Positions 1 to 64,000 of a stretch of DNA of 64,000 bases are shown piece by piece; the first letter of the stretch is position 1; every line of letters starts with the position of its first letter. Below the pieces are notes generated by a model. The model was given only the letters and a program-made list of their open reading frames with translations, had not been told where the DNA came from and made no database searches. The position numbers and the translations under genes are program-made. The stretch comes from Salpingoeca rosetta (Eukaryota; Protista; Choanoflagellata): positions 999,251-1,063,250 of the forward strand of contig JAWQFM010000027.1 of the NCBI GenBank assembly GCA_033442325.1. The letters are read 5' to 3'.

Positions 1-219
1 GAGTTTTTGTTTCATCCATGCGATCCTTGATTCGTCCTTGATTCGTGTTCGGGCCTGACGCCTTTCTGTGACCCTTTCGTCACTGCTCGACCGCTGATTT
101 CTATGTGATGCCGCCAGGGTTTTGAAGACTGGCAAGAAGCTTGGATTCACGCAAGTGGACATTGCACGCAAGAGCGACAGTGCGTTGTACCATGTGCATG
201 TGTGTGAGTGTGCGTGCGC

Positions 220-250
<31 letters not shown>

Positions 251-885
251 AGTGCGTGAGTGTGTGAGTGTGTGAGTGTGTGAGTGAGTGTGAGTGAGTG
301 TGAGTGTGTGAATGAGCACAAGTGTGAGTGAGCACAAGTGTGAGTGAGCACAAGTGTGAGTGAGTGTGAGTGAGTTCATCAACCTCTTTATGTCTGGTGC
401 ATGCGCACTTGACTTGTACCACTAACCCCTTTGCTCACTCTCACCACTCACACCCACCACAACATTGCCCCCCCCCACCCATCACACACACACGTCAGAT
501 GAAGTGTTGGTGACTGGGCGGCACACAAAGGCGTTGTGATGCGACGCAGCATGCAGTTTGCAGGTGCAATTTGGGGAATAACGGAGGGCAAGAGCGAGCC
601 GGCGATTTGAGAGCAAATGAGGCACATATGCGTGTAGATGTGGGTGGCAAAAAAGAAACAAGCAGCAAGCGCGGCAACAAGAGCGGCTGCCAAAGGCACC
701 AGGTCACATGTTCTAGCGGCAGGGAGCAGATACAACAAGACCAAAGCGGGATGCGGCAGCACAACAGGGATGTGATGAGATGATGAAGACGAACGAGAAG
801 AAGAAAATGATGATGATGACGATGATGATGCGAAGAGCAATGGGAAGCAGGCCGTGTGTGTGTGCGCGCGCGTGTGTGTGTCGAT

Positions 886-12503
<11,618 letters not shown>

Positions 12504-12684
12504 CTCTGGCGGTGTTTGTGTGGCGAAAATAGATTGAAAACTTTCACCATTTCTCCGCAAATCGCACAGCCAAACCAACAGCTGGCGGTGACGCAAAGTC
12601 GTCACAGCACCCCCACCACAGCACCACCTCAACTCCTCCTTGTCCTCCTTTGTTTTGCGAGAGGACACAGTGAAGGAGAGAAGA
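12504..12684. promoter_or_regulatory. Putative bidirectional promoter/5'UTR region between head-to-head genes
   Basis: Only 181 nt separate the WASHC5 ATG (12503, -) from the kinase ATG (12685, +). No motif was identified. Confidence 0.5.
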
Positions 12685-12784
12685 ATGGGGCGGCCGCTGC
12701 TGTGGTCGGCGATCTACCTCTTCGCTTTCGCCTTTGCCACCGTCATTGCCTGCAGCGAAACAGCACAAGCGGCAGCCGATGAGA

Positions 12785-12872
<88 letters not shown>

Positions 12873-12873
12873 G

Positions 12874-12954
<81 letters not shown>

Positions 12955-15900
12955 AAATGGACTGGTTGTTTAAACCTACGTGCGACTTTGTGCATTTTGT
13001 CTGCCTGCGCGCTTTTCCCAATGCGCTGGACACGAGTGCTCACACGTGCTTGTATCCACTCCCATCCCTCCACTCACCCCACATCCACACCCGTCCCTCC
13101 ACTCACCCCACAACTACAACAGCTGCCTCTGTGTGGGCACGTGGACACGACGCTGGCGCAGCTCGAAACGACCTTGACGCGCCATGGCGTGCCATTCACC
13201 ACGTCCACGCAGCAGCAGCAGCAGCAGCCACGGACAGCAGACAGCAATGCCACGGCGCGCTCCGTGCACGCAAATCGTCCAGCAGTCTTAATTGACCTGT
13301 CATCCATCCAGGACATGATGCGCGCGTTTGGGTGTCCAGCAACCGCAACACGCAACGCCGTGACGCACACCACCGTGACGCACACCACCAAGGAGCACAC
13401 CACCAAGGAGCAGACAACCCGTAATCCAACACCGTCGCCCAACGCCACAGCCGAATCTGAGACCATAATCAATCCACAGCTGGCACATGCACAGGAACAC
13501 CAGCAACGCCGCGAGCTCTTGCGGCTGCAGACTCGTAGTCGTGAGCGACGTGCGAGCACACCGTCACAATCAGGAGCGTGCACACTGGCCAGCATCCTCA
13601 GCGACACGTGTGCCGCTGGTACCGATAACATCACCCTGACCATCACGTTTGATGGCAGCGAGCAGATCAACGGCACCATCGACAACTTCCCGCTGCTCAG
13701 GATCTCCGCCAACATCGCCACGCTCATCCTCAGGGGCACGGTGCACGAGCCGCAGCTGCAGTGGGTGCTGGACAACGGCAACTGGGACGCATGTTTCTTC
13801 TTCATCTTGGAGGGCCTGCAGTTTGACACCTTCCGCCTGAGTACGCTGCATCGGTTCCTGAGCCTGCGGGGTGTCCGCCTCCAACGCACCGCCATGCTCC
13901 AGGCCGTGGACACGCACAACTTCCCGCAGGCGGGGCAGATCCGCCGGCTTGACATCCATAACACCTCCCTGGCCACCATCCCATCCCTCGCCAACTTCAC
14001 GTCCCTGCAGGTCCTGGACATGTACGACAACCGCATTCGACACGTGAGCAAGGATGCCTTTGCCGGCCTGACGGCCCTCAGCAACCTGTTTATGGACGGT
14101 AACCTCATATCCCGCATCGATCGCGGTGCATTTGCGGAAGCAACAGCGCTGACGGAGCTGGTGCTGAGTGACAACGACATCACGGCCGTCCCCGAAGGCC
14201 TGCTGCATCCCCTCATGCGGCTCACCGTGCTCAAGCTCCAGCACAATCCAATGCGCGAGCTGGACCCGGACGTGTTTGGCAGCCTCACATCCATCCGTCT
14301 CCTTGTCCTCAGCAGCACCCTCATCACCAGCCTGCCCACCGGCATCTTCGCTGCCGCCACCCGCCTCACCGACCTCGACCTTGCACACAACCTGCTCACG
14401 TCCCTGCCCGAGACCATCTTCTCTGGCCTGTCGCTGCTGGACGAGGTGCAGCTGTTCAGCAATCGCCTGACATCCCTGCCACCACAGCTGTTCAGGGAGC
14501 AGACGGCCCTCACACGCCTCTCGCTCGACCACAACCGAATCAAGTACCTGCCCCCCTCGCTCTTCGACACGTGCAGCGAGCTCCGCTTCGTTATCTGCAG
14601 CAACAACGGGCTGCAGACCATCCCGCCCCGCCTGTTCCCCAACAGCCCGCACATGGTGCGCATTAACTTCGCCAACAACGCGCTGCGCGCTGTGGACGGC
14701 CTCTTTGACGGCTCGGCGCTGTCCGCGCTGGTTGCGCTCGACCTGGAGGGAAACCGGTTGACACAGCTGCACATTCCCACCCCGCTCCCGTCACTGCGCA
14801 GCCTCATCCTCAGCCGCAACCCGGTACAGCACGTCCCAAACACGAAGATGGTGCCGGAGCTTGGGGAGCTGCGCATGCAGGGCCACCACATCAAGCGCCT
14901 GGACCTCACCCCGCTGCTGAGCCTGCAGCGCATTGGCACGCTGGATGTGAGCGCCGCTGGTCACGTCCACAGCACTGCCATGCTGGACGCTGCTGCCGTG
15001 AGTGTGTCCCCGGCCCTCCACGCCCTGAGCGCCACCAACGTGGACCTGAGCAGCGTGCTCGGTGTGCTGCAACAGCTGCCGTCGCTTCAGCTGCACGAGC
15101 TCGGCGTTGGCTGGCCCGGCGCCGACGAGACCACGCTGCCAGTCTCGCTGCTGTGCCACGTGCTGGCAGACGACGTGGATGTGCTGCGGCTCCCGCGTGT
15201 CAACCACGCATCCATTGAGCTGTGCTCCGACAAGCGGTTTGACACCGTTCAGCTGCAGGGCAACGGGCACCTGCGCTCCGTCAACATCCCCACGACACTC
15301 AAGGAGCTCAATGTGTCCGATTGCACGCAGCTCACGTCCATCACGGTGCCGTTTGTCGACATCCTGGACATCAGCAACACGCGCGTGCAACTGAATGCGG
15401 CGCTGTGCACGCGCTGGGGACGGCGCATCCTGTTTGCCCGCAACCTGGACCCGGTGTTTGTTGACTTGCAGTACGCCCTGTCTGCTATGGGCACGTGCCT
15501 GGACAACGTCGACATCCTCGACCTCTCCGGCAATGCGTGGCTCGACAGCCCACAGGAGGTGAACCGGGTGGTGAGCAACGACATTGCGCTGTCGGACCTG
15601 CTGTTCATCACGGCCAACTTCTTCACCATCCGCTCGCGGCCGACCCCGCCCATCCTGCAGCTGCAGTCGTCGCCCGTCGACTGCGCCATTGCTGTCTCCA
15701 ACCAAGAGCTGCGGCGCCGTACAGACACCGCCATTGTGTCAAACGAGATTGTCTACTCCTTCCACTGCACGTGTGCGCGCGGATACAAGATGACATCGGG
15801 TGGGCGGTGCGTGGTGGACAACCCAGATGTTGCGGGCATCGCTGCTGGTTCTGTCATTGGCGGCCTTGCCCTTGGCTTGCTCATGGCGTGGTTGTCACGC

Positions 15901-16476
15901 CGCTACCGTGGCCTGACCAAGCGCATCGACCTGCAGGAGCAGCTGCTAGTGGAACGAGATGAAGAGGTGATGGCGCTGAAGAAGGCGTGGGAGATTGAGT
16001 ACGATGAGCTGAGACTGGTTGAGCGTGTGGCTGCGGGTGCGTTTGGCGTGGTGTTCAAGGCGGAGTGGGACACAGTCACAGTGGCGGTGAAGGTGTTGCA
16101 GCAAGCCGTCATGGCATTTGACGAGAGCACGGTGCTTGAGTTTGAGAAGGAGGTGGAGTTTCTGCAGCGGACACGGCACCCGCACGTGGTGCGGTTCTTT
16201 GGCGCGGGCACAGATCCCAACGGCAGCCCGTTCCTGGTGCTGGAGTTTGTTGCTCTGGGGTCACTCAAGGACCTGTTGGGGAAGGACTTGGAGGGGGTGC
16301 TGAGGGAGATGGAACAACATGCTGGTGATGACAATCATGATGTGGTTCTCAGAGCCAGCAGGGATGGTGCTGATTGGGTGTGGGCGCTGAAGACACGTTT
16401 GCTCCGCGACATTGCCAGTGGCATGGCCTTTATCCACAGCCTGGATCAAGTACACAGGTGCGTGTAAGGGGAGAGT

Positions 16477-16558
<82 letters not shown>

Positions 16559-17274
16559 TGCGTTGGCGTATGTGGGTGGTTGGGTGTGTGCGCGTGTGTG
16601 TGTGAGTGAGTGAGTGTACATGCATGTGCCTGTGTGTTTGGGTGCAGGCACGTGCCTCTTGCAGATCGCCCATCCTAGCCTCACCCCTCTCATCAACACC
16701 ACATCCGCAGAGACCTGAAGAGTGGCAATGTGCTGGTAAACTCAAAGCTGCGCGCCAAGATTACCGACTTTGGGTCCATTCGCCAATGCCTGACGCGTGG
16801 CCGCGGTGGAAGTGTGCATGCAGGCAACGAAGCACAGCGAGCTGGTCTCCTTTCCAGCTCAGACGAAGCTGGTGATCTGCAGTACTCGCGCCAGGCCGGG
16901 CTGACCACGCAGATGAACCTGACGATGACGGCTGGCGTGGGCACGCCGCTGTACATGGCACCCGAGGCGATTGTTGGTGACAAGTACAACGCCAAAGCAG
17001 ACGTGTTCAGCTTTGGCGTGCTGATGTGGGAGGTGGCGACCCAACGTGTGCCTGACTTGATTGAGCAGGAGAAAGGCAGTGACTTCAGAGGACCCCTGCT
17101 CCCCGCACTCGCAGAGCTGCTGCTTGAAGGCAAACGCCTTCGGTTCGAAGATCACGGTGCGTGTGTGTGTGTGTGTGTGTGTGTCTGTGTGTGTGTCTGT
17201 GTTTGTGTGTGTGTGTGTCTGTGTCTGTGTGTCTGTGTGTGAGTGTCTGTGTGTCTGTGTGTCTGTGAGTGTGC

Positions 17275-17320
<46 letters not shown>

Positions 17321-17505
17321 GTGTGTGCATCCTTGCCATCGTGCGCTTGCACATTCACTGACCAACTTTCTGCACATGTGCATACAATCCTTGAGCAGAT
17401 GGTGTGCCGGAGTGGTTCCAGACGCTCACCAGCAAGTGTGTCCACGAAGATCCACAGCGACGGCCGACATTTGCCGAGCTGGAGGCACATCACCTGAATG
17501 CCTGA
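12685..17505 (+). CDS. LRR receptor-like protein kinase of the TKL group (signal peptide, LRR ectodomain, Cys-rich juxtamembrane segment, TM, kinase). Exons about 12685-12786, 13123-16457, 16711-17156, 17399-17505
   Basis: Signal peptide MGRPLLWSAIYLFAFAFATVIAC. 24-aa LRRs such as LTDLDLAHNLLTSLPETIFSGL. CTCARGY..C precedes the TM IAAGSVIGGLALGLLMAWL. Kinase motifs are AGAFGVV, VAVK, H(R|)DLKSGN spliced across 16457/16711, DFG, GTPLYMAPE, DVFSFG and RRPTF. TGA at 17503-17505. Confidence 0.92.
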
Positions 17506-17518
17506 CATTGTGTTTGTA

Positions 17519-17562
<44 letters not shown>

Positions 17563-17581
17563 TGTCTATCTGTCTATCTGT

Positions 17582-17763
17582 CTATCTGTCTGCCTGTGTC
17601 TGTGCCTGCATGTTACTCTGCCTGCCTGTGTTATGTTACTAGCTCGTGGTCTGTCTATCTGTCTATCTGTCTATCTGTCTGTCTGTGTCTGTACGTCTAT
17701 CTGTCTGCCTGTGTCTGTGCCTGCATGTTACTCTGCCTGCCTGTGTTATGTTACTAGCTCGTG
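17582..17763. repeat. About 65-bp direct repeat (two copies, period about 115) with (TCTA/TCTG)n, in the kinase 3' region
   Basis: ctatctgtctgcctgtgtctgtgcctgcatgttactctgcctgcctgtgttatgttactagctcgtg occurs at about 17582 and 17697. Confidence 0.85.
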
Positions 17764-18047
17764 CGTGTGTGTATGTTTCGCCTGTGCGATTAGCTGACTG
17801 ATGCCTTGCTTGTGATCGACCCTGCCTGTCCCAATAGGAGCATCATTGTACCGTTACAAATGAACACTTTTGTTTATTGAAGCAGTGGAGAAGGGTGAGG
17901 GAACGGCAAGTGACGCGAAGGGGCAGCAATGTAACGATGTCAAAGATAGGGAACTCGATCCGGACGTTGTCCTCCAGGAACAGAGCAAACAAACGAACCG
18001 ACAGACGAACAATTCAAGCACACATGCGCACACACACCAACACACAA

Positions 18048-18080
<33 letters not shown>

Positions 18081-18170
18081 CACAAACACAAAAACACACA
18101 CACACACAAACACACAAACACAAAACACACACAAACCAATCAATCCAACCCCAACTCCCGTCTTTTCCTC

Positions 18171-20654
18171 TCAGCAAATGAGGCAAGTGTCGACACAGTT
18201 GCTGAGAGTGAGGGTGTCAGGGTTGCCACGCACGCAGACGCAGTCGCCGGTGGCAAGAAGGCCGTGGCAGTCGAGGGATGTGAGTGCGTTGTTCTGCACA
18301 TCAAGGTTGCCCGTGATGTTGGCGATGCCGCTGAGGTCAATGCTCTCCAGGTTGTTGTTGTCGACGTTGAGGGTGCCCTCGATGAAGGTGAGCTGGCCAA
18401 AGTTGATGCTAGTCAGGGCGTTGTTGCTCAGGTGCAGGTCTTTGTCAAACGTGGCACCCGGCACGCCAACGCCGGCGATGCTGCCAAAGTTGATGCTGGT
18501 GAGCGCAGAGTCGGTAATGCTGAAGGTGTCGATGCGGCCGGCGACGCCGCGGAAGTTGACGCCCACGAGAGCGGTGTCGTCGATGGCGAGCGAGCGAATG
18601 GCAGTCACCGAGCCAAAGTCGACCGTGGTCAGGTGCGGGTTGTTGGACAAGTCAATCTCACCGCCAGTCGTGTCGTCACCGCTGGTTTCACCGATGCGCG
18701 CCACGTTCTTGAAGTTGATCTCGGTGACGGCCGTGTCGCGAATGGTCACGTCGCCGCCAATGGCGGTGACTGCGCCAAAGTCGACAGCGGTGACCTTGCC
18801 CGCACCGCGGAGGTTGAGGTCGCCTGTCACCGTGCGCAGGTTTGCAAGATTGACGCTGGTCAGGCCCGTGGCGTCACGGAGGTCCAGATCGCCCTCGAAC
18901 GACGTCAGCGCACCAAAGTCGATGGCCGTGAGCGTGCTGACCCGCGACAGGTCCAGCACTCCGCCCACGCGCTCCACGTTGGCAAAGTCGAGGCTGGAGA
19001 GCGCCGTGCTGCGCAGGGACACGGCACCGCCAATGTGTGTGGCGGACGCGATGTTGAGGGACACAAGGCTGTCGATGCTGCTGGCGCTGAGGGTACCGCC
19101 GATTCGCGTCACGCTGGGGAGATCGAGATTAGTCAGGGCAGTGCTGCGCACGTCCACGTCGCCGTGCACGGCAGCGAGAGCGGGGAAGGCGATGGAGGTG
19201 AGTGAGGGCGTGGAGGCAAGCCGCACGTCACCGCCAACACTGACGAGCTTGGGGAAAGCAACGCCGGTTAGGCCCGTGTTGGAGAGGACGAGGTTTCCGC
19301 CCACCACCTCGAGGGCGCTGGCGTCGATGGTGGTGAGGCCAGTCACGCCAAACGCCTGCAGATTCCCCGTGATGTTGGTGAGGCTGGCAATGTTGACGGA
19401 GGTGACCTGGGTGCCGGTGAGCTGCAGGTTGCTGATGGCGGTGAGGGAGCGCAGGTCGAGCGCGGTGAGGGAGCCCAGGCCCGATGGCTCAAACCGCCCG
19501 CCGAGGTGGGCCAGGCTGGACAGCTCCATGGAGGTGAGCGCCGTGCTCAAGAGCACGATGTTGCCGCCTACAAAGGTGAGGGACCCGGCGTTAACGGCGG
19601 CGAGGACGGGCTGCTGGAAGGGCATGAACGTGCCGGCCTCAAGATGGCGGCCGATGCGGGTGAGGCTGGGCAGGTCCAGGGTGGTGATGAATGTGTCGCG
19701 GAGGTTCAGGTCCTGCCCAACCTCCTGCAATGCGGGGAGGTCGATGGCGGTGACGGACGTGGCCTGCAGAGAGATGATGCCACTGACGGTTGCGAGGCTG
19801 GGCAGGGCGAGAGCGGTGAGCTGGGTGCGGGACAGGTCGAGGTGGCCGTCGATGGACTTGAGGGCGTTGAAGTTGATGGACTCGAGCGTGGCCATGCCGC
19901 GGAAGTCGCCTGGGATGGCCTGCACGCTGCCAAAGTCCATGGTGGTGAAGAGGGAGTGGGCGAGATTGAGCGTGCCCTGGATGGCGGTGAGGGCGCCAAA
20001 GTTGACGGCTGCGGATGCCTGGATGAAGCTGAGGTCGATAGCGTCGCCGACGCTCTCGAGGTTGCCAAAGTCAATGGTGGTGGGCACGGTGAAGCTGAGG
20101 GTGAGCGCGTGGCCGATGCTGGTGAGGGCCGGTGCTTCGATGGAGGTGAGGGTGGTGATGCGGCTGATATCGAGGGCGCCGCCGACAGACTGGAGCTGAC
20201 CAAGGCTGACTTGCGTAAGCTCGTTGCCTCTGAGGGCGAGGTGGCCTCCGATGGCCGTGAGGCTGCCAAAGTCGATAGTGCTGATTTCGTTGTTTGCGAG
20301 GTTGACTGCGCCACCAATCACCAGGACGCCCTCGAACACGACCGACTGCAGCCTACCGCGGACAATGCCGTTGTTGTACGAGTTGATGTTGCCGCGAATG
20401 GACTGCACAGCCCCGAAGCGCAGCCGGGTTGTGTCCTGTGCCATGGTGATGGAGCCAATCACGCGCTCAAGCGCATAAAACTCCTCGCAGCAGCACTCGG
20501 TGACGTCGATGACCGCGGACACGCCGGAGTTCCTCACGGCTGCGCGGGACTCTGAATCGTTGCAGTTGAGCGACGGGTATTGTTCTTGCGGAACTGTATT
20601 TGGGAACAGCGTTACAGGGTTCGGGTCATCGTCATCGTCGGCGTTGTTGTTATG

Positions 20655-20685
<31 letters not shown>

Positions 20686-21029
20686 CCACCTTGGCTGTTT
20701 TTGGAGCCTCCAGCACCGTTGTTACGGCCACCGCCACCGACAGAGGTCACTGCCACGGGCACGGCAATCAAGATGACAACGACGGCCACGGCAGCTGCGA
20801 TGAGCAGTGCTTTCTGATGCTTGGTCCAGAACGAAGCGCCAGCACCATAGGTATGGCTATGGAACGACGAGGACACCTTCGTGCTGGTTGTTGGCGGGTG
20901 CTCGCCATCGAACGCCGGGTTGCTGAACAGCGCGTACGTGGCCTCATCAACGTTTCCTCCCTCGTCCACCACGGACACACCTCCACCATGGTCGAGGTGA
21001 AGCAGTGACCGCTCACTGTCGTCCTCCAT
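18171..21029 (-). CDS. Intronless 952-aa type II membrane protein with a long array of about 22-aa solenoid repeats (receptor L-domain/Ecm33/BspA-like LRR)
   Basis: Single ORF. An N-terminal tail of about 70 aa is followed by the TM ALLIAAAVAVVVILIAVPVAV and a G/N-rich linker. Then come roughly 30 repeats of consensus L..IGG.L.L..T.LT.IDFG.L, with Cys-containing caps at both ends. Confidence 0.85.
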
Positions 21030-21090
21030 CCTGACGCGATTGTTGGAGGGAAGGGAAGAAGGGAAGCGGCTGGCTCGGCGTTGGGCTTAG

Positions 21091-21169
21091 GGGTGAGTGC
21101 GTGGGTGAGTGCGTGGGTGAGTGCGTGGGTGAGTGCGTGGGTGAGTGCGTGGGTGAGTGCGTGAGTGCG
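21091..21169. repeat. 12-bp tandem repeat (GGTGAGTGCGTG) x about 6, upstream of the L-domain-like gene
   Basis: Directly visible, about 60 nt 5' of the ATG at 21029. Confidence 0.85.
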
Positions 21170-22191
21170 TTGGCGGCTAGGGAGAAGCCTGGAAAAGCAG
21201 GGAGGGTGGGGGCTGGCGTCCCTGCGTGCGTGGGTGCGTGAGGCAGTGTCTGACAGTGGCGGCAAGCTGGAAGGAGAGTGCTGAGCACGCAAGTCCTCAA
21301 CAGGACAGCTGGGACGATGCGCGACTTTTGTTTGCGAGGCGTGTGTGGGGCCTGCAGAGGATTGAGGAAGCCTTGCCGCAATTTTCAGTTTGTTTGGTTT
21401 TGAGGGGCCAGGGAACAAAGGTGCTTTGTTATACAATTCGATGCATGAAATACGGGAGCTGTTGCTCTGCATTGTGTGGGAAACGTGCATTACTTTACCA
21501 TCGTATGATGATGAGTCAACCGCACGTCTGCGAGAAGTGTTGCCGCGGTAAGCCAGCAAAGCAAGCAAGATGAACAGAGAAACTGTCGAGTGAGCAGCAA
21601 CATGATGTTGAGCGAGATGAATGCGATGTGTGATGGGAGGCAAGGTGATGGGAGGAGAGGCGTGTGCGTATGAGAGGAGGGCGGGAAGAGCACCAATGCA
21701 CTCGAAGGAGAGTCCATTTCCTTACACGACCTTTGCCTGCCCCTTAACACAGATGGCACGTTCCGGCGGTCTGCACGGGCACAGCGTCAGTTCCTGTCAA
21801 GAACAGCGACAGACACGCTCAAGGTTATCACGGATGTGCTTGATTGCTTGGTTGGACCTGTGCGCCGGCCACAGGCTGTTGCTATTGTTGTTTGGTTAGT
21901 GCTGCTGTTGCTGAAACTCCATCGTGAATGCTGCTCCTGTTGACGCAAGCCCACAGCTGATCCCTGTTGTGTGTGCATTTGCGTTTCTGTGTGTCTGCAG
22001 AAATATGCGCTGCATCGGCATGTTGTGAAGCGGGCGTCTGCAGCCTTGCAGCGGCAGTCGAGCGAGATTACCCGCAGCATGGCTGCCATGACCACATCCG
22101 TTGTCCTCAGCCCAAGTGCGTTTGTGTGTGTGTGTGTGTGTGTGTGCGTGTGTGTGTGTGTTCGTTTGTGTGTGCGTGTGTGTGTGCGTGC

Positions 22192-22243
<52 letters not shown>

Positions 22244-22409
22244 GTGTGCGTGTGTGTGTTCGTTTGTAGCTTTGGGGTGGCGTGAGCTGTGGTTTTGGTG
22301 TTGCCGCTGTGCGCCGTCGGTGTCCTCGCTCTGAGGTTTCATCATCTCCTCTCGACACACTGGCCAGCAAAGGCCCTTTTTGTTCTGCGCCTCACCTTCT
22401 TGGCTTTCA

Positions 22410-22534
22410 ATGATGGCTGCAGCTGTGTCGACACAGGTAAAGGGCGACCCCCACGAGATGATGCACGTTCCCAAGACGGGAGAAGAGAGCGCAGCCAACT
22501 GGATCAACCTCTCATCAGAAACGTATCGTGTGTG

Positions 22535-22627
<93 letters not shown>

Positions 22628-24017
22628 GCCAACGTGCGCCTGCATGTGTGTCGTGCAAATACCGATGTTCAGTTGACCATCGCTGTCACCGTGCTGCGCG
22701 CTGCAGGTTTGCTGAGAAGCTACAACGGCTGGACAACATCAAGGCCGAGATATCTCACATCAAACAGCGCATGAACGCGTGCGTCGCTTTGAACACCGCT
22801 GTACCCTGTCTGCTGGAGACTCACACACGTCAGGCACACGTCGAGCACGAATTCACTCGTTTCCACACGAGCACACACACACACACATACACACACAGAC
22901 CTTGACTACGCGCTTACTCATTCACACACACACGCACACATCATGCACTGCAGGAAGGAGCACGAGATTGGGCTGCGGCGGGCGCTGCTGCGGAAGATTG
23001 AGGCCAGCGCACGCATGACACACGTGCGCGAATACCGAAACGCCTGCATCACTGCCGTGCACGGAGGTGTGTGTGTGTATGTTTGCATCGACTTGCTACA
23101 CGTGTGTGCATGTGCTTGCATTGCTGTTTGGGGTGCACTCGACCTCACGCCGTTCGTGACTGCAGACGAGCAAGCGGCGGAGATGCAGCGCAAACGCATC
23201 AGCGACGCAACAGATCGCATTGCTCGCCTCAAACGTCTCTGCCAAACATACAAACGTGGGTGTGACGGGCTGTCAGGTCGTGTCGCGTGCTACCACTTGC
23301 TTGTGCGCGCTCTTTGTTGGTTTTTGGTGTCATACCAACATGCACACACACACATGTACATGTACGCGCCGCTGTGCCCTGCAGGACTGCTGCCTGCGCT
23401 CGATTCGCTGCTGGTGGTTGACAGCAACGATGAACAGGAGCAGGGGGAGACACTGCGTGAATTCTCAAGCAGGTGACGTGTCGTGATGGTGCTGTTCGGT
23501 GCTGTTGTGCTTGGTGTTCGATGCCCTTGCTTGTGCCTGCGCTGACTGTCCGTGCTGCCCGTGCCCACTGCGCCGCCGCCGCCGCCTCCACGTCTTAGGA
23601 TGACGGAGGAGTTTGAGCAGGCGAAAGCATCCGATGGGCGCCCGCACGAGCACGCCATCATGCATCTCATCGACCAGTCGTTCCAGGTTTGTAGGTGTGT
23701 GTGTATGTGTGTGTGTATGTGTGTGTATGTGTGTGTATGTGTGTGTGTCGGGCAATACCTGTTTCGTTATGTATTCGGCATCATACACTCACCTCTTCCC
23801 CCATTCATTGGCGATCAGGACCCGACACCGCCGCTCGCCGTTGATCGCGTGCGCGTCCCCGACGATTCTCCGCACGCCGAAGGTCTGATCACATATCCTA
23901 TGTCTCATGCACCTGCTGCTGGCTGCCGTGGCTCGGAAGCTTTGCGATTGTTTTTGTTGTTTGCTCAGTAGTCGTTGGCATGCACACACACACACACACA
24001 CACACGCACACACACAC

Positions 24018-24058
<41 letters not shown>

Positions 24059-25328
24059 CACACACACACACACACACACACGCACACACACACACACACG
24101 CACGCACACGTGTACGTTCACATGCACGTTGAATCATTTCCATGGTGTACCCTGGTGCTCTGCCACATGCACGTCGGCACTGTAGCCGTGCAGTCTGTGT
24201 TTGGGCGGACGGCGTTCTGGTGCCGCGACGGGGAGCAGCAGGCGCGCGCGTGTGTGCAGCGTGCGCGGCAGCAGCGGATACGGCGGTGCTTTGAGCTCAT
24301 CCCCGTCATGGAGAACAGCATCTGGTCCATGACGCTTCCACGCAGCGGCGACGTCGTCACACGTGAGCATTGAAACCATGTCCTGCTGCGGGGCGAGGTG
24401 TTGTGCTATTGTGGTATTGTGGTGCGTGATGTGGTGCGTGATGCTTTGAACTGTGGTGTGTGACTTTCGGTGCTGTGGTGTGTGTCACCATGTGTCGTGG
24501 TGTTCCCCATCGTGAAGTCAGCGCTCACCCCCACACTTCCCCGCTCCTTCCTTTCTCCGACACCATCGCTGCAGCGTTCCGGGAGGCGCCGGAGCGGGTT
24601 GTGCTGACGTTGCGCTTGTGCGAGACGCTGATGGCGCTGGTCATGAACGCGCTGTCCACCACTCCAACGGCGTCAAAGGCAACCAAACCGCCATACAAGG
24701 TGTGCCTACTGTTGCTGTTGTCGTTGCTGTCTGCTGTTGTTGCTGTTGTTGCTGTTGTTGCTGTTGCGGTGAACGCACGACTCGTGATGTGTTGGTCGCG
24801 CGCACGCACCAATCACACCAACCACACCAGTCACAGCGCACAATCACACCTCATGCCCCTTCACCACCACCACCACCACCACCGTCACCACCCTGCCACT
24901 GCATGTTGCTGCAGCCTGCTGGGGATGGAGAGGTGCCCAAGCACCGGCTCGACACGATCCAGGGCGCCAGTCAGCAGCAGGCCGAGGTGATGCTTTGATT
25001 GTTCCCTAGTTTGTCATGAGCACATGCACGTGACAACCGCAGTAGTGCGCGACACGGCAGCCGTAGAGCCTACAGCGCGCATTCCGCACTCAACTACTCA
25101 GTCATGTTGCTCACTTCCTCATCCACACATTTACCCACGCACTCACTCACTCCCTCATTTCCTCTCCCCGCGTCCATCTCGCCCTCGCCCTCTTGCTGCA
25201 ACCAGGACCGCGTGCTGGATGTGCACCGCTCCCTGTGCGAGCGCGCCGTCGTCACGTTTCTCCGCGATGGCGCCCTGCCCTCGGCGTTTCCCCCAGAGTA
25301 CGATCAACCAGGGAGGGCGTGGTGTTGA
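22410..25328 (+). CDS. Hypothetical multi-exon protein with coiled-coil-like N-half. The 5' end is uncertain (possible exons back to about 21441)
   Basis: Series of AG/GT-bounded, GC-rich coding segments: [24 protein letters not shown]; [21 protein letters not shown]; [30 protein letters not shown]; [29 protein letters not shown]; [26 protein letters not shown]; [22 protein letters not shown]...AWC*. No family recognised. Confidence 0.7.
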
Positions 25329-25409
25329 GGGCTATTTGCGATGATGGAAATGATGGTGGTGGTGCCAGGTCACACCATGTGTCGACCACGCACTCGTGAC
25401 CAAACAACA

Positions 25410-25444
<35 letters not shown>

Positions 25445-25599
25445 GCAAACTCTGCAGTGTCTCTGGCTCGAGCTTCCTGGCCATCATTCTTCGCTGCTGC
25501 AATCCAGAGATCAACCCAAACCTCGGCGCAGGCAGACCCCTCACAGGTGCTGTTGTGTGTGTGTGTGTGTGTGTGTGTATGCGTGTGTGTGTGTGTGTA

Positions 25600-25666
<67 letters not shown>

Positions 25667-26303
25667 TTGCGTGGTTGCTCACACCAGCACCTCTCCCCCC
25701 ACCTCGCCTCTTGCTCTTGCTGTTGCCTGCAGACGAGACGATGGAGGCCATTTTCGCGCGGAAACCAGCGCCCCGATCTTGATGGCTCTCATGGCATGGC
25801 ATGGCATGTCTTGCTGAACAGATAAACTGGCACTCTGTATTTGTTGGGTCTCACACTTGATTGACACAGAACACACACTTCAAAACCACACGGTGATACA
25901 CACATTGTGATGCGCTTGTTGTTGCTCTACACGCCAACACGCACCTCGAGTAAATGAACAGTCACAGCCACGTCATCACAACAACCACATTCGCCTTTGC
26001 CAGCGCACAACGCATTTTCCATCTGTTTCGTCTGACACCTGAGGGAAAACTCAGCACACACGCAGCCATGTGCACAAACACGATACAGCACACACACACA
26101 CACACACGTGTACACAAACACACAAACACACGTGTACACAATACACACGACACACAAACACATGTACACAGCACACACGTGCACGAGGGAACCATGTGGA
26201 ATGGCCACATCGAAGAGAGCAAACATCGCCATTCTCGACACCAAGGAACCGAAACAGGCGCAGCATGCAGCCAGTGCGTGTGTGCGCTGTCCATCCATGC
26301 GGC

Positions 26304-27573
26304 TTAGACGTTCATGTTGAGGAGGAGGTTCTTGCCGCCGGGGAGGTACGCCACGTTCCTTGATCGCGACAGCGTGCCAGCAATGTCCTTGGCAGCCTGT
26401 TGTTGACGTGGGCCATAGTGGTGGTGGTGGACGATGATGAAGCAGAGAGAAGAGAGGAGAGAGAAAAGAGAGAGTGAGTGTGTGAGTGTGCGCGTGTGCA
26501 AGAGAGAGAGAGTGTGTGTGTGAGTGAGTGAGTGAGTGGTGTGTGTGTGTGTATGTGTGTGTGAGCCAGAAACGAAGGCATACAAACAAAGCACAGCATT
26601 AGCGCAAAGTGCAGGGCAAGCCATGGAAGATGCACACGCGAGAGAAAGAGCAAGCACAAAACAGCGGACCTCAATCTTCCTGAGCTCGATGAGACCGGTG
26701 CCGTGCTCCTGCAGGGCGTTGCTGATCAGCTTGGCCGCCTGTGGCGTCGCGGCCGCGCACACGCGTGAAGAGAAGGGGGAACAGGCGTTAGTGAGTGAAT
26801 AAGAACGGTGAGAATGGGGGGGGGGGGAGAGGGTTCGAGTTTGTGAGTGTGTAACACCACACGGGAACGCAAGAAAAAAGAACACATCACCAATCACCAC
26901 AACGCACATCATCACAATACACCATAGCACAACAAAGCGGCCGCGCAAACAAGGCACAAAGTCGCGTGTGTGCGCACCTTGGAGTCACCCTCGGCGCGGA
27001 TGATGTTTGCAATCTTCTCCTGCTCTGCGCGCTCGACAAGGAAGCGGGCGCGCTCCGCCTCCTGCTGCGCAACCTGCTTCAGCTCGACGGCGTGGGTGAA
27101 CTCGTGGCCAAAGGTGAGGTGGGTGATGGAGATGTCGTCCAGGATGATGTGGAAGTCGCGGGCGCGCGAGTTGAGGGCCTCGCGGCACTTCATCGACACA
27201 ATCTCACGCTGCGTAATCAGCTCAGCCGCATCGTGCTGGGCCTGCGGATACAGGTAAGATGGGGATGAACAAGGGTGCGGGTGCGGGTGGGGTGGGGAAG
27301 AGGTGTCGGAAGGGAAGAGAGAGGGACGTGCAGTGGTGAGTGGGATGCGGCAGTAGTGGTTAGTGTGAAACGCAGAGGGTGGCTGGTGTGACACAGTTAA
27401 CAACGCGAAGACACATGCCGGCCAGCTACGTACCACAACGGCCTTGAGGATTTCGTGACCAATGGAGGGAAGCACACGCTCTGCGTAATCGGTACCGTAG
27501 TTCTGAACGCAGTCATGTGCAATTTTGTGTGTGTGTGTGTGTGTGCGTGTGTGTGTGTGTGTGTTGTGTTGGG

Positions 27574-27635
<62 letters not shown>

Positions 27636-28357
27636 TGTTGGGAGTTTGTTTGTGTGTGTGTGTGTGTGTGTTGGGAATTTGTTTGTGAGTGCCAAAGGGT
27701 TGGGAAGGAGAAGAAGCATGCGAAAGCGCGCAAGAGCCGCGACGAGCGCACGCAGAAGCACAAAGCAGGCCACACACACGAGAGCATCACACGAAGCCCA
27801 ATGTGGCCGAGACAGACAAACCTTGAAGATCCAAGGGAGAGACTTGACCTCCGGCCTGTAGAGGATACGGAGTGTGATGTTGACGTTCTGCAAATCTGTG
27901 GATGGAGAGAGGGAGAGGGAGGTTGAGAGGGGTCACAGCGTTGATGTGTGTGTGTGTGTGTATTTGCGCATGACTTGTGCGAGGGTGCATGGCTTGTGGC
28001 TATGACCGAAAACCACACGACCGACAAGACAAGACAAGAGTTAGCAAACAAAAGCAGTGCTGTTGGCTACCTTTGCTTGGTGTGGTGACGGGGATGTTGC
28101 GGGGCTGGCTGCGCACGTCGTAGATGATGGGGCGCTGCACAACGGGAATCATAAAGTGGGTGCCCTCGGGCCTCACAATCTCAGACACACCACGGAACTG
28201 ATCGAAGATGACTGCGCGGTGGCCACCGTCGACTGTGTGTCGTGGAGTGTGTGCATGAGTGTGCATTGTGTGAGTGGAGGAGTGCGAGGCAAGGAGACGA
28301 AAAAGAAGGATGAGTGCCAGAGCTTGGGGGGAAATAGTGCGGCAACAACCCCGCCAT

Positions 28358-28393
<36 letters not shown>

Positions 28394-28547
28394 CGCACAC
28401 ACTACGCGCGCGCGCACACACACACGCAACACTACGCACACAAACAAACATACAACACACACCATCGTAGAGCGCGCCCTGGATGACGGCGCCGCCAAAG
28501 GCAATGCCGGCACCAATCCAGCCAATCCTGGTCAAGAGTGCAGCCAT
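26304..28547 (-). CDS. PHB1: Prohibitin 1 (SPFH domain), 7 exons
   Basis: [28 protein letters not shown]|[21 protein letters not shown]; [14 protein letters not shown]; [10 protein letters not shown]; ELITQRE; [26 protein letters not shown]; GLIELRKIE; [14 protein letters not shown] at 26304-26306. Confidence 0.96.
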
Positions 28548-28989
28548 GTCTGCAAGTTTTGTGTTGACTGTGTGTGTGTGTGGGTAGGTGGGGGACGAAA
28601 GGGGTTCTGTCTGTTTGGGACAAAAGACCAAAAGCAGACGCAGTTGTGAGATGGGCGTTCGAGGAATGCACACGCACACACGCACACACATGTGCCATAC
28701 ACACAGCTCTCCCAGTGTTGCTGCTCCCTTGCTGCACGCCTTGCACCCCCCACATACAACACAGCGCGCACGCACCTTCCGCCTTCTTTTGTATCTGTGG
28801 TCGTGTGTGTGTGTGGAAATGTGTTTCGCTGATTTGCACGCCACACCGCGTGGTGTGAAAGATATTGCAATGTTTCCACACTGCACGGAGACCTGTCAAT
28901 GTTGACAGCTGTGTTAGCAACACCATAAACTGCAGCGAGTCCTGACACCACACGAAACACACGAAACGGAAACCGCGAAGACGACAAAG

Positions 28990-29230
28990 ATGAGCGGCCA
29001 CAACGCAAAGCGGTTTCAGCACCTCTGCCTGCATGAGCAGGTGAACTGGCAGCGGTTCAGGGAGGTGTGGATGGCGGCGCCCATCCAGTCCATTGCAGAG
29101 TTTGCAACTGCCATCGAGGCCACCACAGGCCACGCCCCAAAACTGTGTGTTTGTCTGTATGTGTGTGGTGCAATTTGTTTGTGTGCAAGTGTGTGTGTGT
29201 GTTTGCGTGTGTGTGTGTGTGTGTGCAAGC

Positions 29231-29262
<32 letters not shown>

Positions 29263-29396
29263 TTGTGTGTTTGCGTCACGCCATCCGCAAGTTTGCTGTT
29301 TTGCGGTGCTTGCTCACTGACTGTCTTGGAGCAACAAACACACGCTCCATACATCCGAGTCTTGGCGCTGGCCAGTGCGCCCCCACTCGCTCTCTT

Positions 29397-29475
<79 letters not shown>

Positions 29476-30866
29476 NNNNNNNNNNNNNNNNNNNNNNNNN
29501 NNNNNNNNNNNNNNNNNNNNNNNNNNNNNNNNNNNNNNNNNNNNNNNNNNNNNNNNNNNNNNNNNNNNNNNNNNNNNNNNNNNNNNNNNNNNNNNNNNNN
29601 NNNNNNNNNNNNNNNNNNNNNNNNNNNNNNNNNNNNNNNNNNNNNNNNNNNNNNNNNNNNNNNNNNNNNNNNNNNNNNNNNNNNNNNNNNNNNNNNNNNN
29701 NNNNNNNNNNNNNNNNNNNNNNNNNNNNNNNNNNNNNNNNNNNNNNNNNNNNNNNNNNNNNNNNNNNNNNNNNNNNNNNNNNNNNNNNNNNNNNNNNNNN
29801 NNNNNNNNNNNNNNNNNNNNNNNNNNNNNNNNNNNNNNNNNNNNNNNNNNNNNNNNNNNNNNNNNNNNNNNNNNNNNNNNNNNNNNNNNNNNNNNNNNNN
29901 NNNNNNNNNNNNNNNNNNNNNNNNNNNNNNNNNNNNNNNNNNNNNNNNNNNNNNNNNNNNNNNNNNNNNNNNNNNNNNNNNNNNNNNNNNNNNNNNNNNN
30001 NNNNNNNNNNNNNNNNNNNNNNNNNNNNNNNNNNNNNNNNNNNNNNNNNNNNNNNNNNNNNNNNNNNNNNNNNNNNNNNNNNNNNNNNNNNNNNNNNNNN
30101 NNNNNNNNNNNNNNNNNNNNNNNNNNNNNNNNNNNNNNNNNNNNNNNNNNNNNNNNNNNNNNNNNNNNNNNNNNNNNNNNNNNNNNNNNNNNNNNNNNNN
30201 NNNNNNNNNNNNNNNNNNNNNNNNNNNNNNNNNNNNNNNNNNNNNNNNNNNNNNNNNNNNNNNNNNNNNNNNNNNNNNNNNNNNNNNNNNNNNNNNNNNN
30301 NNNNNNNNNNNNNNNNNNNNNNNNNNNNNNNNNNNNNNNNNNNNNNNNNNNNNNNNNNNNNNNNNNNNNNNNNNNNNNNNNNNNNNNNNNNNNNNNNNNN
30401 NNNNNNNNNNNNNTTGTGTGTGTGTGTGTGTGTATGCTGCTTTGTGTGTGTGTGTGTGTGTGTGTATGCTGCTTTGTGTGTGTGTGTGCTGCTGTGTGTG
30501 TGTGTGTGTGTGTGCTGCTTTGTGTGTGTGTTGATTGATTGTTGTTTGTGTGTGCACTCTGTTCATGGGTGTTTATCAGTGCTGACCCACCAACTCTCCC
30601 CTCTCCTGCTGCTCCTCTTCATGCGGCTGTTGATGTGATGTTGATGTTGGGTCTGTCCAGGTGCATTTGGCGGGAGCGTGTGGGTGAAGTCTGTGCTGCA
30701 GTGGCTGGCGGCCTCGCGTGCTGGCAGACCAATGAAGTGCGTTGCGCTGCTGCCACTGCTGTTGATGTTCAATGGCACATGCAGTTGCTGTCACGCCTGT
30801 TGTGGTCTCACCTTTACAACAACACTTGCTTGCATGTTTGCACTGCACGCACATCTTTTGCACGCT

Positions 30867-30921
<55 letters not shown>

Positions 30922-31137
30922 GCGCGCGCATACACACACACACACAACAGGTACTACATGTTTGACGCTGGGGAGGAGTTTGCGACGTCGCTTGAGCAGC
31001 TGTCGACACAGCTGTGCAATGATGGCGTGACGGTGGCGCGGGTGTACGATGTCATGCTCACGTTTGCACAACTCAATGAACCGCCACACAAACTCCACGC
31101 CTTCCTCGCAGCATCGCTTGCGCACCACGACGCGTGA
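28990..31137 (+). CDS. PARG: Poly(ADP-ribose) glycohydrolase-like (PARG macrodomain) gene, interior lost in the gap 29476-30413
   Basis: Exons 30661-30736 and 30951-31137 splice to GAFGGSVWVKSVLQWLAASRAGRPMK|YYMFDAGEEF...GVTVARVYDVML...KLHAFL. This matches the PARG C-terminal signature WGCGAFGG..K...Q..AA...R...Y.TF...TV..VY. The probable first exon is about 28990-29144. The catalytic QEE motif is not visible. Confidence 0.75.
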
Positions 31138-31144
31138 AACCTGT

Positions 31145-31182
<38 letters not shown>

Positions 31183-31440
31183 TGTGTGTGTGTGTCTGTG
31201 TGTGTGTCTGTGTCTGTCTGTCTGTCTGTCTGCGTGTGTGTGCATTGCAGTGCCACAGTCTGCTGTTGAATTGTTATTGGCTGTTCTTGGCATCTCTAAT
31301 CTCTTGTGTAAACGACAGTGAACCACAACTCCTGCGCGTCCAACCAGCCACACAAACAAACACGCAAGGCCACAGACGAAGATACATACACGTATATGTA
31401 TGCACAAAGAAGGCAAGAAGTGACATGGCGAGCTGCAACT

Positions 31441-35597
<4,157 letters not shown>

Positions 35598-36548
35598 GGT
35601 TGGTTGTGGGGATGTGTGTGTGTGTGGTTGGTGTGGTTGGTGTGGTTGGTGGCACGTGTGTGGTGGGTGGTCGAATGGGAAATGCAAAAGCAACAGCATA
35701 AACTGTAGTCGAAACATGGTGTGCCCTTTTTTTTTGTGCTTGAAGCCCTTGATGACATGACGGGTGGTCGTGTGACGCGGCGATAACAGGATAACAGAAC
35801 ATGAACCTTTCCTCCTTTGCCTTCACGCCTTCAGGCCTTCTCTCCTGCTCTCCACACGTCACACATCAACCACACGCACTCATCACACGCACTCTCTGTC
35901 ACACAAGCGACCACCCTCAGCGCATATTCTGAACTCTTCTTGGCAGCAGGCACAAAGCAAGCAAGCACGAACAAGAGGGCGGGCGGGACTGAATGAACGG
36001 GGACAAAGGATACGTGTCCTCGTGTCATGTCCGCGGAACGAGCAGAAAGAACAGCATTACAGCAGGGAGCGGGAGAACACGTGAGAGAAAGAAGAGAGAA
36101 TGAGGACACATCATGAGCGGCGAAATGATTACGCCAAAGCCAAAGTCACGTCTTCATGAAAAGAGAACGGTCAGAAGAACGCAACAACTAGAAGGCGACG
36201 GGAACGGGAACAATGAGTGACTTCAGTCACAAGTCGGAAGACCAAGGAGGTCGTTCCGTGTCACTATCAGAAGTAACAGAAGAAGACTCCGATAAAGCAA
36301 CAGAGTCGACGAGAGTTTCAGGAGCAGAATCACGAACAAACGAGCATGTCACAGCAACAAGCAAATTGCTTGGTAGCAACAAGCTAAGAACAAAGCTATC
36401 ACACACAAATACGCACATACGCAGGGCACGCACTCACACACGCACACACACACGCACACACACACGCACACGCACACGCACACACGCATAAACTCATCGT
36501 GCATCGCGAGACTGGGAAGACGAGAGAGCCGTGGGGTTGTCAAGGGAA

Positions 36549-37670
36549 CTAGGTTGTCTTGCGAAGACGGTTGAAGTAGTCTTGCACGTCCATCTTGCCC
36601 CTGCCGCCCGTTTGATCCTCAAGACGCGCGGCCTCGTTCACCTCAGTGACGACTTTCGCGCTCCGGCGAAGGTCGTCGTCCACCGCTGCCCAAAACCGCT
36701 GCTGAATCAGGTCATACAGGATGCAGTCGGTCCACAGCACCTGGCAGAAGAGGTCGCGCGTTGCCTGCGACACAACGACGGGGCCCTTCCCAACCTTCTT
36801 CAGGTGCGGGTAAACCACGTCCTTGTACGTCATATTGAGGTCTCGCTTGAGCAGCGCCATGGACAGGTCCCACTCCTCGTAAAGCAGCACAAAGTCAAGC
36901 GAATCGACAAACTCCTTTGCACGCTGCCGGAAGTTTGCGCTCTCCCGTGGCTCGTAGTCGTTTGCCAGGCCAAAGTCAAAGGCGTAGCCGATAAAGTGCA
37001 GTTGTCGCGCGTACTTGGCCACGTCGTCTCGCACCTCCGAGAGCGCGATGCGGTGGGTGGCCTCGCGCAACCATGCCTCGCGAATGTCGTTGCGGTCGAA
37101 GTGCAATTGCTGCTGGAGCTTCTTGTTGTTGTAGTAGCCGAGCGCTGAGATGAACCGGGTGATGGGGTCGCGCACGATGGTGAAGATCTTGGGGCGGTCG
37201 GGCGCCATGAGCTTGAGCAGCGTGGTGCGGGATGTCTCTGTCCAGCGAATGTGGGAGATGGCCGCCTTGAAGTGGAGCGGGTCGCGCCCGCACAAGGTGT
37301 GCGCCGGGTCGTCAAACTCTCGCGGGTACCCCAGGTGGTCATAGCAGGGAACGGCCGGCTTCAGGCCGCGACGCTCCAGCGCCTGCGCAAGCATGACAGT
37401 CACGCTCGACGACCCCGTCTTGTGCGTCTTGATGAACACAAATCCAGGAATGTCATCATCGGTGGTTGTGTTGCTTCGGGGTTGGTTACCAGCGTTCATG
37501 CTGTTGCTGCGGACACTGCGGGCGCTGTGGCGGTTGTAGGTGGCAAAGCTGCCTCCTGCCCCAAAGTCTGCACGTGTGTTGATGATGGACAAGGCAATCA
37601 CCAGCAGGACGAGCACTGCTGAGGGGTGAAGCTGCGGCCGTTGCCGCAACCGATGAAAAGCAGCTACCAT
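36549..37670 (-). CDS. Galactose-3-O-sulfotransferase-family type II membrane protein, intronless
   Basis: N-terminal signal anchor, 5'-PSB motif FIKTHKTGSSSV, 3'-PB motif TIVRDP..RFIS, and LDFVLLYEEWDLSMALLK / DCILYD segments typical of GAL3ST-like enzymes. Confidence 0.88.
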   Translation of the reverse strand: MVAAFHRLRQRPQLHPSAVLVLLVIALSIINTRADFGAGGSFATYNRHSARSVRSNSMNAGNQPRSNTTTDDDIPGFVFIKTHKTGSSSVTVMLAQALERRGLKPAVPCYDHLGYPREFDDPAHTLCGRDPLHFKAAISHIRWTETSRTTLLKLMAPDRPKIFTIVRDPITRFISALGYYNNKKLQQQLHFDRNDIREAWLREATHRIALSEVRDDVAKYARQLHFIGYAFDFGLANDYEPRESANFRQRAKEFVDSLDFVLLYEEWDLSMALLKRDLNMTYKDVVYPHLKKVGKGPVVVSQATRDLFCQVLWTDCILYDLIQQRFWAAVDDDLRRSAKVVTEVNEAARLEDQTGGRGKMDVQDYFNRLRKTT

Positions 37671-38384
37671 TGTGTGTGCTGGTGTGTGCTGGTGTGTGTG
37701 TGTGCGCGTGCGTGCGTGAGTGTGTGTGTGTGTGTGTGTGGGGGGGGGGTGTATGCGAGTGCGTGTGGGTATGCGCGCGTGCGTGTGCGTCGCTGGACTT
37801 GTGTACTGCGTTGCTCTTTGTCTTTGTCAGGTCAGGGCGTCACCATCAACGCTGTGAATGTCGTGGTGGCGTGAGCGTTGTGTGGCTGGTTGTCCAATGA
37901 TCCAACACAGCACTACAGCGCATATCGTTGCAACCAACCACTGAGCAGTGCTTGATTGGTCGGTCACGTCACAAGATTGGAGCAGAGACAAAGGGTTGCG
38001 TGAGGTGTTCACTTGGGTCATTGCTTCCCTTCGAATTCCGCAACACACGCCGGAGGCGGGAATTCCGTTACACACTGTTCGTGGCGTGTCCCAGCCACTG
38101 TTGTGTGCGTGCTGGCGGTGGCGGGCCCGTTCGTCGTCAGTGCTGGTGTGGGAATCAGACTGCCGTTGTGACGACGGCCCAAACACTCTGGAGCTCGCGC
38201 TGCTTGACACGAAGCAATCGCTCGCCTTGACGTTCGGGGACGCGCAAACAGCACATCAAGCAAGCGAGCAAAATTTAGCCCACAATGGTTGGGTCAGTGA
38301 CGAAAATGACGTCATCGATTGGGAACGCACGCGTGCACGCATGCAACAACCGCAATGCGCGTCCTCCTTGGTGACTGTGTGTGC

Positions 38385-38508
<124 letters not shown>

Positions 38509-38722
38509 TGTTTGGGTGCGCGTACACGTCCACCATACTCACACATCGCACGCATCCGTGTGCACGTGCACATGTAGCTGGAACCATTCACGTCTCAGGC
38601 AGGCCACCATCATGCAACGTTAGAACGTTGGCCACTGCCTGTATCCAAACAGCAGCGCGCGCGCGTGTGTGTGTGTATGTGTTTGTTTGTTTGTGTGTAT
38701 GTGTGTTTGTGCGTGTGTGTGT

Positions 38723-38766
<44 letters not shown>

Positions 38767-39248
38767 CTCTGCTTCGGGTCATGGTGGTGCGCCCTCGTCT
38801 TCTCTTTGCTCGCCCACTGCATTGCAGCATTGCGCTGCAGATCTTGGTGGCGGTTTGTGGCGGGGCTTCGTGTTGCTGTATGCGGTGCTGCTTGGGGAGC
38901 AGGTATCCAGCATGCAAGCCGCCGGCTATGCGGGGGCGCTGTTGTCGTTTCTGATCGACGGTGCCGTGGGAGAGTCGGAGTGAAATAGACAAGTGCCGTC
39001 AACAAGCGCAATTGTGTCCTGTGCATTTGGGATTGTCACAGAAACTGAAACATGTGGGCATCGCAAATTAAGGAAGGAAGGAAACGCGGAAACGGGCGTG
39101 GTGTTGAAGAGACGCGGGGGCAACAGGCGCTTTGAGAAGGAACAGGATGGCCGGTTTAAGAAAGAAAAGAAACAGCACTCACACAATGCAGGCTGTGCGT
39201 GAACGCAAAAGTACACACACAATGCAGACTGTGCATGAACGCAAACGT

Positions 39249-39306
<58 letters not shown>

Positions 39307-39353
39307 CAACAACAAAGGTTGCATGTGAACGACATCGTCTCCACTCTTGGTGT

Positions 39354-41349
39354 TCATGGCAGGGTTGACAAGTGCGACAAATAGGCGCCCATGTCCACCT
39401 TCACAAACACCTTGGCAAATGGGAGGACCTGCGCCTCTTGCGAAACGACGTACTCCTCAAAGGCAAACGTGCCAGGTGTGGGCGTGGCCTGTAAGTTGGT
39501 GGCGCGTGTCACCTGCGCATAGTGGGTGTCTTGGCTTTCATCAAAAGGCTTCCCATAGTAGGAGCATTCATTCGAGCCATGGGGGTAATCTGCGGCCCGG
39601 GTGATCGGGTATGCCAGGCCAACGCTGGCAGCGCACAGGAGCATCACGTGCTCTCCATTTGCATTGGATGAGCGCAAATCACCATTCAACAAAACACGCG
39701 TGGAGTACCCTGCGGCATAGCTTGTCTGCGGTGTGAGGTAGATGCCAGATCCGAAGAAGCCACGGTCGCCCGGGCTGCTAAAGTTCGCTGCCCCGCACGC
39801 ACTGATGCTGTCAGCGACAGCCTCGTCACACCCATGGAAACCCACAAGGATGTTGACGTGCTTCAAGCCGGTGCGTGTTTTTGCAAACTGCATCTTGAGT
39901 TGTTTGAGCATGGCGCGCTTCTCTGGATCACCAAGCCCAAAGTCCTTGTTGAATTTGTTTGTTGTTTTCGTGTCACCACGACGCGTTGCCGACCGCTCCA
40001 CCTGCGCTTTGAACGCCCGCAGCATCATGGTGGACTTGATCATCTCCACGCGCGACAGGGTGAGGCCCGGCGTCATCCGGCTCTCTATCCACCGGTACAA
40101 GTCAGTGTCTGGTGGCAGTGGTGCTGAATACACTCCATGTTCACTTGGCCCCCTCCATGGAAGCTGCTCATCAAAGGCATCGTCGAGCCGCCATGCAGGG
40201 TGGTGCCATTCGTGGTCGCGCAACTGCCAAGACGGCATGACAGGTGGCGGATGCGCGGGCGCCTGCAGCAACAGATCGCCAACGCGATCGGACACTGGGT
40301 TCTGGCTTTCCCTGTGGTGCGTGGACGTGACGAGCTCGTCTGGGTCCTTGCCTGTCAGGTCCCCAAGCTTGTGAGCGGCTGGGTATTTCTCGTGGCGCTT
40401 CAGGTGTTTTGTGCTGAGGACGAGGTGGACATGGTCAATCCCTCTTGCTTCCCCTTGTAGCACAGACAGCACCTGTCATCAACACCGCAAGTGAGCAGAG
40501 GATGGAATGAGGGTGAAAAATCAAAGCTGGCCATTCGCTGGCAAGTGAAGGGACAACACAACGCAAGCTCACACACAACACACACACGCCCACAAGCACT
40601 CACATTCGCTCACAAACTGACTTTTGTCATGAACGGCAGGGCCTTGTGCTCTGCGCCAGAAGGCGCCCGCACCCAGACGTCCACTTCTCGTTCGCCTCGC
40701 AGCAGTCCGAGGCACTGCACGCCATCGTGTTCACAGAAAAAGGCGTCTGGCCACACCTTCAGCGTTGCGCCAAAAGACTTGTGCAACAAAGTCTGCACGT
40801 GTGGGAAGAAGCCAGGTGGTAATGCAAGTGCTTTGCTCTCGACCACCAGCAGTCGTCCACCGTAGACGGGCCAGAAGCCCGTTCGAGGCCAGGCGGTTGC
40901 GAGATCGGCCTTCTTCTCAACACGGCTCGGCAGCATGAATTGCCGCTGGCCATCGTTCGAAGGCGGCAGCTCGAAGCAGAGGAGCGTGTGCTGCAGCACG
41001 CTGATGACAAGATCTGCGGTGGCAATGCCTCGGAATGCGGTTTCCAGGTCCGTGAAGGTCACGACGCCTTTCTTTGTGATGGAGCCTTGCTGCACGCCAT
41101 CCGGCGTCAGCGCTCTCCCCAACACGTCATGAAGCAGCCAGTTCGGGTCGACGAAGACGAAGTCCGCCAGGGAGGGCGTGCTGGAGTACCAGAGCAGATC
41201 GCCGCGTGTGTGGAGGTACCTGTGGACATGCAAAAAGTATGGGTTAGCAGGGAGTGGAGGGTGTAAACGCGCAACACATGATTGAGGGATGAAAGTGTGA
41301 CTACCATGAAACTCCTCAACTCCTACGGCCAAACACACACGCACACACG

Positions 41350-41408
<59 letters not shown>

Positions 41409-44400
41409 ACACGCACACACACACACACACATACACACACCAAAAGCACACACGCACACATTGTACTTGCCTGAGCGTTTGGTGGAAGGTGCCCTCTTGG
41501 ATCGCGGAGATGAGGTCGATGCCATTCCCGCTGCCACGAACAAAGTCCAATAAATCACCCACGCTCCACATCGCCTTGTTCTTCACTGCTTTCTTTAAGG
41601 CCCCTGCCACTTCATTCACCACCTGTGGCACCAACACCTCTCGCCCTCTCAGCCAATGCCAATGGTCAACAAGCTGTGATCGGAGCACATCAAAACCGGC
41701 CTCGCCGCCCTGATGGCAGTTGAGAGTGATGAAGCTGTCTTGGATATCGACGATGTCGCCAAATAAGAGCGAAGAACCGGGTTTGGTTGATTGTCTCCTC
41801 AGGTCCGCGACCATCGCTGTACCCCAGGGCGGATGACCATGTTCATCAACAAGCGCCTTATCGCGAGCAAGATCCCTCTTGGTGCCCGCGATCACGACGC
41901 GCGGCTTCACCTCTTCCATGGCACCGCCGTCTGCCGTTGCTGTGGCTGCTGCAATGCCCTGCTGCAGTCGCGTGCAGATGAACTGCAGCCAGTAGTTGGC
42001 GCGCTCCTTCACATGTTCTTTAGGCTCAGAGAGGTCGACGCAGACGACAAAGGCAGCGAAGCGATCCGACATCATCAGCGTGTGGATGACGTGATATGCG
42101 AGCTGCCCACCAAAATCGTACACGCGAAGAGAAGCAGCGTTGTCACCGTCGCTGCCTTGGCTTGTGGTGTCTTTCAGCTTCATTTCACACACCCGAATGC
42201 CGGGTGTGCGCTCGTTTGAGCGGTCTGGGTCATTTGCTGGTTGGAAGATGGTCCGTGTGAAGCGGCGAAACAGACTGCCGGGAAGCGACTCAATCATGGT
42301 CGTCTTGCCGATGCCGTAGTCGCCGCAGACGAACACCTTCGCTGTCTCAAGAGGGACGGAGCCTGTTTCTAGCAGCCTGAGAAGATCGAGCCGGTCTTGA
42401 TAGGCGGCCTTGGCGGAAGAGTCAAACTTGTCCTCTGAATCAAAAGGCCTGAGGAGAAGAAGAAAGCAGAGTGGACGGTGAATGAGGTTCGGTGTGAAGG
42501 GTGGTTTGAACAAGAGTAAGTCTGTCACTGTACTGCTGTACGAACTCACGCGAAGACAACGTTGATGTCTGGCTGCTTGGTGCGGAGCGTGGCCAGTGCA
42601 CGGGCAACTGCAGTGGAGGATTTGAGCTTGTCCTCAAACAGCCTGTGATGCCGTGAAGAGGGAATGTGAGATGAAAGAAATTGAACTGAAATTGATTCGG
42701 TGCATGTGGGTGGAGCAAGGTCGCAAGCACACGAAACTCACCGAATCTTAGCCTTGGCGTCGATGTGTTGCAGCTGCTTCAGCACATTGACCATGCCACG
42801 CTCCGTGATACGATTGCGGCCAATGCTGTTGGATGAGATGGAGAAACAGGTGAGTTGGCGACAGGAACGAAGCGGGTCACTGTTGCAATCAGGAACACGC
42901 CCTACTTGCTTGCACCAGGTACGAGCGGCGGCAGTGACAGCGCAACAGCGACGCAGCCCATTTCCATCCATACATGTACATGTGTGCGTGTACACACTCA
43001 CCCGAGCCATGTGAGGGTCGTGTTGTGCTTCAGCATCTCCGCCAACGCCACAGCGCCCTCATCGCCGATGGAGTTGGCCCCCAGGCTGTCAAGATAATGT
43101 GATGCCACACAAAGCGATGGTGCCACATGGGTGAGGAAGAGTGAGTAAGTGCGTGATGATGATTGCTGTGGGTGGCAACACAGTCGTTGAACCACACATG
43201 GGCACATGTGCACATGATAAGGTGCAACAGCAGTGACGCAGCATACATGTGCATGTATGCATGTCCACACTCACTTGAGTCCTGTGAGGGTCGTGTTGTG
43301 CTTCAGCATCTCCGCCAACGCCACAGCGCCCTTATCGCCGACGCGGTTGCGTTCCAGGCTGTCCAGATGGTATAATGCCACGAAGGGCGATGATGCCACA
43401 TGGGTGAGGAAGAGTGCGTGAGTGATGATGATGATTGCTGTGGGTGGCAACACAGTCATTGAACTCATCCTACCCCACCACACGTGTGCACATGAAAAGG
43501 TGCAACAGGCAGTGACGCAGCATACATGTGCATGTGTGCGTGTACACACTCACAAGAGTCGTTCGAGGGTCGTGTTGTGCTTCAGCATCTCCGCCAACGC
43601 CACGGCGCCCTGGTTGCCGATGGAATTGCCCTCCAGGCTGTCAAGACGGTATGGCGAATGCCACACAGGGCGATGATGCCACATGGGTGAGGAAGAGGGA
43701 GTGAGTGCGTGATGATGATTGCTGTGGGTGTCAACACAGTCATCAACCACACATGTGCACATGATAAGGTGCAACGGCAGTGACGCAGCCCCTTTCCATC
43801 CACATATGTGTGCGTGTACACACTCACTAGAGTTCTTTGAGGGCCGTGTTGTGCTTCAGCATCTCCGCCAACGCCACAGCGCCCTCATCGCCGATGGAGT
43901 TGGCCCCCAGGCTGTCAAGATAATGTGATGCCACACAAAGCGATGGTGCCACATGGGTGAGGAAGAGTGAGTAAGTGCGTGATGATGATTGCTGTGGGTG
44001 GCAACACAGTCGTTGAACCACACATGGGCACATGTGCACATGATAAGGTGCAACGGCAGTGACGCAGCATACATGTGTGTGTGCGTGTACACACTCACTT
44101 GAGTCCTGTCATGGTCGTGTTGTGCTTCAGCATCTCCGCCAACACCACGGCGCCCTGGTCGCCTATGGAATTGTTGTCCAGGCTGTCAAGATGGTATGAT
44201 GCCACACAGGGGGATGATGCCACATGGGTGAGGAAGAGCGTGATGATGATTGCTGTGGGTGGCAACACAGTCATCAATCCACACATGTGCACGTGATAAG
44301 GTGCAACGACAGTGACGCAGCATACATGTGTGCATGTGTGCGTGTACACACTCACTAGAGTGTTTCGAGGGCCGTGTTGTGCTTCAACATCTCCGCCAAC

Positions 44401-45652
44401 GCCACGGCGCCCTCATCGCCGATGGAGTTGTTGTACAGGCTGTCAAGACGGTATGGTGGATGCCACACAGGGCGATGATGCCACATGGATGAGGAAGAGT
44501 GAGTGAGTGAGTGCGTGATGATGCTCGCTGTGGGTGGCAACACAGTCATCAACCACACATGTGCACGTGAGAAGGTGCAGGGGCAGTGACGCAGCATACA
44601 TGTGTGCGCATGTGTGCGTGTACACACTCACCTGAGTTCTTCGAGGGTCGTGTTGTGCTTCAGCATCTCCGCCAACGCCGCAGCGCCCTCATCGCCGATG
44701 GAATTCCATCGCAGGCTGTCCAGATGGTATAATGCCACGAAGGGCGATGATGCCACATGGATGAGGAAGAGTGAGTGCGTGCGTGCGTGATGATGATTGT
44801 TGTGGGTGGCAACACAGTCACCAATCCACACATGGGCACGTGTGCACGTGATAAGGTGCAACAGGCAGTGACGCAGCACACATGTGTGTGTGTGTGTGTG
44901 TGCGTGTACACTCACCTGAGTCGTTCGAGGGTCGTGTTGTGCTTCAACATCTCCGCCAACGCCACAGCGCCCTCAGGACCGATGGAGTTGCCCCACAGGC
45001 TGTGCAGACACACAAGAACCGCAGGGAGCGACGGTGAACACACGTCCAAACATGCGCAAGCAGGGGAGGAGAAAGGGGTGCAACATGCAACACCGCCATC
45101 CCAATCAACCATGCATATCACACGATGCAGATTCATCATCACCACGCACTAGAGTCGTTTGAGGCAGGTGTTGTCCTTGAGCGCCTCGGCCACCGCACGC
45201 GCCTCAATGGCGCCGAGGCCATAACCACCCAAGCTGTAATTCCAAATGGTGTGTGTCATGAAATGAGCAAGAAGACTGAGGATCGAGACAGAGCAAAACC
45301 ATGAGGGTGCCAGTCCCAACCTGCCACAAACACACACAGTGTGTCCAGGCGGTGCGAGGGGACAGGACACACACGTGAACACCCAACAGCAAGCCACACC
45401 ACGCTCATTGCAACACAAGGACAAGCCAAGCAGAGAGAGAGGGGAGAATAAGCACAACCACAACAAGTGTCCTTGTGTCCAACACATACATGTTCCAACA
45501 TGTCGTTTTGGTTGCTTTTGCACTCACTTCTCATAATCCCCACACGTGTTGTTGGCGATGGCCCTGATCTTGTGCTTCACCCCATCCATCAGCTTCGTCT
45601 GCGCCAGCAACGCCTCCACCTCCTCCCTCGCTCTCTTCTCTCCGCCGGACAT
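39354..45652 (-). CDS. ROCO protein: RI-like LRR array - Roc GTPase - COR - PARP-like ADP-ribosyltransferase; 15 exons, 1250 aa. Exons 45652-45528, 45233-45150, 44999-44916, 44715-44632, 44439-44356, 44182-44099, 43911-43828, 43637-43554, 43358-43275, 43085-43002, 42825-42742, 42642-42550, 42448-41471, 41219-40622, 40472-39354
   Basis: All junctions are phase-compatible and the spliced length is 3753 nt, or 1251 codons. Roc motifs: GDYGIGKTT (G1), RTPGI (G2), YDFGGQ (G3), GTKRD (G4). COR segments: YLHTRGDLLWY, VFVDPNWL, FMLPS, LPPGFFPHVQ. ART motifs: GFHGC, GFFGSGIYLT, YAAGYS, FEEYVV...QVLP. Confidence 0.93.
43002..44999 (-). repeat. Tandem array of eight exon+intron cassettes (84-nt LRR exon plus 173-200-nt homologous intron, period 257-284 bp)
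   Basis: The exon core cgtgttgtgcttca(g/a)catctccgccaac and intron motifs (gccacatgg.tgaggaagag; gatg..tgctgtgggtggcaacacagtc; aaggtgca...cagtgacgcagc; cactcac) recur in every unit. Confidence 0.97.
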
Positions 45653-46597
45653 GGCGACGGCGCGTCGTCTTTTCTCCTTGTGGCTTGTTGTGACGTGCTC
45701 GTGAGTGGCTGGAAGAAGAGACGACGACAAAATGGACGACGACTCAACGCGCTGCTTTTTGTTTCCTTTGTTTTGTGTGTGTTGTTGTTGTTTTGCGACT
45801 CAGCCATTGGACGATTCGCAAAACCTTACAGAGGTTATCCGCACAGCAGCGCTTCCGTGGAAGATGTTCGTCAACAATCTCTTCGAGCCCTCGTTGTCGA
45901 CAGGAACACAACAAACAAACAGGATGAAGTGCGTCCAGCCAGCAACCCGACTCTCTTGTCGCCGAAAGGAACAACAGCCGCGCCCTCCTCGCTTGGCCTT
46001 GCCTGGTTGGTACAACACACCAATGTCTGTAGCCACATCAACACCACAAACATCACCGCCGCTCCACCACCACCACCGTCAAGCGGGTCTCATCATCTTC
46101 ATCGAGCCATTTACTGAGGAAAGAACAGGTCCGCCACACAACCCACAAACAACGCCCCCAGCCCAACACACATCAACACACACACATCCACACATCCACA
46201 CACACAGCAGTGCCCAAATGCAACAGGAAGCCAAGCCAACCAAACAACAGCCAACCCCTCTGCACATCAAACAACACCCTCCAGTCACAAGCCAGAATCA
46301 AACACACACAGCAGCAGCAGCAGCACACATCCACCAACCACACCAAGAACGTGTTCAGCCGTACACAGCGCCAAACAATGAAAACAACAGGCAAGCACAA
46401 GAAGGGCGTGACATAAGCAAGCAAGCAAGCAGGCGAGAGGGAGAGTGAAGGAAGGGAAGAACAGAAGAGAAGAGAAGAGAAGAAGAGGGAAGAGAACAAG
46501 AAAGGGAAACAAGAGGAATGCGACAAAGGAAGCGACAGCCATTCAGCCATTCCTCCAACTGGTGCACAAGTTGACACGACACATCACAACATGGCGA

Positions 46598-49500
46598 CTA
46601 CGCGGACGAGCTAAGTGCCTCAACAGCGCGCTGCACGCGGGCGTGCGCCTCGGGATCCTGCATCAACTGCCCCAACACACCGTGGGCAGGCGAATCCTGC
46701 ATGTTCTACGAGAGGAAACGACACGAGGGCGTGAGAATGAGGAGAGGAAAGAGGAGGAGTGTGAGAATGAGGAGGAAGAGGAGGATGGGAAAGTGCACGA
46801 AGTACGCGACAGTCGCGCATATTCGAGGCAGCAAACACACACCCACACACACACACACATCACATAAATCACACACAACACAACCCACGCACCATGAGGC
46901 TGTGTACATGCCCTGGCAGTGGGGCTCGTCGACGGCGGCCGCGGGGGTGCCAATCACCTGCACAAACAAACGCCCGCACAATCTTCACCGGGCTCTCAGG
47001 CGCGGTCACGCGTGGATGTTGCCGACTGAAGCAACAACAAAAGGAAGGAGAGGTACAGGAAGCAATGGGGGAGGGGACGTGGGTCAGTCGGGAACAAGAA
47101 CGACAGGCGGCAGAGCACACCACCGACACATGCACACACACACACACACACACACATACACACATACACAGACACACACAAAACACGGTCGTAGCACTCA
47201 CGCTTGGAGGAGCTCGACGAGGTGTGTGAAGATGTACTTTGCCTCATCGTCGTCTTCTGTAATGGGCAGCCAGTCAAGCAGATGTGTCAGCACCTCGTCT
47301 GTGCAAGGGTTGGTGGTGGATGGGTGGGTAAAGAATAAGCGACGACAACGTGATAACAAGAGCAAACAACCAACGCAAAAGGACGGCGAAGGAGTGTACC
47401 AACGCACGCACACACACACACACACAACCACACACACCTCTGAGAGGCCGTGTGCTGGGTTGCGTGCAATCTTGACAAAGACGGAGATGCAGTTCTTGGT
47501 CGCGCTGGTGTTGGGCGATTCGCGGGAGCCGGGTACCCTGGATCACAGCGAGCAGCGACTCAACAGCCTGAACGCGGCAGGACGACAAGGGGTGGCAGTG
47601 AGGCTTGGCAAGCCGAAAGTGGAGAAAGGAGGGAAACGACGAAGCGACATGTTCGGACATGTTCACTCACTCACACACACATACACACACACACTCTCTC
47701 TCTTGACCTTGAGCGCACCTTGTGTGGATGTACGAGGGTTGTGGATCCTCCTCCTCAATCTGGGCGGTACTGGCTCGCATAATGCGCATGAGCTCGTGTG
47801 CATCCGGCGCAAACATGTCCTTGCAGACAGACACGCCCATCAGGCCGCGCAGCATGCGGTATTGCCTGTCGTTTGCGTGTTGGAAAATGTTCTTCATAAA
47901 CGGCACAGAATCGTTGTCGTAGTCCAAGAACCGCTCCTGCGCCACGTTGGCCAGCACATGCATGCGAACCAGAAACACGATGGCCACCTCCTTGCTGCCG
48001 CTGCAACCAGTGAGGAGTGCAAGCACACCATCACCTCGTCAACTGCCGCTGTTGTTGTCATGGCGTGCAGCACCACCACATCAACCGCCACAATCACGGC
48101 CAATCCCTCTTCCAACAACAGTGTGGTGGTCCACGAGCCAACAGCATCCAACGCAGTGAGCTGCTTGAAACCGGCAGTGTGCAGTGACGGCTGTGGCCGC
48201 GGGGTGTGATGCCTCGCTGGCACAAGATGAGGTGGCGGAACACAGCAGCAGTTGTGGTTGAAGCTGAGGTGATTGAGATGGGCAGGGAGAAGCACAGCTA
48301 GCAGCAGCGGGAAACTGGCTGGCAAAGGGCCTTGAGTGCACCGCCACAACGCCGCGCAGGACAGCAAGCAGTGCAGCTGTTGCTGTGTCAATGTGGTGTG
48401 GTTGACGATGGCGTGAACACGCATGCATGCACACACAGAANNNNNNNNNNNNNNNNNNNNNNNNNNNNNNNNNNNNNNNNNNNNNNNNNNNNNNNNNNNN
48501 NNNNNNNNNNNNNNNNNNNNNNNNNNNNNNNNNNNNNNNNNNNNNNNNNNNNNNNNNNNNNNNNNNNNNNNNNNNNNNNNNNNNNNNNNNNNNNNNTGCT
48601 GCAGCAGCAGAGCCTGCGCTGGGCCCGAATCGGTGTGAGCACGCGTGCAACGGGAGGGTGGGGAGCAAGATGCAGCGCCCCACTGGGCGGGGGGTGATGC
48701 GACCTGTGTGAAGACACAAAAGGAGAGAAGGGAGAACTGACGATTAGAAGCTGTCGTGCACGACGTGCCAGTGCAGCCCTGCATCAGCACATTGGGGGCG
48801 TTGAATGGTGTTGTATTGACGAGGCGTGGTCGGTGTGCGTGGTTGCTTCGACATGCGGGAGGGGCAACGAGTGCAAATGAATTCAATCACACACATACAC
48901 ACACACATACACACACACACACGTTTTGTGTGGCGCTGGGAGCGATGTCTGCTGGTGCGTGTCAACCAGCAGTGCCAGTGGTGTCAGCCATGGCGGCATG
49001 GAAGCGGAAGTGTGGTGGTGGGATCCTTCACCTCAGTGCACATTCCAGCCACCACGCTGGAGACCACGGGCTGGCTCACTGTCTCCATGCCCGTGCATGG
49101 CACCGACCACCGTCTGACAGCGGTGATGACAATGTCAGCGGCCTGCTCTGAAGCAAGCACACATCGTGACAGGGGTAAAGGAGAGAGAGTGTGTGTGTGG
49201 GGGGGGGTGTGATTGACGAGGGGAGGTGGTTGACAAGAACAAGGACGTGCTGAGGGGAGAACTTGGGGAGGAGGAGTGCAAACTGTGGTGTGCATGTCGC
49301 GTCACGCAGCGCATTGAGGTGCAGTGCAGTGGAGTGGAAATCCCAGGCAACACCCCCCACGTCATCAGCCATGCACATACCAATACAGAGCGAGAGAGAA
49401 GGAAGTGCCTCTTGTTGTCGTGGCACACGGTGATGGCACGCGCTCAAGGACACGGTGCTGTCATTCAAGCCACCATCATCATCCTCATCGTCAGCCTGCA
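46598..49500 (-). pseudogene. Importin-5 (IPO5/Kap121)-like degenerate gene relic
   Basis: Fragments: ADDEDDDG..DS; ANVAQERFLDY...VPFMKNIFQHANDRQYRMLRG[deletion]LMGVSVCKDMFAPDAHELMRIM...EEEDPQPSYI; SATKNCISVFVKIAR; DEVLTHLLDWLPITEDDDEAKYIFTHLVELL. Frameshifts at about 47535 and 46965. Large internal parts are missing. TAG at 46598-46600. Confidence 0.7.
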
Positions 49501-50353
49501 AAACAGGTGGTGGTGGTGGAGATGAAGACGCGCAGCGTTGCAGCCAAAAGCAAAGGGGGAGGTGAGAGGCATGTGACTTGAGATGTGTGAGTGAAGGGGG
49601 GGGTGAGTGGAGAAGAGAGGGTGTGCAGAGAGCAGGTCAAGCAAGGGGTGTGCAAAGGAAAGAAAGGGAGAGTGGACTGCGAGGCAGGGAGGAACAGTGT
49701 AAAGGAAGCAGAGCTGTGAGTACAACACACACGCACGCACCACGTGGTGGCCGTGTCGCTCGTCCAAGTGGAGTGAATGAATACACGTCCCTTTGTTTGG
49801 CTTGCTTGCTCGCTTGTTTGGCTTGCTCGTCTGCTTGATTGATTGATTGATGGATTGCATGTGTCATTGTCGTCATCAGCAATATCCCCCCTGCGGCTCC
49901 CTGCTGCTGCTGCTGCTGTTGTTGCTATTGTGGCTGAGTGTGACCAAACCACCACCGCCAACCACCACGACGCACCTTCCCATCCATCCTTTCCTTTCGT
50001 CGCAGCGAATGTGTGTGTGTGTGTGTTCGTGCATTGCGCGCAACCAGCGTGTCTGTGCAGAAGAAGACGGGAAAAGCTGAAATCAGTCGATGACACGACG
50101 ACTGTGGAGATGTAGCAGCCCAAACTCGCTTGCTTGCACTCGCTTCTTCTTCTTCTTCTTGTTCTCTTTGGTGCAGTGCACACAGCGAGGCAAGGCAAGG
50201 CAAGGAAGGAAGGAGGGGGTGATGTGGCAGTCACCGCAACAGCAGCATGGGGAGAAGAGAGATGTGGGAGAGGGGAAGAGGAGATTGTTGGCGATCGCTA
50301 CCCAGTCACCAACAGCCAACCAGACCAATGTGGAAGAATGGTCTTTGACGCAC

Positions 50354-50458
<105 letters not shown>

Positions 50459-50539
50459 CACACACACACACACATGCACACACACATGCACACAAAGTAG
50501 GCGTCACGTCAACGATCCCCAGGTGAGCCAACACACATC

Positions 50540-53500
50540 ATGCCCACTGTTCCTTTCTCGACTTCTGCTTCTTGTTCTTCTTTTTCTTGGGCACTATTCG
50601 TTCGCTCCATGCGTCAGGCAACCAAGTATGTGAACGTGGGACGCGGTGTCCTGTTTGTGGTGACAGTGCTGTCGGTTGTTGCTGTTGCTGTCTTGTTGTG
50701 GGTGTGGATGTGGACTCCCTTCTTTCCTTCTTCTTGTGGCACAAGGATGTGTGCAGGGGGCTGTGGGTCTGCTGAAAGTGGTGGTTTCGTCGTCGTCAGG
50801 CCGTCGTTGTTGTGCTTGGCTGACGTGAGCATGTGCTGTTCTCTTGTGATTGGACAAGGCAGTGGCCTGCAGAAACCTAACGACGCTCTTGAGAGTGCAC
50901 TGGCAACACGTGCCGCTGACACACGCACACCACAAGGCAAGCGACAAGCAGTGTCACTCACGGCCACCTGCGAGGTGGGTGCAATCACACCTCCGCTCAT
51001 GTGTATGTTGTGCATGTGTGTGTGTGTGTATCAGTGCACGGTGGTGATCCGATATCCAAACCACAACCACTGCTGTCACTGCTGCTGCCTTGCTGCTGCT
51101 GGTGCTGCTGCTGTTGGCACGTGTATTCTCACGGTTGCATCGTCTCTTCCTCCCACGCAAACAACAAACAGACAGGAATCGGCAAGTGAGAGTGGCGGAG
51201 ACCAAGGCACCAGCAACACAGAAGGCCGCGTTTGAGTGGGACGCACCTCCACAGCGGTACCGGGCGAGCAATCACAGCATTTGCGCTGACATCGGTCAGT
51301 CTTCTCTCGTGATTACAGTCACACGTCATTCATCCCCCAGTTTGCCATCAAGTCAGTTTACATGGCATGCACGCTGTAGGTGCTCATCACCTGCCCCATG
51401 CACACGTGGTTTTCACACACACACACACCCCACAACAGCCCGCTTGCGCGGCATCATCTCGCTGGACATGAGTGTTGGGGATGATGATGGAATGCCCCCG
51501 TCTCATCATGTCTCATCATGACAGTGAGCGACGTGTGTGTGTGTGTGTGTTTCTCGTTTCGCTCGGCAACCGTGTGATGACGGCTTATCACTCTTGCGCA
51601 CGTTCCCTCGCTCACTGCAACACCCATCTCGCTACTGTTAACGACCAGGTTGCCATCCACTGGATGCCCTTGGTTGCGTCGATGGGGCAGAGTGTTGGTG
51701 ACATTGGCAAGATGCTGCTCGTGGCGGGACAGAGCGAATGCTTTCAAAAGTATGCGCACACTGTATGTGTAAGCGTGTGTGAATATGTGTCGTCGACGTG
51801 GTCATTCTGCCATGCGTCTGCTGTGGGTTCTTTGCTTGCAATCGTTTGATCTTGTGCTACGATGTGTTGTCCTGATCTCTGTTCCTCGTGTGTGTTTGGG
51901 CCACAGGGTACGCCTTCAGCTGAAGAGAGGAAGGGGAGGCGCTGCTCCGGCACAAGGATGATGGTGACATGAGGTGCGACCACCGAATTGTGTTTTTGTT
52001 ACGGGTGCATTGCCGCCGCCGCCGCTGCTGCTGCTGCTGCTGCTGGTGGTGGAGGTGTGCACACTGAANNNNNNNNNNNNNNNNNNNNNNNNNNNNNNNN
52101 NNNNNNNNNNNNNNNNNNNNNNNNNNNNNNNNNNNNNNNNNNNNNNNNNNNNNNNNNNNNNNNNNNNNNNNNNNNNNNNNNNNNNNNNNNNNNNNNNNNN
52201 NNNNNNNNNNNNNNNNNNNNNNNNGTGTGTGTATGTGTGTGTGTACCCGTATGTGTGTGTGTGTGCGTGTGTGTGCAGCAGTTCGTTGCAGATATCTCCC
52301 AACACTCCCCCCATCCCCTTTCATCCGCGCGTCTCACCACACAACAAACGCAGCCATCGTCTCCACCACAACCACCACTGTTACCAGAACGCACTGCCCC
52401 GAGATGCCGCTGCACTATCGCACTGCCAATGACGGCCCTGATGTCAGCGATCACCGCACGGCATATCCGTCGATCCTCTTCGCACGTGCCCATCGTTCAA
52501 GGTGAAGACCTGCCAACACAGCAACAGCAACAGCAACGGCGTGGAATGGCGTGCAACCGAAGCATGATGACCTCACACTCTCTGCCTGCTTGTGTGTTAT
52601 GATTGCGTGTTCATGCGTGCGTGCATCTATGGCAGGTGTACGTGTATCCTCTGACTGCTGATGAAGAAGCCACCTCTGCCAGCCATCTACCGCGCCATCC
52701 GAACCGCCATCCGTGACGGCCCATACAGCACCGATGACCTGTCCAAGGCTTGCCTCTTCGTTCCAAGCACAGACGTACCGTGCTGGTGTGTGTGTGTGTG
52801 TGTGTTTGTGTTTGTGTTGTGTGTGTGTGTGTGTCGCGTCGGTGCAGATGCACGGGCTTCCACAGCCGTCACCATCACCACCACCACCTCATAATTGTGT
52901 GTGCGTGCTTGTGACTGAAAGATTGCATGCACGACAAGTACTCTGACAACATTGAGTCGATTCATCCCGTGAGCGCAGCCATCGAGCGCAATCTCTCCAG
53001 CTGAGGTGGTGGTTTGTTGTTGCTTGTAGTGCTGGTGGTGCTGGTGGTGCTTGTGGTTCTTGGTGTCGTGCGTGTGAGAGGACCTGTGTTCATGGCTGCC
53101 TTCCAAACACACACACACACACACACACACACAACAATACATGTGATGCATGGCAGACTTGCGTATTGGAATGAGGGCCGCAACCACATCCTGTTTGAGT
53201 ACAGCGACGCACCATGTCTCCCCTGGGATGCAGAACACGGCATTCTTGCAAAGGTACAATGTGTATGTGTGTGTTGGAACATGACTGTGCGTGCCTGCGC
53301 TCACCATCTACGACTGCTGTTGCTTGCCGCCTTGTTTCGCATCACCACCTGCATCAGGTTGGCCTGAGCGAATTCCACCATCGCAATGGCCTCGGTGTGT
53401 CCATGCCACTCTGCTCCCTGGACGGCATTCATTCACACCGGAGTAACGACGCGTTCCGCCCGCACAAACAGGAAATACCTCGTCATCTTCAGGTCTGTGC

Positions 53501-54101
53501 ATGTGTGCATGCGTGCGTGTTGTGACGTGGTGTGATGTGGGGTTCAATGTTCACTGCTGCTGCTGCTGGGTTTTGAGAGGTTGGTGTCGCTTAATGCACC
53601 ACCACTCGCCCTTCTTGTGCCACTGCGATCTCACTCCAAACCTGTCGGGGTGCCGCTGCTTGACATGTGTCTTCTTTCCCTGTTGTGCAGGGGCACCACC
53701 AAATCTGCTCGCTCTCATGTCATGCGCAACCACCTCCCCAAGCTGCACAACGGTAGGTGTGGTGTGCTACGCGTGTGATGTGTTGTGTGTTATCGTGTGT
53801 TCCGTGTGTGTGTCGTGCGTTGCCTTGGCATCAACAGATTTTGGTGCTGCGTGTGTGTCTGTCTGAATCCACCTCACACACACACACACACATCGCCTGT
53901 GTTTGTGCGTTTGCAGGGACATTGTGTTGGTGTGCGCGTGCCAGTGGTTTGGCGAGGAGCGCATGGGCCGTGAGGGGGAAGATGGGATATGACCCCTCGT
54001 GCACGCAGGCAGAGGAAGAGTTCAACAAGTACGCGTGCACGGATCTCGAGCTGAAGACCAAGTTTGGGCTCATCGGGGAAGGATTTGGCGACCACTCCTT
54101 C

Positions 54102-54188
<87 letters not shown>

Positions 54189-54334
54189 GCAGATGATTTC
54201 GGTCCTGTTCGTGCTCTCACCCGCCTTCCATCTCCTGTCACCCCCCTTCATTCCTCATAGATCATGGCTGCGGGTGCCATCCCGTCATTGTCGTCGACCA
54301 CTACGTGCTGGTGCGTATGGATGAATGGCACATG

Positions 54335-54367
<33 letters not shown>

Positions 54368-54405
54368 CGCGTGTGTGTGTGTGTGTGTGTGCGTGTGTGT
54401 GCGTG

Positions 54406-54468
<63 letters not shown>

Positions 54469-54964
54469 GTGTGTGCGTGTGTGTGCGTGTGTGTGTGTGT
54501 GTGTGTGGAAATGTACCCCTCCCGTCGCTCATGGCGCTGCGATGTGATGTTGTGGCGTTTGCTTTTTGCATTCTTGCAGCCCTACCAGGACCTGCTGGAC
54601 TGGGAGACGTTCAGCATTCGCATTCCCCGAGCACAGGCTCCTTGAGGTGTGGTGACAGATCGTTGATATGGGCATGTGAAGTGATGCGTGAGCGGGTGAT
54701 GTAGTTTGATGGGGATTGTGGTTGTGATGGCTTGCATGGCACGTCGCTTACACACTCACGCACGATCACACACACACACACACACACATACAACTGCGGT
54801 TAGCTTCCGAAGATCCTGGGGGCCGATCCCCTGAAGGAGGGGGGGGAAAATAAAGGTGATGTAGTTTGATGGGGATTGTGGTTGTGATGGCTTGCATGGC
54901 ACGTCGCTTACACACTCACGCACGATCACACACACACACACACACACATACAACTGCGGTTAGC

Positions 54965-55013
<49 letters not shown>

Positions 55014-55340
55014 CTCTGCGTTCAGCTTCCGAGGATCCTGCGGTCGATCCCTGATGAGGTGGTGGAGATGATGCCGAAACGCGTTGTGTTGTGTTTGAGA
55101 AGTTCTTCAAGTCCCTCTCCACCCAAGTGCACACAGGTGAGGGAGCGAGTCATTGGCACAGGGAGTTGTGGAGTGTGGCAACGTGTGCGGTGCAGTGTGT
55201 GCGTTGTTCGCTTGTTCTCGTGTCCATTTAACCAACTCTCACCATCTGCCACTCGTGTGTCTTGTCTGTGTTGTTTGCTACTGTCAGCGCTGGAGTCTGC
55301 CAGGATCAACCTTTTCAGCGGCGACAACGCGTGGCAGGTG
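50540..55340 (+). pseudogene. Exostosin (GT47)-like glycosyltransferase, multiply frameshifted
   Basis: Signal anchor at about 50640-50700. Segments: CPSFK|VYVYP; YRAIRTAIRDGPYSTDDLSKACLFVPSTD; YWNEGRNHILF; GILAK; GVSMPL; RKYLVIFRG; LPKLHNG; TKFGLIGEGFGDHSFR; MAAGAIP; PYQDLLDWETFSIRIP; LPRILRSIP. Frameshifts at about 52680, 53960, 54282, 54625 and 55090. Confidence 0.75.
54695..54966. repeat. About 110-bp direct duplication (period 160) of an intron 3' end plus a degraded exon start
   Basis: ggtgatgtagtttgatggggattgtgg...caactgcggttagctt starts at both 54695 and 54855. Confidence 0.9.
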
Positions 55341-57290
55341 TGTGTGTGTGTGTATGTGTGTGTGTGTGTGTATGTGTGTGTGTGTGTGTGCGTGTGTGTC
55401 GACGTGCGTGTTCTCTTCTCCACCCATCCACACGCCGTCATCACCACCTCCTCATTTTCTCATGTGTGTTTGCTGACATCCTTCCCTTCCCATCCTCAAC
55501 ACCGGCACCAATACCACCCTCCACGCTTGCTTCTCCTTCCTTCTGCTGTCGCCACACATAGGGCCCTTGAGCCAGCAGATGTCACCCCTCCTGCACCAAC
55601 CACCACTGCTCTGATGGGATGAACAGACGAGCGCTGCCATGCGATGACCATCCAGCCACGCTTGTGCGGCTGTGGAAGCAGCAACACCAACACACACAAA
55701 CAAGCAAGCGATGAGCAACGTGAGTGCATCTCTGCACATGCATGCGTGTGTGTGATGAGCACAGCACCAGTGCGCGTGTCTGTGATCGCTGTCTTTGTTG
55801 CTCCTGTCTCTCCCCCTTGTTATCCCACATCAACGTGTACATGTGTGTGTGGTGGCTGCCTGTTTTGCCTTGCTTGATGCGCTGTCTCATTCGTCGTTCT
55901 CACACACAACTGCCTGCACACCTGCACATTCTCCAACTTGCAGTCACTGCTCGTCTTTCCCGCTCTTTCTCGCCCTCCCTGACGGCCATCACAACAACAA
56001 CAACAGCAGCAGCAGCCAACACACCCTCCACCGCCGATGCTGCAGAGATGTGCAGGAGGAGGTGGACGCGACCACCACCATCACTTGCTGCTGAACACAT
56101 TCCCCAACCAACAAACCTATCGCCCGCTGCTGCTGCTGGCGGAAGCTGGCTGTTTGCAGCTGGGAACAGGTGGCGACAGCACAAGTTGCATTTTCGGCAG
56201 CAGCAGGTGAGGGCGAGAAGCAAAGAGGGAAAACGGAGAGGAGATGTGTGTTGGCTGGATGGATGGATGGATGGATGAGGTGGGGTGGGGGATGCTGGGT
56301 GAGTGTGGTGTGGCTGGCTGGCTGGTGACAGAGGACAGTGGTGGTGTTGTGAGGAAGAGGAAGGTATGGATGGATGGGAGGGGGTGCAGCATGTCTTGTT
56401 CCTTCCCTTTTGTTTTCTGTTTTCTCCCTCTTCCCTTTCTTCTTCACACACATGCATGCACAACATCAGCAGTGGCAGCAGCAGTGTAGCTGTGCACATA
56501 TTCATGCTCCCTCTTCCCTCCCACTCACTCACCGTGCTGGGGCTCGCACACAACCACGCTCACAGGCGATGCACACGCACAAGCAGCAGGATGAGGGAAA
56601 TGTCGAGGATACTTGCCACGCGTGCCAGGTGCACTCGCCTCACACATGGTATGTGGGTGGTGATGAGTGGTTGTTGGTTGTGTGATGGAGTGTGGGGATG
56701 GGGTTGTGGTGATGGGGTGAAGTGAACAAGAGGAAGAGGGGTTGATGGGGGGGATGATGGACACACACATCGACACACACGCACACACGTGGTGCGTGTG
56801 ATGTCAATCACTCGTTCTGCTGTGCTGACATGATGGCTTGCTCTGTGCCTGTTGTGTTGTGTTCCCATCCACGTTCCCTGCAACCACACACACACACACA
56901 TATGCACAGGTGGTGAGGTAGCAGCACACATCAGGATGTTGATGGAAGCGGGCTCGCATGCCGGCTGCTGCTGTGTTCATGCAGTGTTCCCATATGCGTG
57001 AGCAAGGTGAGTCCATTATGGATGCTTTGGTTGGCACATGGCGCGTGTGTTGTTGTTGTTGCTCTGGGTGTGCTTGTTGTTGCTGCTGCTGTGCCTGGTG
57101 TATCAGCATAGCTGCGCCGCTCACATGTCATGCGTGTTTGTGGCTGCTGGGGCGAATGCGTGAGGATCGTTGGAGGATGATGGGCGGTGCACACATGATG
57201 GGTTGGGAGGAGCAGCTGTGGACACACACGTCCATGGTCATGGTGGGCACATCCAACCACAGCGACGCAATCATGTGCAGGTGCGTGTGC

Positions 57291-57403
<113 letters not shown>

Positions 57404-59022
57404 GTGATGGTGGGGCGAACAGGAGGAAAGCAAAAGAGAGGGGGCAGCAGGAAGGTGAACACGCTTGCTGTGCTCACATGCCATACCCGTGCCTTGTGTG
57501 TGATGGTATCGTTGTGTCTTGTCGTTGTGTGTTGGTTGCATGCGCACCAGGGCCACATCAGAGGAGGGGAAAGCAGCCGCCATGAATGACCCATCATCAT
57601 CATCAACCTTCCCCATTTCTCTCTTCTTCTTCTTCTTCTCTTCCAACTCAGCTCGGCCGCCGTCATCACCATCATCGCCATCATCGCCATCGACTGCACA
57701 GCCGCCATCACACTCCGGCCGACACCAGCCCCAATCTGGCGTGAGGCAAACATTGCACGTGTCAGTCGCTCTGACGAAGAGGTGAGCAATGTGCGTGTGT
57801 GTGTGTGCATGGTGGTGGGATGAGTGGGGACAACATGTGTGCGTGTGGTTGTGTGTCAATGCTTGTGGTTCGATGGGGCTGGCGTGTGGTTGATGATGCT
57901 TCGCTGTCAACCTCACCCCCTGCATTCCCTCCCTTCTTGTGTCTGTGCACACACACAATTCACAGCGTTGAGGAGGCACATGAAGCTGTGGAACCAACGA
58001 CGATGACGATGACGAGTGATGGAGGTGAGACGGGCGACTGAGATGTGTGCGTGTGTGTGTGTGTGTTGGTTGACATGTTGTGCTTCCTTCTTCGCCTCCC
58101 TCTTTCCTTGTCTGTTCTGTCCACTCATGAGTCTCTTCTTCCTCTCTTCCTTTCCCTTTTTCGATTGATTTGGACACAGGCCCATGCATTCCGTCTCCAT
58201 CCAACCGACCGACCAAGCAGCCGAGCGAGCGAGCAAAGGACACGGCGTGGCAAGGGGCCGTTTGTTTTCACCGTTTCCACCAACACCACCAGCAGCAGCA
58301 GCTGATGGCTGGCTGCATTGGATGAGCCGGCCCCCCGTCTCTCGTCCATCTCCATCTTCTCCTCCTCCTCATCATTGGTTACCAACAGCAGCGGCTGCTG
58401 CCGTGGATGTGGAGGTGAGATAAATGGCGGGGGGGGGGTGGTGGTGGTGACGTGGGTGGTGTGTGATGTGTTGGGTGTGAGCATCAGCATGTAAATGTGT
58501 GTGATTGTGAAGTGCTGGTTGGATGTCGTTGGGTCTGTTGGTGCTGGCAATGGGTGTGGCTGTCGTTGACAGCCTGATTCTGAGACAACTCACCTCTTTC
58601 TCCACGCGCGCACACGTACAGGGTGTAATGTGCGTCGATGTGCTGTTGCCTCACATGACGCTGGTGGTGGTGAGTGGTTTGTGGTGGATGTACACGGCGC
58701 ACGCACACGCATGTGCAGATGTGATGCTTGTGGTAGTGGTGGTGGGGGTGTCTGTGTGGGGATGTGACATGTGCATGCACGGGTGGTGATGTGGGTGATG
58801 TGAATGTGGCACAAGGAGGTGGATGTGGTTTGTTTCTGCCATACTGGCTCACTGCGTGGTGTTGTTGTTGCTGATTTGGTTCTTTGTGCTTGCGCATGTG
58901 TACATGTGTGTGATTTGCACAGCACGGTGGCCGTTCTCTTCCCAAGTCCTCATGACACGAGCAGGGCGATACACGCACACACGAATGTGCCAGAAAAGAA
59001 GGCGCAAGGTGAGACGATCGCG

Positions 59023-59088
<66 letters not shown>

Positions 59089-62000
59089 TGATGGCGTGGT
59101 ATGATACATTCGCACGCACATACACACGCACGTACACGCATGTACACATGCATGCCAACACCAGAGCTGACATTGGCTGTGGGGTGGTTGCACTGACGTG
59201 TGTCTCACATGAATCAATCACACAACCCAATGTGTGTGTGTGTGTGTGTGTGCAGGCGGACGTTGTGTGGGTTTCCCCAACCGAATCCCCTTCCTTCTTT
59301 TCCCAACCAATCGCCTCTGCTCTGTGTCATCATCATCATCAGCCTTCCTCATGTGATGTAGAGCTGTTGAGGCGTGATCGAGACTGCGGCCAACACAGGT
59401 ATTGCAGCAGTGGTGGATGTGGTGCATGTGGTGATATTTTGTGCCTGCCTGCTGGCTCGCTTGGTTGCTTGCTTGTTGGGTGCTTGCTTCGTTGGTCTTG
59501 TGTGTAGGTGACGCACCCCGCCCACATCATGCTGCATATTCCCATGCGTGGTCCCTTGTGGCCCTCCTTTCCTGTCCTCACCATCACCGGTCATTGTTGT
59601 TCATCTCTGGTTGGTTTCTTCTTGCCTCACAGGCATTCACGCAGGCAGGCTGCTGCTGCTTGCTGGTGCTGCTGTGATGATGGCCGTGCGCGTGCATGTG
59701 CGCTGTGCACCGTGTTTGGGCTGCACCGATGAAGACAAGGAAGGACACGGCCCGTGCCCACCACCCTTCCCCCCTTCATGTCCTCTTTCAGCTCCATCAG
59801 CGATGACGATGGTGGCCGTGGCATGTGATTGCGCTTCCCTTTTTCTGGCTTTGCTGTGGCACATTGACTGGCTGGCTGGCTGGCTGCATCAAGCACAGGT
59901 GAGGATGATTGTTAGCGGTTGATTGGTTGGTGGGCTGTGTTGTGTGGAGTGGTGGAAACAGGGAAGGGGGAAGTGACACGGTGATGGTGGTGATGGTGGT
60001 GGTGCGATGTGGGAGTGCAGAACCAAAGGAGGGAGGGGAAACGAAGTGATAGGAGGGCGATGATGTTGGTTGGGGGATGGGATGGGGGTGCGTGTGCACA
60101 TGCACGTGAAATCGTGTGGTGGTGGTATCACATGGCAATGAGACACATATCAGCGGCTCATTCCTTTTGCTTGCACCTGTGTGATTGTGATTGTGTGATT
60201 GTGATGAAGACTGCAGCAGGCAACACACGGCGGTGATGCTGGATTGGATTGGCTGGTGTTGACTGGCCATCGTGTCGTGTCACCCATTTTTCTCCCTCCC
60301 CTTGCTCATCTCAACCGGGGACACACACAGCGATGTGTGTGCATGTGTGCGTGTGTGCATGTGTGTGCATCGCCATCAATCACGCCGACAGCGACACGAT
60401 GCACGAGGTGAGGGCACGCAATGGTGTGTGTGTGTGTGTTTGGTGGAAGGGGTTCGGGGGGAACTGGGAGGAAGGCGTTCATCATGGCCATTATCACCAC
60501 CACGGCTGTGTATCTGGTCATGTGACCGTGCATTTGGGGGATGGAGATGAGGGGAGAGATGATGTCGTTGTGGTGGTTGTGGTGGTTGTGGTTGCATTGC
60601 TGTGTATGCGTGTGCGTGGTGCGCTGTCTCACTCTGCAATGCCATGTGTGACTGTGTGTGTGACTGCAGATGTGCGTGCGCGTGTGCGCATTTGCCAGGC
60701 AGATGCGTTGATCGACGACGAGGTGTGTGTGTGTGTGTGATTGTGGTTGACCTTTGTGTGCTTGTGCCCTCACACAACGCACAACACCAAGCACATCATC
60801 ATCATTCCACCTCGTGTGTAGTTATTGTCCACTCATGCATGGCATGCTCACATCCACCCCCTTCCCTTGCTTCTTCTCCTTCTTCCTCTCCTGCTGCTGC
60901 CACCCCTTCCACTGTTTCCCTCCAACCCTCTTTTCACACACGCAGAGAGAGGAACCCATCCACGTCCAACACCCATGCCCACATCCACGCATGACACGCC
61001 ATGGCGAGCTGTGCCACCTCAACCAACTCAACCCAACCCAGGCCAAGCCAAGGAAGAGGGGAAGCAAGGACAGAAGACGTTGGGCTCCCAACAGATGTGT
61101 GTGCGTGTGTGTTGAAGGACGGTGTTCTCCGTTCCCCCTCCATCACCTCGCTTCGTTCTTCCATGGCGATCTGGCTGGGCGGCTGTTGCCCCCCTCCCCT
61201 TGTTTGTTTTCTCTTCCAGCCTTTTGTGGCTGTTGGTTGTCTGTTGTGACTGTGAGAAGGAGGAGGAGGGAGAGGAAGCGAAGAAGAGAGAAGAGGAGAG
61301 AGAGGAGAGGGTGCGCATGCTGTCCACAACTGTGTGTGTGTGTGTTTGGTTGTTTCTTCTTTTCCATCCCCCTTTCCATCTCCCCTTCTCTTCTTCCCTC
61401 CTCAGCCTGCAAGGCCTGTGAACCTGCGTTGCATTCACACACACAGTGCTGTTCCCCCTTCTCCTTCTTCTTGTCTCATTGAAACCAACCAACCAACCAA
61501 CCAACCAAAGCAAGCAAGCAAGTCCGCCCTTCAACAAGCAAACGCAGAAAGCAAAAGCAGTTGCCGCACAAACGCAGCAGCGGTGCGATTATTTGTGGCA
61601 TCTTCCACAAATCGCCCAAACACGAATCAACAATACCAACACACAAACAACAACAAGCGACAATCGAAACGCGAATCAAGGTGCGTGTGCGTGTGTGTGT
61701 TTGAGTGGGAGGTGGTGGGTTGCGTTGTTCGTGTGCGTGGCTGGCGCAGGATTGGTGGAGAGGAGGGAGAGGGTACGCGTTGTGACGGGCACTCACTGGC
61801 GGTCCTGTTGTGGGTGGTCTCGTTTGGTTCCATGGACTGTGTGGGGTGTGGTGGGTGATGGTGTAATGGTGAACAGGTGCAAGCAGAGAACACGCACAAC
61901 AGCGCCCACACCATGGATGTGTGCAGGGCCAAAGGTATGCAAGGCGTTGCCCACGGTCGGTGAGGCTCACATATGTGCTGCACAGGCCCATGGCACGCTG

Positions 62001-62702
62001 GCACCGTGAGTTTGGGTGAGTTCTATCAATTGGTTTGACTGCTGTGTGGGTGCGTGTATGGGTGTGAAGGATGGAGAGGTGGGACGTGGCTGCGGTGGGT
62101 GCTGTGATCTCACACGCACTCCTGCTGCTGTGGATGCATTTGGCTCACACGCACAGAAAGGGAGGATGGGTTGCATCGACCCACACACATGAGTGTGAAA
62201 ACACACACACACACACACACGCTGACAGGCAGTCTGATGCCATCTCACGGTGCGTTGCACTTGCATGTGCGTGACTGTGCGTGACTGTGACTGTGTGTAT
62301 GTCGTTCATGCTGTGTCTGCTTGTGATTCGCACTGTGTGTGTGTGTGGTGACTGCCTGCTTCCCCCTGTCTCACACACATGTGTATGTATGGATGCTGAC
62401 ACACACGCAGACACACACACACAGTGGGTGTGCGTGCAGACACACATCCCCACACAGCCAGGCAAGGCAGGCACCGCATACTCTTCTTTCTCTTTCTTCT
62501 CTCCCTCTCCCTCTCCTGCTGCCACTACCGCTGCTGCATGGATAGACCAGTGGATGCAAGGCGTGTGGATGATGCTGCCTGGCTGATGTCCTTCCGTTGG
62601 TACGTGTGTGTGTGTGTGTGTGTTGCGCCACTGCTGCTGCTCTTGTTTCCCCTGTTTGTGTCTGTTGTGTCTGTTGTGCGTTGCTGCTTCTGTGTGTGTG
62701 TA

Positions 62703-62735
<33 letters not shown>

Positions 62736-64000
62736 TCACCACAACCACGTCGTGTGCGCCCATAACCATCGTCTGTGCTCACGTACCCATCTCTCCCTTG
62801 CTTCTTCTTCTGCTCCCTTCCCTCTTCCCTCTTTGTCATCCCCACACACGCACATGCACACACAACCATGGACGCTTGTGCAGGCTGTTTGTTGGAACAC
62901 AAGGCAAGGCACGCACAACCAAGCAAGGACACACGAGCAAGCATGGACACAGGACAAGCAAGCAAGACGTGGGGCTGCCATAGACCACGCATCTCGTTGG
63001 AGAAGGAGGGGAGCGTGAGCGGGTGGTGTTGATTGTGTTGTGTATGTGTTGTTGTGTCGTGTTGTTGTTGACAGCGTGCAAGTCTCTCTCCTTGTATCCT
63101 TCTGCCTTCCTCCCTCTCTTTCCCTTCTCTCTCTCTCTCTTGTCTCCTACCACAGCATGCACACTGCTGCTGCTGTTGTTGTTGTTGGCTGAAGTGGTGA
63201 TGGCGGCTGATGGGGGGAGTGAAGCCGTGTGGCGCAGCATGGAGCTGTCGCTTGTTGTGTGTTTGGTGTGTTGCTTGCAGTTGATATGGGGATGCTTTCT
63301 CGCTTGTTCTTGCCACGTGTGTCTGTGTGTGTGTGTGTGTTTGCTTGCTGTCGTGTTGCTGATGTGAAGTGGAAACATACAATGCAACACGCATGTGCAA
63401 CGGTGTGTATCGTGTGATACTGGTGCTGGTGGATGGGTGTTGGTGGTTGCAGTGAAGTCAACACGGTGTGTGTTGTTGTGACTTGGATTGGATTGGTGGT
63501 GAGCTGGGCGTGTGGCTGTGGAGTGGGTGTTGCATGCAGGTGAGGACAGCAGCTGCTGTGAACGTGGGAGTGGGGAAAAGGATGAAGCGTGATGATGGCA
63601 GCGACTGGTGGTGGTGGTGTATGTGAACAGGGCTGATGGTGAGGAAGGCGGCAGTGTGGGCTTGATGGGTTTATGATGTGTTGCAACACATGCAGCATGA
63701 AACATGAACAAGGCAGAAGCGGGGAGGGGAAGGGAAAGTCAGGGGAAGGAGTGGCGGCACAAAGTAGTGAACAGGGACAAGGTCAGGCATGCAAGCACAT
63801 GGAAACAACAACAGCAGTGGCAAGAATTGAAACAAGACAGGAGGGGTGGTGGAGCGCAGGTGAAATGGACAAACAAGGCTTGTGGTGACAAGGTTGTAAA
63901 AGAAGGGATGAAGGGAAGCACAAATGCACACAGTGGGTTGGTTGTGGTCCTGTGTTGTGTGAAGTGAAATGAAGTGAAGGATGTGTGATCTTGTGTGGAG

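Follow-up and report, generated by a model that had tools for sequence, protein, structure and literature searches.

The gene PTSG_09285 of Salpingoeca rosetta encodes a single LRR-Roc-COR-ART polypeptide, in which an array of leucine-rich repeats (LRRs) precedes a Roc-COR GTPase module and a C-terminal PARP-type ADP-ribosyltransferase (ART), and it belongs to a paralog family of about 12 genes with this domain order in common. The LRR-Roc-COR-PARP architecture is fully supported and the fusion is no annotation artefact. As the likeliest context of the family we propose conflict or an innate-immunity-like role, to which we assign a probability of roughly 0.55, because of the expansion of the family, its position near contig ends and the diversification of its LRRs. 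It should be noted that the locus has been in public databases for years as an uncharacterized or hypothetical protein and the sequence itself is not new, and that everything functional said here about PTSG_09285 is inference.

Within the window, the whole 64,000-nt stretch of DNA analysed here, the gene occupies positions 45652..39354 of the minus strand, on which all features given below lie. It consists of 15 exons, all joining in phase, with 13 GT-AG introns and one GC-AG intron (donor 41470). The CDS of 3753 nt is translated to 1250 amino acids, and every residue is the same as in the public protein P0158 (PTSG_09285), confirming the phase-consistent 15-exon model that the sequence-only reading had drawn. 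Every one of the 15 exons is open, no splice site is disrupted and the catalytic and nucleotide-binding motifs are all present. Exon 1 (45528..45652) contains the start codon (45652-45650) and a 42-residue N-terminal segment, which starts without signal-peptide-like features and is 72–92% conserved in the paralogs L013, L014 and L020. Ten phase-2 exons of 84 nt each follow (42742..45233), then exon 12 (42550..42642) as a 31-residue linker from the LRRs to Roc, exon 13 (41471..42448), where the Roc GTPase domain is encoded and COR begins, and exon 14 (40622..41219), which covers COR-A and COR-B up to two thirds of its length. Exon 15 contributes the C-terminal part of COR-B with its first ~80 codons (40233..40472), continues into the ART domain (residues ~990–1241; 39384..40139) and ends with the stop codon TGA (39354..39356). 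The intron after exon 13 is the GC-AG intron and contains a (GT)n microsatellite; intron 14 (40473..40621; 149 nt, GT-AG, phase 0) lies inside COR-B. Neighboring genes encode a galactose-3-O-sulfotransferase, a DEAD-box helicase and a Band 7 protein, with no evident link to PTSG_09285.

Each of the ten 84-nt exons (45233-45150, 44999-44916, 44715-44632, 44439-44356, 44182-44099, 43911-43828, 43637-43554, 43358-43275, 43085-43002 and 42825-42742) encodes one LRR of the ribonuclease-inhibitor (RI)-like type, in agreement with the about ten repeats noticed earlier. The tandem 28-residue repeats display the pattern LxxLxLxxNxIGxxGaxxLaxxL of RI-like LRR proteins, and Pfam LRR_6 scores 147.7 bits on the whole protein. 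At LRR positions defined a priori as exposed, dN/dS amounts to 1.8–3.6, compared with ~0.35 elsewhere; for the ten LRR exons of PTSG_09285 the values are 3.6 and 0.34. These are rough figures, since repeats were compared within genes with five codons per repeat. For the COR and ART exons, comparison with the paralogs gave dN/dS of 0.16–0.31. Substitutions at the exposed LRR positions look diversifying, while Roc, COR and ART are under purifying selection.

Roc reaches 37.7 bits on its exon and 34.5 bits on the whole protein at a Pfam cut-off of 27, and the GTPase motifs G1 (GDYGIGKT), G3 (DFGGQ) and G4 (TKRD) are all there and kept across paralogs, as expected for the complete Roc that had been proposed. 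The P-loop (G1, residues 395–402; 42301..42324) is kept in six paralogous proteins, and the solved structure that best matches Roc in sequence is the M. barkeri Roco 4wnr. COR-A is marginal in Pfam, with 34.2 bits on the whole protein and 35.3 bits on the exon alone at a cut-off of 35.3. A structural model of COR, its COR-A part at low confidence, matches best the COR of the C. tepidum Roco with Z 14.2 over 264 aligned residues, followed by LRRK2 with Z 10.9–11.6 (COR-B: Z 10.9, rmsd 3.9 Å) and LRRK1 with Z 9.8. With a Roc domain directly followed by COR-A plus COR-B, the protein is a ROCO protein.

The PARP domain likewise is close to its Pfam cut-off of 26.7, with 24.2 bits on the whole protein and 27.3 bits on the last exon alone. 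The AlphaFold model of this exon (pLDDT 89.8) matches tankyrase-1 with Z 18.2 and an rmsd of 2.8 Å, covering 189 of 209 tankyrase-1 residues over the model range 112–363 (VIA), and PARP15 and PARP12 with Z 17.7 and 17.6, while Foldseek returned an E of 1e-10 and a TM of 0.74 by target. The marginal Pfam scores of both COR and PARP are thus backed by fold matches, and the PARP fold anticipated for the last exon could be established. Compared with solved structures as a single sequence, the ART domain gave no match, and a 45-sequence profile gave weak matches only (E about 0.002); the assignment was settled by the fold search. The ESM Atlas feature search yielded no usable match, and the atlas shape search yielded generic PARP clusters only. 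Among 45 aligned relatives, H1091 (39834..39836) is kept in at least 90%, and Y1123 (39738..39740, in the motif GSGIYLT) and E1218 (39453..39455, in FEEYVV) are invariant in all. In the alignment with PARP16, H1091, which is the catalytic His of the H-Y-E triad, falls on the His of FHG and Y1123 on the Tyr of GTYLT; Glu1218 is the presumed catalytic Glu, which we take to be the equivalent of PARP1 E988 by comparison with the NEYIVY motif of PARP1. Catalytic fold and His-Tyr-Glu residues place the domain in the PARP/diphtheria-toxin-like ADP-ribosyltransferases (ARTD), and judged by its residues the enzyme is apparently intact. Pfam and fold matches together uphold the proposal that LRR, Roc, COR and PARP fold reside in one polypeptide. 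Other protist proteins have the same ART clade joined to modules of ARM, PH, RRM, kinase and actin-related type.

The S. rosetta genome contains 13 copies of the PARP exon, of which 12 are immediately preceded, on the same strand, by Roc and COR exons; 84-nt LRR cassettes accompany most of them as well. About 12 copies hence carry Roc-COR-ART. All 12 close paralogs have the same ART effector, so that the alternative C-terminal effectors raised by the sequence-only reading are absent among them. Six more distant COR loci have no ART; one is followed by TPR repeats, and in the frames scanned the others have no recognizable domain. Of the 13 PARP-exon copies, 11 are no more than 65 kb away from a contig end. 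The binomial P is about 1e-7, with the 65-kb distance picked after inspection and the copies not being independent duplications. No telomere repeat was found within the window, and "subtelomeric" is therefore meant in terms of distance to contig ends only. In the transcriptome of Salpingoeca infusionum, an ORF combines COR-A with the same ART clade, in a protein without canonical P-loop motifs. The homolog searches run found no whole LRR-Roc-COR-ART ortholog outside Salpingoeca; word-based searches that started from Roc-COR, from COR-ART or from the S. infusionum protein brought up, apart from the query itself, only two distant ROCOs besides the seven S. rosetta paralogs.

Positions 39250–43100 were compared with one contig run and with reads of three raw RNA runs from a single study, each run being sampled to about one quarter; RNA depth was 0–8x across most of PTSG_09285. 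Run X1 covers introns without gaps; it is probably DNA and so uninformative on transcripts. Positions which distinguish the copies carry the letters of a paralog (L013 or L020) in 23/23 reads at 40634, 6/6 at 41579 and 5/5 at 42040. Five junction reads placed at 40475/40625, seemingly non-canonical, have the letters of L013 (CAG for AAA, T at 40634) and fit this chromosome-34 paralog, and we therefore rejected them as direct RNA proof for PTSG_09285. Consequently, the homologous COR-to-ART junction is proven spliced in L013 only. Of the junction 40622/40472 proposed earlier, splicing could thus be confirmed for the homologous position in the closest paralog, while no read with PTSG_09285 letters spans it.

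This missing set of reads, together with the ~200 residues that Pfam alone leaves unmatched between COR-A and PARP, is what speaks for a gene-model artefact, in which the last exon would be a separate PARP gene adjoining a ROCO gene. However, COR fold matches reach model residues 310–320, corresponding to protein residues ~950–960, and so extend 70–80 residues beyond the start of the last exon. The exon 14/15 junction, at model residue 240, is crossed by a helix predicted for model residues 230–247, and in the paralogs by sub-threshold Pfam COR-B matches. Intron 14 therefore splits COR-B, and the PARP domain is no separate gene. The frame is open and in phase across the junction, 12 paralogs, down to 50% identity, retain the COR-to-ART arrangement with its ~150-nt intron, paralog reads show splicing at the homologous junction, and the public models of eight paralogs have COR-A and PARP within one protein. 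We reject the separate-gene explanation, which is close to refuted. PTSG_09285 itself could be a silent or decaying member of a real family, as the paralog letters at the copy-distinguishing positions and the L013 match of the five junction reads would suggest. We regard this as unlikely, given its open exons, intact splice sites and complete catalytic and nucleotide-binding motifs, its dN/dS of 0.16–0.31 against the closest paralog and the limited portion of the three runs from one study that was read; such families are, we infer, often conditionally expressed.

A different question is what an active protein would do. The well-studied eukaryotic ROCO proteins are endogenous signaling proteins, and PTSG_09285 could similarly be a housekeeping or developmental ROCO acting, like LRRK1/2 or the Dictyostelium Rocos, in trafficking, the cytoskeleton or life-stage regulation, with ADP-ribosylation of endogenous substrates instead of phosphorylation and with LRRs that would bind host partners and not foreign ligands. 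The range of modules to which this ART clade is joined suggests general regulatory use, and S. rosetta PARPs are linked to actin domains (Perina et al. 2014, PMC4245714). However, a lineage-specific expansion to ~12 copies near contig ends and the excess of replacements on the concave LRR face are unusual for housekeeping, and no whole ortholog outside Salpingoeca came up in the searches run, which renders such a role possible but doubtful in our view.

The closest analogue of PTSG_09285 is found in the bacterial LRR-Roc-COR-TIR proteins (Kaur, Iyer, Burroughs, Aravind 2021, PMC8195603). That work put forward bacterial proteins of the LRR-Roc-COR-variable-effector type, often with TIR as the effector, as conflict systems, and they share the order of fast-evolving N-terminal LRRs, AP-GTPase (Roc), COR and C-terminal effector, a layout also present in PTSG_09285. 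Like the S. rosetta family they occur as several paralogs per genome, and their TIR effector acts on NAD+, as PARP does. In contrast, these systems are prokaryotic and their paralogs carry differing effectors, whereas the S. rosetta copies all carry the same ART; the catalogue (PMC8195603) has 567 COR+TIR entries and zero COR+ART or COR+PARP entries. The Rocos of Chlorobium tepidum and Methanosarcina barkeri (3dpt/3dpu, 4wnr) are alike in LRR-Roc-COR layout but have no enzymatic effector after COR. LRRK2/LRRK1 and the Dictyostelium Roco kinases have the LRR-Roc-COR core in common with PTSG_09285 at very low sequence similarity (E about 1e-6, Roc-COR), but they carry a protein kinase as effector, with WD40 after it, their N-termini are of ARM/ANK type and they are single-copy signaling genes instead of an expanded family. 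On the effector side, tankyrase 1/2, PARP1 and the mono-ARTs PARP12, 14, 15 and 16 have the same catalytic fold (Z 17.6–18.2, rmsd 2.5–2.8 Å), and the Glu of the H-Y-E enzymes is likewise kept, whereas identity is 12–19% and PTSG_09285 lacks their ankyrin/SAM, WGR, macro and WWE partners.

Animal and plant NLRs (NACHT or NB-ARC plus LRR) likewise combine an LRR sensor with an NTP switch and an effector, and like the PTSG_09285 family they feature RI-like LRRs of the LRR_6 type, expanded families and diversifying LRR surfaces. However, NLRs use a STAND ATPase and C-terminal LRRs, while PTSG_09285 has a Ras-like Roc GTPase and N-terminal LRRs; Pfam found no NACHT or NB-ARC match in the full protein, whose sole NTPase is Roc. 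Of the NLR-type comparison made by the sequence-only reading, the sensor-switch-effector analogy thus stands, while NLR membership is rejected for want of a STAND NTPase. Among eukaryotic ROCO proteins, MFHAS1 (MASL1) and DAPK1 are tied to immunity or cell death, but MFHAS1 has no effector domain, and DAPK1, which lacks LRRs, carries a kinase and a death domain. The literature searched contained no paper on a Roc-COR-PARP protein or on any of six PTSG gene ids from the family and no biochemical or genetic test of any family member, in line with the earlier statement that no functional characterization of such a fusion was known, and the PARP survey of Perina et al. 2014 (PMC4245714) does not mention the PTSG_09285 fusion.

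We propose a model in which PTSG_09285 would act as one cytosolic 1250-aa protein, whose concave LRR face would bind a variable ligand. Solved ROCO proteins suggest by analogy that this binding may be relayed to Roc-COR, where GTP state and COR-B-mediated dimerization would change and thereby release or position the ART domain, which would then ADP-ribosylate itself or targets, using NAD+. A sensor-switch-effector reading of this kind is plausible, and the ~12-gene family, its contig-end clustering and its LRR diversification fit a ligand-sensing, GTPase-gated ADP-ribosyltransferase in conflict or immunity. Only tentatively do we extend the model to a subtelomeric intracellular receptor family of ~12 members, in which Roc-COR replaces the STAND ATPase and couples hypervariable LRRs to ADP-ribosylation or NAD+ depletion. 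If true, NLR-like innate immunity or cell suicide would have a third route, one based on a GTPase, beside NACHT and NB-ARC receptors, and the family would be the eukaryotic counterpart of the bacterial LRR-Roc-COR-TIR defence proteins.

Interest in ROCO proteins comes mainly from LRRK2 in Parkinson's disease, and there is continuing debate on the way in which LRR and Roc-COR control the effector. An independent read-out of this control would be provided by a natural ROCO with ADP-ribosylation as output. The logic of sensor, NTP switch and NAD+-using effector is known from bacterial Roc-COR-TIR proteins and from plant and animal TIR and PARP immunity; should the family serve in defence, this logic would also be present in the sister group of animals, and GTPase-based receptors could join the catalogue of pre-metazoan immunity. 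S. rosetta is a genetically tractable close relative of animals which can be transfected and edited, and the immune-receptor idea is therefore testable.

The gene under study, PTSG_09285, has a coding sequence of 3753 nt in 15 in-phase exons (45652-39354, minus strand), and its 1250-residue translation matches P0158 (hypothetical protein PTSG_09285, Salpingoeca rosetta) letter for letter, so that the phase-consistent model of the sequence-only reading agrees exactly with the public annotation. On the minus strand, exon 1 (45652-45528) is followed by ten LRR exons of 84 nt each in phase 2 (42742-45233), which start one base ahead of a codon boundary and end two bases past one, a linker exon of 93 nt (42642-42550), exon 13 (978 nt, 42448-41471), exon 14 (598 nt, 41219-40622) and the last exon 15 (1119 nt, 40472-39354). 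Thirteen introns are GT-AG; the exception, after 41471, is a GC-AG intron with the consensus donor AG/GCAAGT and a CTAAC branch site upstream of the acceptor. The introns between the ten LRR exons are about 170-200 nt long and mutually similar. Long (GT)n/(CA)n microsatellites, left out of read mapping as repeats, lie at 41330-41460, inside the GC-AG intron 13, and at 39230-39320 and 38330-38480, just 3' of the stop codon. Neighbouring minus-strand open frames match a galactose-3-O-sulfotransferase (36549-37670), a DEAD-box helicase (31441-33036) and a Band 7/SPFH protein (26912-28051), and no evident link of these three to the gene was found.

All four predicted domains were matched in Pfam. 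In the whole protein, LRR_6 scored 147.7 bits and Roc 34.5 bits (cut-off 27); COR-A (34.2 bits against a cut-off of 35.3) and PARP (24.2 against 26.7) fell just short. Single exons gave 37.7 bits for Roc, 35.3 for COR-A and 27.3 for PARP. Since the COR and PARP sequence scores were marginal, both were checked by fold. The Roc GTPase could be confirmed from its above-cut-off score and the motifs G1 GDYGIGKT, G3 DFGGQ and G4 TKRD, all kept in the paralogs; among solved structures its top sequence match is Methanosarcina Roco 4wnr. For the last exon, an AlphaFold model built with an alignment of 45 relatives (mean pLDDT 89.8, pTM 0.81) bears out the proposed PARP fold: tankyrase-1 superimposes on model residues 112-363 with Z 18.2 (rmsd 2.8 Å, 189/209 residues), followed by PARP15 (Z 17.7) and PARP12 (Z 17.6), while a Foldseek search returns E 1e-10. 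Across the 45 aligned ART sequences Tyr1123 and Glu1218 never vary, and at least 90% have His1091. In a profile alignment, His1091 and Tyr1123 line up with their PARP16 counterparts in FHG and GTYLT, while Glu1218 is located in the motif FEEYVV, which we take to correspond to NEYIVY of PARP1.

Roc-COR and ART are joined in one protein, a fusion for which there are four lines of support. In a model of residues 640-1000 the COR-A part is poor and COR-B reaches pLDDT 70-89; the COR domain of Chlorobium tepidum Roco matches it with Z 14.2 over 264 residues, LRRK2 with Z 11.6 and 10.9, and LRRK1 with Z 9.8. These matches reach model residues 310-320, while the exon 14/15 junction corresponds to residue 240 and is straddled by a predicted helix (residues 230-247), and sub-threshold Pfam COR-B matches in three paralogs span the equivalent point. 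The intron therefore divides COR-B, and the exon completing COR-B also encodes the ART domain, which contradicts the possibility, raised by the sequence-only reading, that the ART exon is a separate gene. Genome-wide, the ART exon occurs in 13 copies (51-100% identity); 12 of them follow immediately on COR and Roc exons of the same strand, from which they are separated by an intron of some 150 nt. Eight S. rosetta paralogs have public gene models that place COR-A and PARP within one protein, and six of these contain LRR_6 and a complete Roc too. In Salpingoeca infusionum, a complete ORF from the transcriptome additionally carries COR-A (45.7 bits) and the same ART clade in one frame; no canonical P-loop was found in this protein.

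RNA-seq reads at the 40622/40472 junction skip exactly 149 nt and are placed three bases off the predicted splice sites, because they derive from the closest paralog, L013, which reads ACACAG/GT where PTSG_09285 has ACAAAA/GT and also carries the variant at 40634. The homologous COR-ART junction is thus spliced in L013, but the letters of the anticipated junction reads are not those of PTSG_09285 itself. Three stranded RNA runs give a depth of 0-8x along most of the gene, in an orientation consistent with minus-strand RNA. At copy-distinguishing positions the read letters are those of L013 (COR and ART region) or of another paralog, L020 (Roc region), with paralog letters in 23/23 reads at 40634, 6/6 at 41579 and 5/5 at 42040, so that much of the coverage is cross-mapping. 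Against L013, dN/dS is 0.18 in the COR exon and 0.25 in the last exon; judged by its sequence, PTSG_09285 is an intact gene under constraint.

The contig-end zone of 65 kb, which makes up 16% of the genome, contains 11 of the 13 ART loci (binomial P ~1e-7, a value to be read with a threshold picked after looking and with copies that are not independent). The window is the final 64 kb of a 1.06-Mb contig in a 55.4-Mb assembly; TTAGGG arrays are present at some contig ends, and none was found within the window. Nearly all of the 12 Roc-COR-ART copies contain 84-nt LRR cassettes, with 2-10 each in paralogs on other contigs and very different repeat sequences in the most distant copies. At the opposite end of the same contig, the locus L021 (G000:C27:1-7400) has an ART match at 5983-6858 covering query residues 82-368 only. 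Neither Roc nor COR was matched within the 6 kb before it, and L021 is a fragment or else a copy whose N-terminus differs. In L016 (G000:C25:47400-57399) the match to the COR exon is broken into two overlapping parts that lie in different frames, suggesting a frameshift or an extra intron, and in L018 (G000:C20:1226340-1236339) the Roc match begins at query residue 105, with the nearest LRR cassettes 6 kb off; both are possibly damaged family members.

As to alternative C-terminal effectors, all 12 Roc-COR-ART copies carry the same ART; six more distant COR loci were found without an ART exon, one then followed by TPR repeats. This one, L026 (G000:C29:14791-24790, COR 42% identical), has downstream a TPR-rich open frame of 787 residues (frame 396-2756, minus strand; TPR_12 454.8 bits); the locus may encode a ROCO ending in TPRs, or the frame may be a neighbouring gene. 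Beside the COR match of L028 (G000:C2:390061-400060) all three sense frames are open for about 6 kb, which suggests N or very low-complexity sequence. Other fusion partners of the ART clade, in protist or metagenome proteins, are ARM, PH, RRM, kinase, DUF4116, NHL/EGF and actin-related modules. The closest relatives outside Salpingoeca (38-53% identity; P0005, P0007, P0168, P0012, P0008, P0164, P0017) come from metagenomes and are joined to armadillo repeats (including the LRRK2-type ARM profile), to PH, RRM or protein kinase domains or to DUF4116 repeats, so that the clade seems to be a module that has recombined widely among protists.

PTSG_09285 has both domains that define a ROCO, and its fold and conserved residues place it in the PARP family; classification as an NLR, whose layout it had been likened to, was ruled out, as it is without a STAND NTPase. 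The nearest described kind are the bacterial LRR-AP-GTPase-COR-effector conflict proteins, for which at least 24 effector domains are given in the text and 567 COR+TIR architectures, in contrast to 0 COR+ART or COR+PARP, in the source data (Kaur et al. 2021, PMC8195603). PARP-evolution surveys that include S. rosetta make no mention of an LRR-Roc-COR-PARP fusion, and our literature search found six gene ids of the family named in no paper; PTSG_09285 is public as a sequence, with no description or characterisation found in the literature.

Each module is present and intact, and the modules are covalently linked. In the LRR cassettes the helix GAVALAEMLKHNTT is nearly invariant, while the exposed positions, set a priori from LxxLxLxxNxL (2, 3, 5, 25, 26), are highly variable, with dN/dS of 3.6 among the repeats of PTSG_09285 and 1.76 among 25 repeats from three genes; the remaining positions give 0.34-0.36. 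These values compare paralogous repeats and are indicative only. We propose that the protein most likely works as a ligand-sensing, GTP-regulated, NAD+-using transferase, in which the LRR face would sense a ligand and signal to a GTP-regulated Roc-COR module dimerising via COR-B, which would in turn control a PARP-type transferase using NAD+, with polymer, mono-ADP-ribose or NAD+ loss as possible output. The expansion of the family, its location and the diversification of its LRRs point only indirectly to a context of conflict or immunity.

What the first reader, a model, noticed from the sequence alone, without database searches (positions are those of the whole stretch)
43002..44999. Hypervariable ligand-facing residues sit exactly across each splice junction
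Seen: the exon core (NSIGDEGAVALAEMLKHNT) is nearly invariant. The spliced LxxLxLxxN strands, however, read LKRL-Y-LWGN, LERL-S-LRWN, LEEL-S-LYNN, LETL-Y-LDNN, MTGL-N-LGAN, LKEL-Y-LEGN, LERL-F-LERN, LTGL-N-LGAN and LTWL-G-IGRN. The central x codon is split, with 2 nt from the upstream exon plus C from the next. Established: the x positions of LxxLxLxxN form the concave binding surface of LRR solenoids. Inference: diversifying selection acts on the binding face. Each strand takes half its residues from each flanking exon, so skipping or re-pairing exons would create new strands rather than just shorter arrays.
Basis: partly seen in the sequence, partly recalled or inferred. Interest (0 to 1): 0.8.

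Follow-up and report, generated by a model that had tools for sequence, protein, structure and literature searches.

The report
Fast-evolving LRR strands split by introns
In a choanoflagellate (Salpingoeca rosetta) LRR-Roc-COR-PARP gene, eight near-identical 84-base exons each encode one leucine-rich repeat. The five exposed residues of every beta-strand, which straddle the introns, have changed far faster than the neighbouring introns and silent sites. This is a real case of diversifying selection, but the gene architecture is already known from animal NLR genes and brown-algal ROCO genes.

Summary
On the minus strand, 43002-44999 holds eight 84-nt phase-2 exons of gene PTSG_09285 of Salpingoeca rosetta. 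My 15-exon model equals the deposited 1250-aa protein.

Diversifying selection is supported:
- The five x codons have pN 0.58, against intron divergence 0.12 and core dS 0.17.
- The x-codon bases need at least 20 changes in 15 sites, against 48 in 167 for the adjoining introns (Poisson 3e-8).
- Silent third positions interleaved between the x codons have pi 0.16, against 0.65 at x-codon positions 1 and 2.
- My own M1a/M2a site model gives 2dlnL of 33-40 and omega about 12. It picks exactly those codons.
- Null simulations reached at most 14.5.

An AlphaFold model puts every split codon inside a beta-strand.

The architecture is not new. A fish NLRC3 gene has the identical exon register, Hoss 2019 describes it for NLRs, and brown-algal ROCO genes show LRR-exon shuffling with positive selection.

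Use of exon skipping or re-pairing is not shown. RNA reads were swamped by paralogs, and at DNA level each intron travels with both halves of its strand.

The scan's first-stage readers had noted this same stretch several times, and similar genes on other pieces of this genome.

The parts
45528..45652 (-). Exon 1 (start codon at 45652). Encodes an N-terminal helical cap and ends in phase 2.
   Evidence: Gene model, identical to deposited protein P0143.
45150..45233 (-). First, divergent 84-nt LRR exon (LGGYGLG...LKRL plus TA).
   Evidence: A positional orthologue is present in paralogues.
44916..44999 (-). Cassette 1 (LWGN...LERL-S).
44632..44715 (-). Cassette 2 (LRWN...LEEL-S).
44356..44439 (-). 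Cassette 3 (LYNN...LETL-Y).
44099..44182 (-). Cassette 4 (LDNN...MTGL-N).
43828..43911 (-). Cassette 5 (LGAN...LKEL-Y).
43554..43637 (-). Cassette 6 (LEGN...LERL-F).
43275..43358 (-). Cassette 7 (LERN...LTGL-N).
43002..43085 (-). Cassette 8 (LGAN...LTWL-G).
42742..42825 (-). Terminal, divergent 84-nt LRR exon (IGRNRITERG...).
   Evidence: Conserved in paralogues.
42550..42642 (-). 93-nt linker exon, phase 2 at both ends.
41471..42448 (-). Roc GTPase exon. Its donor is GC (GCAAGT).
   Evidence: Pfam PF08477, E 3e-9.
40622..41219 (-). COR exon.
   Evidence: Pfam PF16095, E 1.5e-8, 35.1 bits, just under the curated cut-off of 35.3. PF16095 is also in the precomputed domains of P0143.
39355..40472 (-). 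Last exon, with a PARP-type catalytic domain.
   Evidence: Pfam PF00644, E 3e-6.
43019..43251 (-). Recent duplication or conversion tract, equal to 43845-44077 with 1 mismatch in 233 nt. It covers the cassette core, x7 and x8, and most of the intron. With gaps it continues to the upstream strand half.
   Evidence: Intron pair I4_5/I7_8 is 98% identical, against a mean of 88%.

Best explanation
The stretch is the ligand-binding sensor part of a Salpingoeca rosetta ROCO protein (PTSG_09285). The protein has an N-terminal cap, ten RI-class 28-residue LRRs, Roc, COR and a PARP-type domain.

Eight of the LRRs arose by tandem duplication of an exon-plus-intron unit of about 279 bp, or were homogenised as such a unit. 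Since then, the framework residues that build the solenoid have been kept by purifying selection. The five solvent-facing residues of each beta-strand (x2, x3, x5, x7, x8 of LxxLxLxxN) have been replaced repeatedly under positive, diversifying selection. Each repeat therefore presents a different patch on the concave face.

The intron sits in the x5 codon (2 nt | 1 nt) because that is the ancestral register of RI-class LRR exons, shared with vertebrate NLRC3. An invariant strong intronic donor (GTGAGTGT) lets the last two exon bases vary freely.

Shown here: the anatomy, the excess of replacement changes, and the position in the strand. Inferred: that the concave face binds a variable ligand and that the protein is a sensor-switch-effector (immune-like) receptor.
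For: - Gene model and identity with PTSG_09285.
- Domains.
- RI/NOD2/NLRP3-like sequence and fold: and (TM 0.73-0.82).
- Introns are 83-98% identical, so the units are young or homogenised.
- x codons have pN 0.578 (dN 1.10), against core pN 0.065, core dS 0.166 and intron JC distance 0.128.
- Intron-centred test: 20 minimum changes in 15 x-codon bases against 48 in 167 intron sites, Poisson 3.4e-8. pN(x) exceeds the intron distance in 20 of 21 pairs.
- The same pattern holds in paralogue PTSG_08728, P 1.7e-5.
- Interleaved silent third positions have pi 0.157, against 0.646 at x-codon positions 1 and 2.
- M2a against M1a gives 2dlnL 33-40 and omega2 11-13, with sites x7, x8, x3, x5 (and x2) on two trees and three codon-frequency models.
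- With 30 cassettes from four paralogues, 2dlnL is 93.
- Null simulations reach at most 7.8 on a single tree and 14.5 with recombination.
- Split-codon residues 70, 98 ... 322 lie inside each predicted strand.
- A fish NLRC3 gene has the same exon register.
Against: - The repeats recombine, as shown by a 233-nt tract with one mismatch and mosaic introns. A single-tree site model is therefore mis-specified. Recombinant null data gave an LRT above 5.99 in 3 of 10 runs, so the nominal p-values are too small.
- The sample is only 8 sequences of 28 codons.
- My site model fixes the topology and scales the branch lengths. It is not codeml.
- Paralogue PTSG_09099 shows no significant excess.
- Introns may be under some constraint or homogenised, which would inflate the ratio.
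- No coordinates were available, so surface exposure is inferred from secondary structure and LRR geometry, not measured.
- No ligand and no function is known, and the gene was nearly silent in the two RNA runs read.
Confidence: 0.72

Rival explanations
1. Relaxed constraint plus concerted evolution. On this reading the array is old and the x positions are merely unconstrained (omega about 1) and saturated. Gene conversion keeps the core and introns alike, so the 'neutral' yardsticks understate the age and there is no positive selection.
For: Gene conversion or recent duplication does act in the array. The older paralogue array PTSG_13043 has x-codon pN (0.48) no higher than its intron distance (0.54). 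Recombination inflates the LRT.
Against: Conversion tracts cannot skip single codons. Silent third positions of the framework codons that sit between the x codons (L1, N4, L24, L27 and the split codon's C) have pi 0.157, like the introns, while x-codon positions 1 and 2 have pi 0.646. L1 is CTG and L27 is CTC in all 8 cassettes. The x codons lie 2-10 nt from introns that are 88% alike.
Confidence: 0.12
2. The diversity is imported rather than made in place. Strand variants are moved in from the many paralogous LRR genes of the family by ectopic recombination or conversion, so the excess reflects sampling of a family-wide pool of half-strands rather than repeated point substitution in this array.
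For: Cassettes 1 and 8 pair with cassettes 1 and 8 of PTSG_08728, while inner cassettes mix between genes in the tree. The same core is shared by several paralogues. In PTSG_09099 the upstream half ATI is paired with both DN and KS. RNA reads show many further strand variants on the same core (tables 5c and 7).
Against: Imported tracts would carry their flanking intron and core differences with them, yet introns next to very different strands are 6-12% apart. Retaining different strands in each repeat still needs selection for diversity, so this is a source of variation, not an alternative to selection.
Confidence: 0.12
3. Assembly artefact. On this reading the array is a chimera of reads from several paralogues, and the 'hypervariable' positions are paralogue differences stitched into one locus.
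For: The assembly is a draft with N gaps elsewhere in the window. Short-read contigs break inside the array, and no piece spans it.
Against: There is no gap between 42700 and 45300. Independent DNA contigs match unique stretches of the array with no differences (table 8, run X4). The whole gene aligns colinearly with PTSG_08728 at 83.8% over 6.6 kb, and both have eight cassettes. The reading frame and splice sites are intact throughout.
Confidence: 0.04

Closest known systems
Exonic modularity of NLR LRR domains in animals (NOD/NLRC: one 28-aa LRR per exon; Hoss et al. 2019, PMC6642158)
   Same: The exons are 84 nt, symmetric and RI-class, with the exon-exon border at a fixed place inside the beta-strand. 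I verified the identical register (1 base + 27 codons + 2 bases, L-x-x-N ... L-x-x-L) in 13 consecutive exons of an anchovy NLRC3 gene. The LRR domain resembles NOD2, NLRP3 and ribonuclease inhibitor in sequence and fold.
   Different: The gene has no NACHT domain. The switch is Roc-COR and the output is a PARP-type domain. The organism is a choanoflagellate. The introns are short (173-200 nt) and co-duplicated with the exons. The third base of the split codon is C here and mostly T in the fish.
LRR-ROCO genes of brown algae with exon shuffling (Zambounis et al. 2012, PMC3341825; Teng et al. 2024, PMC11378527)
   Same: It is a ROCO protein with an N-terminal LRR array, one LRR per phase-2 exon and tandem exon duplication. 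Positive selection falls on a handful of concave-face residues, and the proposed role is as a variable receptor.
   Different: The brown-algal exons are 72 nt (24 aa, not RI-class) and hold the whole LxxLxLxxN strand inside one exon. Here the strand is split across the junction. Alternative splicing of cassettes is reported there and not shown here. There is no PARP output in the algal genes, as far as those papers describe them.
Hypervariable xxLxLxx positions of plant resistance-gene LRRs (established knowledge, from memory)
   Same: Replacement changes are concentrated at the solvent-exposed x positions of the strand, with omega above 1.
   Different: In plants the comparison is between alleles or paralogous genes. 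Here it is between repeats of one gene, and plant LRRs are not encoded one per exon.
Ribonuclease inhibitor (RNH1)
   Same: It has the same repeat class and horseshoe fold. From memory, its ligand contacts come from the strand and the strand-to-helix loop positions.
   Different: RI has alternating 28- and 29-residue repeats, with two per exon. It has no enzymatic or GTPase domains.

Membership tests
RI-class (ribonuclease-inhibitor-like) LRR | Repeat length of 28-29 residues with consensus LxxLxLxxNxIgdxGaxxLaxxLkxNxx | tested here: met
   Ten consecutive 28-residue repeats. Pfam LRR_6 PF13516 is among the precomputed domains of P0143.
RI-class (ribonuclease-inhibitor-like) LRR | Horseshoe of parallel strands and helices resembling RI and NLR LRR domains | tested here: met
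   AF2 model with pLDDT 82 and alternating E/H elements. Foldseek TM 0.73-0.82 to NOD2, RI, NLRP3 and LRRC34. phmmer E 1e-29 to 1e-47.
ROCO proteins | Roc GTPase directly followed by a COR domain | tested here: met
   PF08477 is above its curated cut-off (37.5 bits against 27). PF16095 on the COR exon scores 35.1 bits, just under its cut-off of 35.3, but PF16095 is in the precomputed domains of the full protein P0143. The two lie on consecutive exons of one reading frame.
NLR (NACHT-LRR) receptors | NACHT / NB-ARC STAND NTPase domain | tested here: not met
   There is no PF05729 among the domains of P0143, although it is listed for the true NLR hits in the same table. Roc-COR occupies that place.
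NLR-type LRR exon architecture (Hoss 2019) | One 28-aa LRR per 84-nt exon, with the border at a fixed position inside the beta-strand | tested here: met
   The register is identical in a fish NLRC3 gene. It is conserved in three paralogues.
Brown-algal ROCO LRR exon-shuffling system | 72-nt exons, each holding a whole 24-aa LRR strand | tested here: not met
   The exons are 84 nt and the strand is split at x5. The algal register is taken from PMC3341825 and PMC11378527.
Brown-algal ROCO LRR exon-shuffling system | Positive selection on concave-face residues of the repeated exons | tested here: met
   with the recombination caveat.
Brown-algal ROCO LRR exon-shuffling system | Alternative splicing of the tandem LRR exons | tested here: inconclusive
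   RNA reads laid on the array come mostly from paralogues, and the gene's unique exons are nearly uncovered. Deposited models of two paralogues skip 5 and 4 intact cassettes, which may be annotation error.

The most novel reading that the evidence does not exclude
The split-strand cassettes are actually used combinatorially. Regulated or stochastic skipping of the interchangeable phase-2 exons, or frequent germ-line re-pairing, would give a choanoflagellate ROCO-PARP family a repertoire of receptors with novel junction strands. The shared exon register with vertebrate NLRC3 would mean that this NLR-type LRR cassette, and its potential for diversification, predates animals.
Probability: 0.12. 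Interest if true: 0.8.

Novelty: new member of a known kind. Interest (0 to 1): 0.45.

Why it matters
Choanoflagellates are the closest living relatives of animals, and little is known about how they recognise microbes. A family of LRR-Roc-COR-PARP genes whose ligand-facing residues evolve under strong diversifying selection is a concrete candidate for a pre-animal, NLR-like sensing system. The exact sharing of the 84-nt split-strand exon register with a vertebrate NLRC3 gene suggests that the NLR-type LRR cassette is older than animals and moved between receptor scaffolds. The case also gives a clean internal control for positive selection between repeats, because introns and interleaved silent sites lie only a few bases from the selected codons.

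Tried and rejected
1. RNA evidence for splicing and cassette skipping. Reads of two raw RNA runs and one RNA contig set lie only on exons and on the expected strand. Most are 95-99% alike, carry fixed differences, and have foreign letters exactly at the x-codon stretches, so they are spliced reads of paralogues. The gene's unique exons have depth 0-2. This gives no conclusion on skipping.

2. The first null simulation timed out. A lighter version ran, but with only 10 + 10 replicates, so the empirical bound is coarse.

3. A coral NLRC3-like protein (P0180) was not on record for its locus. An anchovy NLRC3 was used instead.

5. The first regular expression for cassettes found nothing because of a register error. 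It was corrected.

6. Mapping of the variable sites onto surface coordinates was not possible, because the structure tool returns no coordinates. Only secondary structure was used.

7. A literature search for the four gene names found nothing. A search for choanoflagellate ROCO/PARP LRR work found nothing relevant.

8. I considered and rejected a mutational hotspot at exon ends. No known mechanism fits, and the third positions in between are quiet.
Full report
**What is there**

The window is eukaryotic DNA of about 55% GC, with GT-AG introns, CA microsatellites and N gaps. The finding lies on the minus strand. Tandem Repeats Finder reports a 279-bp period, 7.5 copies and 81% matches over 42969-45003.

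A scan for AG + 84 nt + GTRAG with an open phase-2 frame finds eight near-identical exons and a ninth, divergent one. A tenth lies upstream at 45150-45233.

Joining 15 exons gives an open frame of 1250 codons. It is identical, residue for residue, to the deposited protein PTSG_09285 of Salpingoeca rosetta (P0143). The paralogue loci come from assembly GCA_000188695.1.

Downstream of the LRR exons, on the same strand, lie a Roc GTPase, a COR domain and a PARP-type catalytic domain. The COR hit (35.1 bits) falls just under Pfam's curated cut-off of 35.3, but PF16095 is also listed for the full protein. The stretch is therefore the sensor end of an LRR-Roc-COR-PARP (ROCO) protein.

**The observation**

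Every LRR exon begins with C, which completes a codon whose first two bases end the preceding exon. Those two bases are AG, AG, TA, AA, TA, TT, AA and GG for the eight cassettes.

Fourteen of the 28 positions are invariant among the eight cassettes. The five positions of highest entropy are exactly x7, x8, x2, x3 and x5 of LxxLxLxxN.

**Age of the array**

The seven introns between the cassettes align over their whole length and are 83-98% identical, with mean pairwise difference 0.117. The unit that was duplicated, or is being homogenised, is therefore exon plus intron.

One tract, 43019-43251, equals 43845-44077 with a single mismatch in 233 nt. It runs from the cassette core through x8 and x7 and most of the intron. 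With gaps it continues to the upstream half of the strand. So at DNA level an intron travels together with both halves of 'its' strand, and the breakpoints fall in the invariant core.

**Test of diversifying selection**

1. Nei-Gojobori counts over all pairs. The five x codons have pN 0.578 (dN 1.10) and pS 0.258. The 23 framework codons have pN 0.065 and dS 0.166. The introns have JC distance 0.128.

2. Intron-centred units, that is, the two strand halves with the intron between them.
   - pN at the x codons exceeds the intron distance in 20 of 21 pairs.
   - The tree-free minimum number of changes is 20 in 15 x-codon bases, against 48 in 167 intron sites (Poisson 3.4e-8).
   - Paralogue PTSG_08728 gives 17/15 against 55/167 (1.7e-5).
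   - PTSG_09099, a two-cassette higher-order repeat, is not significant.
   - PTSG_13043, an old array with saturated introns, shows no excess.

3. Interleaved control. The silent third positions of the framework codons that sit between the x codons have pi 0.157. Positions 1 and 2 of the x codons have pi 0.646, close to saturation. This argues against an old, neutrally drifting strand region whose surroundings were homogenised, because conversion tracts cannot skip single codons.

4. A codon site model that I wrote (GY94-type M0/M1a/M2a, with fixed topology and one scale factor on the branch lengths).
   - It gives 2dlnL of 33.1 and 33.6 on two trees with F3x4, 34.0 with F1x4 and 40.5 with equal frequencies.
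   - Omega2 is 11-13 for 16-20% of sites.
   - The posterior is above 0.95 at x7, x8, x3 and x5 in every run, and 0.51-1.00 at x2.
   - With 30 cassettes from four paralogues, 2dlnL is 93. Codons 5 and 8, in the strand-to-helix loop, join the list.

5. Null data simulated under M1a gave LRT values up to 7.8. An extreme recombinant null gave values up to 14.5, with 3 of 10 above the 5% chi-square limit. The nominal p-values are therefore too small. The observed values still lie well above all 20 null runs.

**Structure**

The LRR part matches RI-like proteins, NOD2, ribonuclease inhibitor and NLRP3 by sequence, with E 1e-29 to 1e-47.

A single-sequence AlphaFold model of residues 1-345 has mean pLDDT 82 and pTM 0.79. 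The split-codon residues 70, 98, 126 ... 322 each lie within a predicted strand. Foldseek gives TM 0.73-0.82 to NOD2, RI, NLRP3 and axonemal RI-like proteins.

In an LRR strand the conserved leucines face the core, so x3, x5 and x7 must face the concave surface, with x2 and x8 at its rims. This last step is inference from established LRR geometry. No coordinates were available.

**Comparison with what is known**

Hoss et al. 2019 (PMC6642158) state two things for human NLRs. The exon-exon border always lies at the same place within the beta-sheet, and NOD/NLRC genes encode one 28-aa LRR per exon.

I checked this directly. An anchovy NLRC3 gene (P0164, locus L004) has 13 consecutive 84-nt exons in exactly the register seen here: one base, 27 codons starting L-x-x-N and ending L-x-x-L, then two bases. 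The split x5 codon is thus a shared property of RI-class LRR exons.

Three S. rosetta paralogues have it too.

Brown-algal ROCO genes are the closest functional precedent. They have one LRR per 72-nt phase-2 exon, exon shuffling, positive selection on four concave-face sites and alternatively spliced cassettes (PMC3341825, PMC11378527). There, however, the whole strand lies inside one exon.

The gene is not an NLR, since it has no NACHT domain.

No paper in the library mentions these four genes.

**Exon skipping and re-pairing**

Because all cassettes are symmetric (phase 2-2) with the same first base, any skip stays in frame and makes a hybrid strand.

Whether it happens is open. The deposited models of PTSG_08728 and PTSG_09099 treat 1555-nt and 1352-nt stretches as introns. 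These stretches contain five and four intact cassettes with perfect splice sites. This could be real skipping or an annotation error.

RNA reads laid on 42500-45700 cover exons only, and the first mates lie on the plus strand, as expected for a minus-strand gene. However:
- Most reads are 95-99% alike.
- They carry fixed differences.
- They show foreign letters exactly at the x-codon stretches.
- The unique terminal LRR exon has depth 0-0.2.
- All reads on the linker exon differ from the window at 42609.

The reads therefore come mainly from paralogues, and this gene was nearly silent in those samples.

**Further small points**

- The invariant C limits x5 to the 15 amino acids that have NNC codons.
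- The last two exon bases depart from the usual AG at the donor, while the intronic GTGAGTGT is invariant.
- The x residues are rich in E, G, R, N, T, W and Y.

**Verdict**

The architecture is a known one in a new lineage and a new domain context. Combinatorial use of the cassettes remains untested.

First-stage readers of this scan had already noted this same stretch several times, and similar LRR-Roc-COR-ART genes on other pieces of the genome.

Noticed in passing
L002:2301-3855 (PTSG_08728) and L003:2486-3837 (PTSG_09099): Stretches annotated as long introns in two paralogues contain five and four intact 84-nt LRR cassettes with AG|C acceptors and GTGAGTGT donors. Both genes therefore really have 8-9 cassettes. 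The deposited proteins (1101 and 1133 aa) skip them. This is either annotation error or real exon skipping.
   Followed up: partly
L004:17675-35860 (anchovy NLRC3): Thirteen consecutive 84-nt LRR exons have exactly the same split-codon register as the choanoflagellate cassettes. The introns are kilobases long, and the third base of the split codon is mostly T.
   Followed up: yes
window 41220-41470, minus strand: The intron after the Roc exon has a GC donor (GCAAGT) instead of GT. The deposited protein uses the same junction.
   Followed up: partly
L003:1826-3625: PTSG_09099 carries a two-cassette higher-order repeat (LKSS.../LDNN... alternating), with introns 1-3% apart. The upstream strand half ATI is found paired with both DN and KS downstream halves, which is a trace of re-pairing at DNA level.
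   Followed up: partly
window 39600-46025 versus L002:617-7072: PTSG_09285 and PTSG_08728, which lie on different scaffolds, align colinearly at 83.8% over 6.6 kb, including introns and flanks. Cassettes 1 and 8 pair between the genes, while inner cassettes do not. This suggests an eight-cassette array that predates the gene duplication and was later reshuffled internally.
   Followed up: partly
window 45528-45700 and 42550-42642: RNA reads on exon 1 and the linker exon mostly carry fixed differences from the window (45574, 45588, 45659 and 42609). Close paralogues are therefore expressed much more strongly than this gene in the two RNA runs read.
   Followed up: no
window 44497-44517 and 44769-44789: Within two introns, many RNA and DNA reads end with loose ends that run into GT-rich repeats. 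This is probably a short dispersed or low-complexity element shared with other loci.
   Followed up: no
window 8225-9104, 11191-11290, 29476-30413, 48441-48596, 52069-52224: There are five assembly gaps (runs of N) in the window. None lies inside the gene.
   Followed up: no

What the first reader, a model, noticed from the sequence alone, without database searches (positions are those of the whole stretch)
42742..45233. One-LRR-per-exon cassette array: ten consecutive 84-nt symmetric phase-2 exons, eight with co-duplicated introns
Seen: exons 45233-45150, 44999-44916, 44715-44632, 44439-44356, 44182-44099, 43911-43828, 43637-43554, 43358-43275, 43085-43002 and 42825-42742 are each exactly 84 nt (28 aa). 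All are phase 2-2 and all begin with C after the AG. Any exon can therefore be skipped, duplicated or swapped in frame, giving up to 2^8 combinations for the near-identical eight. Their introns are homologous to one another, whereas other introns in the window are unrelated microsatellite-filled sequence. Established: exon-per-LRR shuffling has been described for brown-algal (Ectocarpus) ROCO genes, and vertebrate NLRs also have LRR-exon periodicity. Inference: this is a receptor-diversifying device working by unequal crossover, gene conversion or alternative splicing.
Basis: partly seen in the sequence, partly recalled or inferred. Interest (0 to 1): 0.88.

Follow-up and report, generated by a model that had tools for sequence, protein, structure and literature searches.

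The report
Subtelomeric LRR exon-cassette receptor gene family
The sensor end of a Salpingoeca rosetta ROCO gene is built from interchangeable 84-base exons, one leucine-rich repeat each, that have been duplicated and recombined among about two dozen copies near chromosome ends, the same design already known from brown algae, ciliates and vertebrate NOD-like receptors.

Summary
Ten AG/GT-bounded 84-nt phase 2-2 exons lie at the stated coordinates. My 15-exon model matches annotated S. rosetta PTSG_09285 exactly: RI/NOD-type LRRs, Roc, COR, PARP-like domain.

The array is not unique to this gene.
- The exon core occurs 115 times in the genome, at about 24 loci.
- At least 20 loci lie within 80 kb of a contig end, all transcribed away from the end.
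- They sit in an 84-94% identical subterminal duplication.
- Paralogs carry 2-9 core cassettes, joined to Roc-COR-PARP, ANK-Roc-COR-TIR or TNFR-Cys/ANK bodies.

Introns intermix among loci and some are identical between contigs. A recombination test is significant and dead cassettes exist. Variation is confined to the beta-strand x positions, where dN is about eight times intron divergence.

So evolutionary diversification by unequal crossover and ectopic conversion is well supported. Alternative splicing is not: the short reads come mainly from paralogs and show no clear exon skipping.

The design is known from brown-algal ROCOs, Tetrahymena 90-bp LRR exon arrays and vertebrate NOD/NLRC genes. 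A fish NLRC3 has the identical 84-nt phase-2 register; a coral NLRC3-like gene has none.

Verdict: a new member of a known kind. Other first-stage notes of this scan cover this same stretch.

The parts
45528..45652 (-). Coding exon 1 (ATG at 45652-45650, 125 nt, ends in phase 2). Part of the 5' module shared with all paralogs.
   Evidence: The piece 45234-45652 (exon 1 plus the first intron) is 86-92% identical to 10 paralog loci.
45150..45233 (-). Cap LRR exon (84 nt, phase 2-2), a distinct class. A positionally conserved counterpart is present at 11 of the 12 array stretches analysed; the C13 1709-1713k stretch does not show one.
   Evidence: With intron 1 it is 93-97% identical to paralogs. 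Intron 1 forms its own clade.
43002..44999 (-). Eight core cassettes. Exons are 44999-44916, 44715-44632, 44439-44356, 44182-44099, 43911-43828, 43637-43554, 43358-43275 and 43085-43002, each with a homologous intron of 173-200 nt.
   Evidence: All are AG..GT bounded, start with C and are phase 2-2.
42742..42825 (-). Tenth 84-nt LRR exon, degenerate and terminal, phase 2-2.
   Evidence: The structure model places a strand at residues 320-324 followed by capping helices.
42550..42642 (-). 93-nt linker or cap exon, also phase 2-2.
41471..42448 (-). Roc GTPase exon (978 nt, phase 2-2). It is followed by an intron with a GC donor at 41470-41469.
   Evidence: Pfam Roc E 1.5e-9. Donor context CAG|GCAAGT.
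40622..41219 (-). COR exon.
   Evidence: Pfam COR-A E 4.4e-8, just under the curated cutoff on the exon alone. Also found on the whole protein.
39354..40472 (-). Last exon, carrying the PARP-like ADP-ribosyltransferase domain and the stop codon.
   Evidence: Pfam PARP E 3e-6. There are 12 paralogous copies in the genome.
43845..44054 (-). 210-bp tract exactly identical to 43019-43228. It covers the 3' 143 nt of intron 5 plus the first 67 nt of exon 6, matching intron 8 and exon 9. This is the footprint of a recent conversion or duplication whose boundary lies in the exon core.
45485..64000 (.). Distal subterminal block running to the contig end. It is collinear and 84-94% identical with the flanks of paralogous arrays on six other contig ends.
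   Evidence: C13, C14, C23, C26, C28, C29. The contig end equals window base 64000.

Best explanation
The array is the ligand-sensing end of PTSG_09285, a Salpingoeca rosetta ROCO protein. Its order is RI/NOD-type LRRs, Roc GTPase, COR, then a PARP-like ADP-ribosyltransferase.

Each 28-residue LRR is one 84-nt exon. Every intron is phase 2 and splits the codon in the middle of the beta-strand (x27-L28 | x1-L2-x3). Any gain, loss or exchange of whole units therefore stays in frame and keeps the horseshoe fold.

The gene is one copy of a subtelomeric family of about 24 loci and at least 115 cassettes. All copies share the same 5' module: promoter side, exon 1 and the cap LRR. The near-identical exon cores and the introns of about 185 nt (about 88% alike) act as homology for unequal crossover within arrays. 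They also allow ectopic gene conversion or crossover between chromosome ends.

This changes cassette number, reshuffles which beta-strand determinants sit side by side, and has joined the same sensor cassettes to different signalling bodies (Roc-COR-PARP, ANK-Roc-COR-TIR). Selection keeps the solvent-exposed strand residues diverse while the scaffold stays constant.

Shown here: the structure, the family, its location, the mosaicism and the site-specific diversity.
Inferred: that the diversity serves recognition of variable ligands (candidate immune or non-self sensing), and that recombination is ongoing rather than only past.
For: Structure and annotation:
- The exon geometry is confirmed and is identical to the annotated protein.
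- Domains are confirmed by Pfam. The LRR class is confirmed against solved structures: RI at 2e-36, NOD2 at 2e-38.
- The AlphaFold model has mean pLDDT 82.7, with strands every 28 residues covering unit positions 27, 28, 1, 2 and 3.

Family size and location:
- A two-unit exon-plus-intron query finds 108 matches at 68-87% identity in the same genome.
- A 32-nt exon core finds 115 sites against 0 in the control; 44 of them are perfect matches.
- The window is the last 64 kb of contig C27, and the gene lies 18-24 kb from the end.
- At least 20 of 24 loci lie within 80 kb of a contig end (binomial P 3e-11). All 20 have their 5' end toward the contig end.
- The distal 18 kb is collinear with six other contig ends.

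The cassettes themselves:
- All 82 LRR units at 12 array stretches (11 loci if the two adjoining C13 stretches are one array) are 84 nt, AG..GT bounded and start with C. Core cassette number ranges from 2 to 9 and from 2 to 8 in annotated paralogs.
- The 5' module is shared with every paralog. The 3' part is shared only with the PARP subfamily.
- Other paralogs carry ANK-Roc-COR-TIR or TNFR-Cys/ANK bodies.

Recombination:
- Introns from different loci intermix on the tree. Identical introns occur between C32 and C36, between C35 and C13, and within C34 and C28.
- The PHI-like test gives 0.344 observed against 0.464 +/- 0.016 permuted, P 0.0005, with Rm at least 27.
- There is a 210-bp perfect tract inside this array.
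- The Roc exon is closest to the C28 copy and the PARP exon to the C34 copy.
- Decayed cassettes exist in the C15 and C14 paralogs.

Site-specific diversity:
- Amino-acid entropy is concentrated at positions 3, 4, 26 and 27. The split-codon position 1 also varies, as seen in the junction residues.
- At the hypervariable codons dN is 0.99. Intron divergence is about 0.125, scaffold dS is 0.157 and scaffold dN is 0.019.

Expression:
- RNA reads lie on the minus-strand exons and not on intron-only bins. Joints from paralog mRNAs fall exactly on the predicted exon edges.
Against: - No direct observation of recombination in progress: no population, clone or long-read data were available.
- The contig ends with these genes that I read lack assembled TTAGGG. 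'Subtelomeric' therefore rests on position, orientation, the shared block and the genome paper's statement that most telomeric scaffolds share repeated regions (PMC4054682).
- Repeat families can themselves cause assembly breaks, which would inflate nearness to contig ends.
- The dN-versus-intron contrast compares non-orthologous repeats that undergo conversion. It shows maintained diversity rather than a clean rate of positive selection, and dS at the hypervariable codons is saturated.
- The ligand and the biological role are unknown.
- Expression of this copy is low in the three RNA runs.
Confidence: 0.78

Rival explanations
1. The array works mainly at the RNA level. Regulated or stochastic skipping of the symmetric exons produces many receptor isoforms from this one gene, as proposed by the first reader and as reported for brown-algal ROCOs and human NLRP3.
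For: - All LRR exons are phase 2-2 and of equal length, so any skip stays in frame.
- Alternative splicing of LRR exons is reported for Ectocarpus ROCO genes (PMC11378527) and for NLRP3 (PMC6642158).
- Some read joints link non-adjacent exon cores of this array, for example 43076 to 43562.
Against: - Equally frequent joints 'go back' in the array, which linear splicing of this gene cannot produce.
- The junction letters that were shown decode as adjacencies of paralogs or carry letters that differ from this gene: C4 LKEL-f-LYNN, C35 LEKL-n-LWDN, C15/C36 LKTL-f. The skip-like joints are explained the same way.
- Every cassette has consensus GTGAGT donors and ACAG acceptors with short introns of about 185 nt. 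This setting gives no hint of weak, regulated exons.
- The public RNA-seq-based annotation has a single full-length product.
- Short reads cannot resolve this, so the idea is untested rather than excluded.
Confidence: 0.1
2. The array is a neutral by-product. Subtelomeric segmental duplication and tandem slippage copy whatever lies there. The cassette structure has no adaptive role, and surface residues vary only because they are unconstrained.
For: - The whole 18-kb distal block, not only the array, is 84-94% identical among chromosome ends.
- Intron identity between loci (88.5%) is in the same range, so intron conservation needs no special function.
- Dead cassettes exist.
Against: - Diversity at the strand x codons (nucleotide pi 0.6-0.75, dN 0.99) is about 5-8 times that of the introns next to them. 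Scaffold codons show dN/dS of 0.12. Relaxed constraint cannot exceed the neutral level.
- All 82 units examined keep an open frame, exact length and intact splice sites.
Confidence: 0.1
3. The array, or its copy number, is an assembly artefact of a repetitive region.
For: - The assembly has N gaps nearby (48441-48596 and 52069-52224).
- Reads and contigs of other runs differ from the reference at several fixed sites.
- One DNA-like contig joins 44297 back to 43496.
Against: - Units differ by 7-21%, which read lengths can resolve.
- The frame is intact through all ten exons and matches the independent annotation.
- Eleven other loci show the same design with their own unique sequences.
Confidence: 0.02

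Closest known systems
Brown-algal (Ectocarpus, Saccharina) LRR-ROCO genes with exon-shuffled LRRs (Zambounis et al. 2012, PMC3341825; Teng et al. 2024, PMC11378527)
   Same: - LRR-Roc-COR proteins with one LRR per exon.
- All exons are of equal length and phase 2.
- Variable repeat number, inactivated exons, and diversifying selection on the concave face.
- Proposed role as candidate immune receptors.
   Different: - Their exon is 72 nt (a 24-residue LRR class), with the LxxLxLxxN strand inside the exon. Here the exon is 84 nt, the LRR is RI/NOD-type, and the intron splits the strand.
- Brown-algal ROCOs are reported to be LRR-Roc-COR only. Here there are C-terminal PARP-like or TIR domains.
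- Here the introns are co-conserved, and the family sits in a shared subterminal duplication.
- Alternative splicing is reported for brown algae and is not shown here.
Tetrahymena LRR genes with arrays of exactly 90-bp exons (Xiong et al. 2019, PMC6564038)
   Same: - Tandem arrays of equal-length LRR exons separated by phase 2 introns.
- Young exon/intron repeat units still alike at the DNA level.
- Enrichment in subtelomeric (and pericentromeric) regions.
- Unequal crossing over proposed as the mechanism, with fusion to other domains.
   Different: - 90 bp against 84 bp.
- Thousands of genes against about two dozen loci.
- An association with a LINE-like retrotransposon is reported there. It was not looked for in detail here and none was noticed.
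- Those authors thought the category unique to Tetrahymena.
Vertebrate NOD/NLRC receptor LRR exons (Hoss et al. 2019, PMC6642158)
   Same: - RI-type 28-residue LRR, one per exon, with the exon border inside the beta-strand.
- Tested here: anchovy NLRC3 has 13 consecutive 84-nt exons in exactly the same register (1 base + LxxN...LxxL + 2 bases, phase 2-2).
- Up to 16 of 27 residues are identical to one S. rosetta core cassette, exon 2.
   Different: - The switch domain is NACHT in animals and Roc-COR here. No NACHT is detected in PTSG_09285.
- Vertebrate introns are kilobases long and were not checked for similarity.
- A coral NLRC3-like gene encodes its LRRs in one exon, so continuity of the exon design across animals is not established.
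Subtelomeric fast-evolving receptor or surface gene families, for example common-bean NLR clusters (PMC6102362, listed, abstract only)
   Same: Location at chromosome ends, ectopic recombination between ends, and rapid turnover of recognition genes.
   Different: There, whole genes are the unit of exchange. Here, sub-genic exon-plus-intron cassettes are also exchanged.
Lamprey variable lymphocyte receptors (from general knowledge, not tested)
   Same: LRR cassettes are used combinatorially to vary a concave binding face.
   Different: VLRs are assembled somatically from flanking donor cassettes by a deaminase-linked process. Nothing here indicates somatic rearrangement, and the cassettes are ordinary spliced exons.

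Membership tests
ROCO proteins | Roc GTPase domain immediately followed by a COR domain in one polypeptide | tested here: met
   Pfam Roc (PF08477) at residues 390-514 and COR-A (PF16095) at 674-776 of PTSG_09285. The COR-A score is 34.2 bits against a 35.3 curated cutoff, so it is marginal. Paralogs score well above the cutoff.
ROCO proteins | GTP binding and hydrolysis by Roc | not testable with these tools
   A P-loop GDYGIGKT is present in the translation.
RI-like (ribonuclease-inhibitor / NOD-type) LRR class | 28-29-residue repeats of the form LxxLxLxxNxIGxxGAxxLAxxL that fold as strand plus helix | tested here: met
   LRR_6 at E 8.6e-45. PDB sequence hits to RI (1dfj, 2e-36) and NOD2 (5irm, 2e-38). 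The model has strands and helices alternating every 28 residues.
Exon-shuffled LRR cassette arrays (brown-algal ROCO / Tetrahymena type) | One LRR per exon, equal exon length, symmetric intron phase | tested here: met
   All 10 of 10 exons here, and all 82 of 82 units at 12 array stretches, are 84 nt and phase 2-2.
Exon-shuffled LRR cassette arrays (brown-algal ROCO / Tetrahymena type) | Cassette number and order differ among paralogs, with evidence of exchange | tested here: met
   2-9 core cassettes per locus, intermixed intron tree, identical cassettes on different contigs, and PHI-like P 0.0005.
Exon-shuffled LRR cassette arrays (brown-algal ROCO / Tetrahymena type) | Excess replacement change at concave-face residues | tested here: met
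   dN is 0.99 at positions 3, 4, 26 and 27, against intron divergence of about 0.125 and scaffold dN/dS of 0.12. No codon-model test on orthologues was done.
Exon-shuffled LRR cassette arrays (brown-algal ROCO / Tetrahymena type) | Alternative splicing of the cassettes | tested here: inconclusive
   Short reads are dominated by paralog transcripts, and no clean exon-skip joint of this gene is seen.
Animal NLR (NACHT-LRR) receptors | NACHT/NB-ARC STAND NTPase upstream of the LRRs | tested here: not met
   No NACHT hit in PTSG_09285 or in the three paralogs scanned. Roc-COR takes the switch position in PTSG_09285 and two of them.
Animal NLR (NACHT-LRR) receptors | NOD/NLRC-type LRR exon design (84 nt, border in the beta-strand) | tested here: met
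   Same length, phase and register as the 13 LRR exons of anchovy NLRC3. This is a resemblance of the LRR module only.
Subtelomeric multigene family | Copies concentrated near chromosome ends within blocks shared between ends | tested here: met
   At least 20 of 24 loci lie within 80 kb of contig ends with uniform orientation, and the 18-kb distal block is shared. Telomere repeats are not assembled at the four contig ends I read (C13, C14, C26, C27).
VLR-like somatic cassette assembly | An incomplete germline gene completed somatically from donor cassettes | not tested
   The germline gene is complete and spliced conventionally. No somatic DNA data were examined.

The most novel reading that the evidence does not exclude
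The 84-nt, phase-2, strand-splitting RI-type LRR exon may be one and the same mobile exon module in choanoflagellates and animals. On this reading it was inherited from their common ancestor and wired to different switches: Roc-COR with PARP or TIR effectors in S. rosetta, and NACHT in animal NOD/NLRC receptors. The sensor part of animal NLRs, and its exon-shuffling mode of diversification, would then predate animals.

For:
- The intron position matches exactly, 1 of 84 possible positions in the repeat, between S. rosetta and a fish NLRC3.
- Repeat sequences are 33-59% identical.

Against:
- A coral NLRC3-like gene, a fungal RI-like LRR gene and a haptophyte RI-like LRR gene have no such introns.
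- Phase-2 LRR exon arrays have also arisen in brown algae and ciliates.
Probability: 0.27. Interest if true: 0.75.

Novelty: new member of a known kind. Interest (0 to 1): 0.6.

Why it matters
Choanoflagellates are the closest living relatives of animals, and S. rosetta is their main laboratory model. No NLRs were found for it in the papers searched here.

This finding points to a family of about two dozen sensor-switch-effector genes. They combine LRR sensors with Roc-COR switches and PARP-like or TIR domains, which are both NAD-using enzyme types common in immune effectors. The family has the hallmarks of fast-evolving recognition receptors: subtelomeric location, cassette turnover and diversity held at the binding face.

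No paper in the searched library mentions these genes. The family gives a concrete, genetically tractable candidate for non-self recognition in a pre-animal lineage. It is also a third or fourth independent case of the phase-2 one-LRR-per-exon design, which argues that this design is a general route to receptor diversification.

The architecture itself is not new.

Tried and rejected
- RNA evidence for exon skipping. The single read-laying run at 97% likeness was swamped by reads from paralogs whose exon cores are near-identical. 'Skips' and impossible 'goes back' joints occur together, so no isoform claim can be made.
- Fetching full paralog loci. The paralog analysis therefore rests on 3.5-kb loci and on annotated proteins.
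A 32-nt plain pattern was used instead.
- 'Intron-centred module' idea, that the unit exchanged is 3' exon flank + intron + 5' flank of the next exon. It is only partly borne out. The within-locus identical or near-identical intron sets (C28, C34, and this gene's introns 5 and 8) fit it. Overall, though, intron similarity tracks only the downstream exon start (Mantel r 0.33, P 0.0005) and not the upstream exon end (r 0.01).
- Special conservation of introns or exon cores beyond neutrality is rejected. Scaffold dS (0.157) is about equal to intron divergence (0.125), and both match the identity of the surrounding duplicated block.
- I first read paralogs on C35, C36 and C4 as LRR-ankyrin genes without Roc. 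Annotated proteins show they are LRR-ANK-Roc-COR-TIR with a divergent Roc.
- Telomere repeats at the ends of C13, C14, C26 and C27: none assembled.
- Coral NLRC3 isoforms P0185 and P0250 were not on record for DNA look-up. A 90%-cluster member was used instead.
- The Alosa NLR locus was too long to fetch.


Full report
**1. The observation**

Each is preceded by AG, followed by GT and begins with C. Each reads as one base, 27 codons and two bases, so every flanking intron is phase 2. Joined together they give an open run of 28-residue repeats of the form x-L-x-x-N-x-I-G-x-x-G-A-x-x-L-A-x-x-L-x-x-N-x-x-L-x-x-L.

Tandem Repeats Finder sees 42969-45003 as 7.5 copies of a 273-279-nt unit at 81% identity. 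Exon-plus-intron units 2-8 are 79-86% identical pairwise, with units 5 and 8 at 92.7%. Unit 9 (exon 9 plus intron 9) is only 62-67% identical to the others. The first LRR exon with intron 1, and the tenth exon with intron 9, belong to other sequence classes.

**2. The gene**

Extending the model gives 15 exons (45652..39354) and a 1250-residue protein. It is 100% identical over its full length to the public protein PTSG_09285 of Salpingoeca rosetta ATCC 50818.

The organism is confirmed by two results. The nearest Roc homologues in 1.8 billion representatives are PTSG_ proteins. Recorded contig lengths 1,385,450 and 1,067,092 agree with places seen in this assembly: telomere repeats at C17:1385099-1385360 and contig C26.

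Pfam finds LRR_6 (E 8.6e-45), Roc, COR-A and a C-terminal PARP catalytic domain. It is therefore a ROCO protein with an ADP-ribosyltransferase-like end and no NACHT domain. Thirteen of the 14 introns are phase 2, and the Roc exon is itself a 2-2 exon. The Roc-COR intron uses a GC donor.

**3. Structure**

The LRR domain matches ribonuclease inhibitor (1dfj, 2e-36), NOD2 (5irm, 2e-38) and NLRP3 by sequence. A single-sequence AlphaFold model of residues 1-350 has mean pLDDT 82.7 and pTM 0.79. It alternates a short strand and a helix every 28 residues.

Strand 96-100 corresponds to unit positions 27, 28, 1, 2 and 3. The splice junction, inside codon 1, therefore lies in the middle of each strand of the concave sheet.

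**4. The array is not private to this gene**

- A two-unit query (exon + intron + exon + intron, 545 nt) finds 108 matches in the same genome, most at 72-87% identity and including intron sequence.
- A 32-nt piece of the exon core finds 115 sites at up to 3 mismatches, against none for the reversed control. Forty-four of these are perfect.
- The sites fall into about 24 loci on 19 contigs.

The window is the last 64 kb of contig C27 (1,063,250 bp), so the gene lies 18-24 kb from the contig end. With the contig lengths I could obtain, at least 20 of the 24 loci lie within 80 kb of a contig end. The expectation is 19.6%, giving binomial P 3e-11. All 20 point their 5' end toward the contig end: plus strand near contig starts, minus strand near contig ends.

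The 18 kb distal to the gene (45485-64000) is collinear and 84-94% identical with the flanks of the arrays on C13, C14, C23, C26, C28 and C29. The S. rosetta genome paper states that most telomeric scaffolds share repeated subtelomeric regions and often lack assembled TTAGGG (PMC4054682). This fits what I see: no TTAGGG at these ends. That paper does not mention LRR genes.

**5. Comparison of paralogs**

At 12 array stretches on ten contigs (11 loci if the two adjoining C13 stretches are one array), all 82 recognisable LRR units are 84 nt, AG..GT bounded, start with C and are phase 2-2. Eleven of the 12 begin with the same cap LRR, followed by 2, 3, 4, 5, 6, 8 or 9 core cassettes. Annotated paralog proteins likewise carry 2-8.

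The upstream region, exon 1, first intron, cap LRR and intron 1 of this gene are 85-97% identical to most or all of the paralog loci (9-10 loci per piece). The sequence from intron 9 onward matches only the two other Roc-COR-PARP copies that I hold, C34 and C28.

The remaining paralogs continue into a second LRR type and ankyrin repeats. As annotated proteins these are LRR-ANK-Roc-COR-TIR(-SAM), and one is TNFR-Cys...LRR-ANK. Within the PARP subfamily, the Roc exon is closest to the C28 copy (86% aa) and the PARP exon to the C34 copy (89% aa). The genes are therefore mosaics.

**6. Evidence of exchange**

- A tree of 60 cassette introns groups intron 1 by position but intermixes internal introns from all loci.
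- Identical introns occur between C32 and C36, between C35 and C13, three times within C34 and twice within C28.
- On 47 exon-intron-exon units, neighbouring informative sites are more compatible than shuffled ones: 0.344 against 0.464 +/- 0.016, P 0.0005. The Hudson-Kaplan minimum is 27 events.
- In this gene a 210-bp stretch (43845-44054) is exactly repeated at 43019-43228. It ends in the exon core just before the variable 3' end, while the start of exon 5 differs from the start of exon 8 at 10 of 25 aligned columns.
- The C15 copy holds a cassette with a 14-nt deletion, and the C14 copy holds a truncated, frame-shifted one. These are like the 'inactivated exons' of Ectocarpus.

I also tested the idea that the exchanged unit is centred on the intron. 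The within-locus identical or near-identical intron sets fit it: they share the upstream exon end, the intron and the downstream exon start, but not the far sides. Across all pairs, however, intron similarity follows only the downstream exon start (r 0.33, P 0.0005) and not the upstream exon end (r 0.01).

**7. Where the repeats differ**

Among 63 core cassettes, positions 2, 5, 11, 12, 15, 19, 22 and 28 are invariant. Positions 3, 4 and 27 have 11-13 different residues, and position 26 has three in near-equal share. The split-codon position 1 also varies among cassettes. These are the x positions of LxxLxLxxN.

| Site class | Measure |
|---|---|
| Hypervariable codons, nucleotide diversity | 0.6-0.75 |
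| Introns, mean nucleotide diversity (pairwise identity 88.5%) | 0.114 |
| Positions 3, 4, 26, 27 | dN 0.99, dS 0.70 |
| Positions 6, 9, 10, 24, 25 | dN/dS 2.8 |
| Other 18 codons | dN 0.019, dS 0.157 |

Scaffold dS is about equal to intron divergence. The exon cores are therefore not specially homogenised. Replacement diversity at the strand residues is about eight times the neutral yardstick.

Because the repeats are not orthologous and undergo conversion, I read this as diversity maintained by selection. It is not a measured rate of adaptive substitution.

**8. RNA**

Three 2026 RNA-seq runs and one contig run were laid on 41400-45700 at 97% likeness.

- First mates lie on the plus strand, which means RNA from the minus strand in the usual stranded libraries.
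- Intron-only bins have zero depth.
- The Roc exon has depth 0.6-9, so this copy is expressed at a low level.
- Most joints carry junction letters that differ from this gene and decode as paralog adjacencies: C4 LKEL-f-LYNN, C35 LEKL-n-LWDN, C15/C36 LKTL-f.
- Those joints fall exactly on the predicted exon edges, so the family is transcribed and spliced as modelled.
- Joints that 'go back' are as common as joints that 'skip', so neither can be taken as isoforms of this gene.
- Retention of any cassette intron would give a stop within the first two codons read into the intron.

Exon skipping therefore remains untested.

**9. What is known**

- Brown-algal ROCO genes have one LRR per 72-bp phase-2 exon, exon shuffling, selection on the concave face, inactivated exons and alternative splicing (PMC3341825, PMC11378527).
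- Tetrahymena has tens of thousands of exactly 90-bp LRR exons with phase-2 introns. Young exon/intron units are still alike, are concentrated in subtelomeric and pericentromeric regions, and are ascribed to unequal crossing over (PMC6564038).
- Human NOD and NLRC genes encode one 28-residue LRR per exon, with the border at a fixed place in the beta-strand. NLRP genes encode two per 171-bp exon (PMC6642158, PMC11352923).

I tested the last resemblance directly. The anchovy NLRC3 gene (L037) has 13 consecutive 84-nt exons in exactly the S. rosetta register, one base + LxxN...LxxL + two bases. They have 9-16 of 27 residues identical to one S. rosetta core cassette, exon 2.

As controls, a coral NLRC3-like gene encodes NACHT and all its LRRs in one 980-codon exon. 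RI-like LRR genes of a Mortierellomycete fungus and of a haptophyte are also single-exon across the repeats. Whether the shared design is inherited or convergent stays open.

No paper in the searched library mentions PTSG_09285 or its paralogs, or describes ROCO or LRR cassette genes in S. rosetta.

**10. Verdict**

The splicing reading is unsupported. The architecture has clear precedents, so this is a new member of a known kind in a lineage where it matters for the origin of animal innate immunity.

Other first-stage notes of this scan describe the same stretch. I tested their main points here.

Noticed in passing
window 41220-41470 (minus strand): The intron between the Roc and COR exons has a GC donor (CAG|GCAAGT) instead of GT, and contains a 128-nt (AC)n microsatellite (41333-41460). 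The annotated protein requires this splice.
   Followed up: partly
window 45485-64000: The whole distal 18 kb, including the neighbouring multi-exon gene that ends near 46600 (no domain search was done on it), is duplicated at 84-94% identity on at least six other contig ends. Assembly gaps (N runs) lie at 48441-48596 and 52069-52224.
   Followed up: partly
window 41579, 41585, 41965, 42040, 42247, 42609, 45204, 45574, 45588: At these sites all or nearly all RNA reads differ from the reference. At most of them the contigs of a DNA-like run (X1) differ too. This suggests reference errors, strain differences or an unassembled near-identical copy.
   Followed up: no
G000:C27:5977-6852 (other end of the same contig): A partial PARP-like exon, 64% identical over residues 80-366 of this gene's last exon, lies 6 kb from the opposite end of contig C27 with no Roc hit beside it. 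It is probably a truncated family member.
   Followed up: no
G000:C15:13764-14238 and G000:C14:1681335-1681876 (in L007, L010): These are decayed cassettes inside enlarged 'introns' of paralogs. One has a 14-nt internal deletion and the other is truncated and frame-shifted.
   Followed up: partly
paralog proteins P0163, P0168 (PTSG_10661, PTSG_08524): A second ROCO subfamily uses the same N-terminal cassettes but continues as ANK-Roc-COR-A/B-TIR, with a SAM domain in PTSG_08524 only. Both annotated genes on the 1,067,092-bp contig (PTSG_08524, PTSG_08722) are of this type, and that contig (C26) carries cassette arrays near both ends.
   Followed up: partly
window cassette introns, e.g. 44631-44440: With phase-2 introns and GTGAGT donors, the split codon closes on the G of the donor and the next codon is TGA (for donors after TA, the split codon itself reads TAG). 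Every retained cassette intron would therefore terminate translation at once.
   Followed up: yes
L037 (Engraulis encrasicolus NLRC3 locus), 18475-36660: There are thirteen consecutive 84-nt phase 2-2 LRR exons separated by introns of about 0.3-3.8 kb. Twelve of the 13 begin with T or C.
   Followed up: partly
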